From contig JADGEE010000004.1 of assembly GCA_016744535.1 (NCBI GenBank), positions 917 to 64,916 of the forward strand: a stretch of DNA of 64,000 bases, read 5' to 3'. Positions within the stretch are counted from its first letter, which is position 1. Every line of letters starts with the position of its first letter. This DNA is from Campylobacteraceae bacterium. GTDB taxonomy: Bacteria; Campylobacterota; Campylobacteria; Campylobacterales; BB28. The notes beneath the pieces were generated by a model. It worked only from the letters and a program-made list of their open reading frames with translations. It was not told the DNA's origin and did not search any database. Positions 1 to 64,000 of this stretch are shown piece after piece. The translations under genes and the position numbers were made by a program.

Positions 1-2
1 TG

Positions 3-290
3 AGTACAAGAACTAGTTATATGGAGATGGGAAAAGGACTTTTTATTGCACTGATTATCGTTATAATTGGTTCAGTTATTAATATTTTTCTTGGAAGTCC
101 AATTTTACAAATTATAATTTCAAGTGTTGGAGCAATGTTATTTAGTGCATTTATTCTTTATGATACTCAAAATATTATCAATGGAAATTATGAAACTCCA
201 ATAGAGGGGGCAGTTGCCTTGTATTTAGATTTTTTAAATCTATTTATATCTCTACTTCAAATTTTAGGAATTTTAGGAAGTGATGATTAA
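3..290 (+). CDS. Bax inhibitor-1/YccA family membrane protein, 5'-truncated by the window edge
   Basis: Hydrophobic helices with FILYDTQNII and LYLDFLNLF motifs typical of the BI-1/YccA C-terminus; frame is open to the window start. Confidence 0.85.
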   Translation, partial: STRTSYMEMGKGLFIALIIVIIGSVINIFLGSPILQIIISSVGAMLFSAFILYDTQNIINGNYETPIEGAVALYLDFLNLFISLLQILGILGSDD

Positions 291-699
291 TAAAGAGGAG
301 ATTAACTCTTCTCTTTATAGAGTAATTGATGCAAATTTAAATAGGTTAAAAGAGGGGATTAGAGTTATTGAAGATATTTTTAGATACATCTTTAATAATA
401 AAAAGATAGGTTATGAATTAAAAGAGATTCGACACTTAATAAGAGTTAAAAACTACACAGAAATCATAAAATCCAGAGATTCTATAAACGATTGTCTAAA
501 AGAGAATACTACAAGTGAATTAAAAAGAGATGATTTTAATAACTTAATTATTGCAAATTTTAAAAGAGCACAAGAATCAGCTAGAGTTTTAGAGGAAGTT
601 TATAAATTAATCCAACCAAATCAATCTATAACTTTTAAAGATGTGAGATATAAATTATATGATATAGAAAAGAGTGCAATTGAAATTTTAAATAGCTAA
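283..699 (+). CDS. Stand-alone ThiD2-like protein (often annotated thiamine-phosphate pyrophosphorylase-related)
   Basis: RVIDANLNRLKEGIRVIED and NFKRAQESARVLEE motifs; ATG at 283 after AGGAAG. Confidence 0.7.
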   Translation: MINKEEINSSLYRVIDANLNRLKEGIRVIEDIFRYIFNNKKIGYELKEIRHLIRVKNYTEIIKSRDSINDCLKENTTSELKRDDFNNLIIANFKRAQESARVLEEVYKLIQPNQSITFKDVRYKLYDIEKSAIEILNS

Positions 700-1286
700 T
701 TTAAACTCTTTAAAATAAAATTTATATTTTCTATAGCTTGACTTCTGTGTGAAATTTTAACTTTTACCTCTTCACTTAATTCACCTAAAGTTTTATCAAA
801 TTTATTTGGAATAAATATTGGATCATATCCAAATCCATTTTCACCTTTTGGTTCATTTATAACTTTTCCGTGCATCCAGCCGTGAGTTGTAAATATCCCA
901 TATTTTGTTGCAATAGCAATTGACGCTGTATAGAAAGCTTTTGACTCGTTTACTCCTCTTTTATTTAACTCTACGATAACTTTATTTAAATTATCTTTTT
1001 CATTCGCTTTAACTCCTGCATATCTAGCACTAAATATATTAGGTTCATAATTTAAAGCTTCAATTGATATTCCACTATCATCACTCATAACTACAATATT
1101 TTTATCCTTTAATTTTTCATAAATTGTCTTAGCTTTTATAATTGCATTTTCTTTAAAACTTTTACCATTTTCGACTATCTCAAATGGTTCAATTAAATCA
1201 CTAAAAGGTGTGATTTTATATTCACTTAAAAATTTTTGAATTTCTCCTATTTTACCTCTATTTGAAGTGGCTAAAACTATTTTCAT
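696..1286 (-). CDS. rdgB: Non-canonical purine NTP pyrophosphatase (RdgB/HAM1)
   Basis: LATSNRGK, DDSGI, SARYAG, GFGYDPIF and SHR motifs. Confidence 0.95.
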   Translation of the reverse strand: MKIVLATSNRGKIGEIQKFLSEYKITPFSDLIEPFEIVENGKSFKENAIIKAKTIYEKLKDKNIVVMSDDSGISIEALNYEPNIFSARYAGVKANEKDNLNKVIVELNKRGVNESKAFYTASIAIATKYGIFTTHGWMHGKVINEPKGENGFGYDPIFIPNKFDKTLGELSEEVKVKISHRSQAIENINFILKSLN

Positions 1287-1394
1287 TTAACTCCCTTAAT
1301 TTATTATATTATTATACTAAAAATTTTTATTCATAATTAATATTGATATTGATATTGTTATATATATGTAAAATAAAAAGGGGAGTGTCTTGTA

Positions 1395-2135
1395 ATGAGA
1401 GTTTTAAATAAAAAATTATTAATTAAAATTTTAATAGTTAGCTTTTTAGTACCATCTACTCTATTAGCTTCAAATTTAATAAGTGCCATTAAAGGTGGGG
1501 ATATTAGTGCCACACAATTAGCAATTGAAAGTGGGGCTGATTTAAATAAAAAATATGATTTAATTCAAATTGATGAAGAAACTACGCCTCTAATGTTAGC
1601 AGCATACTATGGTTATTTTGACGTTGTTGAGTTATTAGTTGAAAGTGGAGCTGATGTATTTATTAGAAATTCTATATTAGATAGTGCATTAACTATTGCA
1701 CAAGAGCAAGGTTATAACGATATAGTTGATTATTTAATTCCATATTTTAGGGAAATTAAATATGATTTTTTTGGAGCATCTGAAGATATAGAGTGGGAAG
1801 ATTCACTAGATGACGCATTAGAAGAAGCAGAGGAAAAACATAAATATGTTATGGCTGTTTTTATGAGAATAGGATGTAAGTGGTCTAAAAAGATGGGAGA
1901 AAGTAGTTTTCAAGATGAGATTATCGACCAACTTATAAATAAATCATTTATTCCAGTTTTAATGGATAAAGAGATAGGTGAGTATCCACGAGAAGAGCTT
2001 CAAGTTAAATATACTCCTACAATATTTTTTTTAGATTCTGATATGAATGTAAAAAGTAAAATAGGTGGTTTTAGAAGTCCAGAAAAATTTATGAAAGAGT
2101 TAAAAGTTGTTATTAAGAGATTAAATAAAAATTAA
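1395..2135 (+). CDS. Exported ankyrin-repeat plus thioredoxin-fold fusion protein
   Basis: Signal-peptide-like N-terminus; ankyrin repeats (TPLMLAAYYGYFDVVELLVESGAD); C-terminal Trx-like domain with CKWS (CxxS) and cis-Pro motif YTPT. Confidence 0.7.
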   Translation: MRVLNKKLLIKILIVSFLVPSTLLASNLISAIKGGDISATQLAIESGADLNKKYDLIQIDEETTPLMLAAYYGYFDVVELLVESGADVFIRNSILDSALTIAQEQGYNDIVDYLIPYFREIKYDFFGASEDIEWEDSLDDALEEAEEKHKYVMAVFMRIGCKWSKKMGESSFQDEIIDQLINKSFIPVLMDKEIGEYPREELQVKYTPTIFFLDSDMNVKSKIGGFRSPEKFMKELKVVIKRLNKN

Positions 2136-2248
2136 TATTTAAAATATTTACTAAAAATTTTGTTTGATTATTTTAGCTTAATTTTTTTAATATAGTAAAA
2201 TTTATTAAACACTTATATAAAATAACGAAAAATTTAAAAGTAACTTTA

Positions 2249-2257
2249 TGTTATAAT
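2249..2257 (+). promoter_or_regulatory. Extended -10 sigma70 promoter (TGnTATAAT) for aroK
   Basis: TGTTATAAT about 25 nt upstream of the aroK ATG, followed by a GAGG Shine-Dalgarno. Confidence 0.55.
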
Positions 2258-2281
2258 ATAGTTAAAAAATTTGAGGTAAAA

Positions 2282-2791
2282 ATGAAATCAAATATAATTT
2301 TAATAGGTTTTATGGGGGTTGGAAAAGGTAGTTTAGCTAGAGCTATTGTCAAAGAGACTGGAATGTTTGCAATTGATACAGATGATTTAATAGAGAGTTT
2401 AGAAAATAGAAAAATTAAAAATATTTTTGCAGAAGATGGAGAGGGATATTTTAGAAATTTAGAACAAAAATCTGCAAATTGGTTAAGTGAAAATGTAGAT
2501 AATACAATTATTTCAGTTGGAGGAGGATTTTATAAAGTTGATAATTTAAAAAATATTGGAAAAATAGTATATTTACACTCTAGTTTTGAAGCTATTTTAG
2601 ATAAAATTGTAAATGCTACAAATGCTAAAAAGAAACTCAAAAAAAGACCACTTTTTAAAACTCCCAAACAAGCAAAAGAGCTTTATGATTCACGAATAGA
2701 TTTATATAAAAGTGTTGCTGATAAAACTATCATTGTAGAAAATAAATCAACAGAGCAAATTTTAAAAGAAGTTTTAAAATTTATAGAGTAG
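2282..2791 (+). CDS. aroK: Shikimate kinase
   Basis: GFMGVGKG P-loop, DTD, IF..DGE.YFR.LE, GGG and RPL motifs. Confidence 0.95.
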   Translation: MKSNIILIGFMGVGKGSLARAIVKETGMFAIDTDDLIESLENRKIKNIFAEDGEGYFRNLEQKSANWLSENVDNTIISVGGGFYKVDNLKNIGKIVYLHSSFEAILDKIVNATNAKKKLKKRPLFKTPKQAKELYDSRIDLYKSVADKTIIVENKSTEQILKEVLKFIE

Positions 2792-2797
2792 TAGTTT

Positions 2798-4264
2798 ATG
2801 AAAATAATAATAGATAACAATCAAGAATATACAGTAATAGAGCGAGAAGAGGGTAGAATTGAAAAAGAGTTAAAAGAGAATATAGAATTAAGAGTTATCA
2901 CAACTCCACTTGAGTGTTTTTCAAAATATACTTCAAATATTGATAAACTTAAAAATGAGACAGAAAATAAATTAATTGATAAAAATATTTCAGAACAATT
3001 TGAGATACTTTTAAATTATGCAGAAAATAATAGAGAGTTTTTTTTAGATAAATATCCTAGTTTTTTAAAAAATATGAATCAATCTTTATCCAAAAAACCA
3101 CTTGAAAATATTTATCAAAAAGTTACTTATACTCTTGAAGAAGAAGAGAATGTAAATGAAGTTATTAAAGCACTTCAAAACCAAAATAGCTACTCTTTGT
3201 TTAAAGCTTTTATTGTTAATCTTACACAAGAAAATACATATATAACTGTTTATAGTAGCGTAAGTGGTTTGTGGCAAATAGATGGTAAACTTTTTTTCAG
3301 AAAAATAGATAGACACTCAAAAGAATCTATTAAAAAAACTTTTACAACTTGTAAAATAGAGAATATTGATGAAGTTCAAAAAGATTTCGGAAGAGTTAAT
3401 TTTCCAGTATATGAAGATTTAAAAGCACTATTTGAAAATAGTACAATTAGAAGATTTTATAAATTAACTCAAAATAGAATTACAGATGATTTTCAAGTAG
3501 ACCCAATTAAATATTTTATAACTAAAGAGCATTTTAATATTATTAAAAATAAGGCTTTGCCTAAAAATGAGATTGAATTAAAAGCGAGAGAGTTAATAAA
3601 AGAGGAGAAAAATTTTAAATCTAAAGTTAGCTCAACTGTGAGAGATGTAATAGAATCTATTGCAAATAATGAAAAAGAGTTACACGCAAATTATGAAAAT
3701 TTAAATTTAAGAGATTTAACTTCAAATAGAAATAGACAGATAGATGAATTTATAAAGAGACAAATTGATATTAAAGAAGAAGAGTTAAATCAGAGTATTG
3801 AGCAAAAAAGAGTTGAGCTTGAAAAGACAAAATTAGAATTAACTGAAGCTAAAGATAGACAACAAGAGTGTAAAAAAGAGTTTATGAAACTCTTACGAGA
3901 TGGTATGAATTTTGATGAAGCGAGGCAGACACTCAAATTTCATTTTACACTTAAAACAATAGAGTTTGCAGAGGATTTACTGAAATTAGATATTTCAGTA
4001 GCAAATCAGATTGATTGGACTAAATATCACGATTATGATAGATTAAATTCAGCTAATAAGACTAATTATGATAATTATCAAAAAGAGATGAAATATAGAC
4101 AAAAACGAGAAGATGATTTAAAAAAATCATTTCAACAGTTAAAAGAGTTAAGTTTAGCCTTAAAAGAATCCGCAGGAGTAATTGAAAATTTAAATGAAGC
4201 CTTAAAAGAGCGAGATGAGAATATTGAAGATTTAGAGAGTGAATTAGAAAAGAGAAGTAAGTAA
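2798..4264 (+). CDS. Hypothetical protein with long C-terminal coiled coil
   Basis: 488-codon open frame; E/K/Q-rich heptad-like C-terminal half; no family recognised. Confidence 0.6.
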   Translation: MKIIIDNNQEYTVIEREEGRIEKELKENIELRVITTPLECFSKYTSNIDKLKNETENKLIDKNISEQFEILLNYAENNREFFLDKYPSFLKNMNQSLSKKPLENIYQKVTYTLEEEENVNEVIKALQNQNSYSLFKAFIVNLTQENTYITVYSSVSGLWQIDGKLFFRKIDRHSKESIKKTFTTCKIENIDEVQKDFGRVNFPVYEDLKALFENSTIRRFYKLTQNRITDDFQVDPIKYFITKEHFNIIKNKALPKNEIELKARELIKEEKNFKSKVSSTVRDVIESIANNEKELHANYENLNLRDLTSNRNRQIDEFIKRQIDIKEEELNQSIEQKRVELEKTKLELTEAKDRQQECKKEFMKLLRDGMNFDEARQTLKFHFTLKTIEFAEDLLKLDISVANQIDWTKYHDYDRLNSANKTNYDNYQKEMKYRQKREDDLKKSFQQLKELSLALKESAGVIENLNEALKERDENIEDLESELEKRSK

Positions 4265-4282
4265 TAGTAAGGAAAAAATAAA

Positions 4283-4921
4283 ATGCCACCGATTTCTGAA
4301 AAATCAAGAAGTTTTATGCGACACGATAGTCACGGACGAGATTACTCTATTGGTGTTAATATTGATAGAGAATTTTTTCATCAAAATAAAAAAAGTGTAC
4401 TTAAAGAGTGGATTATTACATTTCATAATGATAAAGCAGTTATTGGAGCTGATAAATTAAATTTTAGGACTCTAGAAGAGATAAGAAAAATAAAATTAGA
4501 GTTAAAATCAGTAATAGAGAGTGAGTTAAAAGAGAGGGGATTAAATCAAGTTCAGGGGATATTAGATATTCATCCCACAGGAGATAGGGCAGAAAAATCA
4601 GCTCATATTCACTGGTGGGGAAGTGAAGCAAAGATAGTTGCAAGTATAATCGCTCAATATGTTTCAGAGAATAATTTAAGTAGATATAGGAATATTGAGC
4701 GACTTAATTTAACTTGGGGACAAGAGAAGAAATTTTCAAAAGAGATAGAGAAAAAAATGGAGCATAAAGAAAAAAACTTAACTTTAGATGAAGTAACACA
4801 AGAGATTAAAACAGAAGAGGATATTGAACAAGAGGAGATTTTAGAGGATATAAATAATAATTTGTACTTTTTAAAAACTACTTTAGATGAAGCTAAGAAA
4901 TATATAAAGGAGAAAAATTGA
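4283..4921 (+). CDS. HUH-motif protein resembling a MOBV/Mob_Pre relaxase domain
   Basis: N-terminal His motif RHDSHGR, EWIIT, and DIHPTGDRAEKSAHIHWW (H...HxH) in the order of MOBV motifs I-III; AAGGA SD. Confidence 0.5.
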   Translation: MPPISEKSRSFMRHDSHGRDYSIGVNIDREFFHQNKKSVLKEWIITFHNDKAVIGADKLNFRTLEEIRKIKLELKSVIESELKERGLNQVQGILDIHPTGDRAEKSAHIHWWGSEAKIVASIIAQYVSENNLSRYRNIERLNLTWGQEKKFSKEIEKKMEHKEKNLTLDEVTQEIKTEEDIEQEEILEDINNNLYFLKTTLDEAKKYIKEKN

Positions 4922-5865
4922 AAGAGTTTTCACTGTCAATTATTGCACCTGCATATAATGAAGAAGAAAATATTAATAACTTTTATAACACTATAAAACC
5001 GATTTTAGATAAATGTACTAAAAATTGGGAAATTATATTTATAGATGATGGAAGTAGAGATTCTACATTAGAGCTTATTACTAATTTAAATAAATCTGAT
5101 GAGCGAATTAAAATTATAAGCTTTTCACGAAATTTTGGAAAAGAGATTGCACTTACTGCTGGGATTGATTATGCAGATTCTGATGTGGTAATTCCAATTG
5201 ATACAGATTTACAAGACCCACCAGAGCTTATCGAAGAGATGATAAAATACTGGAGAGAGGGCTATGATGTTGTTTATGCAAAAAGAAAAGTGAGAGAGGG
5301 TGAGAGTTTTATGAAACTTTTTAGTGCTTCTATATTTTATAAAGTGATGGGTAAAATGGCTCATATTAATATCCCTGAAAATGTTGGAGATTTTAGACTG
5401 CTTGATAGAAGAGTTGTTTTAGAATTACGAAAACTAAAAGAGAAAACTAGATTTATGAAAGGTATCTTTAGTTGGGTTGGATTTAAATCTAAAGAGATTC
5501 TATTTGAGCGAAAAAAAAGAGATGCTGGAGAGACAAAATTTAACTTTTGGGGACTTTGGAATTTTGCAATAGATGGTATAACTTCATTTAGTATGTTTCC
5601 ACTTAGAATATTTCTATACTCTGGTTTTGGAGTGATGTTTTTCTCATTTTTATACGCTCTGATTATTATCTTTAAAACTCTCTATTTTGGTGCAGACTTA
5701 GCAGGTTATCCCTCAATTATGGTAACAATTTTATTTTTTGGTGGAGTTAATATGTTTGCAATTGGAGTTATAGGGGAGTATTTAGGGCGAGTTTATGAAG
5801 AGGTTAAAAATCGACCTCTTTATATTATAGATGAAATTTGTGGGTTAGAGAAGAAAAGTAGATGA
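4918..5865 (+). CDS. GT2 bactoprenol glucosyltransferase (GtrB-like)
   Basis: IIAPAYNEEEN, IDDGSRD, LSRNFG-like FSRNFGKEIAL, DTDLQDPP motifs; two C-terminal TM helices; TTG start. Confidence 0.9.
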   Translation: MKEFSLSIIAPAYNEEENINNFYNTIKPILDKCTKNWEIIFIDDGSRDSTLELITNLNKSDERIKIISFSRNFGKEIALTAGIDYADSDVVIPIDTDLQDPPELIEEMIKYWREGYDVVYAKRKVREGESFMKLFSASIFYKVMGKMAHINIPENVGDFRLLDRRVVLELRKLKEKTRFMKGIFSWVGFKSKEILFERKKRDAGETKFNFWGLWNFAIDGITSFSMFPLRIFLYSGFGVMFFSFLYALIIIFKTLYFGADLAGYPSIMVTILFFGGVNMFAIGVIGEYLGRVYEEVKNRPLYIIDEICGLEKKSR

Positions 5866-5870
5866 TTCTA

Positions 5871-7421
5871 CTATTTCTCTTTTGGAAACTCTAAAAATTT
5901 TTCTCCCTTTTTCAAAATAAATCCAAGCTCACCCCATTTGTCAATCATATTCTCAAACCCCTCAACTTTAGTAGGAAATTCAGGAGACCAATAGTGATAC
6001 TCTTCTCCATCTGTAGTAACAAGTGTTGGACGCTGTGATGGCCACCAAGTATCATCACAATTCTTAAAATCAGTATGCCACGGAAGAGCCATTATCTCTG
6101 TTAGTCCCCCAGCAATAGTTCCTTCACAGATGCGAAATGGCTCACTATAAGTTTCAGGTAATGCAATGGCATAACTACACTCAATACCTGGGTGAAATGG
6201 ACCACCTACACAGGCTTCAAGTGCTGCTTTATTAAGTGCATTTGGTTGTTCAGCAACAGGTATCTCATCAAAAGATGGTGCAGTATTCTCTTTTTGCCAA
6301 TCAGAGATAAATTCTCCCTCTGACCACTTTCTCATAATCTCATATTGTATAGGTGTCAAAGACATACGAATAGCAGTAAGTGGATTTTCTGGATTAAGAC
6401 CTGCTTTAAGAAGAGGCATTCCACCCATATCACGCACTTTACATTTAAGATTAGGTGGAGTTAATCTACTAAATATGTGAGTACGCATACTTTTAATTTT
6501 ATCATCATTACTATTACTAGCTAATCTCATTACTGCTCTTGGGTCTAAAATATTACTTTTTCCAGAACCGTGACCACCCATAGCTGCTGGGCTAACCCAT
6601 TGAAGATTAGCTGTTCTCTCTAAAATAGGATAAATATCTTTAGCAAAAGATGGTTTTTCAGATGGAGTCCAACTACTATCCATTAAACTAGCAACTTGCA
6701 AAGCTTGATCATATAAACTAACAATATTTTCAATTCCTGGAGCAAAAGATGGTACACTCACAATAACCCACGCAGGTTTAATATTTATTGGTTTTTCTTG
6801 TCCCTCTATCTCAATAGTCGCACTAATTGGACCATCAGAAATATCATCATACCACTCATCATTATTCGCCCAATCATATATTTTTTTTCCAGTTGGCGAT
6901 TTAGTAATTCCTCTACCTCCTAAAACTAACAGACGACCATCTTTATCTGTTAATAAATCACCTAAGTAAACCTCTTCACCCATAAATTTACCACTTAATG
7001 CTTTTCGCTCTCCTTGAGTAGTTGGAGAAGTTTGTTCTCCTGCATCAATTATTAAAGATTTTCTATCTTCTACATTTGGATTACGCATTATCCATTTACC
7101 ATTTTCATCTAATTCAGGGTCAAAAAAACGATACGCTGCTTTACGATTAGCTAAATGAGCTTTCCACTTAATTGTTGAATTTGCAGAAGTCATCTCTTTT
7201 ACTTTAGTAATATTTCCATTATCATCTTTAGTAAATTGATATACTCTAAAACGAGCTGCTTGTCTTTTAACATTTCCTCTATTGTCTCTATAAGTTTCTA
7301 TTTTTTCAGAAATTACTCCAGGTGCTTCTGGTCCTATAAAAAAATCATTATCAACCTCTACACTATCACCTACACGGGCAATTCCTATACTTGGATAAAT
7401 TTCATAACTAACACTGCTCAC
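5871..7421 (-). CDS. LodA/GoxA family CTQ-dependent amino-acid oxidase precursor
   Basis: N-terminal YEIYPSIGIARVGDS; GGPFHPGIE; PWHTDFKNC...TWWPSQRP carrying the Asp/Cys/Trp used for CTQ. Start placed at GTG 7421 after AAGGAG, not at 7466. Confidence 0.85.
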   Translation of the reverse strand: MSSVSYEIYPSIGIARVGDSVEVDNDFFIGPEAPGVISEKIETYRDNRGNVKRQAARFRVYQFTKDDNGNITKVKEMTSANSTIKWKAHLANRKAAYRFFDPELDENGKWIMRNPNVEDRKSLIIDAGEQTSPTTQGERKALSGKFMGEEVYLGDLLTDKDGRLLVLGGRGITKSPTGKKIYDWANNDEWYDDISDGPISATIEIEGQEKPINIKPAWVIVSVPSFAPGIENIVSLYDQALQVASLMDSSWTPSEKPSFAKDIYPILERTANLQWVSPAAMGGHGSGKSNILDPRAVMRLASNSNDDKIKSMRTHIFSRLTPPNLKCKVRDMGGMPLLKAGLNPENPLTAIRMSLTPIQYEIMRKWSEGEFISDWQKENTAPSFDEIPVAEQPNALNKAALEACVGGPFHPGIECSYAIALPETYSEPFRICEGTIAGGLTEIMALPWHTDFKNCDDTWWPSQRPTLVTTDGEEYHYWSPEFPTKVEGFENMIDKWGELGFILKKGEKFLEFPKEK

Positions 7422-7444
7422 TAAAAACTCCTTAAAAATTAATT

Positions 7445-8782
7445 TCAATTGGCTAATTGGAGGCAACCTTCCCTAACTAAAAGTTGCAATATTGCAATTT
7501 TCTCTTGGTTTGGGTAGCCATAAGATTGCCCCGTTTGTAAATCTGATAAAAGATCAATTACGGCTTTTGGTTTAGATGTAACTTTAAAAAAATGTTTGGT
7601 ATCTATTTTAGGGGCTATACCATTAAAAAAGTGTTTTAAACTTTTCTCGTTATATGTTAGAGAAAGTTGTAATTTAACTTTAGGTGGAAGTCTAATTGGC
7701 TGTTCTATAATATGAGGTAAATGGCGACGATACCAAAATATTTCACTAGAAAAACGACTCTCAATTCGATAATATTTAGAACGACTCTCAAAATAACTTA
7801 ATAAATTTTTTCTTATCTTTTCTCTATAACTCTCTTGTGCCTCTTTCTTATTATTCAAAAATTTCTTAACCCACATTGAAATCTCTTGAGAAAAGTGAAG
7901 AGCTTTAGCAATTCCACCAGAAGAGAGAGGATCAAATGACATAACAGCATCACCTATGGCTAACCATTGTTCTCCACAAGATTGTAAAACTCGAGTAGTA
8001 TTTGCTTGATATCCATTAATTTTTATTTGACTATTTAGAGAAAATCTTTTTTTAATTTCTATTGTATTTTGTAGTGAATTAAGCCAAAATTTTTTACGCT
8101 CTAAAGTAGGTGGAAGTAAATCAGAATCAGTTAAAAGCATTGTAAAGTTTCTGTTATTTGGTAAATTAGCACTATACCACCACCCCTCTGCAACAGCTTC
8201 GATTATGGGATTATGATACTCATTTTTTCTATCTTGTATATATCCAAGACCAATTAATTTATCGTATGTTAGCGAAGAAATTCCTAATTTTTTTGAAACT
8301 ACACGAGAACGACCAGAAGCATCTATAATAAAATCAGCATTAATCTTATAGCGTCTATTTTGTTTTTTATCAAAAATAGAGGCACTCCAATTTTTATCAC
8401 TAAAGCTTAACTCTTGTAATCTACATCCTATCTCAATTTTTACACCATTTTGTTTTGCTATTTGAGCTAATTCAAAATCAAATTTTGGTCGCCAAAGAGC
8501 AACTCCATTTCCATAAATTGAGAAGATATAATTAGATGTATATAATTTAGTATCACCCCATATAGAAGTAATAGTAGGAGAGCTTTGATAGAGAGATTTT
8601 GAAACACCAAACTCCTCTAAAATATTAAGTGCATCAGGACTTAAATGCTCTCCTACACGAAATGAATCGTAAAAATTAGCTTCAATCAAAGTTACACTAA
8701 AACCATCTTTAGCTAAAGCAATTGCTGAAGATAATCCGGCTAAACCACCACCAACAATAAGAATATTTATGGATTTAGACAT
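7445..8782 (-). CDS. LodB-like FAD-dependent oxidoreductase (CTQ maturation flavoprotein)
   Basis: GGGLAG dinucleotide-binding motif, RVGEHLSP, DASGR, GWWYSA, AIGDA..FDPLSSGGI; lies directly upstream of the lodA-like gene. Confidence 0.8.
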   Translation of the reverse strand: MSKSINILIVGGGLAGLSSAIALAKDGFSVTLIEANFYDSFRVGEHLSPDALNILEEFGVSKSLYQSSPTITSIWGDTKLYTSNYIFSIYGNGVALWRPKFDFELAQIAKQNGVKIEIGCRLQELSFSDKNWSASIFDKKQNRRYKINADFIIDASGRSRVVSKKLGISSLTYDKLIGLGYIQDRKNEYHNPIIEAVAEGWWYSANLPNNRNFTMLLTDSDLLPPTLERKKFWLNSLQNTIEIKKRFSLNSQIKINGYQANTTRVLQSCGEQWLAIGDAVMSFDPLSSGGIAKALHFSQEISMWVKKFLNNKKEAQESYREKIRKNLLSYFESRSKYYRIESRFSSEIFWYRRHLPHIIEQPIRLPPKVKLQLSLTYNEKSLKHFFNGIAPKIDTKHFFKVTSKPKAVIDLLSDLQTGQSYGYPNQEKIAILQLLVREGCLQLAN

Positions 8783-8907
8783 CAAAATCCTTTATATTAA
8801 AAATTTAATAAAATATATTATCTAAAAAAAATGATTTTTTTGTGATAATTTTTTAATTTCCAAAAAAAGTTAAATTTTGTTATTATTTCATTAAAAACAT
8901 TAGGAAA

Positions 8908-9297
8908 ATGATGCTAACTTCAACAGGTTTTATACACTTTATTAAATTTAATGTCATTGGAGTAATTAATACAATTTTTGGCTACTCAATTGTATTTGGA
9001 ACAATGTACTTTTTAAATTTTGATGCAAAAGTTAGTAACGCTTTAGGCTATATTTTAGGAGTTTTGCTATCTTATTATTTAAATAGAAAATATACTTTTA
9101 AAAGTGAAGCTAAAGTAAAAGATGAAATTTTTAAATTTTTTGGGGTTTTTGTTGTTGCTTATATTTTAAATTTTTTAACTCTCATTATTTCAATTGAATA
9201 TTTTAATATAAATGAATATATAGCACAAATAATTTCAGCAGTAATTTACACTCTAACTTTTTTTATTTTATCTAAATTTTTTGTATTTAAAAACTAA
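8908..9297 (+). CDS. GtrA family flippase-like membrane protein
   Basis: FIKFNVIGVINT, SNALGY, SYYLNRKYTF motifs; four TM helices. Confidence 0.85.
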   Translation: MMLTSTGFIHFIKFNVIGVINTIFGYSIVFGTMYFLNFDAKVSNALGYILGVLLSYYLNRKYTFKSEAKVKDEIFKFFGVFVVAYILNFLTLIISIEYFNINEYIAQIISAVIYTLTFFILSKFFVFKN

Positions 9298-9303
9298 ATT
9301 ATA

Positions 9304-9312
9304 TGTTAAAAT
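9304..9312 (+). promoter_or_regulatory. Extended -10 promoter candidate for alaS
   Basis: TGTTAAAAT upstream of AAGGA SD and the alaS ATG. Confidence 0.4.
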
Positions 9313-9349
9313 CATAATAAAAAAACTATTGATAGATTAAAGGATATTT

Positions 9350-11893
9350 ATGGATATTAGAGAAGAATTTTTAAACTACTTCAAGAGTAAAACACATAAA
9401 ATTTACGAGAGTATGCCACTAACTCCAGATGATGCTAGTCTACTTTTTACAAATGCAGGAATGGTACAATTTAAAGATATATTTACAGCACAAGTTCCAA
9501 CACCAACCAATCCAAAAGCTACAAGTTGTCAATTATGTCTTAGAGCTGGTGGGAAACATAATGATTTAGAAAATGTGGGTTACACTTCAAGACACCACAC
9601 ACTATTTGAAATGTTAGGAAACTTTAGTTTTGGAGATTATTTTAAAGCCCAAGCGATAGAGTTTGCTTGGGAGTTTATTACAAAAAATTTAGAACTTCCA
9701 ATTGATAAACTTTGGGTTACTGTTCACGATAGCGACAATGAAGCATATCAATTATGGCAAAAACATATAAGTAGTGATAGAATTAAAAAGTTAGGTGATA
9801 AAGATAATTTTTGGCAAATGGGTGAAACTGGGGCTTGTGGGCCTTGTAGTGAAATATTTTATGACCAAGGTGAAGTTCATTTCAATACTAAAGAGGATTA
9901 CTTAGGTGGAGATGGAGATAGATTTTTAGAGATTTGGAATTTAGTATTTATGCAATATGAAAAAGATTCTAGTGGAAAATTAAATCCACTTCCAAAACCT
10001 TCAATTGATACAGGAATGGGGCTTGAGAGAGTTCAAGCGATAAAAGAGGGAGTTTTAAGCAATTATGATTCTTCGCTTTTTATGCCCTTAATTAGAGAGA
10101 TAGAAGAGTTAGTAAAGAGAGAATATTCATATAAAAGTGGTGCTAGTTTTAGAGTAATAGCTGACCACATTAGAGCCGTTAGTTTTCTACTTGCACAAGG
10201 TGTAAACTTTGATAGAGAGGGACGAGGATATGTCTTAAGACGAATTTTAAGAAGAGCTGTAAGACACGGCTATTTATTAGGGTTGAAAAAACCATTTTTA
10301 TATAAATTAGTTGATAGATTAGCTGATATTATGAGACATTACACTTACTTAGAAGAGAAAAAAGAGACTATAAAATCTCAAATCAAAATGGAAGAGGAGA
10401 GGTTTTTCTCCACAATAGAGAGTGGAATGGAACTTTTTAATGCAGAGCTAGTTAATACAAAAGATATTTTTAGTGGTGAAGTAGCGTTTAAATTATATGA
10501 TACTTATGGTTTTCCACTTGATTTGACAGAGGATATGTTAAAAGATAAAAATTTAAAAGTTAATAAAGATAAATTTACAGAGTTAATGAGTGAGCAGAGA
10601 AATAGAGCTAAAGCTAACTGGAAAGGAACTGGTAGCGAAGTTAAAGAGGGGAATTTTAAAAGTTTAATTGATAACTTTGGAATCAATGAGTTTATAGGAT
10701 ATTCTCAAAATAGCTCAACTTCAAAAGTTTTAGTTCTACTTGATAATGATTTTAATGAAGTAAAAGAGTTAAGTGCAAATAACAGTGGTTGGGTAATGTT
10801 TGATAAGACTCCTCTATATGCAGAGAGTGGTGGACAGACTGGAGATAGTGGGGAAATTGAAGGCAAAGCAGAAGTTATTGATACAAAAAAATTCTTTGGA
10901 TTAAATTTGTCTGAAATTAAAGTTAGTGAGAGCATAAAAAGTGAGGATGAAGTTAGAGTTATAGTTGATAACTCAAGATTTGAAATAGAGAAACACCATA
11001 GTGCTACTCATATTTTACACTCTGGGCTTAAAGATATTTTAGGTGAACACATCGCACAAGCTGGAAGTTTAGTTGAATCAAATAGATTGAGATTTGATTT
11101 TTCTCATCCTAAAGCTTTAAGTAGTGACGAAATAGAAAAAATAGAAAATTTTGTAAATAATGTAGTGTCTAAAAATATTAAAAGTAAAATTGAAGAGATG
11201 CCAATTGCAAAAGCAAAAGAGAGAGGTGCAATGGCACTATTTGGTGAAAAATATGGTGATATTGTAAGAGTTGTGGAGTTTGGAGATGTAAGTTTAGAAC
11301 TTTGCGGAGGAACTCATTTAAATTCTACAAGTGAAATTGGAAGTTTTTTTATAACAAAAGAATCAGGTGTTAGTGCTGGAGTTAGAAGAGTTGAAGCCGT
11401 ATGCGGAGATAGTGCATATAAATATGCAAAAGATAAAATAAGAACACTAAATAATATTGAAGTTATTGTAAAAAATAGAGATGCTCTAATGGGAATTTCA
11501 AAACTTCAAGCAGATGTTAAAGAGTTAAAGCAAGAGTTAAAAAAAGCAACTTCTATGCAGAAACAAGAGTTAAAATCAATTGATATAAATGGTATAAAAG
11601 TTGTAATTGATGTAATTGAGGCTGGAGATATTAAAGAGACTATAGATGAGCTTAAAAATCAAAATGAGAGTATTGCTATTATGCTATTTCAGCCAAAAGG
11701 TGAAAAAGTTTTAATCGCAAGTGGAGTTAAAAATACCTCTATTAAAGCTGGAGAGTGGGTTAAAAACATCGCACCAATTCTAAAAGGTGGCGGTGGTGGA
11801 AGAGATGATTTTGCACAAGCTGGAGGAAAAGATGCTTCTAAAATAGATAAGGCAATAATTAAGGCGATAGAGTTTGTAAAAGAGAAACTTTAA
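9350..11893 (+). CDS. alaS: Alanine--tRNA ligase
   Basis: [38 protein letters not shown], editing HSATH and ELCGGTH, C-terminal GGGGG..FAQAGG. Confidence 0.99.
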
Positions 11894-12636
11894 AAATCTA
11901 TAAACTCTTTTGGCTCTTTTGATTCAAATTCATAATCAAAAAGTTTTATCTTTTTTGAGTGAAGCATAACTCTTTTTGAACGCATTTGAGCCCCATATAA
12001 CTCATCTCCTAAAATTGGATAACCAATACTTTTTAAATGTATCCTAATTTGATGTGTTCTACCTGTTTGAATAATTATTTTTAATTTTGAGCGTTTACCG
12101 ATAATTCCTACTGGTTCAATCTCTGTTAGTGCCTCTTTACCATCTTTTGAAATTACACTTTTAGCACCACCCTTTCCTTTTACTGTAAGAATTGGTTTAT
12201 CAATTGAAATTGGCTCAACAACAACTCCCTCAACTACTGCAATATACTCTTTGTATACTCTTTTTTCTTTAAATTCATTAATAGCTTTCTCTCTAAATTC
12301 ATCATTTTTAACTAAAATTAAAATTCCACTTGTCTCTTTATCTAATCTATGAAGTAATCTTGTTTCTCTGTTTTTTTCTTTGAAAGTTTTTTCAATCTCT
12401 TCACTTAATATTCCAAATGGTTTATCCACTGCTATTAAGTTTTCATCTTCAAAAATTGTTTTAATATTTGACTGTTTTATAACTTTAAATCTACTATTAT
12501 CATTTACAACCCCTCTTGCAATTTTGACTTTTTTATCACCTATAAAAACTAAGCCTCTGTCTATTAAATCTTTTGCTTTTGAGTTTGAAATAAATTCTTG
12601 TTTTGCTAGCAATTTATACGCTTTATCTTCTGCCAT
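11890..12636 (-). CDS. RluA-family pseudouridine synthase with S4-like N-terminus
   Basis: [10 protein letters not shown] catalytic motif, [19 protein letters not shown]; syntenic with waaA as in Campylobacter. Confidence 0.92.
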
Positions 12637-13762
12637 TTTTAACCTCTTTTATAATTTTATCTATATTTATAGTTTGAATAATTTTTGATTTTTTTAAATC
12701 ACCTTTTAAAATTTTGGTTAAATTCTCTTTAGTTGTAAAATTAATACCCTCTACATTCTTATATAACTCTTTTTGATTAAAATAACTATCCCCACTAATA
12801 ATTTTTAAATTAAAATATGCTGGTTCAATCGGATTATGTCCCCCAATATTTTCATTAAAAGTCCCACCAATTACGACTATATTACTAATTGCGTAAATAT
12901 TGATTAATTCCCCCAAGCAATCAATTAATATTATATCACTATTAAAGCTTTTATCATTTGAAAATTTTGAAAAAGTAAAATTTTTATATTGTTTAATGAT
13001 AGCTTCAACTTCATTAAATCTTTCAGGATGTCGTGGTGCAATTACTAGTTTGCTATCTTTTAAATTTGCATCTCTAAATGAGTTTAATATTAACTCCTCT
13101 TCACCTCTATGTGTGCTACCTGCTGTAATTATTTGTGAATCTAATTTTAAATATTTTTTACTAGCTTTTATATTTTGTGCTAATTTTATATTTCCTATAA
13201 CTTCAATATTTTTTACACCAAAATTTAAAAATTTTTCTTTATCACTTTCACTTTGACAGAATATTTTGTCAATTTTAAGAAAAATTTTCTTATAAAACCA
13301 CTTAAATCTTAAATATTTTGGATATGATTTATCTGAAATTCTTGCATTTATTAATATAGTTTTAGTTCCTCTTAATTTTGTAATTAAAAATAGCATATAC
13401 CAAAACTCTGCCTCAACTACAATCAATACTTTAGGTTTTTTTATCCAAAATGGTAAAAATATTTCAAATGGTAAATATTGTACATTAGGAGTCAATTTTT
13501 TTGCTTCATTAAACCCAGTCTCTGTAATAACTGATAAATTTATATTTTCAAAATTTTCAATTATAGGTTTGAGTGATTTAATTTCTCCAAGTGAACAAGC
13601 GTGAAACCAAATATAATCTCTTTTAAATGGAAAGTTTTTAAATATAAAAAATCTAGCTGGAATAGATTTTTTATATTTACTTTTAAAAGAAATATAAATT
13701 AAAAATGGAATAGAAAAAATATATAAAATAAGTGCTAAAAAATAGTAAATTATTGAAAAAAT
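12623..13762 (-). CDS. waaA: 3-deoxy-D-manno-octulosonic acid (Kdo) transferase; apparent ATT start
   Basis: WFHACSLGE, EAEFW, INARISDKS, APRHPERF, GGHNPIEPA. The frame stays open for 89 codons upstream of the ORF-track TTG and contains no ATG/GTG/TTG; ATT at 13762 follows a GAGG. Confidence 0.9.
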   Translation of the reverse strand: MFSIIYYFLALILYIFSIPFLIYISFKSKYKKSIPARFFIFKNFPFKRDYIWFHACSLGEIKSLKPIIENFENINLSVITETGFNEAKKLTPNVQYLPFEIFLPFWIKKPKVLIVVEAEFWYMLFLITKLRGTKTILINARISDKSYPKYLRFKWFYKKIFLKIDKIFCQSESDKEKFLNFGVKNIEVIGNIKLAQNIKASKKYLKLDSQIITAGSTHRGEEELILNSFRDANLKDSKLVIAPRHPERFNEVEAIIKQYKNFTFSKFSNDKSFNSDIILIDCLGELINIYAISNIVVIGGTFNENIGGHNPIEPAYFNLKIISGDSYFNQKELYKNVEGINFTTKENLTKILKGDLKKSKIIQTINIDKIIKEVKNGRR

Positions 13763-13763
13763 T

Positions 13764-14489
13764 TTAAACCTCTTGTTCTACTGATTTTGGATCTATATAT
13801 ATAATTCTTCCACAATGTGGACAAGTTATAATATCTTCAGTTTTAATGACTTCTGAATGGATTCTATCACTTATTTTCATAAAACAACCATAACAAGCCT
13901 GTTTATTAACTTCTACAACAGCTGTATTTCCTGCCCATCTTCTAATTTTTTCATAAAAAGTTATAATTTTTTGATCCATCTCCGAAATTAATTTAGACTT
14001 TTGAGTAGAAATTTTTTCTCTTTGTTCTTGAGTCTCTTTTAAATTTTTGTTTACATTAACTTCTTTAGCTTTTATACTCTTTTCTAACTCATTTACATTA
14101 GTTTGTAACTCTTTTGTTTTACTCTTTTGATTCTCAATTGTTTTATCAAATCTATCTATCTCATCATTTGCAAAAGATAATTGTTCTTTTGTAATTTCAT
14201 CTTCTAAATTGAGTGCTTTTGCCTCTTTTTCAGTTTTAACTTGAGAATTCTTTTTAGCTATATCTTCAAGTTTACTTGATAGTTCAGCTAAATGTGTCTC
14301 ATTTTTACGCTTTTTGTTTTTTAAATCAACTATATTTTCATTTAAATTTTCTATCTCTTTTAAAAAAGTATCCCTATCAGTTATTATTGAATTTAAATCT
14401 TTTTTAATTTCCTCCATCTTTGGTTCAAAAGAGTCAATCTCTTTGTCAATTTTTGATAAATCTATCAACTGTCTTAAATGTTTATTCAT
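13764..14489 (-). CDS. Coiled-coil C4 zinc-ribbon protein (HP0958/Cj0706-like)
   Basis: Long coiled coil followed by ACYGCFM...CPHCGRI; located between nif3 and waaA. Confidence 0.9.
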   Translation of the reverse strand: MNKHLRQLIDLSKIDKEIDSFEPKMEEIKKDLNSIITDRDTFLKEIENLNENIVDLKNKKRKNETHLAELSSKLEDIAKKNSQVKTEKEAKALNLEDEITKEQLSFANDEIDRFDKTIENQKSKTKELQTNVNELEKSIKAKEVNVNKNLKETQEQREKISTQKSKLISEMDQKIITFYEKIRRWAGNTAVVEVNKQACYGCFMKISDRIHSEVIKTEDIITCPHCGRIIYIDPKSVEQEV

Positions 14490-14513
14490 ATCTAACCTTT
14501 ACTATTTTGAAAA

Positions 14514-15230
14514 TTAAGAAAATGGGTTTATTGAATCTGTAATTATAACTTTTAATTGCATTTTTTTCAAATTGCTACTTAAAGAATTTACAAAATACTT
14601 TTCACTCTCAAAGTGTCCAATATCTATTAAATTAAGCCCTATCTCTTTAGCCTCTAGGGCTTCGTGATATTTTATATCACCTGTAATCAGACAATCAGAT
14701 TTTATCTTTTTTATTAAACTAGCCCCTGCCCCAGTTACAATAGCACATTTTTTTATAAAATCATCAACTTTTACAACTCTTTTATAATTTAAATTTAATT
14801 TTTTAATAATTAAATTATGAAATTCATTAAAACTCATATTCACATCAAAATAAGTTATAAATTCATCAACTTCACTAACTTTAAAGTTTAAAATTTCTTC
14901 TAAAACGAATTTATTTAAGTGAGTTTTATCATAATTTGTATGCATAGAAATTAAAGATATATCTTTTTTAATCAATTCTCTTAAAAGTTTTGAGCTAAAA
15001 TCATTAAAATTAATTCTTTTTAATGGCTTAAAAATCAAAGGATGATGAGTAATAATAAGTGAATTTGGCTTTAATTTTGAAATTAATTCACTATCTAAAT
15101 CTAAACTAATATAGATATCTTCTATTTCATCTTCAAAATTTCCAACAAGTAAACCACTATTATCCCAAGCCTCTTGCAATTCAAATGGGCTTAACTCATC
15201 TAATATTTTGTAAATATTTTTGATTTTCAT
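14514..15230 (-). CDS. Nif3-like dinuclear metal-centre protein (YbgI/GTP cyclohydrolase I type 2 family)
   Basis: WDNSGLLVG, ITHHPLIF, MHTNYD, TGDIKYH, IGHFESE motifs. Confidence 0.93.
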   Translation of the reverse strand: MKIKNIYKILDELSPFELQEAWDNSGLLVGNFEDEIEDIYISLDLDSELISKLKPNSLIITHHPLIFKPLKRINFNDFSSKLLRELIKKDISLISMHTNYDKTHLNKFVLEEILNFKVSEVDEFITYFDVNMSFNEFHNLIIKKLNLNYKRVVKVDDFIKKCAIVTGAGASLIKKIKSDCLITGDIKYHEALEAKEIGLNLIDIGHFESEKYFVNSLSSNLKKMQLKVIITDSINPFS

Positions 15231-15913
15231 ATTTTACTTATACTATTTTTTATGTTATGTATTACTGATATTTCATTTAAAAGTGTTACATATTTATAGA
15301 TAGGATATAGTAGCATAAATGATATAAATGGAGATGAGTAAGATATTACAAACATTAAACCAACTTGTGTTCTAGGTTCAAAATATGTAAAAGCTATATT
15401 CAGTTGAGCTAAAAATGGAATAAGTGTTATTGCAATAATAACAAGATAGAGTCTATTTATTTTTATATTCTCTAATGAATTTGAATCAACAGAAAAAGGA
15501 TTTGCAAAATAAAGTTTTGCAAAATCTATAATTAAAAATAGAAAAAGTATAAAATTTACTACTAAAATTAAGTGAGAAATATGAAAAGTAAATTGTTCAT
15601 CAATTAACTTAAAAAATGGATTTATTAAATTTTGAGAAGCTAATATACTAATCAATATACCTGAAATAAAAACTAAAACAACATTTTTTAAAATTTCAAT
15701 ACTACTTTTTATATTACTTTCAAGTTCTCTTAAATTTTTTTTTATATTAACACTATCATTATCTTCTGGATTATAAAAGAATAGTTGTCTTTTACACTCA
15801 TCATCTTCTACTTTAGAATTTACATTTTGTAAAACTTTTTGATGACACTCTTTTAATATTTTATATCTATTTATATTTTTATTTATCGAAAAAAAATCAA
15901 TTTTCATCTTCAT
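15227..15913 (-). CDS. Hypothetical membrane protein with about four TM helices
   Basis: Four hydrophobic stretches in the C-terminal two thirds; ATG 15913 after GGAG; stop overlaps the nif3 start (ATGA). Confidence 0.6.
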   Translation of the reverse strand: MKMKIDFFSINKNINRYKILKECHQKVLQNVNSKVEDDECKRQLFFYNPEDNDSVNIKKNLRELESNIKSSIEILKNVVLVFISGILISILASQNLINPFFKLIDEQFTFHISHLILVVNFILFLFLIIDFAKLYFANPFSVDSNSLENIKINRLYLVIIAITLIPFLAQLNIAFTYFEPRTQVGLMFVISYSSPFISFMLLYPIYKYVTLLNEISVIHNIKNSISKI

Positions 15914-18080
15914 GTAATCTCCCAATTTTACATATTTTCTCTTCAAGCCCTACTTCTTGAGCCTCTTGCATATTTGCAAATATAACAAATATTTTTTCTA
16001 TAAAACCATCCGTTTTTCTATCTATCTTTAAACTATTATTTAATGTATAAAATGTATCAACTGTTAAATCAACAAATATTGTAGGTATATCTTTTGATTG
16101 GATTATATTTTCTCTCTCAAGTAAAAAATTTTTATCATTAAATAGAGAGTGATAGGCAAAAGCAATCCCATTACTCATTAAACTTCCTGTATCATTTACT
16201 GAATATAGAGCCACTTTATCTATATTAACAAAAAGTTCATTTATTTTTTGTGCAAAAAATGTAGAAATTGCAAAAAACATATGACTATCTGCTAATAATC
16301 TATTTACATCTAACAACCTATTATCGTCTACTTTGCACTTTTTATATAACTCTTCATAATTTAAAATATTACTTAAATTTTTAGATAAATATTCAAAATA
16401 CTCTTTCCAATTTACAGTTGTAATATTAAATTTTTCAAAATCTATTTCATTTAACATATACTCATCTAATTTTATATTTTCAACTACAAATCTATCATTT
16501 TTTAAAACTATATCGCATAAATCATATTTTGATTTTTTATCACTAAAATCAACTTTTTTATAATTTGTAAATTCAGCAATTGTTAAAATTTTTGAGATAC
16601 CATCTTCAAAATATGGTTTTTTTGTTTGTACAGACCTTTTTCTATATAATTCAACTGTTGAAAGTGTAAAATTTGTTTTTCTATTTTCATCTATAAATAA
16701 AATATTTCCACCTTTAAACAGACTTCTAGGATGAAAGCTTAAATAAGGAAAAGATACAAAATGATAAATATGTCTTACTTCTTTTTTAGCAATTATAAAA
16801 TTATAAATATTTAAACAGTGTGCTATAAATGAACCCGACTTATAAAGTCCAACAATATTATTTAAGTATTTTTTGTTTTCTGTATCTTTTCTATTTAGCT
16901 GACTTTCAACTATTTTATATAAAATATGAAGAAGTAAATAAGTTTTATTTATATATTTTTTTTCCTCTAAAACTCTTCTAAATTTAAATTTTTTCTCTGC
17001 TTCATTATCAATCATTTTAGTAATAACTTTCTTTAAATCATACTCTATTTTTTCTTTTTTTATTCCTTCTTTTTTATAAAAATCAGTAGGTTTAAAATTA
17101 TAATTATCTAATTGTTTTAAAGTTAAATCTTTAGTTTTATAATCATTAAATATCTCTTTAAATACATAATTTAATATAAATTTTTTCTCAATTTCAAAAA
17201 TTTTTAAATAAAATATTTCATTCTCTATATTTCCATCATAAAATTCTGCAACTAAATTTAAATAATCATTTACATAATTAGATATTTCTTCTTTAAAGTT
17301 ATCTTTTATTCTTATTCTTTCTGTTATCTTTACAGTTTCATACTTATATGAAATAAGTCGAGATATTTTCCATAATCTATAAGCTAAAATATAACTAAAT
17401 GGTTCAAGTAAAACTCTTTTATCTTTTGAATATTTTACAAATTCTTGATAAATTTTTATATCATTAATATCTTGTTCAAAATTTTCATCATCTTCTAATA
17501 TTTGCTTTAAAACTTCTTTTATTAAATTTCTTGACCATTTTCTTATAAAGCCATTATTATTATATTCAAATATTTTCATATTTTTTATTTTAGTAAAAAT
17601 AGTTTTGTTATACTCAAATCTAGTAAAAACTCCATTTTTTTTATAAAAAATAAAATCAAACATTAAAAATATTTTAATATTCAAACTCATAAAATAAGCT
17701 CTAAATTCGTTATCACTTAAATCATTTGCGTATATATACTCACATAAATTAGCTATCTCTTCAGAATTATGCATTGAAATATCTAAAAGTGAATTTTTTG
17801 GAGTTTCTGTAAAAATAGAGTAATTCAGTTTTGAAGCAATTAAATCAAAATAGAATGACCAAAATCTAATTTCATCACTATGTTCTTTAAAATATGGATG
17901 GGTAGAAAAAATATCTAATTGAAATTTATATAATGCCTCAAAAGCTTTTGCTAAATTTCCTTTTATCTCAAACCAATTTTCATCTAACTCATCTCGTTTA
18001 ACATTATACAATTCATCTAACTTAGAGGCACTCATTACAAATTTTTTAATACTCTCCACTCTGTAATCGTCAATAAACAT
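15897..18080 (-). CDS. 727-aa hypothetical protein with two degenerate type I PRTase-like domains
   Basis: IVGLYKSGSFIAH...NILFIDENRKTNFT and LLDVNRLLAD...DTGSLMS...TIFVDLTVDTFYT resemble PRTase beta-strand and PRPP-loop segments; strong AGGAG SD. Confidence 0.55.
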   Translation of the reverse strand: MFIDDYRVESIKKFVMSASKLDELYNVKRDELDENWFEIKGNLAKAFEALYKFQLDIFSTHPYFKEHSDEIRFWSFYFDLIASKLNYSIFTETPKNSLLDISMHNSEEIANLCEYIYANDLSDNEFRAYFMSLNIKIFLMFDFIFYKKNGVFTRFEYNKTIFTKIKNMKIFEYNNNGFIRKWSRNLIKEVLKQILEDDENFEQDINDIKIYQEFVKYSKDKRVLLEPFSYILAYRLWKISRLISYKYETVKITERIRIKDNFKEEISNYVNDYLNLVAEFYDGNIENEIFYLKIFEIEKKFILNYVFKEIFNDYKTKDLTLKQLDNYNFKPTDFYKKEGIKKEKIEYDLKKVITKMIDNEAEKKFKFRRVLEEKKYINKTYLLLHILYKIVESQLNRKDTENKKYLNNIVGLYKSGSFIAHCLNIYNFIIAKKEVRHIYHFVSFPYLSFHPRSLFKGGNILFIDENRKTNFTLSTVELYRKRSVQTKKPYFEDGISKILTIAEFTNYKKVDFSDKKSKYDLCDIVLKNDRFVVENIKLDEYMLNEIDFEKFNITTVNWKEYFEYLSKNLSNILNYEELYKKCKVDDNRLLDVNRLLADSHMFFAISTFFAQKINELFVNIDKVALYSVNDTGSLMSNGIAFAYHSLFNDKNFLLERENIIQSKDIPTIFVDLTVDTFYTLNNSLKIDRKTDGFIEKIFVIFANMQEAQEVGLEEKICKIGRLHEDEN

Positions 18081-18240
18081 TTATTACCACTCCTACTCCT
18101 TTTTTATCGTCATCAGAGATAAATTAAATAATTTAAAGCAAAAAGTTATCCACTTTAAAAATCAAGATGAAAGTTTATCAACTAAAAGCTTAAAAATCAC
18201 ATATAAACTAATTTTAAACAACAGAATATAACTACATATA

Positions 18241-18494
18241 TCAATTTTGATATTTTAAGTGATGTCTTTTTAAAGCTTCTCTCACATTTTCATCTTTTTT
18301 AGCAATATCTTCAATAATATCTAACACTTTTTCTAGTGCATTTTTATCAGTTTTATCTCTTAATTTATCTTCTACTATTTTTGAAAACCTTTCTTTATTA
18401 GTTTTTTTCTATCAAAATAGATATAACCTACTAAACAAGAAAAAGTAATTATGATAAAAATCATCATGATATATTCAAAAAGTGTATGATTCAT
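18241..18494 (-). pseudogene. Small membrane-protein gene frameshifted in an A7 tract
   Basis: ATG 18494 gives MNHTLFEYIMMIFIIITFSCLVGYIYFDRKK then an early stop; one extra A in the tract (T7 at 18402-18408 on +) joins it to TNKERFSKIVEDKLRDKTDKNALEKVLDIIEDIAKKDENVREALKRHHLKYQN*. Confidence 0.5.
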
Positions 18495-18553
18495 ATTGAA
18501 ATAAAAACCAATAAAGACAAATAGGTAAAAGTATTTTTTTCAATATTTATTTC

Positions 18554-19450
18554 TTATTTGCTACTCTTCACTTTTGCAATTCTCTCTTCTCTAAATTTCT
18601 CTTGCTCTTTATATAACTCTGCACACCCTTTTGAAAGCTCTCTAATTTTTAAGATATAGTTTTGTCTCTCTGTAACTGATATAGCTTTTCTAGCATCAAG
18701 TGTATTAAATATATGACTTGCTAACATTGTTTGGTCATACGCAGGAAGTGGTAAGCCCTGATCTAAACAATTTTTTGCTTCAATTTGGAGTTTATCAAAC
18801 ATATCAAAAAGCATTTCTGTATTAGCAATTTCAAAATTATATTTACTAAATTGATACTCACTCTCAAAATGTACATCTGCATAAGTTGTTTTACCGTGTT
18901 CATTTACATTCCAAACAATATCAAATATATTATCAACTCCTTGCAGATACATAGCCAGTCTCTCTGTTCCATAAGTAATCTCAACTGCAACTGGATCACA
19001 AACTAAACCACCAACTTGTTGAAAATATGTAAATTGAGTAACTTCCATACCATCTAGCCAAACTTCCCAACCAAGTCCCCACGCTCCAAGTGTTGGTGAC
19101 TCCCAATTATCCTCAACAAATCTAATATCGTGTTCTTTTACATTAAGCCCTAAAAACTCTAAACTTTTTAAGTATAACGCTTGAATATTTTCAGGTGATG
19201 GTTTAATTAAAACTTGAAATTGATAATAACTTCCAAGTCTATTTGGATTTTCTCCATATCTGCCATCTGTTGGTCTTCTTGAAGGAGCTACATAAGCTGT
19301 TGCCCAAGGTTTTGAGTCTAAACTTCTTAGAAGTGTTGCTGGGTGAAATGTACCTGCACCTGCTGGAATATCATAAGGTTGAACGATATTACATCCTTGA
19401 TTTTTCCAGAATTCTTGTAATTTAATAAGTAAGTCACTAAAAGTTAGCAT
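18554..19450 (-). CDS. glyQ: Glycine--tRNA ligase alpha subunit
   Basis: [52 protein letters not shown]. Confidence 0.99.
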
Positions 19451-19872
19451 TTAAATCCTTTTTCCTAATTGCTATATCTTAAATATTTTTTTTATTTTAC
19501 TTTTATTTGAATTAAGACTTAGTAATATAATTTTACTTTTTTTCAAACGGTTTAAAAATTACAATTAAATTTAAAAATAAAGTTAAAAAAGTTTGTGGAG
19601 ATTATGAAAATAGATATATAAAAATTGGCGTTGAGTTCTTTCACAGCTAAATTAATTTAAAAATATAAGAATTATGAAATGTAAAGATTGTAATTTAAAA
19701 TCTATTAAAAAAATGCTAAAGATTGGAAAACAGGCTTTAAATTTCAGATAATATTTTATTTTTTTTAGTGATAAATTTATGATATTTTGTAATTTACTCT
19801 CACTTCACTCATAACAAATATATATTTAATAGATAATATTATATAATAGATAAAAATATTTGGGAGAAAAAA

Positions 19873-21678
19873 TTGAAAATTAGAAATATAGCGGTTATTG
19901 CTCACGTTGACCACGGCAAAACGACGCTAGTAGATGAACTTTTAAAACAATCAGGAACTTTTGCAGCACATCAAAAGATGGACGAGAGAGTTATGGATTC
20001 AAATGACCTTGAAAAAGAGAGAGGGATTACAATCCTTTCAAAAAATACAGCAATTATTTATAAAGATTATAAAATAAATATTATTGATACCCCAGGACAT
20101 GCCGATTTCGGTGGTGAAGTTGAGAGGGTTTTAAAAATGGTTGATAGTGTACTTCTATTAGTTGATGCACAAGAAGGTGTTATGCCTCAAACTAAATTTG
20201 TTGTAAAAAAAGCTATCGCTTTAGGTATTAGACCAATTGTTGTTATAAATAAAATTGATAAGCCTGCAGGTGAGCCTGATAGAGTTGTAGATGAAGTATT
20301 TGACCTTTTTGATGCAATGGGCGCAAATGAGGAGCAACTTGAATTTCCAGTAGTTTATGCAGCTGCAAGAGACGGTTATGCAAAACTTAATTTAGAGGAT
20401 GCAAACGAAAATTTAATTCCACTATTTGAAACTATAACTAAAGAAGTTCCAGCACCAACTGGAACGATTGAAAATCCACTTCAACTTCAAGTTTTTACAC
20501 TTGATTATGATAATTATGTGGGTAAAATTGGAATTGCTAGAATTTTTAACGGAACAGTCAAAAAAGGTGAAAATGTTGTTTTAGCTAAAGCTGATGGTGA
20601 AAAAGTAACTGGAAGAATTTCAAAATTAATTGGTTTTAAAGGACTTGAAAGAGTTGATATAGATGAAGCTCAATCAGGTGACATTATCGCTATTGCAGGA
20701 TTTGAAACTATTGATGTAGGTGATTCTATAGTTTGTCCAAATAATCCTATGCCACTTGACCCACTTCATATTGAAGAACCTACACTTTCAGTTGTATTTG
20801 CTGTAAATGATTCTCCACTTGCTGGAACAGAGGGTAAATTTGTAACAGCAAATAAGTTATCTGAAAGATTACTACAAGAAGTTAAGACAAATATTGCAAT
20901 GAAACTTGACCAAGTTGGTGAGGGGAAATTTAAAGTTGCAGGAAGAGGTGAACTTCAAATTACAATTTTAGCAGAGAATATGAGAAGAGAGGGGTTTGAG
21001 TTTTCTATATCAAGACCTGAAGTTATTATAAAAGAGATTGATGGTAAAAAATGTGAGCCATTTGAGCATTTAGTTATTGATGTACCTGATGAGCATACTG
21101 GTGCTGTTATTGAAAAACTTGGAAGAAAAAAGGCAGAGATGCAATCTATGAATCCTATGGGAATGGGTCAAACTAGATTAGAATTTGAAATTCCAGCAAG
21201 AGGACTTATTGGATATAGAAGTCAATTTTTGACTGATACTAAGGGTGAAGGAATTATGAATCACTCATTCTTAGATTATAAACCATTTAATGGAAATGTT
21301 GATAGTAGAATGAATGGAGCATTAGTTTCTATGGAAAAAGGTGAAGCTCTAGCTTACTCTATTTTTAATCTTCAAGATAGAGGAATTATGTTTATCAAAC
21401 CTCAAGATAAAATGTATGTGGGGTTAGTTATTGGAGAAAATGCTAGACCAAACGATTTAGATGTAAACCCAATCAAAGGTAAACAGTTATCAAATGTTCG
21501 CTCAAGCGGTGCAGATGATGCAATTAAATTAGTTCCTGCTAGAAATATGTCACTTGAGAATGCACTAGAGTGGATTGAAGATGATGAAATTGTTGAAATT
21601 ACTCCTGTAAATATTAGAATTAGAAAAAAACAGTTAGACCCAACAGTTAGAAAAAGATTGGCTAGACCTAAAAAATAA
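19873..21678 (+). CDS. typA: Translational GTPase TypA/BipA
   Basis: [40 protein letters not shown]; TTG start. Confidence 0.99.
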
Positions 21679-21692
21679 AAATTATAATTAAT

Positions 21693-21725
21693 AAATCTAA
21701 AGCCTATTTTAATGGCTTTAGATTT
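21693..21725. terminator. Intrinsic terminator hairpin between convergent typA and cbiET
   Basis: AAATCTAAAGCC-loop(9)-GGCTTTAGATTT, a perfect 12-bp stem flanked by A/T runs. Confidence 0.75.
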
Positions 21726-21758
21726 TTCTATATTCAATCCCCCAAATGACGAAAATTG

Positions 21759-22907
21759 TTATTTTTCAATCTTCACATAAAACATTAATCTCTCACTCTC
21801 ACTCATTAAAAGAGAATTTTTAAAATTTGTAATAGAGATAGATTTTATTTTATATTTTATATTTGCCTCTTCTAAAATAGTTATAGCTCTATTTAAATGT
21901 TTTAGTGTTACAAAATTTGCTACTATAATTCCATTACTATTTAATATTTTATATAAATATTTTAATTTATTGATAACAGCTTCACCACCTCCACCGATAA
22001 ATACTCTATCAGGATTAATATTTTGATTTAAAATATTAGCTCCCGCATCTCCTTGGATTACTTTTGTATCAATAACTCTATGTTTTGTGAGATTTTTTTT
22101 AATATCTTCCACTCTTTTTGGTTGTTTTTCAAAAAATAGTGTTTTTATTTTAAAGTTTTTATATCCGTCAATTCCAACAGAACCAGTTCCAGCACCAATA
22201 TCCCAAAGTAATAAATTCTCTTTTAATTCAAGTTCAAATAAAGATAGTCTTCTCTTATCTCTCTTTGTAATCATTCCATTATCTTGAAAAAATTCACTCT
22301 CTAAGCTAAACTCTCTTTTTAGCTTAAATTTTTTTTCTATTAATAAAACATAAGGTATTAAGTCTTTATCTAAAATATAATCTATATTTATCTCTTTAAT
22401 TATCTCTTCACTATAACCAAATTTAGCACCTAAAGTAATTATATAATCATTTTTATCTATAAAAAAAAGTGCCTTTTTTAAAATATTTAAGCTAAATTCA
22501 TCACATAAAATAAAAGTATATTTTTTATTAAACATTACATTTAAATCTATTTTTGTTTTACCGTGAAGTGAAAAAGTATCAACTAAATTATCATTAATTC
22601 CAAGTTTTGCAAGTAGATAATTTTTTGAAGATGTGTTATCTATAATTTGAAAAGAAGTTGTTAAATATTTTAAAACAATAATTGCACCTGAATAAAATAG
22701 AGGTGAACCACTTACAATATAAATTAAATTTTTATTTTGATTATTTAAAATAAACTCTTTAACTTCTTTAAAACTTCCTTGAAAAATATTTTTTTGATTA
22801 TTAGTATCAAAGTTTTTATCACAAATTATATAATCAAATTCACTTAAATTAATATCTATATTTTTTAAATCATAAGGATTCATTCCATTACCAATAATCG
22901 TAAGCAT
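21759..22907 (-). CDS. cbiET: Bifunctional cobalt-precorrin methyltransferase CbiE/CbiT (CobL-like)
   Basis: N-terminal IIGNG...SGSPLFY (CbiE-like); C-terminal MITK, WDIGAGTGSVGI, VFIGGG (CbiT-like). Confidence 0.8.
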   Translation of the reverse strand: MLTIIGNGMNPYDLKNIDINLSEFDYIICDKNFDTNNQKNIFQGSFKEVKEFILNNQNKNLIYIVSGSPLFYSGAIIVLKYLTTSFQIIDNTSSKNYLLAKLGINDNLVDTFSLHGKTKIDLNVMFNKKYTFILCDEFSLNILKKALFFIDKNDYIITLGAKFGYSEEIIKEINIDYILDKDLIPYVLLIEKKFKLKREFSLESEFFQDNGMITKRDKRRLSLFELELKENLLLWDIGAGTGSVGIDGYKNFKIKTLFFEKQPKRVEDIKKNLTKHRVIDTKVIQGDAGANILNQNINPDRVFIGGGGEAVINKLKYLYKILNSNGIIVANFVTLKHLNRAITILEEANIKYKIKSISITNFKNSLLMSESERLMFYVKIEK

Positions 22908-22915
22908 ATAATTTC

Positions 22916-24202
22916 CTAACCTAATTTATACAGTTTTTTTCGCTCACTTGAACTTGATATATTTAACTGTTTTCTATATTTAGTAATCGTACGACGAGAG
23001 AGTTTAATAGTGAATTTCTTTTCAATTAAGTCAAGCATTTTATTGTCACTCATAGGTTTTTCTCTATTTTCATCTTTGATAATCTCTTTTAAATAATCTT
23101 TAATAGAAGAGTTTGATAAGTCCTCATCAATAGCAGTAGAAAAGAAACCTTTTAGTGAAAATACACCTCGGTTACACTCTAAATATTTATTTGAAATTGC
23201 CCTAGATATAGTAGATTGATTATAATCTAAATCTTCTGCTAAATCTTTTAACCTCATCGGCTTTATATCTCCACCTAAAAAGAAATCGTATTGATGCTCG
23301 ACTATCATTAAACCTATTTTATAAACCGTCCCTTTTCTCATCTCAAGTGCATCTACTAAATCTTTAGCCTCTTTTAACTTACCACTAATAAACTCTTTTA
23401 TTTCCGTAGTGCTATTCTCATAATCACTTGCACTTTTTGTATCTATTTTTAAATTTGGATAATATTTATCATTTAAATTAATCTCTATAAATCCATCTGA
23501 AATATCCACAAAAATATCAGGAATTACCTCTTGTTCTTTTTTTAAATACTCAATTGCTGGTGGGTTTTTAAATTTTTTTAAAATAATTAAAGCGTCTTGA
23601 TAATTATCATCTTTTTTAAATTTGTGCATACTCTCAAAATCTTCAACCATTTTTGTAATTAAATTATAAATATCATCTTCAACATCAATATTATCTAATT
23701 GAAATATAAAAGTCTCTCTCACATCTTTTGCACCAATTCCAACAGGCTCAAGATATGCAAATCTACCTCTAATTTTTTCAAACTCTTCAAAACTGACATT
23801 TAATTTATCGGATAACTCTTGGCTATTACCCTCAAAATAACCCTCATCGCTTATATATTCAATAATTTCCATTGCAATATTTTGTGATTTTTCAGTTGGA
23901 AAGAGTGGATAAGCAATTTGTTCTTGAAGCATTTCATATAAAGATTTTTTATAAGTCGAAAAAGTTTCAATTTTATCGAATGTAGATTCTCTTTGATAAT
24001 ACTCTTTTCTTGAAGTTGCCACAGCACTACTTAAGTTTTTTTCAAATCCTGATTTAACTTCTAAAAATGGATTTGTCTCTTGAAATTTTTTAAATTCATC
24101 TTCAAGCTCATTTACATTTGATTGAAGTATCGGTAACCAACTCTTAAGTGTTGTAGAGAGTTTTCCCTTGACAGTAGTATAATTACTTTGTCTTAATTTC
24201 AT
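22916..24202 (-). CDS. rpoN: RNA polymerase sigma-54 factor
   Basis: WLPILQ region I, STISRAISNKY helix-turn-helix, SD..ML, SRRTITKYR RpoN box. Confidence 0.97.
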   Translation of the reverse strand: MKLRQSNYTTVKGKLSTTLKSWLPILQSNVNELEDEFKKFQETNPFLEVKSGFEKNLSSAVATSRKEYYQRESTFDKIETFSTYKKSLYEMLQEQIAYPLFPTEKSQNIAMEIIEYISDEGYFEGNSQELSDKLNVSFEEFEKIRGRFAYLEPVGIGAKDVRETFIFQLDNIDVEDDIYNLITKMVEDFESMHKFKKDDNYQDALIILKKFKNPPAIEYLKKEQEVIPDIFVDISDGFIEINLNDKYYPNLKIDTKSASDYENSTTEIKEFISGKLKEAKDLVDALEMRKGTVYKIGLMIVEHQYDFFLGGDIKPMRLKDLAEDLDYNQSTISRAISNKYLECNRGVFSLKGFFSTAIDEDLSNSSIKDYLKEIIKDENREKPMSDNKMLDLIEKKFTIKLSRRTITKYRKQLNISSSSERKKLYKLG

Positions 24203-24921
24203 AATTTAAAATTTTCCCCTAGGTAGTGAGTTTTAACGGCACTATCTTCATAAACCTCTTTAGCATTTCCACTTGCTAATAACCTACCACTTTTTATCAC
24301 ATAAGCTCTATCACATACAGAGAGTGTCTCTCTTACATTATGGTCGGTTATCAAAACTCCTATCTCTATTTTAGCTAAATCTTTTATAATATTTTGTATA
24401 TCAGCTACGGCAATTGGATCAACTCCTGCAAATGGTTCATCTAGTAATAAAAATTTAGGAGAACTTACTAATGCCCTTGCAATTTCTGCACGGCGTCTCT
24501 CACCACCACTCAAACTTATTCCAGCTCGGCGTCTAATTGGTTCAATATTAAAAAGCTCTAACAACTCTTCAATTTTATGTTCTCGCTTTTTCTCATCTCT
24601 AATTGCAATTTCACCTGCAATCATTAAGTTATCTTCTACACTTAAATCTTTAAATATACTTGATTCTTGTGGTAAATAACCTATTCCTATTTCAGCCCTT
24701 TTATGTAAAGGCTCTTTTGAAATATCTATATTATCAAAATATATTTTTCCACTACTAGCTTCAACTAATCCACAAACCATATAAAAAGTCGTTGTTTTAC
24801 CAGCTCCATTTGGACCTAATAATCCAACAATTTCACCACTTTTTACTTCAAGTGAAAAGTCGTGAATAATTTGCGTTTTTTTAATAATTTTTGATAAATT
24901 TTCAGCTTTTAATTTGTGCAT
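24199..24921 (-). CDS. lptB: LPS export ABC transporter ATP-binding protein
   Basis: GPNGAGKTTTFYM, YLPQESSIF, LSGGERRR, DEPFAGVDP, TDHNVRETL. Confidence 0.97.
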   Translation of the reverse strand: MHKLKAENLSKIIKKTQIIHDFSLEVKSGEIVGLLGPNGAGKTTTFYMVCGLVEASSGKIYFDNIDISKEPLHKRAEIGIGYLPQESSIFKDLSVEDNLMIAGEIAIRDEKKREHKIEELLELFNIEPIRRRAGISLSGGERRRAEIARALVSSPKFLLLDEPFAGVDPIAVADIQNIIKDLAKIEIGVLITDHNVRETLSVCDRAYVIKSGRLLASGNAKEVYEDSAVKTHYLGENFKL

Positions 24922-24962
24922 CTGCTTTACTCTTAAATTTTATATATAACTCTAATTCCAAG

Positions 24963-24971
24963 AGTATAGCA
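24963..24971 (-). promoter_or_regulatory. Extended -10 promoter candidate (TGCTATACT) for lptB-rpoN-cbiET
   Basis: Reverse complement of AGTATAGCA, about 40 nt upstream of the lptB ATG. Confidence 0.4.
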
Positions 24972-25005
24972 AAAAATCATATAATTTTAAAAATTAAATT
25001 TTAAG

Positions 25006-26499
25006 TTAATCCTTTAATTTTGCAATAGTGGTCTCTAATACCTCAATTACTCTATTTTTATCTTTATCTAAAGTATCAAAATTAATTGAGAGATTAAATC
25101 CATCTAAATTTTCTTTAAATATGTTTTTTTTATAATAATTATCACTTATCTCATAAGTTTGAATAGGTTGCTCAAATCCCTTAACTCTTATAGAATCTCT
25201 TTTAGAACAACTTATTTTATCTTTAATAAGTAGATAAGTCTCTTCTGAAATTAAAACTTCATTTACTCTAGCATTACTCTCTAACCTACTTGCTAAATTT
25301 ACATGTGAACCAATAATAGTGTAATCTAATTTACTGTCACTTCCAAAATTTCCGACTGTACAATATCCTGTATTAATACCTATTCTAATTTCAAATGGAT
25401 GAGAAATTCCATTATTTAGCCATTTATCTCTAAGCTCTTCCATTCTATTTTTCATTTCAATTCCCATAGATACACAAGCTATGGCATCTTCTTTTGTACC
25501 TTTAGTCTCTGGGTCTCCAAAAAATATTACAATAGCATCTCCTATAAATTTATCTATTGTAGCTTCATATTTTAAGGCAATAAGACTCATTTCATTTAAA
25601 TAGCTATTTAAAATAGTTGTTAAATCTTCAGGTTCCATATGTTCAGTTGTTTTAGTAAAATTTTTAATATCGCTAAAAAATATTGTTAATTTTTTTCTTT
25701 TGGCTTCAATTTTAACTTCTTGTTTTCCTGTAAAAATAGAATTATAGAGTTGAGGAGATAAGTATTTAGATAACTGTTTAGATAATTTTTTTAAATCGTA
25801 ATTTATATCTTTTAACTCTTTTGTTTTATCTTCAATAATCCTCTCTAAATTTACTTTTTCTTTCTCCATTGCCCTAATATAAAGCATTATTATAGGAATT
25901 ATTAGAGATAAAAAGAACAATCCTGTTAAAACAGAATTTAAAAGTTCTGTTTGTAATAAGTCGTGTATATCACTTATCTCTATATCAGCTCCGACTATAT
26001 AAGTTTCTCCATTATTTGATTTAAATGGAATAAATATTGAGCGAAAAGTTCCCCACTTATCACTACTCTCCTCAAACATAATTTTTTCTTTTTCAAAACT
26101 CTCTTTTAAAGTAGAAGTTGCATTTTTGTATAAATCAAAAAATTGTGTAATCTCTTTATCATCCCACTCTCTTTTTGTAAAACTAGAAGAACTAAATCTT
26201 ATATTATCATCTATTTTTATAAAACTATAAAGATATTTAACTCTTATTAAATTTACATATTTTGTTAATTTTTTAGCACTATTAATATCCTCTTTCTCTG
26301 TTCTTGAATTTTTATCAATTACATTATTATGATAACCATCACCTAAAATAGATGGAATTGCCGAGGCTGAACTTTTTAACTCTTTATCTATTCCTTCCAT
26401 TATATTTTGTTTTGTTTTTATATAAGAGTAGTAACCATATCCACCAATCCCCATTATATAGACAACTATCATTAAAAATAAAATCGTATGTTTTTTCAT
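25006..26499 (-). CDS. Membrane-bound class III adenylate/guanylate cyclase with extracytoplasmic sensor domain
   Basis: Two TM helices around a Cache-like region; IFFSDIKNFT, DKFIGDAIV, RIGINTG.CTVGNFGS..KLDYTIIG..VNLASRLES. ATG 26499 after AAGGGAG. Confidence 0.92.
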   Translation of the reverse strand: MKKHTILFLMIVVYIMGIGGYGYYSYIKTKQNIMEGIDKELKSSASAIPSILGDGYHNNVIDKNSRTEKEDINSAKKLTKYVNLIRVKYLYSFIKIDDNIRFSSSSFTKREWDDKEITQFFDLYKNATSTLKESFEKEKIMFEESSDKWGTFRSIFIPFKSNNGETYIVGADIEISDIHDLLQTELLNSVLTGLFFLSLIIPIIMLYIRAMEKEKVNLERIIEDKTKELKDINYDLKKLSKQLSKYLSPQLYNSIFTGKQEVKIEAKRKKLTIFFSDIKNFTKTTEHMEPEDLTTILNSYLNEMSLIALKYEATIDKFIGDAIVIFFGDPETKGTKEDAIACVSMGIEMKNRMEELRDKWLNNGISHPFEIRIGINTGYCTVGNFGSDSKLDYTIIGSHVNLASRLESNARVNEVLISEETYLLIKDKISCSKRDSIRVKGFEQPIQTYEISDNYYKKNIFKENLDGFNLSINFDTLDKDKNRVIEVLETTIAKLKD

Positions 26500-26640
26500 A
26501 TTTTCTCCCTTCTCTACCAAACATTAAAATTTACTATTATAGCTTATTTTATTTAGATGTTAATATGTTTTTAAGTGGTTATTTAGTAAAAGTAAAACTT
26601 ATTTTATAAATAAATTACTTTAATGATTTAGGGAGAATAT

Positions 26641-28152
26641 TTGTTCAATTTACAAAATTATAAAAATTTAAATGTCAAAAATGATATTTTATCTGGAAGC
26701 GTCGTAGCTATGGCATTAGTTCCTGAAGCAATTGCATTTTCACTAATTGCTGGAGTAAATCCACAAGTTGGATTATATACCGCTTTTATTTTAGGCTTAA
26801 TAGCAGCTCTAATTGGTGGAAAACCAGGAATGATTAGTGGAGCAACTGGGGCAGTGGCTGTCGTAATGGTTAGCTTAGTGGCAGAACACGGTTTAGATTA
26901 TCTTCTATGGGCTACAATTTTAGCTGGATTAATTCAAATATCCATTGGACTCTTTAAAATGGGGAAATTTATTCGGCTTGTTCCACAACCTGCAATGTTT
27001 GGATTTGTAAATGGATTAGCAATTGTAATTGCTACAGCACAATTTAGCTACTTTGAAGATGTGGTAATTAATACATTTCCATATTTTAATACTCAAGGCC
27101 TTATAATGGTGTCTATCGTTTTAGCTACGATGGCTACGATGCACTTTCTACCAAGATATACAAAAGCCCTTCCAGCTTCACTTGTTGCAATTATAAGTCT
27201 TTCATTGATTGCAGTATTTTTTGATTTAGATACTAAAAGAGTTGGAGATTTAGCAGATATTTCAGGTTCATTTCCATCATTTGGAATTCCAAATGCACCA
27301 CTAAATTTCGAAACACTACTTATTATTTTGCCTTACTCTGTTATTATCGCCTTAGTTGGATTAATTGAATCACTTTTAACACTTTCAGTTTTAGATGAGA
27401 TGAGTGGAAAAAGAGGAAGTGGAAATAAAGAGTGTATAGCACAAGGAGTTGGAAATACAACTTGTGGATTTTTTGGAGGAATGGCAGGTTGTGTAATGAT
27501 TGGACAATCTATTATTAATTTTACTTCAGGTGGATTAGGAAGACTTTCAGGAATTACAGCATCAGTATTACTTATTTTATTTGTAGTTAGTCTCTCTGAT
27601 ATTATTTCACAAGTTCCTATCGCTGTATTAATTGGTATTATGTTTATGGTAAGTATTGCCACGTTTGAATTTGCTAGTATAAAAAGAATGAAATATATGC
27701 CTAAAGTTGATGTCTTTGTACTTTTAAGCGTTACTGTTATTACGATTTTTGCAGATTTAGCAATTGCAGTTATTACTGGAGTTATTATGTCAGCTTTAGC
27801 TTTTGCTTGGAAACACGCTAAAATTTTTGCAAGAAGTCATACAGAGAGTGATGGTACAAAAGTTTATGAGTTAGATGGACCACTATTTTTTGGAAGTGCT
27901 ACAACATTTAATGATAACTTTGATTTCAAAAATGACCCTAATAAAGTTGTATTAGACTTTAAATTTGCAAGAGTTATGGATGGGAGTGGAGTTGAAGCGA
28001 TAGATAGTGTAACTAAAAAATATAGAGAGAGTGGAAAAACTTTATCACTAAGACACTTAAGTGCTGACTGTAAAAATATGTTAAAAGAGGCTGGGCCATA
28101 TTGTACTTACGAAGAGGATGACCCAACTTATAAAGTGGCGATTAACTATTAA
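26641..28152 (+). CDS. SulP family inorganic anion transporter with STAS domain
   Basis: VPEAIAFSLIAGV, GMISGATGA, ECIAQG, LDGPLFFGS, STAS DFK...MD.SG. Confidence 0.93.
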   Translation: MFNLQNYKNLNVKNDILSGSVVAMALVPEAIAFSLIAGVNPQVGLYTAFILGLIAALIGGKPGMISGATGAVAVVMVSLVAEHGLDYLLWATILAGLIQISIGLFKMGKFIRLVPQPAMFGFVNGLAIVIATAQFSYFEDVVINTFPYFNTQGLIMVSIVLATMATMHFLPRYTKALPASLVAIISLSLIAVFFDLDTKRVGDLADISGSFPSFGIPNAPLNFETLLIILPYSVIIALVGLIESLLTLSVLDEMSGKRGSGNKECIAQGVGNTTCGFFGGMAGCVMIGQSIINFTSGGLGRLSGITASVLLILFVVSLSDIISQVPIAVLIGIMFMVSIATFEFASIKRMKYMPKVDVFVLLSVTVITIFADLAIAVITGVIMSALAFAWKHAKIFARSHTESDGTKVYELDGPLFFGSATTFNDNFDFKNDPNKVVLDFKFARVMDGSGVEAIDSVTKKYRESGKTLSLRHLSADCKNMLKEAGPYCTYEEDDPTYKVAINY

Positions 28153-28159
28153 GATTAAA

Positions 28160-29239
28160 ATGTTAGAGAAATTTTTAAATAAGATAATACAAGGTGATTG
28201 CATAGAAAAATTAAAACAATTACCTGATGATTCAATAGATTTAATTTTTGCAGATCCACCATATAATTTACAATTAAATGGTGATTTACATAGACCAAAT
28301 CAGACTAAAGTCGCTGGTGTAGATGATAGTTGGGATAAATTTGATACATTTAAAGATTATGATGATTTTACATATCAATGGTTAAGTGAAGCTAAGAGAG
28401 TTTTAAAGAAAGATGGTGTAATTTGGGTAATTGGAAGTTACCATAATATCTTTAGAGTTGGAAAAATTATGCAAGATATTGGGCTTTGGATTTTAAATGA
28501 TATTTTGTGGATAAAAAGAAATCCAATGCCAAACTTTAAAGGTACAAGATTTACAAATGCTCACGAAACACTTATTTGGGCTAGTGAAAATGAGAAATCA
28601 AAATATACTTTTAACTATAAATCTATGAAGAGTTTTAATGACGACAAACAGTTAAGAAGTGATTGGTTTATTCCTATTTGTAGTGGAAGTGAGAGAATAA
28701 AAGATGAAAATGGAAAGAAAGTTCACTCTACACAAAAACCTCATGAACTTTTATATAGAGTAATTACTTCAACCTCAAAAATAGGTGATATAATCCTAGA
28801 CCCATTCTCCGGAAGTGGTACAACTGCATCTGTTGCAAAAGAGCTCCAAAGAAATTTTATAGGAATTGAGAAAGAAGAGAAATATATTAAAGTTATAAAA
28901 GATAGAATAAAAAAAGTTATCCCAATAGAAGAAAAATATTTATCATTAAAAATAGAAAACAAAAAACCTAGAGTTCCATTTGGAAATTTAATAGAGAGTG
29001 GATATATAAAAGTAGGTGAAAAATTATACTCAAAAGATAAAAGTACCTATGCAACCGTTTTAGCAAATGCCACAATTGAATTTAACAGTGAAGTGGGTTC
29101 AATTCATAAAATAAGTGCTACAATTTTAAATAAACAATCAAATAATGGATGGAACTATTGGCATATTAAACAAAATAAAAATTTAATTAGTATAGATGAG
29201 TTGAGAAATTTGTATATTAAAAAATTTGTGTTAAAATAG
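28160..29239 (+). CDS. Beta-class N6-adenine DNA methyltransferase, CcrM/M.HinfI-like (predicted GANTC)
   Basis: IFADPPYNLQL, NPMPNFKGTRFTNAHETLIWA, HSTQKP, DPFSGSGTT, and the CcrM-type C-terminal domain RVPFGNL...GSIH...NGWNYWH. Confidence 0.88.
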   Translation: MLEKFLNKIIQGDCIEKLKQLPDDSIDLIFADPPYNLQLNGDLHRPNQTKVAGVDDSWDKFDTFKDYDDFTYQWLSEAKRVLKKDGVIWVIGSYHNIFRVGKIMQDIGLWILNDILWIKRNPMPNFKGTRFTNAHETLIWASENEKSKYTFNYKSMKSFNDDKQLRSDWFIPICSGSERIKDENGKKVHSTQKPHELLYRVITSTSKIGDIILDPFSGSGTTASVAKELQRNFIGIEKEEKYIKVIKDRIKKVIPIEEKYLSLKIENKKPRVPFGNLIESGYIKVGEKLYSKDKSTYATVLANATIEFNSEVGSIHKISATILNKQSNNGWNYWHIKQNKNLISIDELRNLYIKKFVLK

Positions 29240-29250
29240 AGGGAAATTTT

Positions 29251-30804
29251 ATGACAAAACCATTAAGTAAATTTAGAAAAGATAAAAATAAGTATGGTCA
29301 ATACTTTACTCCTAAAATAATAGTTGATTTTATGATTTCATTAGCCAATATAGATAAAAATTCATCTATATTAGAACCATCATGTGGTGAAGGAATTTTT
29401 ATTGACGAACTTATAAAAAATGGTTATAAAAATATAACTGCTTATGAAATTGACAATAACTTATATAAAAATTTTAATTTTATTAAAAATGAAAGTTTTG
29501 TAAGTAGTGATATTAAAGATAAATTTGATTTAATAATTGGAAATCCTCCATATATTCGTTGGAAAAATTTAGAAGAGGAGTTAAAAAAAGAGTTATTAAA
29601 TAGTAATTTATGGAATGATTATTTTAATAGTTTATGTGATTACTCTTTTATTTTTACATTAAAATCCATTGAGTTATTAAAAGAGGATGGTCAATTAATA
29701 TTTATTACACCTGAGTATTGGTTAAATACTACACACTCTTTAACTCTTCGTAATTATATGTTAAAAAATGGATATTTCGAAAAAATTTATCATTTTAATG
29801 AAACACCAATTTTTGATAATGTAAGGGTATCTACAATAATATTTAAATATATTAAATCAAATAAAAAAGATAAACCTAAAGTTAATATTACAAAATATTA
29901 CTCTAATAGCAAATTAACAAATGATATATTAATTAATTTAAAAAATAAAGAATCAAATATTAATTCAGAGTCATTTAAAATTAATCAATTTAAAACAAAT
30001 GAGAGATGGATACTTGCAAATAATAAGATAAAAAATGAATTAAATATTTTTGAAAAATATTGTAAATCTCATACAATAAGAAATATTTGTCATATAGGCA
30101 ATGGTTTAGTAAGTGGATTAGATAAAGCATTTCAATTAAAAGATAATATTAAGCTAAATAATTATGAAGAGAAAAATAATATTAAAGTCATTAAAGCTAA
30201 AGATTTGAAAGCATATAAATATAATAACATTACTAAATATATCTATATAAATAATATAAAAGATGAAAATGAGTTAAAAAAGAATTTTCCAAATTTTTAT
30301 AGTAAGCTTAGTGAATTTAAAGAAAAACTAGAAAATAGATATCAATATAATCGTAAAATATACTATTGGGAATGGGTTTTTTTAAGAAATTTAAATCTAT
30401 TTTCAAAAAATGAAAAAAGAATTTTCGTACCTTGTAAAGAGAGAATATCTAATAAAAACTATTTTAGATTTGCGTTAGTTAATAAGGGGATTTACCCAAC
30501 ACAAGATGTAACAGCACTTTTTAAAAAAGATGGTATAAAAGAAAGTATATATTATATTTTAGCAATTTTAAATAATTATAGAGTTTTTGATTGGTTAAAA
30601 TATAACGGTATTCTAAAAGGTAATATTATAGAGTTTTCAGAAAAACCAATATCTTCTATTCCTTTTAGAGCTATTGATTGGAGTAATAAATATGAAGTAT
30701 CTATACATAATGATATAGTTACATTAACTAAAGAGTATATTCTTGATAACTCCAAAGAAAACTTATCAAAAATTAACAATAAAGTAGAAGAACTTTTTTT
30801 ATAG
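29251..30804 (+). CDS. Gamma-class N6-adenine DNA methyltransferase, cognate of the HincII-like endonuclease
   Basis: GQYFTP, LEPSCGEGIF, IIGNPPY; directly precedes the HincII-like REase. Confidence 0.88.
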   Translation: MTKPLSKFRKDKNKYGQYFTPKIIVDFMISLANIDKNSSILEPSCGEGIFIDELIKNGYKNITAYEIDNNLYKNFNFIKNESFVSSDIKDKFDLIIGNPPYIRWKNLEEELKKELLNSNLWNDYFNSLCDYSFIFTLKSIELLKEDGQLIFITPEYWLNTTHSLTLRNYMLKNGYFEKIYHFNETPIFDNVRVSTIIFKYIKSNKKDKPKVNITKYYSNSKLTNDILINLKNKESNINSESFKINQFKTNERWILANNKIKNELNIFEKYCKSHTIRNICHIGNGLVSGLDKAFQLKDNIKLNNYEEKNNIKVIKAKDLKAYKYNNITKYIYINNIKDENELKKNFPNFYSKLSEFKEKLENRYQYNRKIYYWEWVFLRNLNLFSKNEKRIFVPCKERISNKNYFRFALVNKGIYPTQDVTALFKKDGIKESIYYILAILNNYRVFDWLKYNGILKGNIIEFSEKPISSIPFRAIDWSNKYEVSIHNDIVTLTKEYILDNSKENLSKINNKVEELFL

Positions 30805-30811
30805 GAAAAAA

Positions 30812-31579
30812 ATGAAATTAGTAAATTATGAAGAGTTAAAAAAGAAAATAGTAGGTACAAAGATACCAAAGCCACTTTCTGGTACATTATCAGGTCATGC
30901 AGCAGGTGAACCATTTGATAAACATGTCTATAGCGAAATAAAAAAAGAGTATCCTAATGATACTTTTAGGCAATATGAATATTTAAATTATCTATTTAGT
31001 AAAAACTTAGATGCAGTAGGAGTTAAAGCTAGAAATTCACTGTTTAACTCTCCTACAGTTATGTTCTTATTAAGTAGAGGTAAAAATGCAACTGATAAGT
31101 GGAGTATTGAAAATCCTTTTGAAGAGAAACAAAATGATACAGCTGATATTCTAGTTACAAAAGATGATTTTTTTGAAATTATAGATATAAAAACAAGAAA
31201 TTTATCAAAAAATGCTCAAGCACCAAATATTATATCTGCTTATAAGTTAGCCCAAGTATGTGCAAGAATGATAGATAATAATGAATTCAACTCATTTATA
31301 ATTAACTATTTTGAAATAGATTGGTTATTAGAAGGTAAAGAGTTAGTTTGCAAAGATATATATTATGTTAATTTATTTAAAACAAATCCACAAGATTTAT
31401 ATATTAATTGGGCAGCTGCTATGCAAATACAATTTCATGTATCAAATCTTAAACAAGACTTTCATTTAAATATGGAAGAGTGGGCAATAAAATATTTAAA
31501 ACATTTTGTTAATCAAGCAAAAAAAAGAGCTGATGATATGATTGAGAAGTTTGTTAAACCATTTGAAAAATATATTTAA
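30812..31579 (+). CDS. HincII-family type II restriction endonuclease (predicted GTYRAC)
   Basis: SGTLSGHAAGEPF, EEKQNDTADIL, DIKTRN, APNIISAYKLAQ, WAAAMQIQFHV match R.HincII as I recall it. Confidence 0.9.
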   Translation: MKLVNYEELKKKIVGTKIPKPLSGTLSGHAAGEPFDKHVYSEIKKEYPNDTFRQYEYLNYLFSKNLDAVGVKARNSLFNSPTVMFLLSRGKNATDKWSIENPFEEKQNDTADILVTKDDFFEIIDIKTRNLSKNAQAPNIISAYKLAQVCARMIDNNEFNSFIINYFEIDWLLEGKELVCKDIYYVNLFKTNPQDLYINWAAAMQIQFHVSNLKQDFHLNMEEWAIKYLKHFVNQAKKRADDMIEKFVKPFEKYI

Positions 31580-31597
31580 AGATAAGAGGATTTAAAA

Positions 31598-32473
31598 ATT
31601 AAAGAGTTAGCAATAATTGGAGCAACAGGATCAGGAAAAAGTGATTTAGCGATAAATTTAGCTAAAAAGAGTAACTCTTATATTCTCTCTTTAGATTCAC
31701 TTAGTATCTATAAAGAGATAGATATTGTTTCAGCAAAACCAACTAAGCAAGAGAGAGAAGATATTTTACACTTTGGAATAGATGAAATTTATATTAATCA
31801 ACAATTTTCAGTCTCTACCTTTTTTGAAATTTATAAAAAAGCAAAATCAGAAGCTATAAAAAATGATAAAAACTTAATTATAGTTGGTGGAACTAGTTTT
31901 TATTTAAAAGCTATGATAAATGGGCTTAGTGAAATAAAAATTGAAGATTCTACAAAAGAGATAGTTAAAGGTATTATGATAAATTTAAAGAGTGCGTATC
32001 AAAAATTACAAGAGATTGATAGCCAATATGCTAAAAAAATTTATGAAAATGATAAATATAGAATAGAAAAAGCTTTAAATATATATTATCAAAGTAAAAA
32101 ACCTCCAACTAAATTTTTTGCTGATTCTAAAAAAGATGCTTTAATTAAAAATTTAAAAATTTATGCAATAGAAGTTGATAGAACTATTTTAAGAGAACGA
32201 ATAGCAAAACGAACAGATAAAATGCTAAAACTTGGTTTAATTGACGAAGTTTTTTATCTTGAAAAAAAATATACAAGAAGCCCAAGTTCTATGGGTGCAA
32301 TTGGAATTAAAGAGACACTAGCTTATTTTGATGGAATCTATAATTTAAGTGAATTAAGAGATAAAATTATTATAAATACTTCAAGATTAGCTAAGCGACA
32401 GACTACTTTTAATAAAACTCAATTTAAAGATATCATTAGAGGGAGCGTAGATGATTTACTAATGTCACACTAA
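31598..32473 (+). CDS. miaA: tRNA dimethylallyltransferase; apparent ATT start
   Basis: IIGATGSGKS P-loop, LDSLSIYK, SAKP, VGGTSFYLKA, LAKRQTTF. The in-frame segment from the stop at 31583 has no ATG/GTG/TTG before the P-loop; ATT at 31598 follows AGAGGA. Confidence 0.92.
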   Translation: MKELAIIGATGSGKSDLAINLAKKSNSYILSLDSLSIYKEIDIVSAKPTKQEREDILHFGIDEIYINQQFSVSTFFEIYKKAKSEAIKNDKNLIIVGGTSFYLKAMINGLSEIKIEDSTKEIVKGIMINLKSAYQKLQEIDSQYAKKIYENDKYRIEKALNIYYQSKKPPTKFFADSKKDALIKNLKIYAIEVDRTILRERIAKRTDKMLKLGLIDEVFYLEKKYTRSPSSMGAIGIKETLAYFDGIYNLSELRDKIIINTSRLAKRQTTFNKTQFKDIIRGSVDDLLMSH

Positions 32474-32488
32474 ATTTTAAAATTTAGA

Positions 32489-32733
32489 AAAAGAAAGAGT
32501 AATTTTTACCAATAAAAGCCGTAAAGCCCCCACTTTCAAGTATGGGGATATAAGGCAATAGCAAAATTAATGAAGGGTAAAATCTCGGATTTAAAATTTT
32601 CAAAAATACCATAAAAAAAGAGTTGGGACATCGACTCTTAGGTTAGATACTGTAAGACCTCATAAAGAGGCTCGTATCGCTTGACCCTAGAATTCCCTAG
32701 CTTAGCTATGGGGAGTATGTCAATCTTTCTTTT
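32489..32733. terminator. Bidirectional terminator hairpin split by the mini-IS insertion
   Basis: Deleting 32510-32723 yields AAAAGAAAGAGTAA-TTT-TTACTCTTTCTTTT, a perfect 14-bp stem between convergent miaA and the Spy-like gene. Confidence 0.7.
32510..32723 (+). mobile_element. Non-autonomous IS200/IS605-family (ISHp608-like) mini-element with tnpB 3' remnant and omegaRNA region
   Basis: Target TTAC (32506-09); LE with AAAG (32523-26) plus CCCC..GGGG hairpin; tnpB-tail frame RVGTSTLRLDTVRPHKEARIA* (32619-84); RE with GAAT (32690-93), hairpin and terminal TCAA. Confidence 0.88.
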
Positions 32734-33187
32734 ATCTCATTAACTCTTTTAAAACTTTTTTTGAAGCAAATTCAGTTTTAAACTCTCTCTTTTGTTGTTC
32801 ATCTAGTGTAGAGTAAATTTTTTCTATTAAATCTACTCTGCTTTGAATCTTTTTAGCAGATTTTTTTAAACAAATTGAAGCAAATAAATCTTTATCAAAT
32901 TTAGTTTCTGTCAATGTTTCAATTGGAAACTTTTTATTAGCTTTAGATTCACTCATACTATCTCTAAATTTTTCAACTGCTCTTTTTGCTGTTTTAATTT
33001 GCTCTGCACTTGGTGCTGTTTTTGAGAAAGCATTTAAAATAGCACCTACAAGTTTTCCAGATTTATTTTTATAAGAACTCATCATTTTATGATTTGAACA
33101 ACTCATCCCTATGTTTGTATTTTTACAAGCAAATGCACTTGATGCAAGAATAGTTGCAACTCCTAAAGATATTAATATTTTTTTCAT
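32732..33187 (-). CDS. Exported helical protein, Spy/CpxP-like
   Basis: Signal peptide MKKILISLGVATILASSAFA; LTxxQ-like segments PSAEQ and LDEQQKREF. Confidence 0.55.
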   Translation of the reverse strand: MKKILISLGVATILASSAFACKNTNIGMSCSNHKMMSSYKNKSGKLVGAILNAFSKTAPSAEQIKTAKRAVEKFRDSMSESKANKKFPIETLTETKFDKDLFASICLKKSAKKIQSRVDLIEKIYSTLDEQQKREFKTEFASKKVLKELMR

Positions 33188-33294
33188 AATTTCTCCTTTT
33201 GGTTTTAAAACTACATTTTATACAAAAAATGTAAATAGATAGTTAATAGATTCTATTGTAGAATTTAATTAAACATTAAAATTAGGAAATTAGT

Positions 33295-34437
33295 ATGAAC
33301 ATAAGTGAATTTTTAAATAATAAACCTCTTTTTTATGATGAGATTGATTATACTTTAATGCCGAGGGCATATGAATCTATAAAAGAGTATTTTGATTTTT
33401 CAAATACAAAAATTATTCATATAGTTGGAACTAATGGTAAAGGTACAACTGGAAAATTTTTAGCACATTATCTATTTAAAATGGGTTTTAATGTGGGACA
33501 CTATTTATCGCCTCATATATTGAAATTTAATGAACGAATTTGGATTAATGGAATTGATATAAGTGATGATAAATTAGAGAATATACACCAAAAATTATTA
33601 AATATTTTATCAAAAAATTATATAGAAACACTAAGCTATTTTGAATATACAACTCTTTTAGCATTTTTAGCATTTGAAAATATGGATTATATAGTATTAG
33701 AGGCTGGACTTGGTGGTGAGTATGATGCTACAAATGTACTAAAAAATGATGTTAGTTTAATTACTCCAATTGATTTTGACCATCAAGATTTTTTAGGTAA
33801 CACTATTAAAGAGATTGCTACAACTAAATTAAACTCCATTGATGAAATTGCAATTATTGGAAAACAGATACATAATGAAATTTTTGAAATTGCAAAAAAT
33901 TTAAACAAAAAAATTTATAATTATAGAGAAAATTTTGCTGATGATAGTGATTTAAAAAAATTTATTAAAAGTAAAAAATTCCCACTATTTTTATTAGATA
34001 ATTTAAAATTAGCATTATCAGCTGTTAAGTTTTTTAATTTAAAAATAGATTTAAACTTACTTAGTGATATTAAACTCTTTGGTCGTTTTTACAAATTAGA
34101 GAATAATATTATAATTGATGTAGGACACAATCCACTCTCCGCTAAAGCTATAAGAGATTCTTTAGCAAATATGAAAGTAAATTTAATATATAATAGCTTT
34201 AGCGATAAAGATTATAAAAAAATATTAAAAATATTAAAACCAATTATAGACAGAGTTTTAATAATTAATATTGATAATCCAAGAGTTGAAGAGAAAGCAA
34301 AATTAATAAAAGTATTAAGTGAATTAGATATAGAGTATTCAAATTATAAAAATATTGACAAAAATAAAAATTATTTAGTATATGGTTCATTTCTAGTAGT
34401 AGAAGAGTTTTTAAAAGCGAGGATTGATGAAGAATAG
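33295..34437 (+). CDS. folC: Bifunctional folylpolyglutamate/dihydrofolate synthase
   Basis: IVGTNGKGTT, SPHILKFNERI, SYFEYTT, LEAGLGGEYDATN, DVGHNP. Confidence 0.95.
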   Translation: MNISEFLNNKPLFYDEIDYTLMPRAYESIKEYFDFSNTKIIHIVGTNGKGTTGKFLAHYLFKMGFNVGHYLSPHILKFNERIWINGIDISDDKLENIHQKLLNILSKNYIETLSYFEYTTLLAFLAFENMDYIVLEAGLGGEYDATNVLKNDVSLITPIDFDHQDFLGNTIKEIATTKLNSIDEIAIIGKQIHNEIFEIAKNLNKKIYNYRENFADDSDLKKFIKSKKFPLFLLDNLKLALSAVKFFNLKIDLNLLSDIKLFGRFYKLENNIIIDVGHNPLSAKAIRDSLANMKVNLIYNSFSDKDYKKILKILKPIIDRVLIINIDNPRVEEKAKLIKVLSELDIEYSNYKNIDKNKNYLVYGSFLVVEEFLKARIDEE

Positions 34438-35308
34438 GTTTACAATTACAATTTCAGATATAAGAGAAAGCAAGAGTTATAATGTTCACCAAATTATAAA
34501 AAAAGTAATTATTTACGCAATATTAGTAACAGTAGGTCTTTTAATTACAGGAAGTGTTTTTATTTGGCTTTTATCTACTAAAGTTGAAGGATTAGTAGAT
34601 AAAAAAGAGTTAATGACACAAGATTATAAAGATTTAGAATATGAAAATAATCTTTTAGCTAAGAGAATTTTGCAAAAAAGTGAAGATTTAGATGCTATTA
34701 GTGATAAAGTTAATGATATAGAAGAGTTAATGGGGCTTAAATTTAGTGAAAAGCTTAATTTATTTGAGAGGATTGATTTAGCAAAGATTACAACTCAGCA
34801 AAAACAAAATATGTTAAGACAAATTCCAAGTGGTTCACCAATTGAATTTAAAGGAGTGACTAGTAAATTTGGTTGGAGACAACATCCAATACTTAAGAAA
34901 AAAGAGTTTCACTCTGGACTTGATATGAAAGCTAAAATGAACACAAAAGTTTATGCACCAGCTGATGGTGTAGTTGAGTATGCTAGAAAACATAAAAAGA
35001 GTGGTTATGGAAATTTAATTATTATTTCACATAATTATGGATTTAAAACTCTCTATGGACACTTAAATAAAGTTAAAGTAAAAACTGGTGACATTGTAAA
35101 AAAAGGTGACTTAATTGCCCAAACGGGAAATACAGGACTTAGTAGTGGACCACATTTGCATTATGAAGTAAAATATATTAATATGCCATTAGAGCCTATG
35201 AATTTCATAAATTGGGATATTAAAACTTATGATAAAATTTTTGAAGAAGAGCATAAAGTTAAGTGGAAACCTCTTTTAACTTTAATTAATAGAAGTGTAA
35301 AAAAATAG
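34427..35308 (+). CDS. M23 family metallopeptidase
   Basis: TM anchor, coiled coil, FHSGLD, LYGHL, GPHLHYEV zinc motifs; follows folC as in Campylobacter. Confidence 0.92.
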   Translation: MKNRFTITISDIRESKSYNVHQIIKKVIIYAILVTVGLLITGSVFIWLLSTKVEGLVDKKELMTQDYKDLEYENNLLAKRILQKSEDLDAISDKVNDIEELMGLKFSEKLNLFERIDLAKITTQQKQNMLRQIPSGSPIEFKGVTSKFGWRQHPILKKKEFHSGLDMKAKMNTKVYAPADGVVEYARKHKKSGYGNLIIISHNYGFKTLYGHLNKVKVKTGDIVKKGDLIAQTGNTGLSSGPHLHYEVKYINMPLEPMNFINWDIKTYDKIFEEEHKVKWKPLLTLINRSVKK

Positions 35309-35319
35309 ATTTTTATTTA

Positions 35320-35328
35320 TGTTATAAT
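35320..35328 (+). promoter_or_regulatory. Extended -10 promoter (TGTTATAAT) for the response regulator
   Basis: Exact TGnTATAAT upstream of an AGGAGG SD. Confidence 0.55.
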
Positions 35329-35354
35329 CAAAAATATTATTAAAAGGAGGTATT

Positions 35355-36821
35355 GTGGTTAATTTAAAAGAGATTCGAGAGTTAACCAAAGATTTAATAG
35401 TTTTATATGCAGAAGACCAACCTGAAGCTAGAATTAATATTGAAAATATTTTAAAAAAATTTTTTAAAGAAGTTATAATTGCTGAAAATGGTGAAGAGGG
35501 ATTAGCAAATTTTAAAAAACACCAAATAGATGTAGTTATCACTGATATTAGAATGCCTAAAATGGATGGGCTAGAGATGATAGCTGAAATTAAAAAAATT
35601 GATATAGATATACCTATTATTATCACAACTGCATTTAGTGAAGTTGAATACTTTATGAAATCAATTGAACTTGGAATTGATAAATATATTATAAAACCAA
35701 TCGATAAAAATGTAACTTTAAATGCTTTATATAGTGTAGCTAAGCATATAAATGATAGTAAAAAAGTTAAAGAGTATGAAGAGAAAATGCTTCAAGAAAA
35801 AATAAATAAATTTACAGCTTCAACACTTGAAGGAATTACAAATGCTTATCCAAATCCATCAATTCTGTTTGATGGTGAAAAAATTAAATTTATAAATACA
35901 GCTTTTAGAGAAATATTTAATAGTGATTTACTAAATAGTCTATTTTTAGGTGATATCACGATAGATAATTTATTTGAACAAAGAGAAGGATTTATAAAGA
36001 GTTTAAATGATTTAAGTGGAGATATTAGAAAAGATAGAATCTCTTTACAGACAAAAGATGAAAAAAGAAAAATTTATTTAGTTATTAAAAGAACGGTTGA
36101 TTTAAGTGAAAATAAGAGAAATACTCTTTACACATTTAATGATATTACTCTAAGTGAGTATCAAAAAGTTAAAATAAAAAGTTATGTTAATACTCTCGAA
36201 AAGTATGTATTTAATTTAAAATATAAATTACAAAAAGATAAAATAGAGACAAAAAAAGTTGAGGTTATAGAAAAACAACAAAAAGTTAAAGAGAAAAAAA
36301 AGTTAAATGATAGAGAAGAGATATTGTTAAGACGAGAACACAATAAATCAATAACAAATGCAACTGAATATGTAGAATCATTAGATAGTGATATATTAAA
36401 TGATATAAATGAATTAGCCGAAATTGAAAATAATATTGATGAAGATATTTATATTTTTGAAGATGATAAATCTTTAGCTAATTTACAAAAAATTGCTATA
36501 CAATTTACTTTTTATGCTTCTGTTATTACAAATTTGTTTGAATTTGAAGGATTATCTTATGGAGTTAAATCTTTAGTTTCTCTACTTGAAAATGTAAAAG
36601 AGGAGGATTTAAATGAGAAAAATGCCAAAAAAGTTGCAATATTTTTAAAGACTATTAGAGAAGATTTAACAAATTGGAGAGTTAGTATATTTGAGCAAAA
36701 AAGTGTTCCTGATATTCACTATTTAGATAGTTCGATGTTAAGCTCAATTTTACAAGTTGAAGTTATTTTCAGTCAAAAAGAGGTAGATAGCCAAGAGGAT
36801 GAATTAGATATATTCTTTTAA
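35355..36821 (+). CDS. Response regulator: receiver, PAS-like region and helical C-terminal domain
   Basis: LYAED, ITDIRMPKMDG, TTA, KP receiver motifs; no DNA-binding or enzymatic output recognised. Confidence 0.8.
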   Translation: MVNLKEIRELTKDLIVLYAEDQPEARINIENILKKFFKEVIIAENGEEGLANFKKHQIDVVITDIRMPKMDGLEMIAEIKKIDIDIPIIITTAFSEVEYFMKSIELGIDKYIIKPIDKNVTLNALYSVAKHINDSKKVKEYEEKMLQEKINKFTASTLEGITNAYPNPSILFDGEKIKFINTAFREIFNSDLLNSLFLGDITIDNLFEQREGFIKSLNDLSGDIRKDRISLQTKDEKRKIYLVIKRTVDLSENKRNTLYTFNDITLSEYQKVKIKSYVNTLEKYVFNLKYKLQKDKIETKKVEVIEKQQKVKEKKKLNDREEILLRREHNKSITNATEYVESLDSDILNDINELAEIENNIDEDIYIFEDDKSLANLQKIAIQFTFYASVITNLFEFEGLSYGVKSLVSLLENVKEEDLNEKNAKKVAIFLKTIREDLTNWRVSIFEQKSVPDIHYLDSSMLSSILQVEVIFSQKEVDSQEDELDIFF

Positions 36822-36850
36822 AATTTAAATTATTAATAGATGGGAGTTAA

Positions 36851-37483
36851 ATGAAAATTTTTGATTTAATGAAAGGGAATCAATCCTTTCAAAATGTATA
36901 TTTTGAAAACCACGAAAAAGAGTTTTTAGATTTAGTAAATCACGGACAAGAACCAAAGGTTTTGTTTATTGGTTGTAGTGATTCAAGAGTAATCCCTAGT
37001 TTAATTATGGGTACAAAACCTGGAGAACTTTTTGTAATTAGGAATATAGGTAATTTTGTACCACCATATTCACCTGATGATGATTATCACGGAACCGCTG
37101 CTGCGATTGAATATGCCGTTAATGTTTTAAATGTAGAGGATATTATAGTTTGTGGACATACTCATTGTGGAGCGTGTGAGAGTCTTTTTAAACCTAGAAA
37201 TAAAGATTTACCACACGTCAATAAGTGGTTAGAGTTAGGTAATAAAGCAAAAGAGATAGCACTTTCAAAAAATATAAGTGATAATGATGAAAAATTAAGA
37301 TTAACAGAGCAAATTTCTATAGTTCTTCAAGTTGAAAATTTATTGACTTATCCATATATAAAAGAGAGAGTTAAAGATAAAAAAATATTTATTCACGGAT
37401 GGTATTATATTATCGAAAAAGGTGAACTTGAGTATTATAACTCTAAAACACAATCTTTTGAGCCTTTAGATTCTATGTCCTAA
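36851..37483 (+). CDS. Beta-class carbonic anhydrase
   Basis: IGCSDSRV, RNIGN, CGHTHCGA zinc motifs. Confidence 0.95.
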   Translation: MKIFDLMKGNQSFQNVYFENHEKEFLDLVNHGQEPKVLFIGCSDSRVIPSLIMGTKPGELFVIRNIGNFVPPYSPDDDYHGTAAAIEYAVNVLNVEDIIVCGHTHCGACESLFKPRNKDLPHVNKWLELGNKAKEIALSKNISDNDEKLRLTEQISIVLQVENLLTYPYIKERVKDKKIFIHGWYYIIEKGELEYYNSKTQSFEPLDSMS

Positions 37484-37510
37484 TTATTAGAGTAATAAAA
37501 GAGGTAGAAA

Positions 37511-38656
37511 ATGGCTTTAGATATAAATAAAATTCATACTCCTTGCTATGTTTGTGAGGAGAAATTACTCCAAAAAAATTTAGACTTATTAAATTTAGTT
37601 CAAGTAGAGTCAGGAGCTAAAATTCTTTTAGCACTAAAGGGTTTTTCTATGTGGTCTACATTTGCTCAAGTTGGTAAAATTTTATACGGAACAGCTGCAA
37701 GTGGACTTTGGGAAGCAAAACTTGGACGAGAAGAGATGAATAGGGAAGTTCATACATTCTCACCTGCTTTTATTGAAGAGGAAATTGATGAAATTTGTAA
37801 AATATCAGAACATATCATATTTAACTCATTTTCTCAATGGAAAAGATTTAGAAACAAAGTAAAAAATGTTAAATGTGGAATTAGGATAAATCCCCAGTAT
37901 TCCGAAGTTACACCTGAAATTTATAACCCTTGTGTTGTTGGAAGTCGCTTTGGAGTAACGAAAGATAATTTTGATAGAGAAGTTGAAGCAGATCCAACTA
38001 TATTAAATGGAATTAGTGGACTTCATTTTCATACTCATTGCGAACAAAATTCGGATGCCTTGGAGCGAACTTTAGTTCATATTGAACAAAAATTTGGAAA
38101 ATACATTGAGAATTTAGAGTGGATAAATTTTGGTGGAGGACATCATATTACACGAAAAAATTATGATATAGAGAAGTTAATAAAAATAATAAAAAAATTT
38201 AAAACTAAATATAATAATATCGAAATCTATTTAGAACCAGGGGAAGCCATTGGTTGGCAAGTTGGTTTTTTAATAGCTAGTGTAATTGATATTGTTAATA
38301 ATGGAATGAATATTGCTATACTTGATGTATCAGCATCAAATCATATGCCAGATTGTTTAGAGATGCCTTATCGTCCAGATATTAGAGGCAGTGGAGAAAT
38401 TAGTGAATTTAATCACAGTTATCGTTTAGGAGGACCTACTTGCTTAGCAGGTGATGTGATTGGTGATTACTCATTTAAAGAGCCTCTTAAAGTTGGTGAT
38501 AAATTGATATTTGAAGATATGATTCACTATACATTTGTTAAAAGTAATACTTTTAATGGAATAAAACTCCCCTCTCTTGGAATTTGGACAAAAAATGATG
38601 AATTTAAATTAGTTAAAAAGTTTTCTTATGAAAATTATAAAAATAGACTCTCTTAA
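37511..38656 (+). CDS. nspC: Carboxynorspermidine decarboxylase (canonical copy)
   Basis: LALKGF PLP lysine, HFHTHCEQN, FGGGHHIT, EPGEA, HMPDCLEMPY, GPTCLAGD, HYTFVK.NTFNG. Confidence 0.93.
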   Translation: MALDINKIHTPCYVCEEKLLQKNLDLLNLVQVESGAKILLALKGFSMWSTFAQVGKILYGTAASGLWEAKLGREEMNREVHTFSPAFIEEEIDEICKISEHIIFNSFSQWKRFRNKVKNVKCGIRINPQYSEVTPEIYNPCVVGSRFGVTKDNFDREVEADPTILNGISGLHFHTHCEQNSDALERTLVHIEQKFGKYIENLEWINFGGGHHITRKNYDIEKLIKIIKKFKTKYNNIEIYLEPGEAIGWQVGFLIASVIDIVNNGMNIAILDVSASNHMPDCLEMPYRPDIRGSGEISEFNHSYRLGGPTCLAGDVIGDYSFKEPLKVGDKLIFEDMIHYTFVKSNTFNGIKLPSLGIWTKNDEFKLVKKFSYENYKNRLS

Positions 38657-38666
38657 AAGGTAGTAA

Positions 38667-39410
38667 ATGGATATATTAGATTTTTTAAGGAAAAATTCAA
38701 GATATAAATCAATGGAAACAGAAAAATTAAAAGAGTTAGATGTTATAGATTTTAGTTGGAATCCTATTGATAAAGTGGTGGATTCAATTACAGATTTAAA
38801 AAAATTAAGAGAAATTAAATTCTCTTGGTGTGAATTAAAAGAGTTTCCATTAGCTTTAATTAAAATTAACGAATTAGAGATATTAGATCTTTTTGAGAAT
38901 GAAATTAAAGTTATCCCTTTAGAAATTGCAAATTTAAAAAATTTAAAATCTATGGATTTAGGTAATAATAAATTAACTTCTTTACCTAATGAAATTGGAG
39001 AATTAGAATCACTTGAGTGGCTAGGAGTGGCTTATAATGATTTAACATCTTTAGCAGATGGATTTAAAAATTTAAAAAATATAAAAGCCATAGAATTTGC
39101 AGCAAATAAATTCGAAAAATTTCCTAATTCTATCTGTAATTTAGAAACACTAGAGTGGCTTAGTCTAGCTCATAATAAATTAAAAAATATTCCTGATTGT
39201 GTAGAGGGAATGGAAAATTTAAAAGTATTAAATATTAGTTGGAATAAGATTGAAACTTTTCCAAATTCACTTTTAAATTTAAAAAATTTAGAACATCTAT
39301 TAATTGATACAGTTCTTATAAATAAAGAGATAGATAGTATAAAAAATTTAGTAGCCCAAAATAAAAATTTAATTATTTATGATGAGAGAGAAGAGGTAGT
39401 TCAATTATAA
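38667..39410 (+). CDS. Leucine-rich repeat protein
   Basis: About eight 23-aa repeats of LxxLxLxxNxLxxLP type; no signal peptide. Confidence 0.9.
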   Translation: MDILDFLRKNSRYKSMETEKLKELDVIDFSWNPIDKVVDSITDLKKLREIKFSWCELKEFPLALIKINELEILDLFENEIKVIPLEIANLKNLKSMDLGNNKLTSLPNEIGELESLEWLGVAYNDLTSLADGFKNLKNIKAIEFAANKFEKFPNSICNLETLEWLSLAHNKLKNIPDCVEGMENLKVLNISWNKIETFPNSLLNLKNLEHLLIDTVLINKEIDSIKNLVAQNKNLIIYDEREEVVQL

Positions 39411-39443
39411 GTTTTACTCCGTCATTTAATATCTCTACCTCTT

Positions 39444-40934
39444 TTAAGATTTTAATTTAAATCCAAAAATTGTTATATCGTCATTTCTTTCAGCATCTTT
39501 TTGATAATTTTTAAGTTCAACTAAAATACTATTTTTTTGATTTTTAAAGCTATCTTTATAATTTTTAAATAATAAGCCTTCTAATCTTTTCTTTCCAAAA
39601 GTAACTCTACTATTACTTTTATATTGGTCAATCATACCATCAGTTGCAATATAAAAACAACTCTCTGTACTGATATCAACTTCGTGATTTGTAAATTTAA
39701 AGTTTGCTTTTGAGCGTTTATAACCAATTGATTGTTTATCTGGTTTTATACTTTCAAGTTTTTCATTTTGAATATAAAAGATAGATGTTTTAGCACTAGC
39801 AAATATAACTTTTTTATTTTTTGTATCATAAAAAGCAATAGCACCATCAAGTCCCGTATTAGAAGTTGCATCTTTTCTATCTTGTTTTAAAAGAATTTTT
39901 ATTCTTTCACTTAATAGTGATAATATAATAGCTGGATTATTATAATTAGTTTTATTTACAACTGAACTAAAAGCTGCCTTAGTTATCATAGTCATAAATG
40001 CTCCAGTAACACCATGTCCCATACAATCAGCTACCATTATTAAACATCCATCCTCAAACTCTTCAAATAGATATATATCACCACCAACAATATCTTTTGG
40101 TTCCCAAATAACAAAATAGTCATCAAAGAAATTATCCATTGGATTATGAAGAGGTAAAATAGAATTTTGAATCATAGCCGAAAAATTTATATTATCTGTT
40201 ATCTTTTTTTTAGCTTGTTGTAGTTTTTTATGCTCTTCTTGTAACTCTTTAGTTCTCTGTTCTACTTTAAGTTCTAATATTTTTTTTTCTCTCTCCATAG
40301 TTCTAATATATAACATAATGATTGGTATTATAAGTAATAAAAAGAAGAGTCCAGTTAAAATAGCATAAAAAAGCTCATCTCTCAAAATAGATTTAACATC
40401 ACTAATATCCATATCTGCACCAATGATATAAGTTCTTCCATTTGCATCTTTTCTAGCACTTAAAACAGTTTTATAACTACCCCATTTGTCTTCACTATTT
40501 TCAAATATAGGTTCTTTAGCTTCAAAGGCATCATTATAAAATCCTGTAGCATTCTCTTTATAAACATCATAATAGAGAGCTACCATATTTTTTTCAACTT
40601 CCTCTTGAGTATAGTTACCAGAGGTAAATCTAATTGTTGTTCCATCTTTAATAAATGTAGTAAGATAGAGTAAATTATCTACTAAAGCTACATATTCATT
40701 AAGTTTCTCACTCATCTCTGAATATAACTCTTTTGAAATAGAGTTTTCATCAACGATATTGTCGTGATAATCTTTAGGTAAAATTAATGGAATAGCTAAA
40801 GATGCAGTTAATAGCTTGTCCTCTATACCTTTCATAACATCTTGTTCTGTTTTAAGATATGAATAATATCCATATCCTCCAATACCCATTATATAAATAA
40901 CAATTACTAAAAATATAATTGTATGTTTTTTCAT
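39444..40934 (-). CDS. Membrane sensor with SpoIIE/PP2C phosphatase output
   Basis: VGGDIY, VADCMGHGVTGA, TGLDG, ATDGMIDQ, RNDDIT; N-terminal sensor nearly identical in layout to that of the cyclase at 25006-26499. Confidence 0.88.
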   Translation of the reverse strand: MKKHTIIFLVIVIYIMGIGGYGYYSYLKTEQDVMKGIEDKLLTASLAIPLILPKDYHDNIVDENSISKELYSEMSEKLNEYVALVDNLLYLTTFIKDGTTIRFTSGNYTQEEVEKNMVALYYDVYKENATGFYNDAFEAKEPIFENSEDKWGSYKTVLSARKDANGRTYIIGADMDISDVKSILRDELFYAILTGLFFLLLIIPIIMLYIRTMEREKKILELKVEQRTKELQEEHKKLQQAKKKITDNINFSAMIQNSILPLHNPMDNFFDDYFVIWEPKDIVGGDIYLFEEFEDGCLIMVADCMGHGVTGAFMTMITKAAFSSVVNKTNYNNPAIILSLLSERIKILLKQDRKDATSNTGLDGAIAFYDTKNKKVIFASAKTSIFYIQNEKLESIKPDKQSIGYKRSKANFKFTNHEVDISTESCFYIATDGMIDQYKSNSRVTFGKKRLEGLLFKNYKDSFKNQKNSILVELKNYQKDAERNDDITIFGFKLKS

Positions 40935-42904
40935 TCTTTGCCTTTTGGTTTTTTTAGTTTTAATTTTTTTCTATTTGTTAATATAGAATTAGCTAAAGAT
41001 GCTATAAAAGTTCCTTCATAAAATAATATAGAACTAAATATTCCTAAATGAAATAAAAATACACCACCTACAAAAAAGGTAGATGGAATTAAAACTAAAT
41101 TAAAACCTCTTTTAATATTGGAATTAAACTCTTGTGAAATTTCAAATAAATTATCAAGTTCTCTTAAACTCTTATCTAATAAGATAATTTGTGCAGTATC
41201 TGTGGCAATACTTGACGCACCTCTCATTGAGATTGAAACATTAGCTTTTTTTAAAGCTATTGAATCATTTATTCCATCACCTATAAAACATACTTTTTTA
41301 CCATCTTTTTGTAACTTTTCTATTAACATAGATTTATCTTCTGGAAGTGATTGTGCAAAATATTTATCTATTCTTAACTCTTTGGCTAAATGTTTAGTTG
41401 GAATCTCGTGATCACCTGAAATAATATAAATTGATAAATTTCTATTTTTTAGTTTTTCTATAATCTCTTTCGCTTCTTTTCTAATTGTTGGTCTTAACTC
41501 TAAAACTCCTTCTAAAATACTGTCTATTGCTATATAAATAGTAGAGTAACCAAGTTTATTAGCTTTATCTGATAAATTATGTATATTTTGAGGAATATTA
41601 ATCTTCTCTATCTCCATAAATTTTTTACTACCAACTAATATAAATTTATCATCTATTTTAACTTTTATTCCATATCCAATTTCATAATAGTTTTCATCTA
41701 TTGTTAATAATTTTAAATTTCGCTCATTAGCTTTTTTTATAATTGCTTTTGCAATAGGATGAGTTTGTTTATATTCTGCCGTAGCAGCAAAGAGTAAAAT
41801 TTCACTCTTTGTTAAATTATTACAAGTATAAATATCACCAACATATGGTTCTTCTTCTGTAAGAGTTCCAGTCTTATCAAATACGATAGTGTCTATATCA
41901 TTTAATACTTCAAGTGAGCGACCATCTTTTATAAAAATACTGTTTTCATTAGCTAAAGTTAAAAAATTAATCATACTAATAGGAGTTGAAACTCTTATTG
42001 CTTCTGTAAAATTACTACTTAATATAGTAATAGAACTATATGCACCTAAACTAAATAGACCTAATGTGGCTAATCCAACTGTAGGTAAAACTGTATTATC
42101 TGAAATTTTTTCAGCTTTAGTATTCAAAGATAATTCAAAATCATCAGTAGAATTTAGAACTTGTTCAATTTGAGTTGCAATACTTTGCTCACCTGTAGTT
42201 TGAACTTTAATATAAATTTTTCCAGCAATTACAATAGTAAAGGCAAATACACTATCACCTTTCTCTTTTTCACTAGGTTGTGCCTCTCCTGTTAAGGCTT
42301 GTTGATTTATAGTTGCAATTCCAGCCTCAACCACTCCATCTATTGGAATAACTTCTCCAGCATTAACTACAATTATGTCTCCTATTGAGAGTTTAGATAT
42401 TTCTATTTTTGTCTCTATATTATGAGTAACTAACCATACAAAACTTGGTCTTTCCGTAAAAACTTTAATTATATTTTTACGATTTTTATCTCTAGTTCTC
42501 TCCAGTAATTCAATTGATGAAAAATATACTAAATTTAGTACACTTGTAAAAAAATAGTATCCATAACTTAAACCTGCTATTATCGCAACTGAATCTAATA
42601 TTTCAACTTTTATTTTTCTATTTTTTAAGTTTATGAAAGCCTTTTTAAATATAGGAAAACCTACATATAAATTTATAGGAATTGCTGTTAAAGCTATTGG
42701 CTTATAAAGAAGAGTACCTAAAATAGTTGTACCAACCCCAATCAATGAAGTTTTCAAATAAAAGCTATTCTCTTTTTCACTTAAAATAGTATTTTTTGGC
42801 TCGTTCTCTTGTACTTTATCATCTTTATCTTTAATCTTATTATATATACTATTCCCAACATATATAGCACCAGCACCTATTGCTACAGCGACTAAATGTA
42901 ACAT
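40931..42904 (-). CDS. P1B-type ATPase with atypical TM metal motif (P1B-6/FezB-like)
   Basis: LTGE, DKTGT, HP, TGD-like SGDH, GDGINDS; NFTEAIRVSTP where CPC or DYSC is expected. Confidence 0.85.
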   Translation of the reverse strand: MLHLVAVAIGAGAIYVGNSIYNKIKDKDDKVQENEPKNTILSEKENSFYLKTSLIGVGTTILGTLLYKPIALTAIPINLYVGFPIFKKAFINLKNRKIKVEILDSVAIIAGLSYGYYFFTSVLNLVYFSSIELLERTRDKNRKNIIKVFTERPSFVWLVTHNIETKIEISKLSIGDIIVVNAGEVIPIDGVVEAGIATINQQALTGEAQPSEKEKGDSVFAFTIVIAGKIYIKVQTTGEQSIATQIEQVLNSTDDFELSLNTKAEKISDNTVLPTVGLATLGLFSLGAYSSITILSSNFTEAIRVSTPISMINFLTLANENSIFIKDGRSLEVLNDIDTIVFDKTGTLTEEEPYVGDIYTCNNLTKSEILLFAATAEYKQTHPIAKAIIKKANERNLKLLTIDENYYEIGYGIKVKIDDKFILVGSKKFMEIEKINIPQNIHNLSDKANKLGYSTIYIAIDSILEGVLELRPTIRKEAKEIIEKLKNRNLSIYIISGDHEIPTKHLAKELRIDKYFAQSLPEDKSMLIEKLQKDGKKVCFIGDGINDSIALKKANVSISMRGASSIATDTAQIILLDKSLRELDNLFEISQEFNSNIKRGFNLVLIPSTFFVGGVFLFHLGIFSSILFYEGTFIASLANSILTNRKKLKLKKPKGKE

Positions 42905-42928
42905 TTAAATTCCTTTAAATTATATTAA

Positions 42929-43861
42929 TTAATTTAAAAAATGAGATAGTGATGTAAAATCTTGAGTTTTATTAAATTGTTTAATACCCTCTTTGATTTT
43001 CAATTTAAAATTAGGTGTATATGTATAATCACCATAAGTTTCCGCATTATTTTCTGACCATAATCCTGTGTATATAGGTATATTATTTAAATCTCTTGTT
43101 TGGGCTATTACTTTTAAAACACTCTCAATTTTTGGTGGTTTATACTTATGCAAAGCAAACTCTTTTGCTAGAGCTGAACCTTTTGCTACATAAACAGGAT
43201 TTAAATATATTATAATTTCTGTATTATATTTTTGACATATTTTATACAGATATTCTATTGTTGCTTTTGCCTCCTCTATTCCATCTTCTTCACTCATAGT
43301 AGGTGAAGGTTTTAATAAAACATAAGAGGTTAATCTAATTCCTAGTTCTCCTAATAATTTTACTTTTTTTTCAAAAATATTTTTTTTCATATTTTTTTTT
43401 AAAATAACTTCTCTTATATAATCATCTTGAGATTCAAATCCTACTGTAACATCAATTTTTTTTGCATTTGTCATTTGCAAAGTTTCTATGATTTTTTCTC
43501 TATTTATATATTCAGGTCTAGTCTCTAAAGATAAAACTTCTAAATATGGAAGTTTTTCACTAGCATTTTGTAAAAGATACTCCATTGCATCTTTGGGAAA
43601 TCTCTGTCTATCTAAAATTGAACCCTCATTTCCAACTGATAACTGTCTGAATTTATCTAAATTATTTGCATATTTATCAAAAACCCAATCAATTTGTCTC
43701 TCTATCTGCTCAACTGATAAAGGCTCATCGTGTGAGGCTTCAGGAAGGTTACAAAAACTACACTCAAATTGACATCTTTGGGCATAAAAACTTATTACTA
43801 AATCTTTTTTACCTAAAAAAGTTCTATCTCCATCATATATTGGTAAAGGAAACTCTTGCAT
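42929..43861 (-). CDS. Radical SAM protein, RaSEA/TIGR01210-like (copy 2)
   Basis: CQFECSFC (CxxxCxxC), GSILD, LETRPEY, VGFES, YVLLKP, LNPVYV. Confidence 0.8.
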   Translation of the reverse strand: MQEFPLPIYDGDRTFLGKKDLVISFYAQRCQFECSFCNLPEASHDEPLSVEQIERQIDWVFDKYANNLDKFRQLSVGNEGSILDRQRFPKDAMEYLLQNASEKLPYLEVLSLETRPEYINREKIIETLQMTNAKKIDVTVGFESQDDYIREVILKKNMKKNIFEKKVKLLGELGIRLTSYVLLKPSPTMSEEDGIEEAKATIEYLYKICQKYNTEIIIYLNPVYVAKGSALAKEFALHKYKPPKIESVLKVIAQTRDLNNIPIYTGLWSENNAETYGDYTYTPNFKLKIKEGIKQFNKTQDFTSLSHFLN

Positions 43862-44409
43862 TAAAATAACTCCCCAGATATAAAATTTTTTAAATAACTC
43901 TCTTTATCTCTATTTTCCATCTTTGTCTCTAAATACTCTTGCCATAAATCATACTCAAACTTCATTATTCTAATCTCCCAAGTACAAGCAACACCTGTTT
44001 TATCTAAAGTTTTTTTAGAAAGATTAGGATATGAATCCTCTATTGTATAAGTATATGTAAATAAGACATTTCCTCTTCCCCAAATATTTATACTTAAAAA
44101 TCCTTGAGATAAAATTGCAAATCCAACCCCTTGTTTTATATCAATACTATTATTATCAATCTCTTTTTTTATGAAATCATTTAAACCATCAATTAAATTT
44201 TGAGGAAGAGGTTGGCTCTCTCTTAACATATGATATAGTTTTATAATAATTTTATCGTGTACAAAAAAACCAATAGGTTTAGAACTTCTTTTAATATATT
44301 GGTATGTTTTTTTGTATTGATCCGCTAAATTATCAATATTGCAGTGATTTTTAATATAATTCTTATCTACAAAAGATGGTAATTCAATTTCTATTTCTAT
44401 TGATTGCAT
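43861..44409 (-). CDS. Hypothetical protein
   Basis: 182-aa ORF coupled to both neighbours; GVGFAIL and ACTWEIRIMKFEYDLW segments look like a conserved uncharacterised family. Confidence 0.6.
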   Translation of the reverse strand: MQSIEIEIELPSFVDKNYIKNHCNIDNLADQYKKTYQYIKRSSKPIGFFVHDKIIIKLYHMLRESQPLPQNLIDGLNDFIKKEIDNNSIDIKQGVGFAILSQGFLSINIWGRGNVLFTYTYTIEDSYPNLSKKTLDKTGVACTWEIRIMKFEYDLWQEYLETKMENRDKESYLKNFISGELF

Positions 44410-44452
44410 TTTTACTTATCCTCTCTTTTAATAACTCTAAAATTTATTTTTT

Positions 44453-45406
44453 TTAAAAAAATGTTACAAACTCAGGTTTACAACTACAATTAGGAAGGTT
44501 ACTAAGTAGCAATTTAATATTATGATGTTTGTTAAATTTATTAATCTCTTCTCTAAATTTCGCATCACACTTCCCACAATTACACGGAAAAGAATCTAAA
44601 TTATTATTCTCTGTTGATAAACCTAAATGGATCGTAAAAGGAAGCTCTTTTATAAGATATAACATTTGAGCAAGACTCCACAATTTTGGAGATGTATAAT
44701 TAGCCTCTTTCGCTATAGTAGAAAATTTTGTATCTTTTACAACATAAACTGGACTAATATCGATTATAAATGTTGTATTATACTTTTTAGCTAATTTATC
44801 AAGATATTTAAGTGTAATTACACTATCTTCAATACCCTCTTCTTCAGTCATATATGGAGATGGTTTTAGTAGAGTGTATATTTTAATAAAAATATTATTA
44901 TCTGCCAATAATTTAATTTTCTCTTCAAATAGTTTTTTAGAAAGAGCTTTTTTTAACACTTTTTGTCTAATATAATCATCACTTGTCTCAAAACCAACAG
45001 CAAATTCAAATGGTACATTTCCCAAAACAGATTTTAATTCATCAATTTTTTTTTGGGTAATAAAATCTATTCTAGTTTCAAGACTTAGTTTTGGAAATAA
45101 TTTACCTACATATTCTGTGATTTTTACTAAAGTTGAAAATGTTAAAGTTTTTTCATCCAATAATGAACCATCGTTTCCAAAAGAAAATAACTCAACCTCG
45201 TGAAGTCTATCTTTATATCTCTCAATTACATCATAAATTTGTTGAATAATATCTTTATCAGATATTTTAAAATCTTGATTTTGAGATCTATAAGCACACA
45301 TTAAACAGTTAAAACGACACGGTTTTGTTCTTAGTGATACTGTTAGCTCTTTACCATCTGGCCCATTATACAATCCTTGATATGTCGGAGTAATATTTTG
45401 ATTCAT
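44453..45406 (-). CDS. Radical SAM protein, RaSEA/TIGR01210-like (copy 1)
   Basis: LRTKPCRFNCLMCAY, GSLLD, LETR, VGFETSDD, YTLLKP, PKLWS and C-terminal NCGKCD. Confidence 0.85.
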   Translation of the reverse strand: MNQNITPTYQGLYNGPDGKELTVSLRTKPCRFNCLMCAYRSQNQDFKISDKDIIQQIYDVIERYKDRLHEVELFSFGNDGSLLDEKTLTFSTLVKITEYVGKLFPKLSLETRIDFITQKKIDELKSVLGNVPFEFAVGFETSDDYIRQKVLKKALSKKLFEEKIKLLADNNIFIKIYTLLKPSPYMTEEEGIEDSVITLKYLDKLAKKYNTTFIIDISPVYVVKDTKFSTIAKEANYTSPKLWSLAQMLYLIKELPFTIHLGLSTENNNLDSFPCNCGKCDAKFREEINKFNKHHNIKLLLSNLPNCSCKPEFVTFF

Positions 45407-46167
45407 TGTTTTTCCTTACCCTTAAACTCTTCATATTCTTGTTGCATAATCATATCAACACAACTATAGCCTCCATCAATTACAATAGTTGAACCATTAA
45501 TAAAACTAGCATTATCTGAAACTAAAAAACTAACAAGATTAGCAACCTCTTTAGAAGTACCATTTCTACCAAGAGGTGTTATATTATATGCTTTACTCGA
45601 AGATTCAGAATACTCTGTACCAGAATCTACCCAACCAATTGCAATAGCATTAACCCTAATTTTTTTAAGTCCTAAATTATTAGCTAAGCTTTTAGTAACA
45701 CTTCGTTGAGCTGAACGACTAGCACTGTGTGAAATACTTAAAAATGAACCACTAAAAGAATCCACTCCTACTATATTGACGACAGAACCTCCTTCTTTGA
45801 TACTATTTTGAAGTTTTAATACGATTAAAAAAGGAGCTGTTACATTTACTTCAAACTCTTTATCCCATATTTCCATATTAAAATCATCAAACTCATTTAA
45901 TGAAAATATCCCTGCACAATTAATAATAGTATCAAAAGAAATTTTTTTTAATTTATCAATAAAAGCTAAAGTCTCTTTCCGTTTACTAAAATCTACTTTA
46001 AATATTTCTATATTTTGTAACTGTTTTTTAATCAACTTTGCTTCGTTTTCTCTAGTATTATAAGTTCCATAGATAAAAAAACCTTTATTGACTAATTCTT
46101 CACAAATCTTTTTCCCAATTCCGCTAGATATACCTGTAACTAAAGCTATTTTTGTTATATTTATCAT
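45403..46167 (-). CDS. Short-chain dehydrogenase/reductase with non-canonical active site
   Basis: TGISSGIG, NCAG, IRVNAI, NGS..VIDGG; HSASR in place of YxxxK. Confidence 0.85.
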   Translation of the reverse strand: MINITKIALVTGISSGIGKKICEELVNKGFFIYGTYNTRENEAKLIKKQLQNIEIFKVDFSKRKETLAFIDKLKKISFDTIINCAGIFSLNEFDDFNMEIWDKEFEVNVTAPFLIVLKLQNSIKEGGSVVNIVGVDSFSGSFLSISHSASRSAQRSVTKSLANNLGLKKIRVNAIAIGWVDSGTEYSESSSKAYNITPLGRNGTSKEVANLVSFLVSDNASFINGSTIVIDGGYSCVDMIMQQEYEEFKGKEKQ

Positions 46168-46907
46168 TATTTTTTTACAACTCTAAAACTCAAACCATTT
46201 CCTCTGACACTTAATTTATTCCAATCTCTCGCTGCACATCTAATTAAATCATATGAATATTTCCATCCTGCACTTCTAACAACTTTTAATTTATTTAAAT
46301 CATTAATATTTTCTCGTCCATCATTTTCTTGATATGGATATATAAACTCTGGATTATCTTTATCTTTACCCCATATAGTGCTTGTCCATTCCCAAGTATT
46401 ACCAGCCATATCAAATAAGCCATAATAACTCTTACCTAACTCATAAAAATCTACACTATTAGTATCACCTATGAATTTTTCAAAATTTGCAAACTTATTA
46501 CTTATTTTCTCATTTCCCCAAGGATAGACTCTCTTATCATCTCCTCTTGCTGATTTCTCCCACTCTGCCTCTGTTGGTAACTGGACACCAGCCCAATCAC
46601 AAAATGCTTTTGCATCAAGCCAAGTTACCCAAACAATAGGGTGATTAGCTTTTTTAGTTGGAAATCCATCTCTCCAAATTTTATCTCTATCTTTCCAATC
46701 GTAATTGCTAGCTTCTAAAAAAACTCTCCATTGCGTATTTGTAATAAGAGTTTTTGTTATATAAAATTCATCTAAATATATTTTATGTTGAGGTAATTCA
46801 GTTTTTTTAGCCCATTCACTTTTTGACGCAACTATATCCTCTTTTAAATCTGTCCCCATCCAAAATTTACCTTTTGGAATTTTTACCCAATCAAATTTTA
46901 TCTTCAT
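46167..46907 (-). CDS. Formylglycine-generating enzyme (FGE-sulfatase) domain protein
   Basis: FWMG, HPIVWVTWLDA, LPTEAEWEKSARG, YPWG, DMAGNTWEW, RCAAR, SFRVV. Confidence 0.9.
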   Translation of the reverse strand: MKIKFDWVKIPKGKFWMGTDLKEDIVASKSEWAKKTELPQHKIYLDEFYITKTLITNTQWRVFLEASNYDWKDRDKIWRDGFPTKKANHPIVWVTWLDAKAFCDWAGVQLPTEAEWEKSARGDDKRVYPWGNEKISNKFANFEKFIGDTNSVDFYELGKSYYGLFDMAGNTWEWTSTIWGKDKDNPEFIYPYQENDGRENINDLNKLKVVRSAGWKYSYDLIRCAARDWNKLSVRGNGLSFRVVKK

Positions 46908-46918
46908 AAACTCTCTCT

Positions 46919-48058
46919 CTAAACTAATTTATCTCTATAATAACTATAATCAAACTCTTTAATTAATTTAAAATTATTATCTTTTGTCCATATTCCAAGT
47001 GATGGTAACTTTATCCCATTAAAAGTATTATTTCTAACAAAACTATAAATAGCCATATTCTCAAAAATAACTTTATCTCCAACTTTTAAGAGTTCTTTAA
47101 AAGAGTAATCTCCTATCATATCACCAGCTAAGCAACTAACTCCTCCAAATCTATAACTATATTTGAATTCATCTGCTTTACCTGCTAAATAAACTTTTGG
47201 CTGTATTGACATCTCAATAACATCAGGCATATGATTTGAGGCTGATACATTTAAAATTGCAACTTGCATACTATTTTCGATAATATCTAATACACTACCT
47301 ACTAATACACCAGCATTTAATGCCACAGCTTCTCCTAGTTCAAAATATATATCTATATTATATTTACTCTTAAAATTTTTAATTATATCAATTAACTTTT
47401 CTATATTGTAATCATCTTTAGTTATTAAGTGTCCTCCACCAAAATTAATCCACTCTAAATCTTTTAAGTATTTTCCAAATTTATCTTCTATAACTTTAAG
47501 AGTTCGCTCTAATGCATCTACGTTTTGTTGGCAATGTGTATGAAAGTGTAAACCACTAATTTGATTTAATAGATTTTCATCTTCTTTAATCTCTCTTTTA
47601 AAAACTTTTTCTATAACTCCTAATCGACTTCCTTCTGCACAAGTATTATACACTTCTTGAGAGACTTCTGAATATTCGGGATTAATTCGTAAACCTATTT
47701 TTTTATCTCTGCATCTATTTGAAAATTTTTTTAATTGACTAAAAGAGTTAAAAATTATATGATTTGAGTTATTACAAATTTCATCTATATCATTTTCACA
47801 AAAAGCAGGTGAGTATGTGTGAACCTCTTTTTGAAAAAACTCTTTTCCAAGCTTAGCCTCCCACAATCCGCTGGTTGAAACACCATATAAATATTTTCCA
47901 ATTAAAGGAAAAGTCTCACACAAAGCATAACCTTTTAGGGCAAGTAAAATTTTAGCTCCACTCTCATTTTGAATATGATTTAATTTTTGTAAGTTTTTTT
48001 CAAGTAAATTCTCTATTACAACATAACAAGGTGATGGAATTAAATTTAAATCAATCAA
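46919..48058 (-). CDS. Second, diverged NspC-like PLP-dependent decarboxylase
   Basis: LALKGY, HFHTHCQQN, FGGGH, CLAGD; colinear with nspC at 37511; TTG start after GGAGG. Confidence 0.88.
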   Translation of the reverse strand: MIDLNLIPSPCYVVIENLLEKNLQKLNHIQNESGAKILLALKGYALCETFPLIGKYLYGVSTSGLWEAKLGKEFFQKEVHTYSPAFCENDIDEICNNSNHIIFNSFSQLKKFSNRCRDKKIGLRINPEYSEVSQEVYNTCAEGSRLGVIEKVFKREIKEDENLLNQISGLHFHTHCQQNVDALERTLKVIEDKFGKYLKDLEWINFGGGHLITKDDYNIEKLIDIIKNFKSKYNIDIYFELGEAVALNAGVLVGSVLDIIENSMQVAILNVSASNHMPDVIEMSIQPKVYLAGKADEFKYSYRFGGVSCLAGDMIGDYSFKELLKVGDKVIFENMAIYSFVRNNTFNGIKLPSLGIWTKDNNFKLIKEFDYSYYRDKLV

Positions 48059-48106
48059 TAGTACCTCCGAATACTTAATAAAATATAATAATACAATTAG
48101 CCAATA

Positions 48107-48135
48107 TTATCATATTTTTTTATAAAATATGATAA
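48107..48135. promoter_or_regulatory. 12-bp inverted repeat in the divergent promoter region
   Basis: TTATCATATTTT-N5-AAAATATGATAA. Confidence 0.45.
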
Positions 48136-48220
48136 CATTTCGTTATTTAAGTCTATTCTTTATAAAAATAAAGTAATATTTTAGACTTAAAAAAATAGCA
48201 TCCTAAAATAATGAGGAGAG

Positions 48221-48772
48221 ATGAGTATGGAAGTAGAAAATAATAGTGGAGTTGAAACTCAAGACTTATTAGAAGAGAATAAAGTGTTAAAAGCTAATGA
48301 GGTTATTAAAAATAGTGTTATAGCGTCAATGGGTGTTAGTGTCATTCCTGTACCAATAGTTGATTTAGTAGGATTAGGTACTATTCAATTAAATATGATT
48401 CATAATTTGTGTCTATTATATAATCAAGAGTTTTCAAAAACATTGGGTAAATCTTTTGTAGGCTCACTTATAGGTAGTTTAGGTGCTTTACCAGTTGCTG
48501 CAGGAGTTTCTAGTTTAATAAAAATTATTCCTGTTGTTGGACATACTTTGGGTGCTGTATCTATGCCTTTGGTTGGTGGTGCTTCAACTTATGCAATTGG
48601 TAAAGTTTTTATTCAACATTTTGAATCTGGTGGAACTTTTTTAGATTTCAACCCATCTCAAGTAAAAGAGTATTTTAAAGAGCAATTTAAAAATGGTAAA
48701 GATATTGTAAAAAATGTTAAAAGTACAACTGATGAAAAAAATATAGCAGAAGTAAAAAATACAGCAGAATAA
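48221..48772 (+). CDS. DUF697/YcjF-family membrane-associated protein
   Basis: IPVPIVD..QL.MI..L...Y, Gly-rich hydrophobic segments, TYAIGKVF..HFESGGT. Confidence 0.75.
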   Translation: MSMEVENNSGVETQDLLEENKVLKANEVIKNSVIASMGVSVIPVPIVDLVGLGTIQLNMIHNLCLLYNQEFSKTLGKSFVGSLIGSLGALPVAAGVSSLIKIIPVVGHTLGAVSMPLVGGASTYAIGKVFIQHFESGGTFLDFNPSQVKEYFKEQFKNGKDIVKNVKSTTDEKNIAEVKNTAE

Positions 48773-50416
48773 ATGATATTTGAGTTATTTAATTTTTTAA
48801 AAAGAGAGGGTGATTTTAAATTTTGGAAAAAAGTCGCAATATTAGCTACAATAGCTGGAATGGCTAATGCTTCACTTCTCTCAATAGTAAATACAGGTGC
48901 TGAATTAGTTGAAGATGAGAGTGAAAATTATAGATTTTTTGCTATGTATATAACAGTATTTATGATATTTTTTATTGCTAAAAAAAGTGCTTTGCTTAAA
49001 GCTAATGCTCAAATGGAAGTAATCATACATAATGTTAGAAATAGAATATCAAACAAGTTAAGTTTATGTGAATTATCTACCATAGAATCTTTAGATACAG
49101 CTTCAGTATTTGTAAGATTAACTAAAGATGCGAGTGTCGTAGCAAATATTACTTTATCTATAACAAATGCTACTCAATCAATAATAATGATGTTTTTTGC
49201 ATTAATATATGTTTTTTATATATCTCCTATAACATTTTTTATAATAATAGTTACAATTATCTGTGGGATTTTGATATATCTATCTCATTCAAAAAATATC
49301 CGTGAGGGACTTATAAAGAGTTATAAAATTGAAGATGAGTTCTTTCACTTAATTAACGGTATTTTAAAAGGTTTTAAAGAGTTAAAAATAAATAGTGATA
49401 AAAACAGAAGCTTTTTAAAAGAGAAACAAATTATTTTAGATAAACTTTTAATTTTAAGAAAAGAATCAGGTAGTAGATTTGTTATAAATATGATTTTTAG
49501 TGAAGTTTTTTTATATATACTCTTAGGTTCTATTATTTTTATAATCCCACACTTTATTCCAGAGAAAAATAGTGAAGTTATAAAAATAGTTGCTACAACT
49601 CTATTTATTATAGGTCCTCTTACTATGACATCTGCACTTATTCCTACAATTTCAAAAGCTAGTATAGCTGCAAAATCTCTATATGACTTGGAGTTAATAT
49701 TAGATAAAAATCAAAAAAATTTAGTTCAACCAATTGAGAAAGCAGAACCTATTAAAAGTAATTTCAACACCATAGAGTTAAAAAAGTTAGAGTTTCACTA
49801 TTTAGATAAAGATAAAAGTGAACTATTTGCAATAGGTCCTATAGATTTAGAGATAAAAAAAGGGGAGTTAATATTTATAATTGGTGGAAATGGCAGTGGA
49901 AAATCAACTTTTATAAAAGCACTTATAGGTCTATATTTTCCACATAAAGGGAGTATAAGTATTGATAATGAATTAATTGGAAGTTATAATTATCAGACAT
50001 ATAGAAATCTTTTTAGTATAATTTTAACAGATTTTTATATTTTTAAAAAAATATATGGACTAGAAAATATAAGATATTCAAAAGTAAACCAACTTTTAGT
50101 TGAAATGCAAATAGAGAATAAGACAAAATTTGTTGATAACTCTTATACAAATGTTAATTTATCAACAGGACAGAGAAAGAGGTTAGCACTCATTACTTCA
50201 ATATTAGAAGATAAACCTATATATGTATTTGATGAGTGGGCGGCTGACCAAGACCCTGAATTTAGAAAATATTTTTATAATGAGATATTAAAGACTCTAC
50301 AAGCGAGTGGAAAAACAGTAATAGCTGTAACTCACGATGACGCATATTTTGATATGGCAGATAGAATTTTTAAAATGGAGTATGGAAAATTAAATGAGTA
50401 TTTTAGAAAAAGTTAA
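48773..50416 (+). CDS. Cyclic-peptide export ABC transporter (PvdE/SyrD/YojI family, fused permease-ATPase)
   Basis: Six TM segments, GFKELK, GGNGSGKST, LSTGQRKRLAL, FDEWAADQDPEFR, VTHDD. Confidence 0.93.
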   Translation: MIFELFNFLKREGDFKFWKKVAILATIAGMANASLLSIVNTGAELVEDESENYRFFAMYITVFMIFFIAKKSALLKANAQMEVIIHNVRNRISNKLSLCELSTIESLDTASVFVRLTKDASVVANITLSITNATQSIIMMFFALIYVFYISPITFFIIIVTIICGILIYLSHSKNIREGLIKSYKIEDEFFHLINGILKGFKELKINSDKNRSFLKEKQIILDKLLILRKESGSRFVINMIFSEVFLYILLGSIIFIIPHFIPEKNSEVIKIVATTLFIIGPLTMTSALIPTISKASIAAKSLYDLELILDKNQKNLVQPIEKAEPIKSNFNTIELKKLEFHYLDKDKSELFAIGPIDLEIKKGELIFIIGGNGSGKSTFIKALIGLYFPHKGSISIDNELIGSYNYQTYRNLFSIILTDFYIFKKIYGLENIRYSKVNQLLVEMQIENKTKFVDNSYTNVNLSTGQRKRLALITSILEDKPIYVFDEWAADQDPEFRKYFYNEILKTLQASGKTVIAVTHDDAYFDMADRIFKMEYGKLNEYFRKS

Positions 50417-51236
50417 ATTTATTAAAAACATTTCTATATTTTTAATTATGTTTATATTGACAGTCATAGCTTTAATACTTTTAATATGGCATAGAGTTTT
50501 TATAACTGTTGAAGCTGGTGAGGCTGGAGTTTTGTTTAAAAGATGGTCAGGTACTGTTATTGATAGAGTATATTCAGAGGGGTTTTGGATAATCTTTCCG
50601 TGGGATAAACTTACAAGATATAATTTAAGAATACAAGAGATAAAACACGATTTTGCTGTTTTATCTAAACAGGGATTAACAATTGATATTAAAATTTCTA
50701 TTAGATTTAGACCTGATTCTAATATGGTAAGTATATTGCATCAAAAAATTGGTCCAAATTATATAACTTCAGTTGTAATTCCAGAGGTTGAAGCAGTAAT
50801 TAGAAGATTTTTTGGACAATTTAATGATGAAGAGATTTATACTTCTAAAAAAGCTATTTTAGAAAAAATTATAAATGATTCAAGAGAAGAGTTATCTGAT
50901 AAGTTTATAATTTTAGATGATTTAATTGTAAGAAAAATAGAGTTTCCAAAAACTGTCCAAGACTCTATTCAAAGTAAAATAACTCAATATCATAAATTTA
51001 AAGAGTATGAATATAGAATAGAGAGAGAGAAGCTTGAGGCTGAGAGGAAAGTGATAGAAGCGAATGGTATAGATAAATATAAGAGAATAATTTCAAAAGA
51101 TTTGACAGATAATTATTTAAGATGGAAAGGTATAGAGGCTACTAATAATTTAGCAATATCTGATAATAGTAAAGTTGTTATTATAGGTGCTGGAAAAGAT
51201 GGTCTTCCATTAATATTAAACCCTGATACAAAGTGA
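50394..51236 (+). CDS. SPFH/prohibitin (band 7) family protein
   Basis: N-terminal TM, VEAGEAGVLF, C-terminal coiled coil EKLEAERKVIEA.GI. Confidence 0.88.
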   Translation: MSILEKVKFIKNISIFLIMFILTVIALILLIWHRVFITVEAGEAGVLFKRWSGTVIDRVYSEGFWIIFPWDKLTRYNLRIQEIKHDFAVLSKQGLTIDIKISIRFRPDSNMVSILHQKIGPNYITSVVIPEVEAVIRRFFGQFNDEEIYTSKKAILEKIINDSREELSDKFIILDDLIVRKIEFPKTVQDSIQSKITQYHKFKEYEYRIEREKLEAERKVIEANGIDKYKRIISKDLTDNYLRWKGIEATNNLAISDNSKVVIIGAGKDGLPLILNPDTK

Positions 51237-51240
51237 TAAA

Positions 51241-52443
51241 TTGAGATTTATAAAATATTTATTACCTATTATATTTATTTTTCTAATAACAATTTTTATT
51301 ATAGATAAAAAATATCTTCAAGCTTATGATTATCAAACTTTAAAGATACAAAGGGAAAATTTTGCTTTAAATGCAAAAGAAGATGACCCAATTGTAATAG
51401 GAGTTGTTTGGTCATTTGAAGAAGCAAAAAAAGTGGGAGATAATTTTAAAGAGGGAGTTGAATTTGCAATTGAAGAGTTAAACTCTAATGGAGGAGTTTT
51501 AAATAGAGAGATAGAATCTATTTTTGAAGAAGATTATATGGATGTTGATACCGCAGTTAATATTGCAAAAAATTTTTCTTTAAATGAAGAAGTTATAGCC
51601 GTAGTTGGATATGCTTTTTCAGATTTAGCAATACAGAGTTCAATTGTTTATGATTACAGTGGTATTGTAATGATATCCCCAGGTTCTTCTGACCCACTAT
51701 TTACAAGAGATGATTTTAATTATATATTTAGAACTGTTCCAAATGATATAGAGATTGGAAAAGCTATGACTAAAATGTGTAAGCTGAAAAATTTTCAAAA
51801 AGTAGCTGTTTTATACGAAAAAAATAATTATGCTACAATTTTAGCAAATGTTTTTATTGAAAATGCACTTGAACTTGGAACAAAAGTTGTTTATAAAGCA
51901 AACTTTAATGAAAATGAAAAATTTTTTACAGAGATAATCACAAATTTATCTCCTATTACAAATTATAATATTGATTACGATGCTATAGTTGTAATAGGTT
52001 ATGATAAAAGTGTTCCTTTACTTATAAAAAAAGCTAGAGATAAAGGTGTCTCTGCACCATTTTTAACAAGTGATATGTTAGATTTAAAAAAAGTTTTAAC
52101 TATGGGAGGTTTTTTTAATAATACAATTATAACTACAATATTCAATTCTGAAACTCTAAATTTAAAGACACAAAATTTTCTTGAAAAATTTAAAAAAAGA
52201 TATAATTTTTATCCTGATACTTGGGCAGCACAAGGCTATGATGCGATTATGCTTTTAGCTGAAGCTATAAAACGCTCAAATAGCACAAACCCTGCAAGTA
52301 TTTCAGAAAATTTAAAATATATTAAAAATTTTGAAAGTATTTTTGGAAAATACTCTATGACTCCAAAAGGAGATGTAGAGGGAAAAGGTGTCTATTTTAA
52401 AATAATTAAAGATGGTAAATTTAAATATTTAAATTTAAATTAA
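51241..52443 (+). CDS. Type 1 periplasmic binding protein (branched-chain amino acid/LivJ-like)
   Basis: GVEFAIEELN..GGVL.R, VVGY..S, FRTVPND, AQGYDA motifs. Confidence 0.85.
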   Translation: MRFIKYLLPIIFIFLITIFIIDKKYLQAYDYQTLKIQRENFALNAKEDDPIVIGVVWSFEEAKKVGDNFKEGVEFAIEELNSNGGVLNREIESIFEEDYMDVDTAVNIAKNFSLNEEVIAVVGYAFSDLAIQSSIVYDYSGIVMISPGSSDPLFTRDDFNYIFRTVPNDIEIGKAMTKMCKLKNFQKVAVLYEKNNYATILANVFIENALELGTKVVYKANFNENEKFFTEIITNLSPITNYNIDYDAIVVIGYDKSVPLLIKKARDKGVSAPFLTSDMLDLKKVLTMGGFFNNTIITTIFNSETLNLKTQNFLEKFKKRYNFYPDTWAAQGYDAIMLLAEAIKRSNSTNPASISENLKYIKNFESIFGKYSMTPKGDVEGKGVYFKIIKDGKFKYLNLN

Positions 52444-52459
52444 TATTTTAGGAGAAAAA

Positions 52460-54277
52460 TTGAGAAATATACTTATAATTTTTTTTATTATAACTTTAGT
52501 GTTAAGTAAAAATTATGCAAATAGCATAAAAATTTATACTAAATTAGATAACTCCCCATACTCATATATGGAAAATAATAAATTAAAAGGAATCTATGTA
52601 TCTATATTAAATAATATTTTTAATAAAATCAATAATTTTGAAGTAAAACAGATAGCAATAGATTCTCAAAAAGTTATTAAAGATATGAAAAATAAAAAAA
52701 TTTTAGCATTAAATGGTCTCTATTATAGACCCGAAAATAATAAATATATAGAAAAATATACTGAACCAATTTTTTATGAAAATATAGTCTTAATGTGTAA
52801 TAATAATATTTTAAATAAAAAAAGAGAAATTTTTCCCGATGACTTTTATGACTTAAATATTTCAAAAAATATATCTATTTCTATCAATAGTGATAAATTA
52901 ATCATTAATAATAAAAAATCTACAAAAGATGGAATTTTAAAATTAGCATCAAATAAAATAAACTGTTTTATAGATAGTGAATTTTCAGTATTAGCTGAAT
53001 TATCTAAATTAAAAAATAGTAATAAAAAATTAAAAAATATTGAAAATATATTAACTATTTCAAAAGAGCAGGTTTATATAGGGTTTTCTAAAAAAAATCA
53101 TCTTTTGAAAGATAATTTAATTAAAAAAATCAATTTAGCTATAAGAGTTATGAAAAATTCTGGTGAAATAGATGAAATTGTAAATAATTATTTAAGTGAC
53201 TTATTAACCCAAGATAGCATCAAAAAGATAGATGCTGTAACTTATAATTGGGGTGGGACTTATGTATCTGATAAATTTGATACTTTAGGGCTTATTCCTG
53301 AAATTGTTTCTTTAGCATTTAAAGAAGTAAATATAGATGTAAATTATGAGTTAAAAAGTTCACAATATGCTTATTTACTCACTAAATGGAAACAGAAATC
53401 TTTTAGTTTTCCATTTTATAAAACTAAAGATAATAAACAGTATATGATATTTTCAGACCCTGTGTTATTTTCAGATGTAATACTATTATATAATAAAAAT
53501 AAGTTTCCAAATGGAATTAAATTTAATAGTTTTAAAGATTTGAGAAATTATAAAATAGGTGGAGTAAAAGGTGTTTTCTATGAAGATATATTTATAAAAA
53601 ATAGTTTAAATTACACTTTAACAGAAAATTTTGAAAAACTATTAGATTTATTTATATTTAATAAAGTTGATATTATTCCATCAAATTTAAAAGTTTTTAT
53701 AGATATTATGCAAAAAAAATATCCAGATAAATTGCAAGATTTTAATTTTCATAACAAAAAAATTTTTTCGAGTGAAGCTATATACTTAATATTTCCAAAA
53801 AATATAAATTATTCACAAGAGTTAAAAGATTTATTTAATAAAGGTCTTTTATCTATAAAAAAAACTGGTGTATTAAAAAAAATATTTACCAAATATGGAT
53901 TAACTAAGAGAGAATATTTAGCGAATGTTAATAAAATTAATAGTTTTAAAAAAAATTATAAAAAAACTAAAAATAATATAACTAAATTTATTGATAAAGT
54001 TAAAAAAGATAAAAAAATAGAAAAAAAGTTAGAAGCTAAATTAAAAAATAGAAAATATAACAATAAAAATCTTGTTAAATTATATATAGAGACTGAACCA
54101 ACAGATACAACTATTCAAATTATGGATATAAAAGAATCTTTTTATCAAGGGATTAAATTAAAAAAAGGTATATTTAGATTAAGAATTTTAAAATCAGGTT
54201 ACAAAACTTTAAATAAAAAAATAATTATTGGAGATAATAAAACTGTAACTTTAAAATTTAAACTACAAAAGGATTAA
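52460..54277 (+). CDS. Tandem family-3 solute-binding domains with C-terminal PEGA-like domain
   Basis: Two SBP_bac_3-like units (PYSY..GIY; G.IPEIV..AF), Lys-rich linker, then LYIETEP...GYK. Confidence 0.6.
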   Translation: MRNILIIFFIITLVLSKNYANSIKIYTKLDNSPYSYMENNKLKGIYVSILNNIFNKINNFEVKQIAIDSQKVIKDMKNKKILALNGLYYRPENNKYIEKYTEPIFYENIVLMCNNNILNKKREIFPDDFYDLNISKNISISINSDKLIINNKKSTKDGILKLASNKINCFIDSEFSVLAELSKLKNSNKKLKNIENILTISKEQVYIGFSKKNHLLKDNLIKKINLAIRVMKNSGEIDEIVNNYLSDLLTQDSIKKIDAVTYNWGGTYVSDKFDTLGLIPEIVSLAFKEVNIDVNYELKSSQYAYLLTKWKQKSFSFPFYKTKDNKQYMIFSDPVLFSDVILLYNKNKFPNGIKFNSFKDLRNYKIGGVKGVFYEDIFIKNSLNYTLTENFEKLLDLFIFNKVDIIPSNLKVFIDIMQKKYPDKLQDFNFHNKKIFSSEAIYLIFPKNINYSQELKDLFNKGLLSIKKTGVLKKIFTKYGLTKREYLANVNKINSFKKNYKKTKNNITKFIDKVKKDKKIEKKLEAKLKNRKYNNKNLVKLYIETEPTDTTIQIMDIKESFYQGIKLKKGIFRLRILKSGYKTLNKKIIIGDNKTVTLKFKLQKD

Positions 54278-54279
54278 TT

Positions 54280-54447
54280 ATGATACACACTATTATATTG
54301 ATAGTGATATATATTTTTATATGTTACTTGATTGCATTTTTGGGTAGAAATAAAAAATTTGGTTTTTGGGGATACCTATTTTTGTCAATTGCATTAACTC
54401 CTATTGTTGGATTTATCGCTTTTTTAGCAGCAGAGAACAAAAAATGA
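54280..54447 (+). CDS. Small two-TM membrane protein (55 aa), absent from the ORF track
   Basis: MIHTIILIVIYIFICYLIAFLGRNKKFGFWGYLFLSIALTPIVGFIAFLAAENKK*; starts 2 nt after the upstream stop and its stop overlaps the secretin ATG. Confidence 0.7.
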   Translation: MIHTIILIVIYIFICYLIAFLGRNKKFGFWGYLFLSIALTPIVGFIAFLAAENKK

Positions 54448-56162
54448 TTTTTTTTAGGATTATCTTAATATTATTACTATCTTTTAATTTAGCATTTGGA
54501 AGTAAAAAGATAAATTTAGAAAATATGCTTATTTCAGATTACATTAATATAGTTGTAAATAATATGAATAAAAATATTATGTTAAACGATGATATGGATG
54601 GAGAAATTGATTTTATATTAAAAAAAAATAGAAAATTAACAAAAAATGATTTCTATCCACTACTATTAGATATTTTAAAAAGTAGAGGCTATTTTATAAA
54701 AAATAGTGATTTAGGTTATTTAGAAGTGGTAATCTTGGATGAAAAAAAATTATTATCAACAAATGCAAATAAAGATAATTTATTAACTAAAATTATAGAT
54801 ATAAAAGAGGAGACTATCGAAGAGATAGTAACTAAAGTAGAACATCTATTAAGCAAAGATGCGAAAATGATTATTAATAGCAATTTAAATTTAATAATTC
54901 TTTCGGAATATTCTGAAAATTTTAAACATATAGAACAACTTATAGGCTCAATTCAAAACGAAAATGAAGTAATAGCTCAATTTATAAATTTAAAATATGC
55001 TAAAGCTTCAGATGTAATTGATAATATAAAAAAATTATTAAAATTACTATTTAAAAATGAAAAAGTTGAAATTATTTCAGATGAAATTAGAAATTCTCTA
55101 ATTTTAATTTCTGCTAGAGCTAATATTTATAAATTAAAACCCTATGTTAAAAAATTTGATGTTATAAATAAAATCACTACTAAAAAAGCCTCTGTTTTTC
55201 CTCTTAAGTCTTTAAATCATAATAACGCCTTAAATATTTTAAAAACTATATTTTCAGAAAATAAAAAGATCAAAATTACAAGTGATTCATCTTCAAATTC
55301 AATTATAGCATTTGCTAGTGAGAAAGAGTTACAATATATAACAGATATTTTGTATAAATTAGATAAACAAAAAGAGCAAGTCTATATTAAAATTAAAATT
55401 TTAGAGATAAATGAAGATAGATGGAGTAGTTTTAGAAAAAAATATAAACTTGTAACAAATCCATTTTTAAGTGGAAATAATTTTATAAATTTAAATCTTT
55501 TATTAACAGAAAAAATTGTAAATGAAGTATCAAACTATACTACTCAAAATAAACTATATGATATAAAAAATTTATTAAATAATAGTAGTGATTTAAATAA
55601 ATCTAAATTAAATTTTAATATTCCTCAAAACTATCTTTTAGCCTCAACTCTTTCGCTTTTAGATTCAGCAAATGCTTTAAATATAGTTTTAGAGCCTACA
55701 ATATTATCTCTTAGTAATGAAGAGGTCTCTCTTAATATTGATGAGATAAAAAATAGTAATATTTTCAAAGAGACTAATCTTAAATTAAAAATCACTCCTA
55801 GAGTTTTAAATTCAAAAAAAGTAAAATTCGATATCGATATTAAATTTAAAAATATAGATATAAAAAGAGACATAAATACAAAAGTTATTTTAGGAAGTTC
55901 AGAGAGTTTAATTATCAATGGCTTAAAGAGTGATTTTATTAAGAAATCATTCTTAAATTTATCAGATAATATTAATTTAATGATTATTTTAACTCCATAT
56001 ATAATTGAGAAAGATAAAACTATTACAGAGTTTGAGAAAGAGTTATCTATTTCAAATAAGTTAGAGGGTGAGTATGTACAGAGCGTTCTTAATTTACTAA
56101 AAGCAGTTGAAAGTGAAAGTAATCGAGATATTTACGATATTTTTAAATCAAAAGAATTATAA
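54444..56162 (+). CDS. Secretin (GspD-like) outer-membrane channel
   Basis: Signal peptide from ATG 54444, N0-like segment, repeated N-domains (D...NSLI), PTIL..SNEE, LIINGL, LMIILTPYII. Confidence 0.75.
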   Translation: MIFFRIILILLLSFNLAFGSKKINLENMLISDYINIVVNNMNKNIMLNDDMDGEIDFILKKNRKLTKNDFYPLLLDILKSRGYFIKNSDLGYLEVVILDEKKLLSTNANKDNLLTKIIDIKEETIEEIVTKVEHLLSKDAKMIINSNLNLIILSEYSENFKHIEQLIGSIQNENEVIAQFINLKYAKASDVIDNIKKLLKLLFKNEKVEIISDEIRNSLILISARANIYKLKPYVKKFDVINKITTKKASVFPLKSLNHNNALNILKTIFSENKKIKITSDSSSNSIIAFASEKELQYITDILYKLDKQKEQVYIKIKILEINEDRWSSFRKKYKLVTNPFLSGNNFINLNLLLTEKIVNEVSNYTTQNKLYDIKNLLNNSSDLNKSKLNFNIPQNYLLASTLSLLDSANALNIVLEPTILSLSNEEVSLNIDEIKNSNIFKETNLKLKITPRVLNSKKVKFDIDIKFKNIDIKRDINTKVILGSSESLIINGLKSDFIKKSFLNLSDNINLMIILTPYIIEKDKTITEFEKELSISNKLEGEYVQSVLNLLKAVESESNRDIYDIFKSKEL

Positions 56163-56181
56163 AAAAGGAATAATATATTAA

Positions 56182-56382
56182 ATGTTAAAATTAATTTTAA
56201 TACTAACAGGACTTTTTTCACTCGCTATGACTATAGTTATTTACAGAAAATTAAAAGAGTTGAGATATGGAATGGTTGAGCATTTTTCTATGGGAACTGT
56301 ATTTTTCTTTTTGATAACTTTTTTATTGATATTTGGTATCTTAGTTAAACTTATAGATGCGATGTTTATAACTATTTTTTAA
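56182..56382 (+). CDS. Small hypothetical membrane protein
   Basis: 66 aa with two hydrophobic helices; AAGGA SD. Confidence 0.5.
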   Translation: MLKLILILTGLFSLAMTIVIYRKLKELRYGMVEHFSMGTVFFFLITFLLIFGILVKLIDAMFITIF

Positions 56383-56441
56383 AATCCAAATAGCTATAAT
56401 TAAATATAAAATTTAATAATTAATATGGGGAGAGTTAAAAA

Positions 56442-57998
56442 ATGGGTTATCTTTTAACAATTGACGCAGGAACAGGAAGTGGAAGAGCGGTTTTATTTGA
56501 TGAAAATGGGAATCAAGTTTCAGTAGGACAAGAGGAGTGGACACACAATAGTGATCCGAAATATCCAAACTCTATGGATTTTGATTTTAATAAAAATTGG
56601 GATTTAATTTGTAGATGTATTAAAAAAGCTATCAGTGATGCAGATATAAATTCAAATGAAATTTTAGCTGTGAGTGCTAGTAGTATGAGAGAAGGAATTG
56701 TACTTTATGATAAAGATGGAAAAGAGCTTTGGGCAGTTGCTAATGTGGATGCTAGGGCTAGTGTTGAAGTAAAAGAGTTAAAAGAGAAATTTCCAAATTT
56801 AGAGGAAAAGTTTTATAAAATATCAGGTCAAACTTTTGCATTAGGTGCATTGCCTCGTATTATGTGGGTTAAAAATAATAAGCCTAATATTTATGAAAAA
56901 ACTAAAAAAATATCTATGATTAGCGATTGGGTTTTAGCAAAATTATCAAATGAAATCGTAACTGACCCCTCAAATGGTGGAACAACTGGAATTTACTCAT
57001 TAGAAGAGCGAGATTGGACTCCATATATGGCAAAAGAAATAGGCTTAAAAGATGATATTTTTCCTCCTTCAATTGAAGCTGGTGAAGTAGTTGGAGAAGT
57101 TACAAGCCAAGCCTCAAAGCAATCAGGATTAACAAAAGGTTGTAAAGTTGTAATGGGTGGTGGAGATGTGCAGTTAGGATGTGCTGGTTTAGGAGTAGTT
57201 AATACTAATGAAGTAGCCGTTTTAGGTGGAACTTTTTGGCAACAGTTAGTTAATATGAACCAACCATTAACTCCTAATGATATGAGCATTAGAGTAAATC
57301 CACACGTAATAAAAGGAGTTTCACAAGCTGAAGGAATTACATTTTTTTCAGGTTTGATTATGAGATGGTTTAGAGATGCTTTTTGTCAAAGTGAAAAAGA
57401 GATTGCAAAAGCTAGAGGCATTGATACTTATTCAGTTTTAGAAGAGATGGCAAGTAGTGTGCCTGTTGGTTCACACGGAATTATGCCAACTTATTCAGAT
57501 GAGATGAATTATGGTAAATGGTATCACGCTTCACCTTCACTTTTGAATCTGAATTTAGACCCACTAAAATGTGGAAAAGCTGAAATATTTAGAGCTCTGC
57601 AAGAGAATGCTTGTATCGTAACAGCTAATAATTTGGATAAAATTTTCGCGTTTACTGGAGTTGATACAGATACTTTAGTCTTTGCAGCTGGTGCTTCAAA
57701 AGGTAATTTATGGTGTCAAATATTATCAGATGTTACAGGTAAAAAGATAAAAGTTCCAGTAGTTAAAGAGGCAACGGCACTGGGTGGTGCAATGGCTAGT
57801 GGTGTTGGTGTTGGAATATACTCAAGTATGCAAGAGGCTTCAAAGTTAGTTCAATGGGAAAAATCTTATGAGCCAAATATGACTAATAATAAAACATATA
57901 AAGAGATTAGAGAAAAATGGGCAAAAGCTTACAAAGCACAACTAAAATTAGTAGATGATGGAGTTACAAATTCAATGTGGAAAGCCCCAGGGTTATAA
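56442..57998 (+). CDS. lsrK: Autoinducer-2 kinase (FGGY family)
   Basis: DAGTGSGRAVLFD, SMDFD..KNW, SMREGIVLYD, GGGDVQLG, LGGTFWQQ, C-terminal WKAPGL. Confidence 0.88.
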   Translation: MGYLLTIDAGTGSGRAVLFDENGNQVSVGQEEWTHNSDPKYPNSMDFDFNKNWDLICRCIKKAISDADINSNEILAVSASSMREGIVLYDKDGKELWAVANVDARASVEVKELKEKFPNLEEKFYKISGQTFALGALPRIMWVKNNKPNIYEKTKKISMISDWVLAKLSNEIVTDPSNGGTTGIYSLEERDWTPYMAKEIGLKDDIFPPSIEAGEVVGEVTSQASKQSGLTKGCKVVMGGGDVQLGCAGLGVVNTNEVAVLGGTFWQQLVNMNQPLTPNDMSIRVNPHVIKGVSQAEGITFFSGLIMRWFRDAFCQSEKEIAKARGIDTYSVLEEMASSVPVGSHGIMPTYSDEMNYGKWYHASPSLLNLNLDPLKCGKAEIFRALQENACIVTANNLDKIFAFTGVDTDTLVFAAGASKGNLWCQILSDVTGKKIKVPVVKEATALGGAMASGVGVGIYSSMQEASKLVQWEKSYEPNMTNNKTYKEIREKWAKAYKAQLKLVDDGVTNSMWKAPGL

Positions 57999-58022
57999 TA
58001 AAGTTTCATAAATGGAGTATTT

Positions 58023-58679
58023 ATGCATAAAAAAGAGGACGTAAAGAAAGCAAAAGAGTTATCAAAAAAATTTGTTAAAAGTGGTAGAGATTTAGATTTT
58101 TTTGAGGAGATTTACGCAAAATCAAAAACTAAAAATATACCTTGGGCAAGAATGAGTGCTAATCCAAATATTGTAAATTGGTTAGATAAAATAGATAAAA
58201 GTGCTAAAAAAGCTTTAAAAATTGGTTGTGGTTTAGGTGACGATGCAGAAGAGTTACAAAAAAGAGGCTTTGAAGTTACAGCTTTTGATATTTCTAATAG
58301 TGCGATAGAGTTATGTAAAGAGAGATTTTCTGAAAGTAAAGTTGATTATTTAGTAGGAGATATTTTAAATCCAAAAGAAGAGTGGATAGAAAAATTTGAT
58401 TTTATAGTGGAGGCTTATACACTTCAATCTATGCCAAAAAAGATGAGATTAAAAGCTATTGAAAATATTCCTAAATTATTAAATAAAAATGGAGAATTAT
58501 TAGTTATATGTGCAGCACGAAATGAAAATGATAACTTACCTGATACTCCTCCATATCCATTAATAAAAAAAGAAATTTTGCTATTTAAAAAATATGATTT
58601 AAATATTGTTAAATTTGAAGACTATATTGATAAAGATACAAGTTCAAGAAGACAATTTAGAGTCTTATTGAAAAAATAG
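58023..58679 (+). CDS. Class I SAM-dependent methyltransferase (TPMT-like)
   Basis: IPWA, IGCGLGDDAE, AFDIS, EAYTLQS, PPYPL. Confidence 0.85.
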   Translation: MHKKEDVKKAKELSKKFVKSGRDLDFFEEIYAKSKTKNIPWARMSANPNIVNWLDKIDKSAKKALKIGCGLGDDAEELQKRGFEVTAFDISNSAIELCKERFSESKVDYLVGDILNPKEEWIEKFDFIVEAYTLQSMPKKMRLKAIENIPKLLNKNGELLVICAARNENDNLPDTPPYPLIKKEILLFKKYDLNIVKFEDYIDKDTSSRRQFRVLLKK

Positions 58680-58681
58680 TT

Positions 58682-59749
58682 ATGCAGTTAGAAAACTTAT
58701 ATCCAGTTGATTTTAAAAAAATAAATTTACTTGATAGAAAAGTTAAAATTGAAAATACTAAAACCTTACTTTTAGGCGTTAAAGGAAGTGGAAAAAGTTC
58801 TGTTTTAATTAATTACTTAAAAGAGTTAAAAAAAGAGTTATTTTTATATATAAATTTTAATGATGAGAGAGTTAATAAAAAAGAGTTAGAAAAAAATTTA
58901 AATGAATTTATTATAAAAAATAAGATAGAGGTATTAGCTATTGATAATTTTGATTTTTCAATAAAATTACCTCAATTAAAAAGTACTGTTTTAACATCAA
59001 ATCAATTTAAAAGTTTAGATGGTTTTGAGATTAAAGAGCTTTTTCCACTTGATTTTGAAGAGTATATTCTCTTTGATAAAAGGCATCAAGAGGCAATTCA
59101 TAGCTTTAACTCGTTTTTAAAAGATGGAACATTTCCTAAGATTTACTTTACTCAACACTATGAAAAAGTGAGAGAAGCACAAAAAAATATTAAAAATTTT
59201 ACAGATAATGAAACAGAACTTTTAATTTTAAAACAGTTGATTTTATCGTCAGGTTTTATAATTTCTCCTTTTCAAATATTTACAACACTTAAAAAAAAGA
59301 TAAAACTTTCAAAAGATAAATTATATTATATAATTGATAAATTCAAAAAGAATAAAATTATATTTTTTGTAGATAAATTTAATCATCCAAAAGCTAATAA
59401 AAAACTCTATTTAATAGATTTTTCTCTAAAAAATGCACTAACTTTTAATAAAAATTTTTTAAAAGAGTTTGAAAATATGGTTTTTTTAGAACTATTAAAA
59501 AGAGATAAATTAATTTATTTTAGTGATGAGATAGAATTTTATTTACCAAATGAGAATCTAGCAATTTTAACAATACCATTTTTAACTCTAAATTCTATAA
59601 AAGAGAAAATTAAAAAAATTGAAAATAAACTCTTAATCTTAAAAATTAAAAAATTAAAAATTATTACAGTAAGTTTTGAATTAAATTTAAAAGAGAATAA
59701 TACTTTTATTGAAGCAATCCCCTTTTGGATTTGGGCAACTCAAGATTAA
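58682..59749 (+). CDS. AAA_14/DUF4143-type ATP-binding protein
   Basis: GVKGSGKS Walker A, PLDFEEY, KKLYLIDF, FENMVFLEL. Confidence 0.8.
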   Translation: MQLENLYPVDFKKINLLDRKVKIENTKTLLLGVKGSGKSSVLINYLKELKKELFLYINFNDERVNKKELEKNLNEFIIKNKIEVLAIDNFDFSIKLPQLKSTVLTSNQFKSLDGFEIKELFPLDFEEYILFDKRHQEAIHSFNSFLKDGTFPKIYFTQHYEKVREAQKNIKNFTDNETELLILKQLILSSGFIISPFQIFTTLKKKIKLSKDKLYYIIDKFKKNKIIFFVDKFNHPKANKKLYLIDFSLKNALTFNKNFLKEFENMVFLELLKRDKLIYFSDEIEFYLPNENLAILTIPFLTLNSIKEKIKKIENKLLILKIKKLKIITVSFELNLKENNTFIEAIPFWIWATQD

Positions 59750-59759
59750 CTATAAATAG

Positions 59760-60311
59760 TTAAGGGAGTCTATAAGCAATATCAGTAGATTTCCATCCAC
59801 TGCTATTTGCAGGATTAAACAATTTTACAGATAAAAATTTATTCCCAATATTAATTCTGCAACTCTTATCTTGTTTATCTAAAAGTCTATTCCAATCATC
59901 ACCACATTTAAATAACATTTCATTTTTATCTAATCTATTTTTAATTGCAATATAACTCCACTTTCCACTTTTACCAACAGCACCTAATATTAAAGAAGTA
60001 TCTCCATCAACCCTCTGCCAAAACCACTCTCTATTTTTATGTGTTATAGATTTATTACTTTTATTCCAATACTCATATATCTCTTTTGCTTTATCTTTGG
60101 TAATCTTTTTTAATGCTCTATTTGATAATTTTTTATTTTTTATTTTTATTTCAAAATATACAAATTCATCTTTTAAATTATCACTACTAACTAAGCTCTT
60201 CTTTACTTTTTTAGTCACTTCATAGTGTCCATTTACATACTCTGGACCTTGTGTAATTGTAAGTGCAAAAACATTTATTCCAACCAATAAAATAGTTAAA
60301 TATTTTGACAT
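59760..60311 (-). CDS. Hypothetical exported protein
   Basis: Signal-peptide-like N-terminus; no family recognised. Confidence 0.55.
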   Translation of the reverse strand: MSKYLTILLVGINVFALTITQGPEYVNGHYEVTKKVKKSLVSSDNLKDEFVYFEIKIKNKKLSNRALKKITKDKAKEIYEYWNKSNKSITHKNREWFWQRVDGDTSLILGAVGKSGKWSYIAIKNRLDKNEMLFKCGDDWNRLLDKQDKSCRINIGNKFLSVKLFNPANSSGWKSTDIAYRLP

Positions 60312-60376
60312 TAAATACCATCCTTATAATATATATAAAAATAATCGTAGCAAAAATTTACTAAATCTTGTATGAA

Positions 60377-61243
60377 CTATGCACTTATTTTTTTTTCTAA
60401 ATACTCTTTAATGATTTCATAAGCCTCTTTTATCTCTAAAAATTTTTTTTCATACTCTTTAATATTCTCTTTTTGATAATGTCTATCAGGATGATAAATC
60501 TTTACAAGTTTTAAATATTGAATTTTTATTAAATTTAAATCTTTTTGATTTTTTTCTATTTGAAGTATTTTATATGATTTTCTAAGCTTTAAAATATACT
60601 CTTTTGCTGAATCAATTTTTATTCTACTATCTTCTTTATAATCTTTTAGTAGAGATTTAATATAATTTTGTTCATAAAAGAATACAACTCTTTTTCCAAC
60701 TATGTTACTTCTATTTAATATCTCTTTTAAACTCTTAATAAATGAATCACTTTTAGTATTTAAAAAAATTTCGCTATTTTCTTTGTCAAACTTCATAATA
60801 TCACTTGAATGACATTGTCGTTTTAAAAAGTTTAAAATTATATTTGAAATCATAGACAATAAGTTATTTTGAATCTTTAAAATTAAAATATTAGGTCTAT
60901 ATTCAAAAAGTCTAATTGAGATAATATCTTGATTTACTTTATAAAATTCAATTGAAATTTTTATTTTTTGCTCGTAAGATTTTATAATTTTTTTAGCTAA
61001 ATTTGGATTTTTTTGAATAATTTTAGACTCTTTTACGACCCATTTAATAAGTTTTAATCTCTTAAACATCTCATTTTTAGAAGCTAATAAATTTGGAACT
61101 ATTGTAATAGTATCTATATCTATACTATACTCTTTAAAATTTTTTTGAATATAACTTTTAATTCTCTTTAAATTATCGCCTAAGCTATCTATATTTATAA
61201 CAATACTATCTTTTTCTAAGTTTATATTTAGCTTGTTATCCAT
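60377..61243 (-). CDS. Protein with C-terminal DnaJ (J) domain
   Basis: YLKLVKIYHPDRH...F..IKEAYE J-domain with HPD motif. Confidence 0.8.
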   Translation of the reverse strand: MDNKLNINLEKDSIVINIDSLGDNLKRIKSYIQKNFKEYSIDIDTITIVPNLLASKNEMFKRLKLIKWVVKESKIIQKNPNLAKKIIKSYEQKIKISIEFYKVNQDIISIRLFEYRPNILILKIQNNLLSMISNIILNFLKRQCHSSDIMKFDKENSEIFLNTKSDSFIKSLKEILNRSNIVGKRVVFFYEQNYIKSLLKDYKEDSRIKIDSAKEYILKLRKSYKILQIEKNQKDLNLIKIQYLKLVKIYHPDRHYQKENIKEYEKKFLEIKEAYEIIKEYLEKKISA

Positions 61244-61404
61244 AATTCCTCTTTAGAGTTTTTAATTTTTAAAGCAAAAAATATTCCATTATAAAAAATT
61301 TTGTTTGTAAGTTTTTTTATAAAATTTTGTTTGTATTAATGAATAATCTTTTATAATATATTTTAGAAAAGATTATATTGAAAATAAAATCTTAGGATGA
61401 GTAT

Positions 61405-62145
61405 ATGAAAAAAATTACATTATTGTTTCTTGTGGTATCTATGTTCACTATGATGTCTTATGCAGATGAAGAGTTTTTTGATGAATTTGAAGATGAGTTT
61501 TCAAATACACAAGTCCAAAAGATATTTGACCCTCTTAGTAGTTATAATGAAGTTATGACAGGATTTAATGATTTTATCTATACAGGTTTAGTTTTCCCAG
61601 TTTCAAGAGGTTATAAAAAAGTTGTAAATAGAAATATTAGAGTTGGAGTGAGTAACTTTTTTGATAATTTATCGTTTCCAATTAATTTTGTAAATAATAT
61701 TTTTCAACTGAAAATTAAAAATGCTTTAGAGGAGTTAGCTAGATTTTCTATAAATTCTACTTTTGGTTTATTTGGATTTTTTGACCCAGCAAAAAGAAAT
61801 TTAAGTTTAGAATCACATAAAGAAGATTTTGGTCAAAGTCTTGGATACTGGGGTATTGGTGGAGGGTTTCCTATCGTTTTACCAATTTTAGGACAATCAA
61901 ATTTAAGAGATAGCGTAGGTTTAGTGGTTGATAAGTATATTGATCCAATGAATTATTGGGATGATAGAAGTTATAATGTTTTTGATGACACGATTTCAAG
62001 TGTTAGTACAACGGCATTTAATATCTTAAATAAAAGCTCATTTGAAGAGCAAAACTATAAAAATCTAAGAAAAGATGCGTTAGAGCTTTATCCATTTTTT
62101 AGAGAAATTTATGAACAAAATAGAGATAAAAAAATTTCTGAATAA
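61405..62145 (+). CDS. mlaA: MlaA/VacJ family phospholipid asymmetry protein
   Basis: DPLSSYN..M..FND, RFSINSTFG..G.FD, EDFGQSLGYWG, LPILG.SNLRD. Confidence 0.9.
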   Translation: MKKITLLFLVVSMFTMMSYADEEFFDEFEDEFSNTQVQKIFDPLSSYNEVMTGFNDFIYTGLVFPVSRGYKKVVNRNIRVGVSNFFDNLSFPINFVNNIFQLKIKNALEELARFSINSTFGLFGFFDPAKRNLSLESHKEDFGQSLGYWGIGGGFPIVLPILGQSNLRDSVGLVVDKYIDPMNYWDDRSYNVFDDTISSVSTTAFNILNKSSFEEQNYKNLRKDALELYPFFREIYEQNRDKKISE

Positions 62146-62264
62146 TTACAAATAAGTTTAAATATTACAGATATATTACAACAGATTATTAATTTATTGT
62201 TAATAAATCATTAATTTTTCTGTGTTATTCTTCAAATCAAATAAAATTTGGAGGCAACACACAA

Positions 62265-64000
62265 ATGAATCTACTTTTAAAAACTTCAATTGCTTTAACA
62301 TTAGCTATCTCTCTTGGTTTATCAGAAGATAAAACATTAACCCTTGAGGATAGATGGAATTTAATATCAGTTCCAACAGATACAACAGTTTCTAGCGATT
62401 ATTTTAACTCTGATAAAGTATTAACATATAACAAAACTTGGAACTATAATCCAACTACTATTACAAAAGGTGAGGGAATTTGGATTAAATCAACTACAAA
62501 ACAGAATATCTCTTTTAGCGGAGATAGTTATAAACAAAATTTTAGTGATTTAGTTGAGGGCTGGAGTCTATTAGGTACTGGCGAAGATATAATATTATCT
62601 GATATATTTGATAGCGTTTGGACATTTGATGGTACTTGGAATCATAATCCAGAAATTATTAAAAGTGGGAAGGGATTTTGGGTAAAATTTACTCAAAGTT
62701 TTTCAAAATATATCTCAAAAAGTAGCTTTTCAACAACTCAAGTAGCAGATATATTAATAGATAATGCTGTAACTCACGAAGAAGATAACGATTATATTAT
62801 AAATGATTTAAATATTATTAATATTATATTAAGTGATAACTATATCTCTATTGATGATGAAAGTGTAGCAACTATTAATGGAAATAGTATAATAATTACA
62901 TCTGCAGGAGTATATAATATTAGTGGTACTTTATCAGATGGTCAAGTTATAGTTAATACACTAGATGAAGAGGTTGTTAAAATTATCTTAAATAATGTTG
63001 ATATAACTAGCACTACTGATGCTCCTTTTTATATAGCAAGTGCAAACAAAACTATTTTAATGTTAGCCGATGATTCAAAAAATTATTTAAGTGATAGTGA
63101 AAACAACAGCGAAAAAGGTGTTTTATTAAGTAAAGATGATTTAACAATTTATGGAAATGGAGCATTAAGTGTGACTTCTAATTTAAATGATGGGATTAGA
63201 AGTAATGATGGGCTTATTATAAAAAGTGGAAATATAACAGTAGATTCAGTTGATGATGGAATTCGTGGAAAAAACTATTTAATCATAAAAGATGGAGATA
63301 TTAATATAAATTCTAATGGCAGTGGTTTAAAATCTGATAATGATGAAAAAATTGATAAAGGTTACATCTTAATTGAAAATGGAGATTTAAATATTAACTC
63401 ATCAGAGGGTAATTGTATAACAGCACAAACTGATGTTTTAGTTACTGGTGGAGATTTTAACTTAATTTGTGATAAAGGTTTAAAAGCAGAAACTATTATT
63501 ATAGATAGTGGAAATTTTACAATTAACTCAAATGATGATTCACTTAATGCAACTAATAATATAGTTATAAATAGTGGAACATACAATATAACTGCAAAAG
63601 ATGATGGTATTCACGCCGATACTTCTATCGAAATTAACGGAGGAGAGTTTGATATATTAAACTCTTATGAGGGATTAGAGAGTCAATTAATCACTATCAA
63701 TAATGGATATATTAAGATAAAAGCAAGTGATGATGGGATTAACTTATCTGGGGAAAATAATAGTAGCAATGATTTTATGCCAAATAATGGAGATTTTAAT
63801 ATGAATGAGCCTCGTCCTGAAGGGGATTTTAATATGAATGAGCCTCGTCCTGAAGGGGATTTTAATATGAGTGAGCCTCGTCCTGATGGAGATTTTAATA
63901 TGACTCGCCCTAATGGTGGAGGTATGCAAGGTAGTGGAGATTATTACTTATATATTAATGGTGGTTATATTATTGTTGATTCAGATGGTGATGGCTTAGA
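62265..64000 (+). CDS. Exported Cthe_2159/DUF4353-like beta-helix carbohydrate-binding protein, 3'-truncated
   Basis: ATG after GGAGG; signal peptide; two N-terminal W-rich repeats; ITSAGVYNISGTLSDGQVIV, LILNNV-like IILNNVDI, SKDDLTI.G.G, DDGI repeats; frame open to the window end. Confidence 0.8.
   Translation, partial: MNLLLKTSIALTLAISLGLSEDKTLTLEDRWNLISVPTDTTVSSDYFNSDKVLTYNKTWNYNPTTITKGEGIWIKSTTKQNISFSGDSYKQNFSDLVEGWSLLGTGEDIILSDIFDSVWTFDGTWNHNPEIIKSGKGFWVKFTQSFSKYISKSSFSTTQVADILIDNAVTHEEDNDYIINDLNIINIILSDNYISIDDESVATINGNSIIITSAGVYNISGTLSDGQVIVNTLDEEVVKIILNNVDITSTTDAPFYIASANKTILMLADDSKNYLSDSENNSEKGVLLSKDDLTIYGNGALSVTSNLNDGIRSNDGLIIKSGNITVDSVDDGIRGKNYLIIKDGDININSNGSGLKSDNDEKIDKGYILIENGDLNINSSEGNCITAQTDVLVTGGDFNLICDKGLKAETIIIDSGNFTINSNDDSLNATNNIVINSGTYNITAKDDGIHADTSIEINGGEFDILNSYEGLESQLITINNGYIKIKASDDGINLSGENNSSNDFMPNNGDFNMNEPRPEGDFNMNEPRPEGDFNMSEPRPDGDFNMTRPNGGGMQGSGDYYLYINGGYIIVDSDGDGL
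63792..63902 (+). repeat. In-frame 33-bp tandem repeat (about 3.3 copies) encoding DFNMNEPRPEG
   Basis: GATTTTAATATGAATGAGCCTCGTCCTGAAGGG twice exactly, a third variant copy, then a partial copy. Confidence 0.95.

Follow-up and report, generated by a model that had tools for sequence, protein, structure and literature searches.

IS608 is about 1.8 kb long and carries tnpA and tnpB. Its published motif pairs are TTAC (CL) with AAAG (GL) at the left and TCAA (CR) with GAAT (GR) at the right (PMC5934647), and at its right end (RE) TCAA lies 10 nt 3′ of the hairpin foot, the hairpin together with GR and CR being the minimal RE for TnpA (PMC3201880). Palindrome-associated transposable elements (PATEs) were first named in Haloquadratum (Dyall-Smith et al., 2011; PMC3119063), and PATEs that encode an omegaRNA and need TnpB in trans have already been described, including "omegaRNA only" or PATE-like ISGst elements of Geobacillus stearothermophilus (Meers et al., 2023; PMC10055086). 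Here we analyze such an element in a 64,000-nucleotide window of a Campylobacteraceae bacterium genome (assembly GCA_016744535.1, contig JADGEE010000004.1, positions 917 to 64,916, forward strand; all coordinates without a contig label refer to this window). Like the PATEs of Geobacillus and Haloquadratum, it has no coding ORF, subterminal hairpins in the left end (LE) and the RE, and no inverted terminal repeats; like them, it keeps the scaffold of the tnpB 3′ end and RE, it relies on TnpA and TnpB genes located elsewhere, and its kind is multi-copy in some genomes. Unlike the Geobacillus and haloarchaeal PATEs, it belongs to the IS608 (TTAC/TCAA) group and to the Campylobacterales, and this particular copy stands alone in its genome, is without the tnpA-promoter segment seen in its relatives, and is not accompanied by a working TnpB. 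With ISHp608 from Helicobacter pylori it shares the target and cleavage logic, the bulged-T hairpin, and the distance of 10 nt from the IPR foot to TCAA, but it is gene-free at 214 bp, and its host belongs to a different family of the Campylobacterales. As in the TnpB omegaRNAs (reRNAs) of ISDra2 and the IS605 family, a structured RNA would be read from the tnpB strand and span the 3′ end of tnpB together with the RE, the guide lies just outside the RE, and the TAM is the transposon target motif, whereas the scaffold of the IS608 subgroup is known from sequence alone and has no matching Rfam family.

Our analysis leads us to regard the element, with a probability of roughly 85%, as a PATE that was inserted by TnpA catalysis, that is maybe still mobilizable by an intact TnpA, and that carries an orphaned guide-RNA module. 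As PATEs whose omegaRNA needs TnpB in trans are already in the literature, the element adds a further member, and the concept is not new. It is, nevertheless, a clean example, complete with both boundaries, of a guide-RNA-only IS608-type mini-transposon. It also documents an active multi-copy family of such elements in Thiovulaceae and relatives and adds a covariation-supported scaffold model for IS608-subgroup TnpB guide RNAs, which matched no Rfam family. The view of how such systems work is unchanged, and the present genome shows one in decay.

The mini-element is 214 bp long and occupies positions 32510–32723, directly 3′ of TTAC (Table 1). The first-pass annotation had described an ISHp608-like mini-element with ends and omegaRNA region at these positions, and all features that it listed were found where it had placed them. 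It had also argued that removal of the element restores a perfect terminator stem and thereby fixes both boundaries, and this argument holds: the joined flanks read AAAAGAAAGAGTAA-TTT-TTACTCTTTCTTTT, a perfect 14-bp stem with a 3-nt loop, and the target rejoins seamlessly, without a target-site duplication, once 32510–32723 is removed. A restored stem of 14 bp cannot plausibly be due to chance, and the hairpin therefore sets both element boundaries to the base. An inverted-repeat search showed that the two ends of the element do not pair with each other, so there are no terminal inverted repeats. The element contains no protein-coding gene; its only ORFs, of 31 and 42 aa, are on the minus strand and unsupported.

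All cis-signals of the IS608 TnpA are kept, that is, AAAG with IPL on the left and GAAT with IPR and TCAA on the right, and the assignment of AAAG/TTAC and GAAT/TCAA as guide-cleavage pairs of the ISHp608 type agrees with the published motifs (PMC5934647). AAAG directly precedes IPL, an imperfect hairpin (CCCCCACTT tc AAGTA-T-GGGG) with the bulged T that is typical of IS608, one C-A mismatch, and two compensated pairs. The distance from TTAC to the hairpin foot, 17 nt, is that of the other aligned family members, and the RE spacing is as published for IS608: TCAA is located inside the element, within AGTATGTCAA (32714–32723), and ends 10 nt 3′ of the IPR foot. The LE is identical at 42 of 48 positions to that of the mini-elements of a Thiovulaceae genome (G072, see below) and at 39 of 48 to the LE of the full-length insertion sequence (IS) resident in the same genome. 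Relative to this resident IS, the RE hairpin has a C>T exchange at its first stem base and a loop that is 1 nt shorter, and these changes, together with the C-A mismatch in the LE, might weaken the recognition by TnpA.

Table 1. Features of the mini-element and its insertion site (window coordinates).
Feature	Position	Strand	Description
Order across the insertion			AAAAGAAAGAGTAA TTT TTAC / CAATAAAAGCCGT AAAG CCCCCACTTTCAAGTATGGGG ... GAAT TCCCTAGCTTAGCTATGGGG AGTATG TCAA / TCTTTCTTTTATCTCATTAA
miaA (IPP transferase)	31586-32473	+	IPPT Pfam E 2.5e-36; same orientation as element
Split target hairpin, left half	32489-32509	+	5′ arm AAAAGAAAGAGTAA 32489-32502; loop TTT 32503-32505
TTAC	32506-32509	+	IS608 target/left cleavage site and TnpB TAM
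Left end (LE)	32510-32556	+	guide AAAG 32523-32526; IPL 32527-32547; then GATATAAGGC
Conserved mini-family block	32572-32590	+	GAAGGGTAAAATCTCGGAT; -10-like TAAAAT at 32578-32583
A-rich 20-nt segment	32600-32619	+	TCAAAAATACCATAAAAAAA; private to this copy in alignments; between block and P1
tnpB 3′ remnant	32619-32684	+	21 codons plus TGA stop; reads RVGTSTLRLDTVRPHKEARIA*
omegaRNA-type scaffold helices	32620-32678	+	P1 32620-32637; P2 32646-32650 with 32674-32678; P3 32656-32671
Right end (RE)	32690-32723	+	guide GAAT 32690-32693; IPR 32694-32713; cleavage site TCAA 32720-32723
3′ flank	32724-32743	+	predicted guide TCTTTCTTTTATCTCATTAA; 3′ hairpin arm 32724-32733; overlaps stop codon of 151-aa gene (32732-32734)
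Convergent 151-aa gene	32732-33187	-	signal/lipoprotein-like N-terminus; no Pfam match; terminator hairpin split by insertion
Inferred empty-site junction			...GTAATTTTTAC/TCTTTCTTTT...
Predicted RE-LE circle junction			...GTATGTCAA/CAATAAAAGCC...

The same element, private substitutions included, was recovered in two independent assemblies (one ENA metagenome assembly, one Logan contig of SRR11072026). The Logan contig ends within a 42-nt stretch that is exactly common to the mini-element and the full IS, as would be expected of a repeat. An exact-protein look-up of the neighboring gene returned only assemblies that apparently derive from the same sample (SRR11072026; SAMN14087007), both of them occupied, and exact-match scans of metagenome contigs gave 0 matches to the empty site and 0 to the copy-specific junction. 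In the sister species (G001), the element is absent, and the flanks are about 6 kb apart and in another orientation, so that this genome offers no comparable site.

Frame 2 of the right half of the mini-element encodes the TnpB C-terminus, the equivalent of which reads ...HRVGTSTLRLDTVRPRKEARIA* in the resident full IS (the asterisk denotes the stop codon), and it is in this C-terminal coding region that the helices P1, P2, and P3 of the predicted RNA scaffold are located, the RE hairpin being the fourth helix. A single-sequence fold of the mini-element already gives all four. On the RNAalifold structure of an alignment of 15 Campylobacterales elements, full-length as well as mini, 97% of the cells are standard pairs, and changes on both sides are seen in 15 of the 27 pairs. 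None of 500 shuffles matched any of the observed covariation measures, and pairing fell to 38–53% in a control in which the 3′ partners were slid by 1–3 columns. The element thus keeps the whole covarying RNA scaffold that is found at the tnpB 3′ end of full-length relatives, and it scores 109 bits with the covariance model R1. A search of both strands against Rfam 15 with E-values up to 10 yielded only chance-level matches (rimP leader, SscA), none below E 0.8, possibly because Rfam may lack an omegaRNA of the IS608 subgroup. Since P1–P3 are dispensable for TnpA and located where TnpB guide RNAs are encoded, position, homology, and covariation lend good support to a reading of the scaffold as a putative TnpB omegaRNA module, although it has no match to a curated family.

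The first-pass annotation had derived the omegaRNA region from the tnpB 3′ end and the RE and had taken the 3′ flank TCTTTCTTTTATCTCATTAA as guide, and we arrive at the same prediction. This predicted guide has no other TAM-adjacent match of at least 11 nt in the genome, as is expected for a homing guide. Apart from the restored empty site, it would have no real target, an arrangement that is canonical for homing (PMC10055086). A 10-nt match beside the element was considered as an additional guide target and discarded, as it is merely the other arm of the split palindrome on the opposite strand.

Relatives of the element were found by an order-wide search and a pattern scan of species-representative genomes. 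Protein-less elements with the same succession of LE, block, scaffold, and RE exist in the Thiovulaceae genome G072, in Ca. Thiovulum karukerense, in a Campylobacterota MAG, whose copy is degenerate and lacks the LE, and in genome G299. The family layout consists of the LE hairpin, a small covarying hairpin, a tnpA-type promoter (TGTATAAT or AGTATAAT), CG(C/T)GAAGGGTAAAATCTCGGAT, P1–P3, and the RE. Ca. Thiovulum karukerense has at least three exact-pattern copies, two further copies, and more R1 matches. In G072, six near-identical sequenced copies of about 246 bp are inserted 3′ of TTAC at unrelated sites, and model matches raise this number to roughly ten; the ~246-bp element has undergone a recent burst. 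The same genome has 15 scaffold matches versus 13 TnpB-domain matches, and only three or four of these scaffolds abut a TnpB domain. As the mini-elements of G072 are multi-copy and mostly apart from TnpB domains, they are an active PATE family that exists alongside many tnpB and tnpA genes in those genomes.

Compared to these relatives, our copy lacks the ~62-nt segment with the small hairpin and the tnpA promoter, but it has kept the block, which is identical to that of the G072 mini-elements at 19 of 19 positions and has no counterpart in the resident full IS. From P1 onward, the relationships are reversed: here, the mini-element is 96% identical to the resident IS, a value that also holds for its last 105 nt (nt 110–214) against the IS right end, and only ~75% identical to the G072 mini-elements. 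The latter show the same pattern, being ~97% identical from P1 onward to their own resident full-length IS and unrelated to it upstream. This mosaic has a sharp breakpoint at the 5′ edge of P1, and its simplest explanation is a gene conversion that was confined to the homology tract. One could go further and postulate a Campylobacterales lineage with promoter and guide scaffold only, in which the module of LE and block travels while the P1–RE module is repeatedly swapped for that of the resident IS; we consider this unlikely, and only if the swapping were selected, and not plain gene conversion, would it serve to keep the guide cassette matched to the TnpB and TnpA of each host genome.

The block may act as a promoter of the scaffold RNA. 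Its sequence GAAGGGTAAAATCTCGGAT is identical in the mini-elements of G072 and Ca. Thiovulum karukerense and absent from full-length ISs. In one Thiovulum copy (G086:C27:3562–3962), a variant mini-element in which the TATAAT of the tnpA promoter is fused exactly at the TAAAAT position, this TATAAT occupies the place of the TAAAAT of the block, which suggests that the two are interchangeable −10 boxes. Because the block is invariant amid diverging surroundings and TATAAT is found at the same position, we think that it is a candidate −10 promoter element for the scaffold RNA. A scan for consensus sigma-70 promoters detected none within our copy, and in the Thiovulum copy it detected TTTTCA-16-TATAAT. 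Alternatively, the block may be a diverged and shortened continuation of the tnpB 3′ end. A derivation from the coding region of tnpB RuvC-I (ATCACaaCGGGTAAAA...) was also considered: the similarity was marginal in a Thiovulum mini-element, where 5 of 300 shuffles were as good, and not significant in our copy, where 966 of 1000 shuffles were as good.

Whether the element can move or be used depends on what else the genome encodes. The assembly is a metagenome-derived draft of 3.02 Mb in 174 contigs with 99.98% completeness, and scanning it for copies and cognate genes, as had been proposed along with the original annotation, revealed a single other related sequence, a full IS of 1675 bp (C32:17769–19443, minus strand), with an intact tnpA but without a working tnpB. 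In agreement with this, the covariance model R1 detects two scaffold copies in the genome, those of the mini-element and the full IS, and 0 in the sister species; a second copy of the mini-element was not found in its own genome, in which it is thus single-copy. The resident TnpA is intact with 156 aa (Pfam Y1_Tnp, E 4e-43) and aligns over its full length with the ISHp608 TnpA (PDB 2A6M, E 3.9e-71), including the HUH histidines and the tyrosine of YIENQ. The resident tnpB is a pseudogene. Genome G186 encodes an intact 369-aa homologue (74% identity), and a further intact close homologue, of 362 aa, is encoded in G072. Measured against the G186 protein, the resident gene shows a TAA within the frame, a 1-nt deletion that shifts the frame from +3 to +1, and a 10-aa in-frame deletion, and its zinc ribbon is damaged by the loss of one residue that converts the second CxxC into CxC. 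The TAA and the frameshift recur in the contig of a second assembler (Logan). No second tnpB or tnpA was found in the assembly by six-frame Pfam searches and tblastn, although an unbinned plasmid or a variant strain may carry a tnpB, as the assembly is a metagenome draft. Of the proposal that the element is a mobilizable cassette that could load a TnpB in trans, the first half is in keeping with an intact TnpA, and the second half meets only a pseudogenized tnpB.

These data can be combined into the following scenario. By the IS608 mechanism, a Y1 HUH TnpA would have pasted a single-stranded circle 3′ of TTAC in the 3′ arm of the intergenic hairpin, and the resident intact TnpA may still excise and move the element. 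An RNA of the scaffold could originate from the TAAAAT block or from read-through from miaA, but it would most likely find no nuclease to load. As tnpB is dead, the homing arrangement is left without its nuclease, the retention of the element by RNA-guided cutting of the empty site and copying back is most likely switched off, and the element would be a decaying orphan. It should be added that the TnpB of IS608 itself was inactive in the assay of Meers et al. (2023; PMC10055086).

The alternative to such an orphan is a working mobile guide-RNA cassette that is transcribed and whose omegaRNA loads a TnpB in trans, so that the TTAC-flanked empty site is cut and the element is copied back. The intact scaffold, nearly identical to that of the resident IS, would be compatible with this, as would the conserved TAAAAT block upstream of it, and because the element is parallel to miaA and splits the hairpin downstream of that gene, read-through transcription is possible. 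In other genomes, the same mini-element family co-occurs with many tnpB genes, and for PATEs in general the idea is accepted (PMC10055086). However, the sole tnpB of this genome has a nonsense codon and a frameshift, both present in two assemblies, as well as the CxxC to CxC change, and the searches mentioned above revealed no other TnpB-like sequence. In addition, the element is single-copy and lacks the tnpA-promoter segment of its multi-copy relatives. We therefore regard a functional cassette in this genome as very unlikely.

The full IS is likewise inserted where two convergent genes overlap at their 3′ ends, and it alters both C-termini. The last 14 residues of a Mur-ligase-like ORF (412 aa, Pfam Mur_ligase_M) are IS-encoded (...YVL-PKKSVKPLSLDMGI), with ...YVLL as the inferred end at the empty site, and the TGA stop of a 148-aa ORF on the opposite strand is the complement of the terminal TCA of the IS. 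A further IS608-like element of ~1.05 kb in another genome (G108:C1:503600–505800), in which tnpA and tnpB are internally deleted, is a decay intermediate between a full IS and a mini-element.

A function for the host might also be considered: the insertion might be retained because it serves the flanking genes as a replacement terminator or because it gives rise to an antisense RNA directed at the 3′ end of the 151-aa gene. The insertion splits the only strong hairpin between miaA and this convergent gene, and the suggestion of the first-pass annotation that termination between the two genes is disrupted is plausible, as it fits the geometry. On the strand of the 151-aa gene (minus strand, 32600–32640), P1 reads as a hairpin with a T7 tract behind it, which results from the A7 of the copy-specific A-rich insertion, and this terminator-like hairpin with its U7 could, in the predicted fold, partly replace the split one. 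A transcript that leaves the RE would run antisense to the 151-aa gene around its stop codon. However, with −4.6 kcal/mol the hairpin on the minus strand is a weak one that a terminator scan did not report, there is no conservation, the sister species having a different gene order and no element, and nothing separates a co-opted element from a neutral insertion into a permissive site. The chance that the host makes such use of the element is, in our view, slimmer still than that of a working cassette.

Finally, given that the right 105 nt almost match the resident full IS, one might suppose that no transposon was inserted at all and that the element is what remained when a full IS at this site recombined or was deleted. 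This is hardly credible, as its left and central parts carry the mini-specific block of other genomes, which is absent from the full IS, so that the mini architecture is older than the insertion, and as elements of this architecture move as whole units in G072.

Some further observations concern miaA, next to which the PATE is inserted. The miaA frame is open from 31586, where the N-terminal P-loop AIIGATGSGKS is encoded, and as there is no in-frame ATG, GTG, or TTG before 31913, its start codon is probably non-canonical. In the region 29251–31579, a HincII-type restriction endonuclease (Pfam PF09226, E 5.7e-136) is encoded directly upstream of miaA, and the 517-aa ORF that precedes it is taken by us, on account of its NPPY-type motif, to be the partner methyltransferase. 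At the other end of miaA, a perfect AT-only palindrome, CTAAATTTTAAAATTTAG, at 32470–32487 overlaps the stop codon and is located just upstream of the split hairpin.

What the first reader, a model, noticed from the sequence alone, without database searches (positions are those of the whole stretch)
42929..45406. Tandem bacterial paralogues of the archaeal RaSEA radical SAM family
Seen: both carry CxxxCxxC and share ETR, VGFE(T/S).DDYIR, Y.LLKPSP.M.EE.GIE and PVYV; only copy 1 keeps the C-terminal NCGKCD. Known: RaSEA/TIGR01210 works with ArcS on tRNA G15 in archaea; bacteria do not make archaeosine in tRNA. Seen: no tgt, que or arcS genes nearby. Inference: new radical C-N lyase-type chemistry, with two sequential steps or a heterodimer.
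Basis: partly seen in the sequence, partly recalled or inferred. Interest (0 to 1): 0.75.

Follow-up and report, generated by a model that had tools for sequence, protein, structure and literature searches.

The report
Radical-SAM pair with unknown partner protein
The two flagged genes are real radical-SAM enzymes distantly related to the archaeal tRNA enzyme RaSEA, but they are not recent duplicates; each belongs to a rare, horizontally spread gene cassette built around an unstudied 182-residue protein, and the cassette most likely makes and exports an unknown amine-type small molecule.

Summary
Both ORFs (44453-45406 and 42929-43861, minus strand) are radical SAM proteins. Their best family match is RaSEA/TIGR01210, at 146 and 120 bits, far below the 212-bit cut-off; true RaSEAs score 342-364.

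They are 37% identical but belong to two old, separate subfamilies, g1 and g2, in a sister clade of RaSEA. The constant partner is the 182-aa gene between them, U182:
- 50-80% identical across cyanobacteria, Gammaproteobacteria, Desulfobacteraceae and DPANN archaea.
- Confident AF2 model, with no PDB fold match and no Pfam family.
- A g1 or g2 enzyme lies beside U182 in 21 of 25 loci, and only the window has both.

Recurrent neighbours:
- an FGE-like domain lacking the copper cysteines, or a methyltransferase;
- four unrelated kinds of basic-amino-acid decarboxylase;
- aminotransferases or amino-acid dehydrogenases;
- NRPS/PKS genes;
- a TIGR01194-type ABC exporter with DUF697, SPFH and a binding protein;
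- an atypical P1B-like ATPase, twice fused to the g1 enzyme.

No tgt, que or arcS genes are linked. The module is absent from 400 other genomes of the phylum.

Best reading: an acquired biosynthesis-and-export cluster for an amine or polyamine-derived metabolite. The chemistry is unproven. C-N cleavage is suggested because both characterised relatives, RaSEA and queuine lyase, do that.

The parts
44453..45406 (-). rSAM1: RaSEA-like radical SAM enzyme, subfamily g1. It has a canonical CxxxCxxC motif and keeps the C-terminal CxxC...CxC motif.
   Evidence: PF04055 at 32 bits and TIGR01210 at 146 bits against a 212-bit cut-off. The g1 clade has 100% support. Orthologues are 49-53% identical (L001, L002/3), and two are fused to the C-terminus of a P1B-like ATPase (L024, L026 = P0069).
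43861..44409 (-). U182: a conserved 182-aa protein of unknown function, the constant partner of the radical SAM enzymes.
   Evidence: No Pfam, NCBIfam or PADLOC hit. There are 61 homologue clusters at 48-79% identity in bacteria and archaea, with 48 invariant columns in a 26-sequence alignment. The AF2 model has pLDDT 89, and no PDB fold or sequence match was found. A g1 or g2 radical SAM gene lies beside it in 21 of 25 loci.
42929..43861 (-). rSAM2: RaSEA-like radical SAM enzyme, subfamily g2. It has a canonical CxxxCxxC motif and has lost the C-terminal Cys motif.
   Evidence: TIGR01210 at 120 bits. About 90 homologue clusters lie at 44-63% identity. Orthologues sit next to the FGE-like gene and U182 in cyanobacteria and Beggiatoa, and in U182 clusters of Woesearchaeota.
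46167..46907 (-). FGE-sulfatase-fold protein that lacks the two copper-binding cysteines of formylglycine-generating enzyme.
   Evidence: PF03781 at 162 bits. Orthologues are 58-64% identical in 10 U182 loci. The alignment to human FGE shows no Cys pair. Across 9 orthologues, 99 columns are invariant and only one Cys (C103) is invariant.
45403..46167 (-). SDR-fold protein whose Ser/Tyr/Lys catalytic triad is replaced by Gly/His/Arg. It is specific to the window.
   Evidence: PF13561 at 138 bits. The alignment to CylG and FabG pairs NISSTS...YSATK with NIVGVDS...HSASR. No orthologue was found in the other loci.
46919..48058 (-). NspC2: the second carboxynorspermidine-decarboxylase paralogue and first gene of the operon.
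   Evidence: TIGR01047 at 472 bits against a 409-bit cut-off. It is 63% identical to the housekeeping copy at 37511-38656. It is more diverged from solved CANSDC structures than copy 1 (385 against 438 bits) and has changes in motifs conserved there. The congener genome has only one nspC.
40931..42904 (-). P1B-like P-type ATPase with an acidic residue (TEA) where the metal-binding CPx or SCA motif would be.
   Evidence: TIGR01525 at 387 bits. Orthologues are 37-43% identical in L018, L024, L026 and L027, all beside U182, and two are fused to the g1 radical SAM enzyme. The shared TM4 motif is N[FLY][TL][ED]xxRx[SG]xP.
39444..40934 (-). Membrane PP2C (SiaA-like) phosphatase, last gene of the operon. 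Its start overlaps the ATPase stop by 4 nt. It is probably regulatory, and its membership of the cluster is uncertain.
   Evidence: PF07228 at 72 bits and NF038263 at 242 bits, below its cut-off. It is not conserved in the other loci.
48221..48772 (+). DUF697 membrane protein, first gene of the divergent operon.
   Evidence: PF05128. Homologues lie beside g1 or g2 loci L001, L002 (two copies) and L030.
48773..50416 (+). ABC exporter of the 'cyclic peptide export' type, with fused permease and ATPase.
   Evidence: TIGR01194 at 341 bits against a 286-bit cut-off. Homologues are 30-34% identical in L002/L003, and two copies flank rSAM2-FGE-U182 in L030.
50394..51236 (+). SPFH/Band 7 protein.
   Evidence: PF01145. 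A homologue lies in the same position in L030.
51241..52443 (+). Periplasmic binding protein of the Peripla_BP_6 family.
   Evidence: PF13458. Homologues lie in the U182 loci L007 and L030.

Best explanation
The two genes are radical SAM enzymes of two distinct subfamilies, g1 and g2, in a bacterial/archaeal sister clade of RaSEA. They are neither archaeosine enzymes nor recent duplicates.

Each type elsewhere works within a cassette whose constant member is U182, a 182-aa protein with a fold that has no solved match. In the window, both types flank a single U182 inside an eight-gene operon: NspC2, FGE-like, SDR-like, rSAM1, U182, rSAM2, P1B-like ATPase, PP2C. The operon faces a DUF697, ABC exporter, SPFH and binding-protein operon.

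Inferred mechanism:
1. A basic amino acid or carboxy-polyamine is decarboxylated to an amine. Here NspC2 does this; in other loci an Arg/Orn-type or a pyruvoyl Arg decarboxylase takes that place.
2. The radical SAM enzyme, held in a complex with U182 as RaSEA is with ArcS, abstracts a hydrogen next to a nitrogen. It then cleaves or rearranges a C-N bond of the amine, amidine or guanidine substrate.
3. The FGE-like protein or a methyltransferase tailors the product.
4. The ABC exporter and/or the P1B-like pump exports the product.

Shown: family placement, module conservation, gene linkage and horizontal spread. Inferred: a small-molecule product, a U182-rSAM complex and C-N chemistry.
For: Family placement:
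- TIGR01210 is the top hit, below its cut-off (146 and 120 bits against 212). True RaSEAs score 342-364.
- The tree separates a RaSEA clade from a sister clade that holds g1 and g2 as non-sister groups.
- A profile of the family matches queuine lyase 6P78 at E 1.5e-15, ahead of Elp3.
- Per PMC11298593, RaSEA acts only in a complex with ArcS.

Module:
- U182 is flanked by a g1 or g2 enzyme in 21 of 25 loci. The other four are short contigs.
- The order rSAM2-FGE-U182 is kept in Allocoleopsis, Beggiatoa, Calothrix, Microcoleus and others.

Small-molecule or amine context:
- NspC-like decarboxylase in the window.
- Orn/Arg-decarboxylase fused to an aminotransferase, in L017 and L018.
- Pyruvoyl arginine decarboxylase in L030.
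- Group II PLP decarboxylase beside a g2 relative in Kribbella.
- Aminotransferase in L025 and amino-acid dehydrogenase in five archaeal-type loci.
- GNAT acetyltransferase and deacetylase in L017.
- NRPS/PKS genes adjacent in L001, L009 and L025.

Export:
- TIGR01194 ABC exporter with DUF697, SPFH and a binding protein, repeated in L030 and partly in L001 and L002.
- P1B-like ATPase in five loci, two of them fused to g1.

Acquisition:
- U182 is absent from 60 relatives and from 400 other genomes of the phylum.
Against: - No product, substrate or activity is known for any g1, g2 or U182 protein.
- The window cluster has no ATP-dependent ligase or other obvious conjugating enzyme, so the ArcS-like role of U182 is conjecture.
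- The minimal cyanobacterial cassette (rSAM2, FGE-like, U182, ferredoxin) has no decarboxylase or exporter, so these are accessories and not core functions.
- The SDR has lost its catalytic triad and may be inactive.
- FGE-fold enzymes, a PRMT5-like methyltransferase (L026) and B12-radical SAM enzymes (L017, L026) also fit protein modification.
- The very high conservation of U182 is unusual for a biosynthetic accessory.
Confidence: 0.5

Rival explanations
1. Protein modification system. U182 is itself the substrate, or a scaffold or carrier. The radical SAM enzymes, the FGE-like protein and the methyltransferases modify it, possibly with a polyamine-derived group in the way hypusine or EF-P modifications are made.
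For: - U182 is far more conserved than its enzymes, at 50-80% identity with 48 invariant columns.
- Canonical FGE enzymes act on proteins.
- A PRMT5-like arginine methyltransferase and a B12-radical SAM enzyme lie beside U182 in L026.
- U182 has an invariant WGRGN stretch.
- The best NCBIfam hit of the SDR is the EF-P 5-aminopentanone reductase YmfI, although it is below the cut-off.
Against: - Many neighbours are small-molecule enzymes: decarboxylases, aminotransferases, amino-acid dehydrogenase, an HMGL-like enzyme, and NRPS/PKS genes.
- Dedicated exporters are linked.
- The many invariant polar residues of U182 look like an active site or a ligand pocket.
- No modification site can be named.
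Confidence: 0.15
2. Metal-handling system. The cassette makes a metallophore or metal-binding amine, and the P1B-like ATPase moves the metal, not the organic product.
For: - A P1B-type ATPase lies in five U182 loci and is fused to g1 in two.
- The ABC exporter belongs to the family that includes siderophore exporters, TIGR01194.
- NspC-type decarboxylases feed polyamine-based siderophores (established knowledge).
- The loci come from sulfidic mat or sediment organisms.
Against: - The ATPase lacks any Cys or His metal motif in TM4 (TEA, TEI, LDN, LDT) and has no metal-binding domain.
- Most U182 genomes lack an orthologue of this ATPase.
- No siderophore synthetase, receptor or metal regulator was seen in the cluster.
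Confidence: 0.12
3. One reading: the two radical SAM proteins are tandem duplicates that work as a heterodimer, or in two obligatory sequential steps.
For: - They flank one U182 gene in one operon with overlapping or near-overlapping reading frames.
- They share 37% identity.
- Only one of them keeps the extra four-Cys motif, which could mean a division of labour.
Against: - Each has closer orthologues in other phyla than the other copy.
- They are not sisters in the tree.
- Among 21 related loci with a radical SAM gene, only the window carries both types. Each type with U182 is therefore self-sufficient elsewhere.
Confidence: 0.08
4. A 7-deazaguanine pathway like those of the two characterised relatives: archaeosine-type modification of RNA or DNA, or queuine-type salvage.
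For: RaSEA and queuine lyase, the only characterised relatives, both act on 7-deazaguanines.
Against: - Scores are far below the RaSEA cut-off and the proteins fall outside its clade.
- No tgt, arcS or que genes appear in the window or in any annotated related locus.
- The single tgt of the genome is on another contig.
- There are no hits to defence-system models.
Confidence: 0.04

Closest known systems
RaSEA (TIGR01210), the radical SAM partner of ArcS in euryarchaeal archaeosine synthesis
   Same: It is the best-scoring family for both proteins. The core motifs are shared (ETR, GFE..D, LLKP.P..TE.E). rSAM1 also keeps the C-terminal CxxC...CxC motif. RaSEA works only in a complex with a partner protein (PMC11298593), as is proposed here for U182.
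   Different: - Scores are 146 and 120 bits, against 342-364 for true RaSEAs.
- The window proteins sit in a separate clade.
- The cluster motif is the canonical CxxxCxxC, where RaSEA has Cx8-9CxxC.
- There is no ArcS or ArcTGT.
- The organism is bacterial.
- The gene neighbourhood is one of small-molecule biosynthesis and export.
Queuine lyase (PDB 6P78), the radical SAM enzyme of bacterial queuine salvage
   Same: It is the nearest solved structure by profile search (E 1.5e-15, covering the radical SAM core). It is also a C-N bond-cleaving enzyme.
   Different: It is much shorter (251 aa). Only the N-terminal half aligns. A single-sequence search does not find it. No queuosine salvage genes are linked.
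Other uncharacterised bacterial RaSEA-like enzymes paired with ATP-dependent ligases (AsnB-like, PaaK-like, ATP-grasp), noted elsewhere in this scan
   Same: They belong to the same sister superfamily of RaSEA and share the theme of a dedicated partner protein inside small biosynthetic operons. An AsnB/ArgJ fusion lies beside a g2 relative in L021, and an ATP-grasp protein lies upstream of rSAM2 in Beggiatoa.
   Different: Here the constant partner is U182, which resembles no known ligase. The window cluster contains no ligase at all.
arsQML arsinothricin cluster (transporter, methyltransferase, non-canonical radical SAM enzyme ArsL)
   Same: The layout is similar to L024: transporter, radical SAM enzyme and methyltransferase. 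An ACP-radical transfer product would be exactly the kind of substrate an NspC-type decarboxylase takes (PMC8552651; this second point is my inference).
   Different: ArsL is 428 aa with its Cys motif at residues 194-201. No sequence relationship to it was detected here, and no arsenic genes are linked.

Membership tests
RaSEA (NCBIfam TIGR01210, equivalog) | Whole-protein score at or above the curated cut-off of 212.15 bits | tested here: not met
   rSAM1 scores 146.3 bits and rSAM2 120.4. Archaeal controls P0004, P0006 and P0007 score 342-364 bits.
RaSEA (NCBIfam TIGR01210, equivalog) | Placement inside the clade of bona fide RaSEA sequences | tested here: not met
   In a maximum-likelihood tree of 84 sequences, the RaSEA clade (34 rows, 99% support) excludes both window proteins. 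They lie in the sister clade (50 rows, 99% support).
RaSEA (NCBIfam TIGR01210, equivalog) | Co-occurrence with ArcS and ArcTGT, and action on preQ0-tRNA | tested here: not met
   The genome has a single PF01702 (TGT-family) gene, on contig C112 and not on the window contig. None appears in the annotated related loci. Activity on tRNA cannot be tested with these tools.
RaSEA (NCBIfam TIGR01210, equivalog) | C-terminal CxxC...CxC motif, as seen in the four RaSEA sequences aligned here | tested here: inconclusive
   The motif is present in rSAM1 and all g1 orthologues, and absent from rSAM2 and all g2 orthologues.
Radical SAM superfamily (PF04055) | CxxxCxxC cluster motif, and a Pfam score at or above 29.5 bits | tested here: met
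   The motif is present in both proteins. rSAM1 scores 32.0 bits. rSAM2 scores 26.5 bits (E 8e-6), just under the Pfam cut-off, but it aligns full-length to family members.
Queuine lyase | Sequence or profile similarity to PDB 6P78 over the whole protein | tested here: inconclusive
   The profile of alignment A2 matches 6P78 at E 1.5e-15, but only over profile positions 22-167. A single-sequence search finds nothing. This shows homology, not membership.
Formylglycine-generating enzyme (for the FGE-fold neighbour) | Pair of copper-binding catalytic cysteines (Cys336 and Cys341 in human FGE) | tested here: not met
   In the alignment to human FGE, MCHRSYCYRY pairs with a Cys-free stretch. No such Cys is conserved in 9 orthologues.
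Carboxynorspermidine decarboxylase NspC (TIGR01047) (for the first operon gene) | Score at or above the curated cut-off of 409 bits | tested here: met
   It scores 472 bits. Residues that are conserved in solved CANSDCs and in copy 1 are changed: CEQ to CQQ, MPYRP to MSIQP, GPT to GVS. Substrate specificity was not tested.
P1B heavy-metal ATPase (for the downstream pump) | CPx-type (or SCA-type) metal-binding motif in TM4 | tested here: not met
   TIGR01525 scores 387 bits against a 346-bit cut-off. The motif position reads TEA, and in orthologues TEI, LDN and LDT.

The most novel reading that the evidence does not exclude
U182 together with a RaSEA-like radical SAM enzyme is a new two-protein machine that works on small molecules the way ArcS-RaSEA works on tRNA. 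U182, with its new fold, would bind or conjugate an amine, amidine or guanidine substrate, and the radical SAM enzyme would cleave a C-N bond. The result would be a previously unknown polyamine- or agmatine-derived metabolite. The metabolite would leave the cell through a P1B-like ATPase whose metal-binding Cys is replaced by Glu or Asp. That would be the first P1B-type pump for an organic cation, and in some organisms it is physically fused to the enzyme, so that synthesis is coupled to export.
Probability: 0.12. Interest if true: 0.85.

Novelty: new variant of a known kind. Interest (0 to 1): 0.62.

Why it matters
Only two members of the RaSEA-like superfamily have known functions, and both cleave C-N bonds on 7-deazaguanines. 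This module shows that a large sister clade has moved into small-molecule pathways.

It defines a compact, testable unit: a radical SAM enzyme, a 182-aa protein with no known fold relative, and an FGE-like protein or a methyltransferase. The unit has spread between cyanobacteria, sulfur bacteria, a Campylobacterota-like lineage and DPANN archaea.

Solving it would assign chemistry to two radical SAM subfamilies, give a function to a new protein family, and perhaps reveal a new amine metabolite. It could also explain an atypical P-type ATPase that is fused to a biosynthetic enzyme.

Tried and rejected
- **Single-sequence AF2 model of U182.** It was useless (pLDDT 36). The alignment-based model was good, but Foldseek against the PDB gave nothing (best E 0.03, TM 0.2), and a profile search of PDB sequences gave nothing.
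- **Literature.** Searches for TIGR01210, for RaSEA with biosynthetic cluster, for QueL with RaSEA, for FGE-like with radical SAM, and for NspC with radical SAM found no description of this module.
- **ArsL and arsinothricin as a model.** This was considered, but no sequence link was found.
- **Defence-system reading.** It was prompted by the TIR fusions in the superfamily. No PADLOC hits were found.
- **Island borders.** I tried to define them by comparison with the congener genome. Only nspC1 and the LRR gene are syntenic, so no empty site could be shown.
- **Promoter and terminator scan.** It was uninformative in this AT-rich DNA: 80 sites against 63 expected.
- **U182-like domain in Kribbella or L021.** I looked for one hidden in the large neighbours of g2 relatives there. 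None was found.
Full report
**1. What is there**

The minus strand between 48058 and 39444 carries eight tightly packed genes, with overlaps of 1-4 nt or gaps of 11-43 nt:

| Gene | Coordinates |
|---|---|
| NspC paralogue (NspC2) | 46919-48058 |
| FGE-sulfatase-fold protein | 46167-46907 |
| SDR-fold protein | 45403-46167 |
| Radical SAM protein 1 (rSAM1) | 44453-45406 |
| 182-aa protein with no family (U182) | 43861-44409 |
| Radical SAM protein 2 (rSAM2) | 42929-43861 |
| P1B-type ATPase | 40931-42904 |
| PP2C phosphatase | 39444-40934 |

A divergent operon starts at 48221. It encodes DUF697, a TIGR01194-type ABC exporter, an SPFH protein and a periplasmic binding protein.

**2. Check of the observation**

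- Both flagged ORFs carry CxxxCxxC and the quoted shared motifs. They align at 37% identity, E 2e-51.
- The best NCBIfam model for both is RaSEA/TIGR01210, at 146 and 120 bits. The curated cut-off is 212 bits.
- Three archaeal controls score 342-364 bits.
- Only copy 1 keeps NCGKCD. It also keeps a second Cys pair (NCSCK). Together these form a CxxC...CxC motif that archaeal RaSEA shares.
- RaSEA itself has an insertion in the cluster motif (Cx8-9CxxC), while both window proteins have the canonical spacing.
- The only TGT-family gene of the genome is on another contig.

**3. The two genes are not tandem duplicates**

A maximum-likelihood tree of 84 sequences splits the superfamily in two. One clade holds the RaSEA sequences (34 rows, 99% support). 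The sister clade (50 rows, 99% support) holds both window proteins.

- rSAM1 belongs to a small, well-supported group, g1 (100% support). Its orthologues are 49-53% identical.
- rSAM2 belongs to a much larger group, g2. It has about 90 clusters at 44-63% identity.
- The two groups are not sisters.

An exhaustive HMMER search over 1.8 billion representatives found only two other g1 representatives and 1061 superfamily members in all.

A profile of the family finds queuine lyase (PDB 6P78) as the nearest solved structure, at E 1.5e-15. Elp3 follows far behind at 1.5e-7. Both characterised relatives are C-N bond-cleaving enzymes.

**4. The real constant: U182**

U182 has no Pfam, NCBIfam or PADLOC hit. 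Even so, it has 61 homologue clusters at 48-79% identity. They come from Allocoleopsis, Beggiatoa, Candidatus Kentrum, Desulfobacteraceae and Woesearchaeota. In a 26-sequence alignment, 48 columns are invariant and none of them is a histidine.

An alignment-based AF2 model is confident (pLDDT 89, pTM 0.83). Its order of secondary-structure elements is beta-beta-alpha-beta-beta-beta-alpha-alpha. It has no significant PDB fold match (best E 0.03, TM about 0.2) and no PDB sequence match.

I gathered 25 non-redundant U182 loci and clustered all neighbouring ORFs. A g1 or g2 radical SAM gene is present in 21 of them. The four without one are short or truncated contigs. Only the window has both types.

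**5. Variants of the module**

| Type | Loci | Gene content |
|---|---|---|
| (a) | Cyanobacteria and Beggiatoa | rSAM2, FGE-like, U182, often followed by a [2Fe-2S] ferredoxin |
| (b) | Woesearchaeota-type | methyltransferase, U182, HMGL-like enzyme, methyltransferase, amino-acid dehydrogenase, 436-aa unknown, rSAM2 |
| (c) | L024 | ATPase::g1 fusion, methyltransferase, U182 |
| (c) | L026 | ATPase::g1 fusion, B12-radical SAM, PRMT5-like methyltransferase, U182, FGE-like |
| (d) | L030 | DUF697, SPFH, binding protein, NMT1-like protein, pyruvoyl arginine decarboxylase, ABC, rSAM2, FGE-like, U182, ABC |
| (e) | L018 | U182, Orn/Arg decarboxylase-aminotransferase fusion, P1B-like ATPase |
| (e) | L017 | the same fusion with GNAT, deacetylase and B12-radical SAM |

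Further points:
- In type (c), the two fusion proteins are 60% identical to each other.
- Type (d) mirrors the window's divergent operon.
- In L001, L009 and L025 the cassette sits beside NRPS/PKS genes, including an AprA-like loading module.
- g2 relatives without U182 (Kribbella L020, and L021) form a separate subclade. They sit in SARP-regulated biosynthetic clusters next to a group II PLP decarboxylase or an AsnB/ArgJ fusion.

**6. What this suggests**

Four evolutionarily unrelated decarboxylases of basic amino acids or carboxy-polyamines occupy the neighbourhood:
- NspC-like;
- Orn/Arg-decarboxylase fold;
- pyruvoyl-dependent;
- group II PLP-dependent.

Aminotransferases or amino-acid dehydrogenases, acetylation and deacetylation enzymes, NRPS/PKS genes and dedicated exporters recur with them. 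This pattern is typical of a small-molecule pathway that passes through an amine.

RaSEA needs ArcS as a physical partner (PMC11298593). Both known relatives cleave C-N bonds. I therefore propose that U182 is the partner that presents the substrate, and that the radical SAM enzyme performs hydrogen abstraction next to nitrogen followed by C-N cleavage or rearrangement. This step is inference.

g1 and g2 combine with the same accessories (U182, ATPase, DUF697/ABC, FGE-like or methyltransferase). They therefore probably play equivalent roles. The window, which has both, may run two related steps or may be a merger of two cassette variants.

**7. Accessory proteins are atypical**

- **FGE-like protein.** It lacks the copper-binding cysteine pair.
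- **SDR.** It has Gly/His/Arg in place of Ser/Tyr/Lys.
- **NspC2.** It passes the NspC cut-off but has changes at positions conserved in solved enzymes and in the housekeeping copy. The congener genome has only one nspC.
- **ATPase.** It passes the P1B model but has an acidic residue and an Arg where the CPx or SCA motif sits, and its four orthologues share this. Other U182 genomes lack an orthologue, so it is an optional accessory.

**8. Distribution**

- U182 is absent from 60 relatives of the same order, including the one congener, and from 400 other genomes of the phylum.
- A pattern scan of one genome for each of 185,579 species found 8 loci.
- The module is rare, patchy across two domains and highly conserved. 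That fits horizontal transfer.
- The GC content of the cluster (27-29%) is at the upper end of the window's range of 20-35%.

**9. Rivals**

- **Protein modification of U182.** It remains possible, given FGE-type, PRMT5-like and B12-radical SAM neighbours and the extreme conservation of U182. It fits the many small-molecule enzymes and exporters poorly.
- **Metallophore or metal role.** It is possible but lacks any metal motif.
- **7-deazaguanine role.** It is unlikely.
- **Heterodimer of the two radical SAM enzymes.** It is unlikely, because each occurs alone elsewhere.

**10. Limits**

- The organism could not be named.
- The island borders could not be set.
- No paper describing the module was found.

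Noticed in passing
window 45403-46167 (-): This SDR-fold protein has an intact TGxxxGIG nucleotide-binding motif, but all three catalytic residues are replaced: Ser to Gly, Tyr to His, Lys to Arg. Its best solved relative is CylG.
   Followed up: partly
window 40931-42904 (-); L018, L024, L026, L027: A distinct P1B-like ATPase clade has the TM4 motif N[FLY][TL][ED]xxRx[SG]xP in place of CPx or SCA. In two metagenomic loci the ATPase carries the g1 radical SAM enzyme as a C-terminal fusion, giving proteins of 1026 and 1055 aa.
   Followed up: partly
P0178, P0181, P0197, P0112, P0111, P0106 (hits): Other members of the RaSEA-like superfamily are fused to TIR domains, to a YcaO domain, to a class I methyltransferase, or to an ABC ATPase with an NMT1-like domain. 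This points to further unexplored roles, possibly including defence.
   Followed up: no
window 46919-48058 (-) and 37511-38656 (+): There are two nspC genes, 63% identical. The cluster copy has changes at positions conserved in solved CANSDC structures: CEQ to CQQ, MPYRP to MSIQP, GPT to GVS. The congener genome has only the housekeeping copy.
   Followed up: partly
L008/L015, L014, L032-L034: Woesearchaeota-type loci carry a conserved seven-gene cluster: methyltransferase, U182, HMGL-like enzyme, methyltransferase, Glu/Leu/Phe/Val-type dehydrogenase, a 436-aa unknown protein, and rSAM2. This is unexpected in DPANN archaea, which have small genomes.
   Followed up: partly
window 52460-56162 (+): Downstream of the binding protein lie two more genes. 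One is a 605-aa protein with SBP_bac_3 and PEGA domains. The other is a 598-aa protein with GspD N0 and Secretin_N domains but no Pfam hit to a secretin C-domain. Whether they belong to the export module is unknown.
   Followed up: no
L009 13526-20253 (Calothrix sp. CCY 0018): An AprA-like loading module (AprA_N, WH, MT2, GNAT, ACP) and a C-A-T-TE NRPS lie directly downstream of rSAM2, FGE-like, U182 and a methyltransferase. This is a candidate small hybrid natural-product cluster.
   Followed up: no
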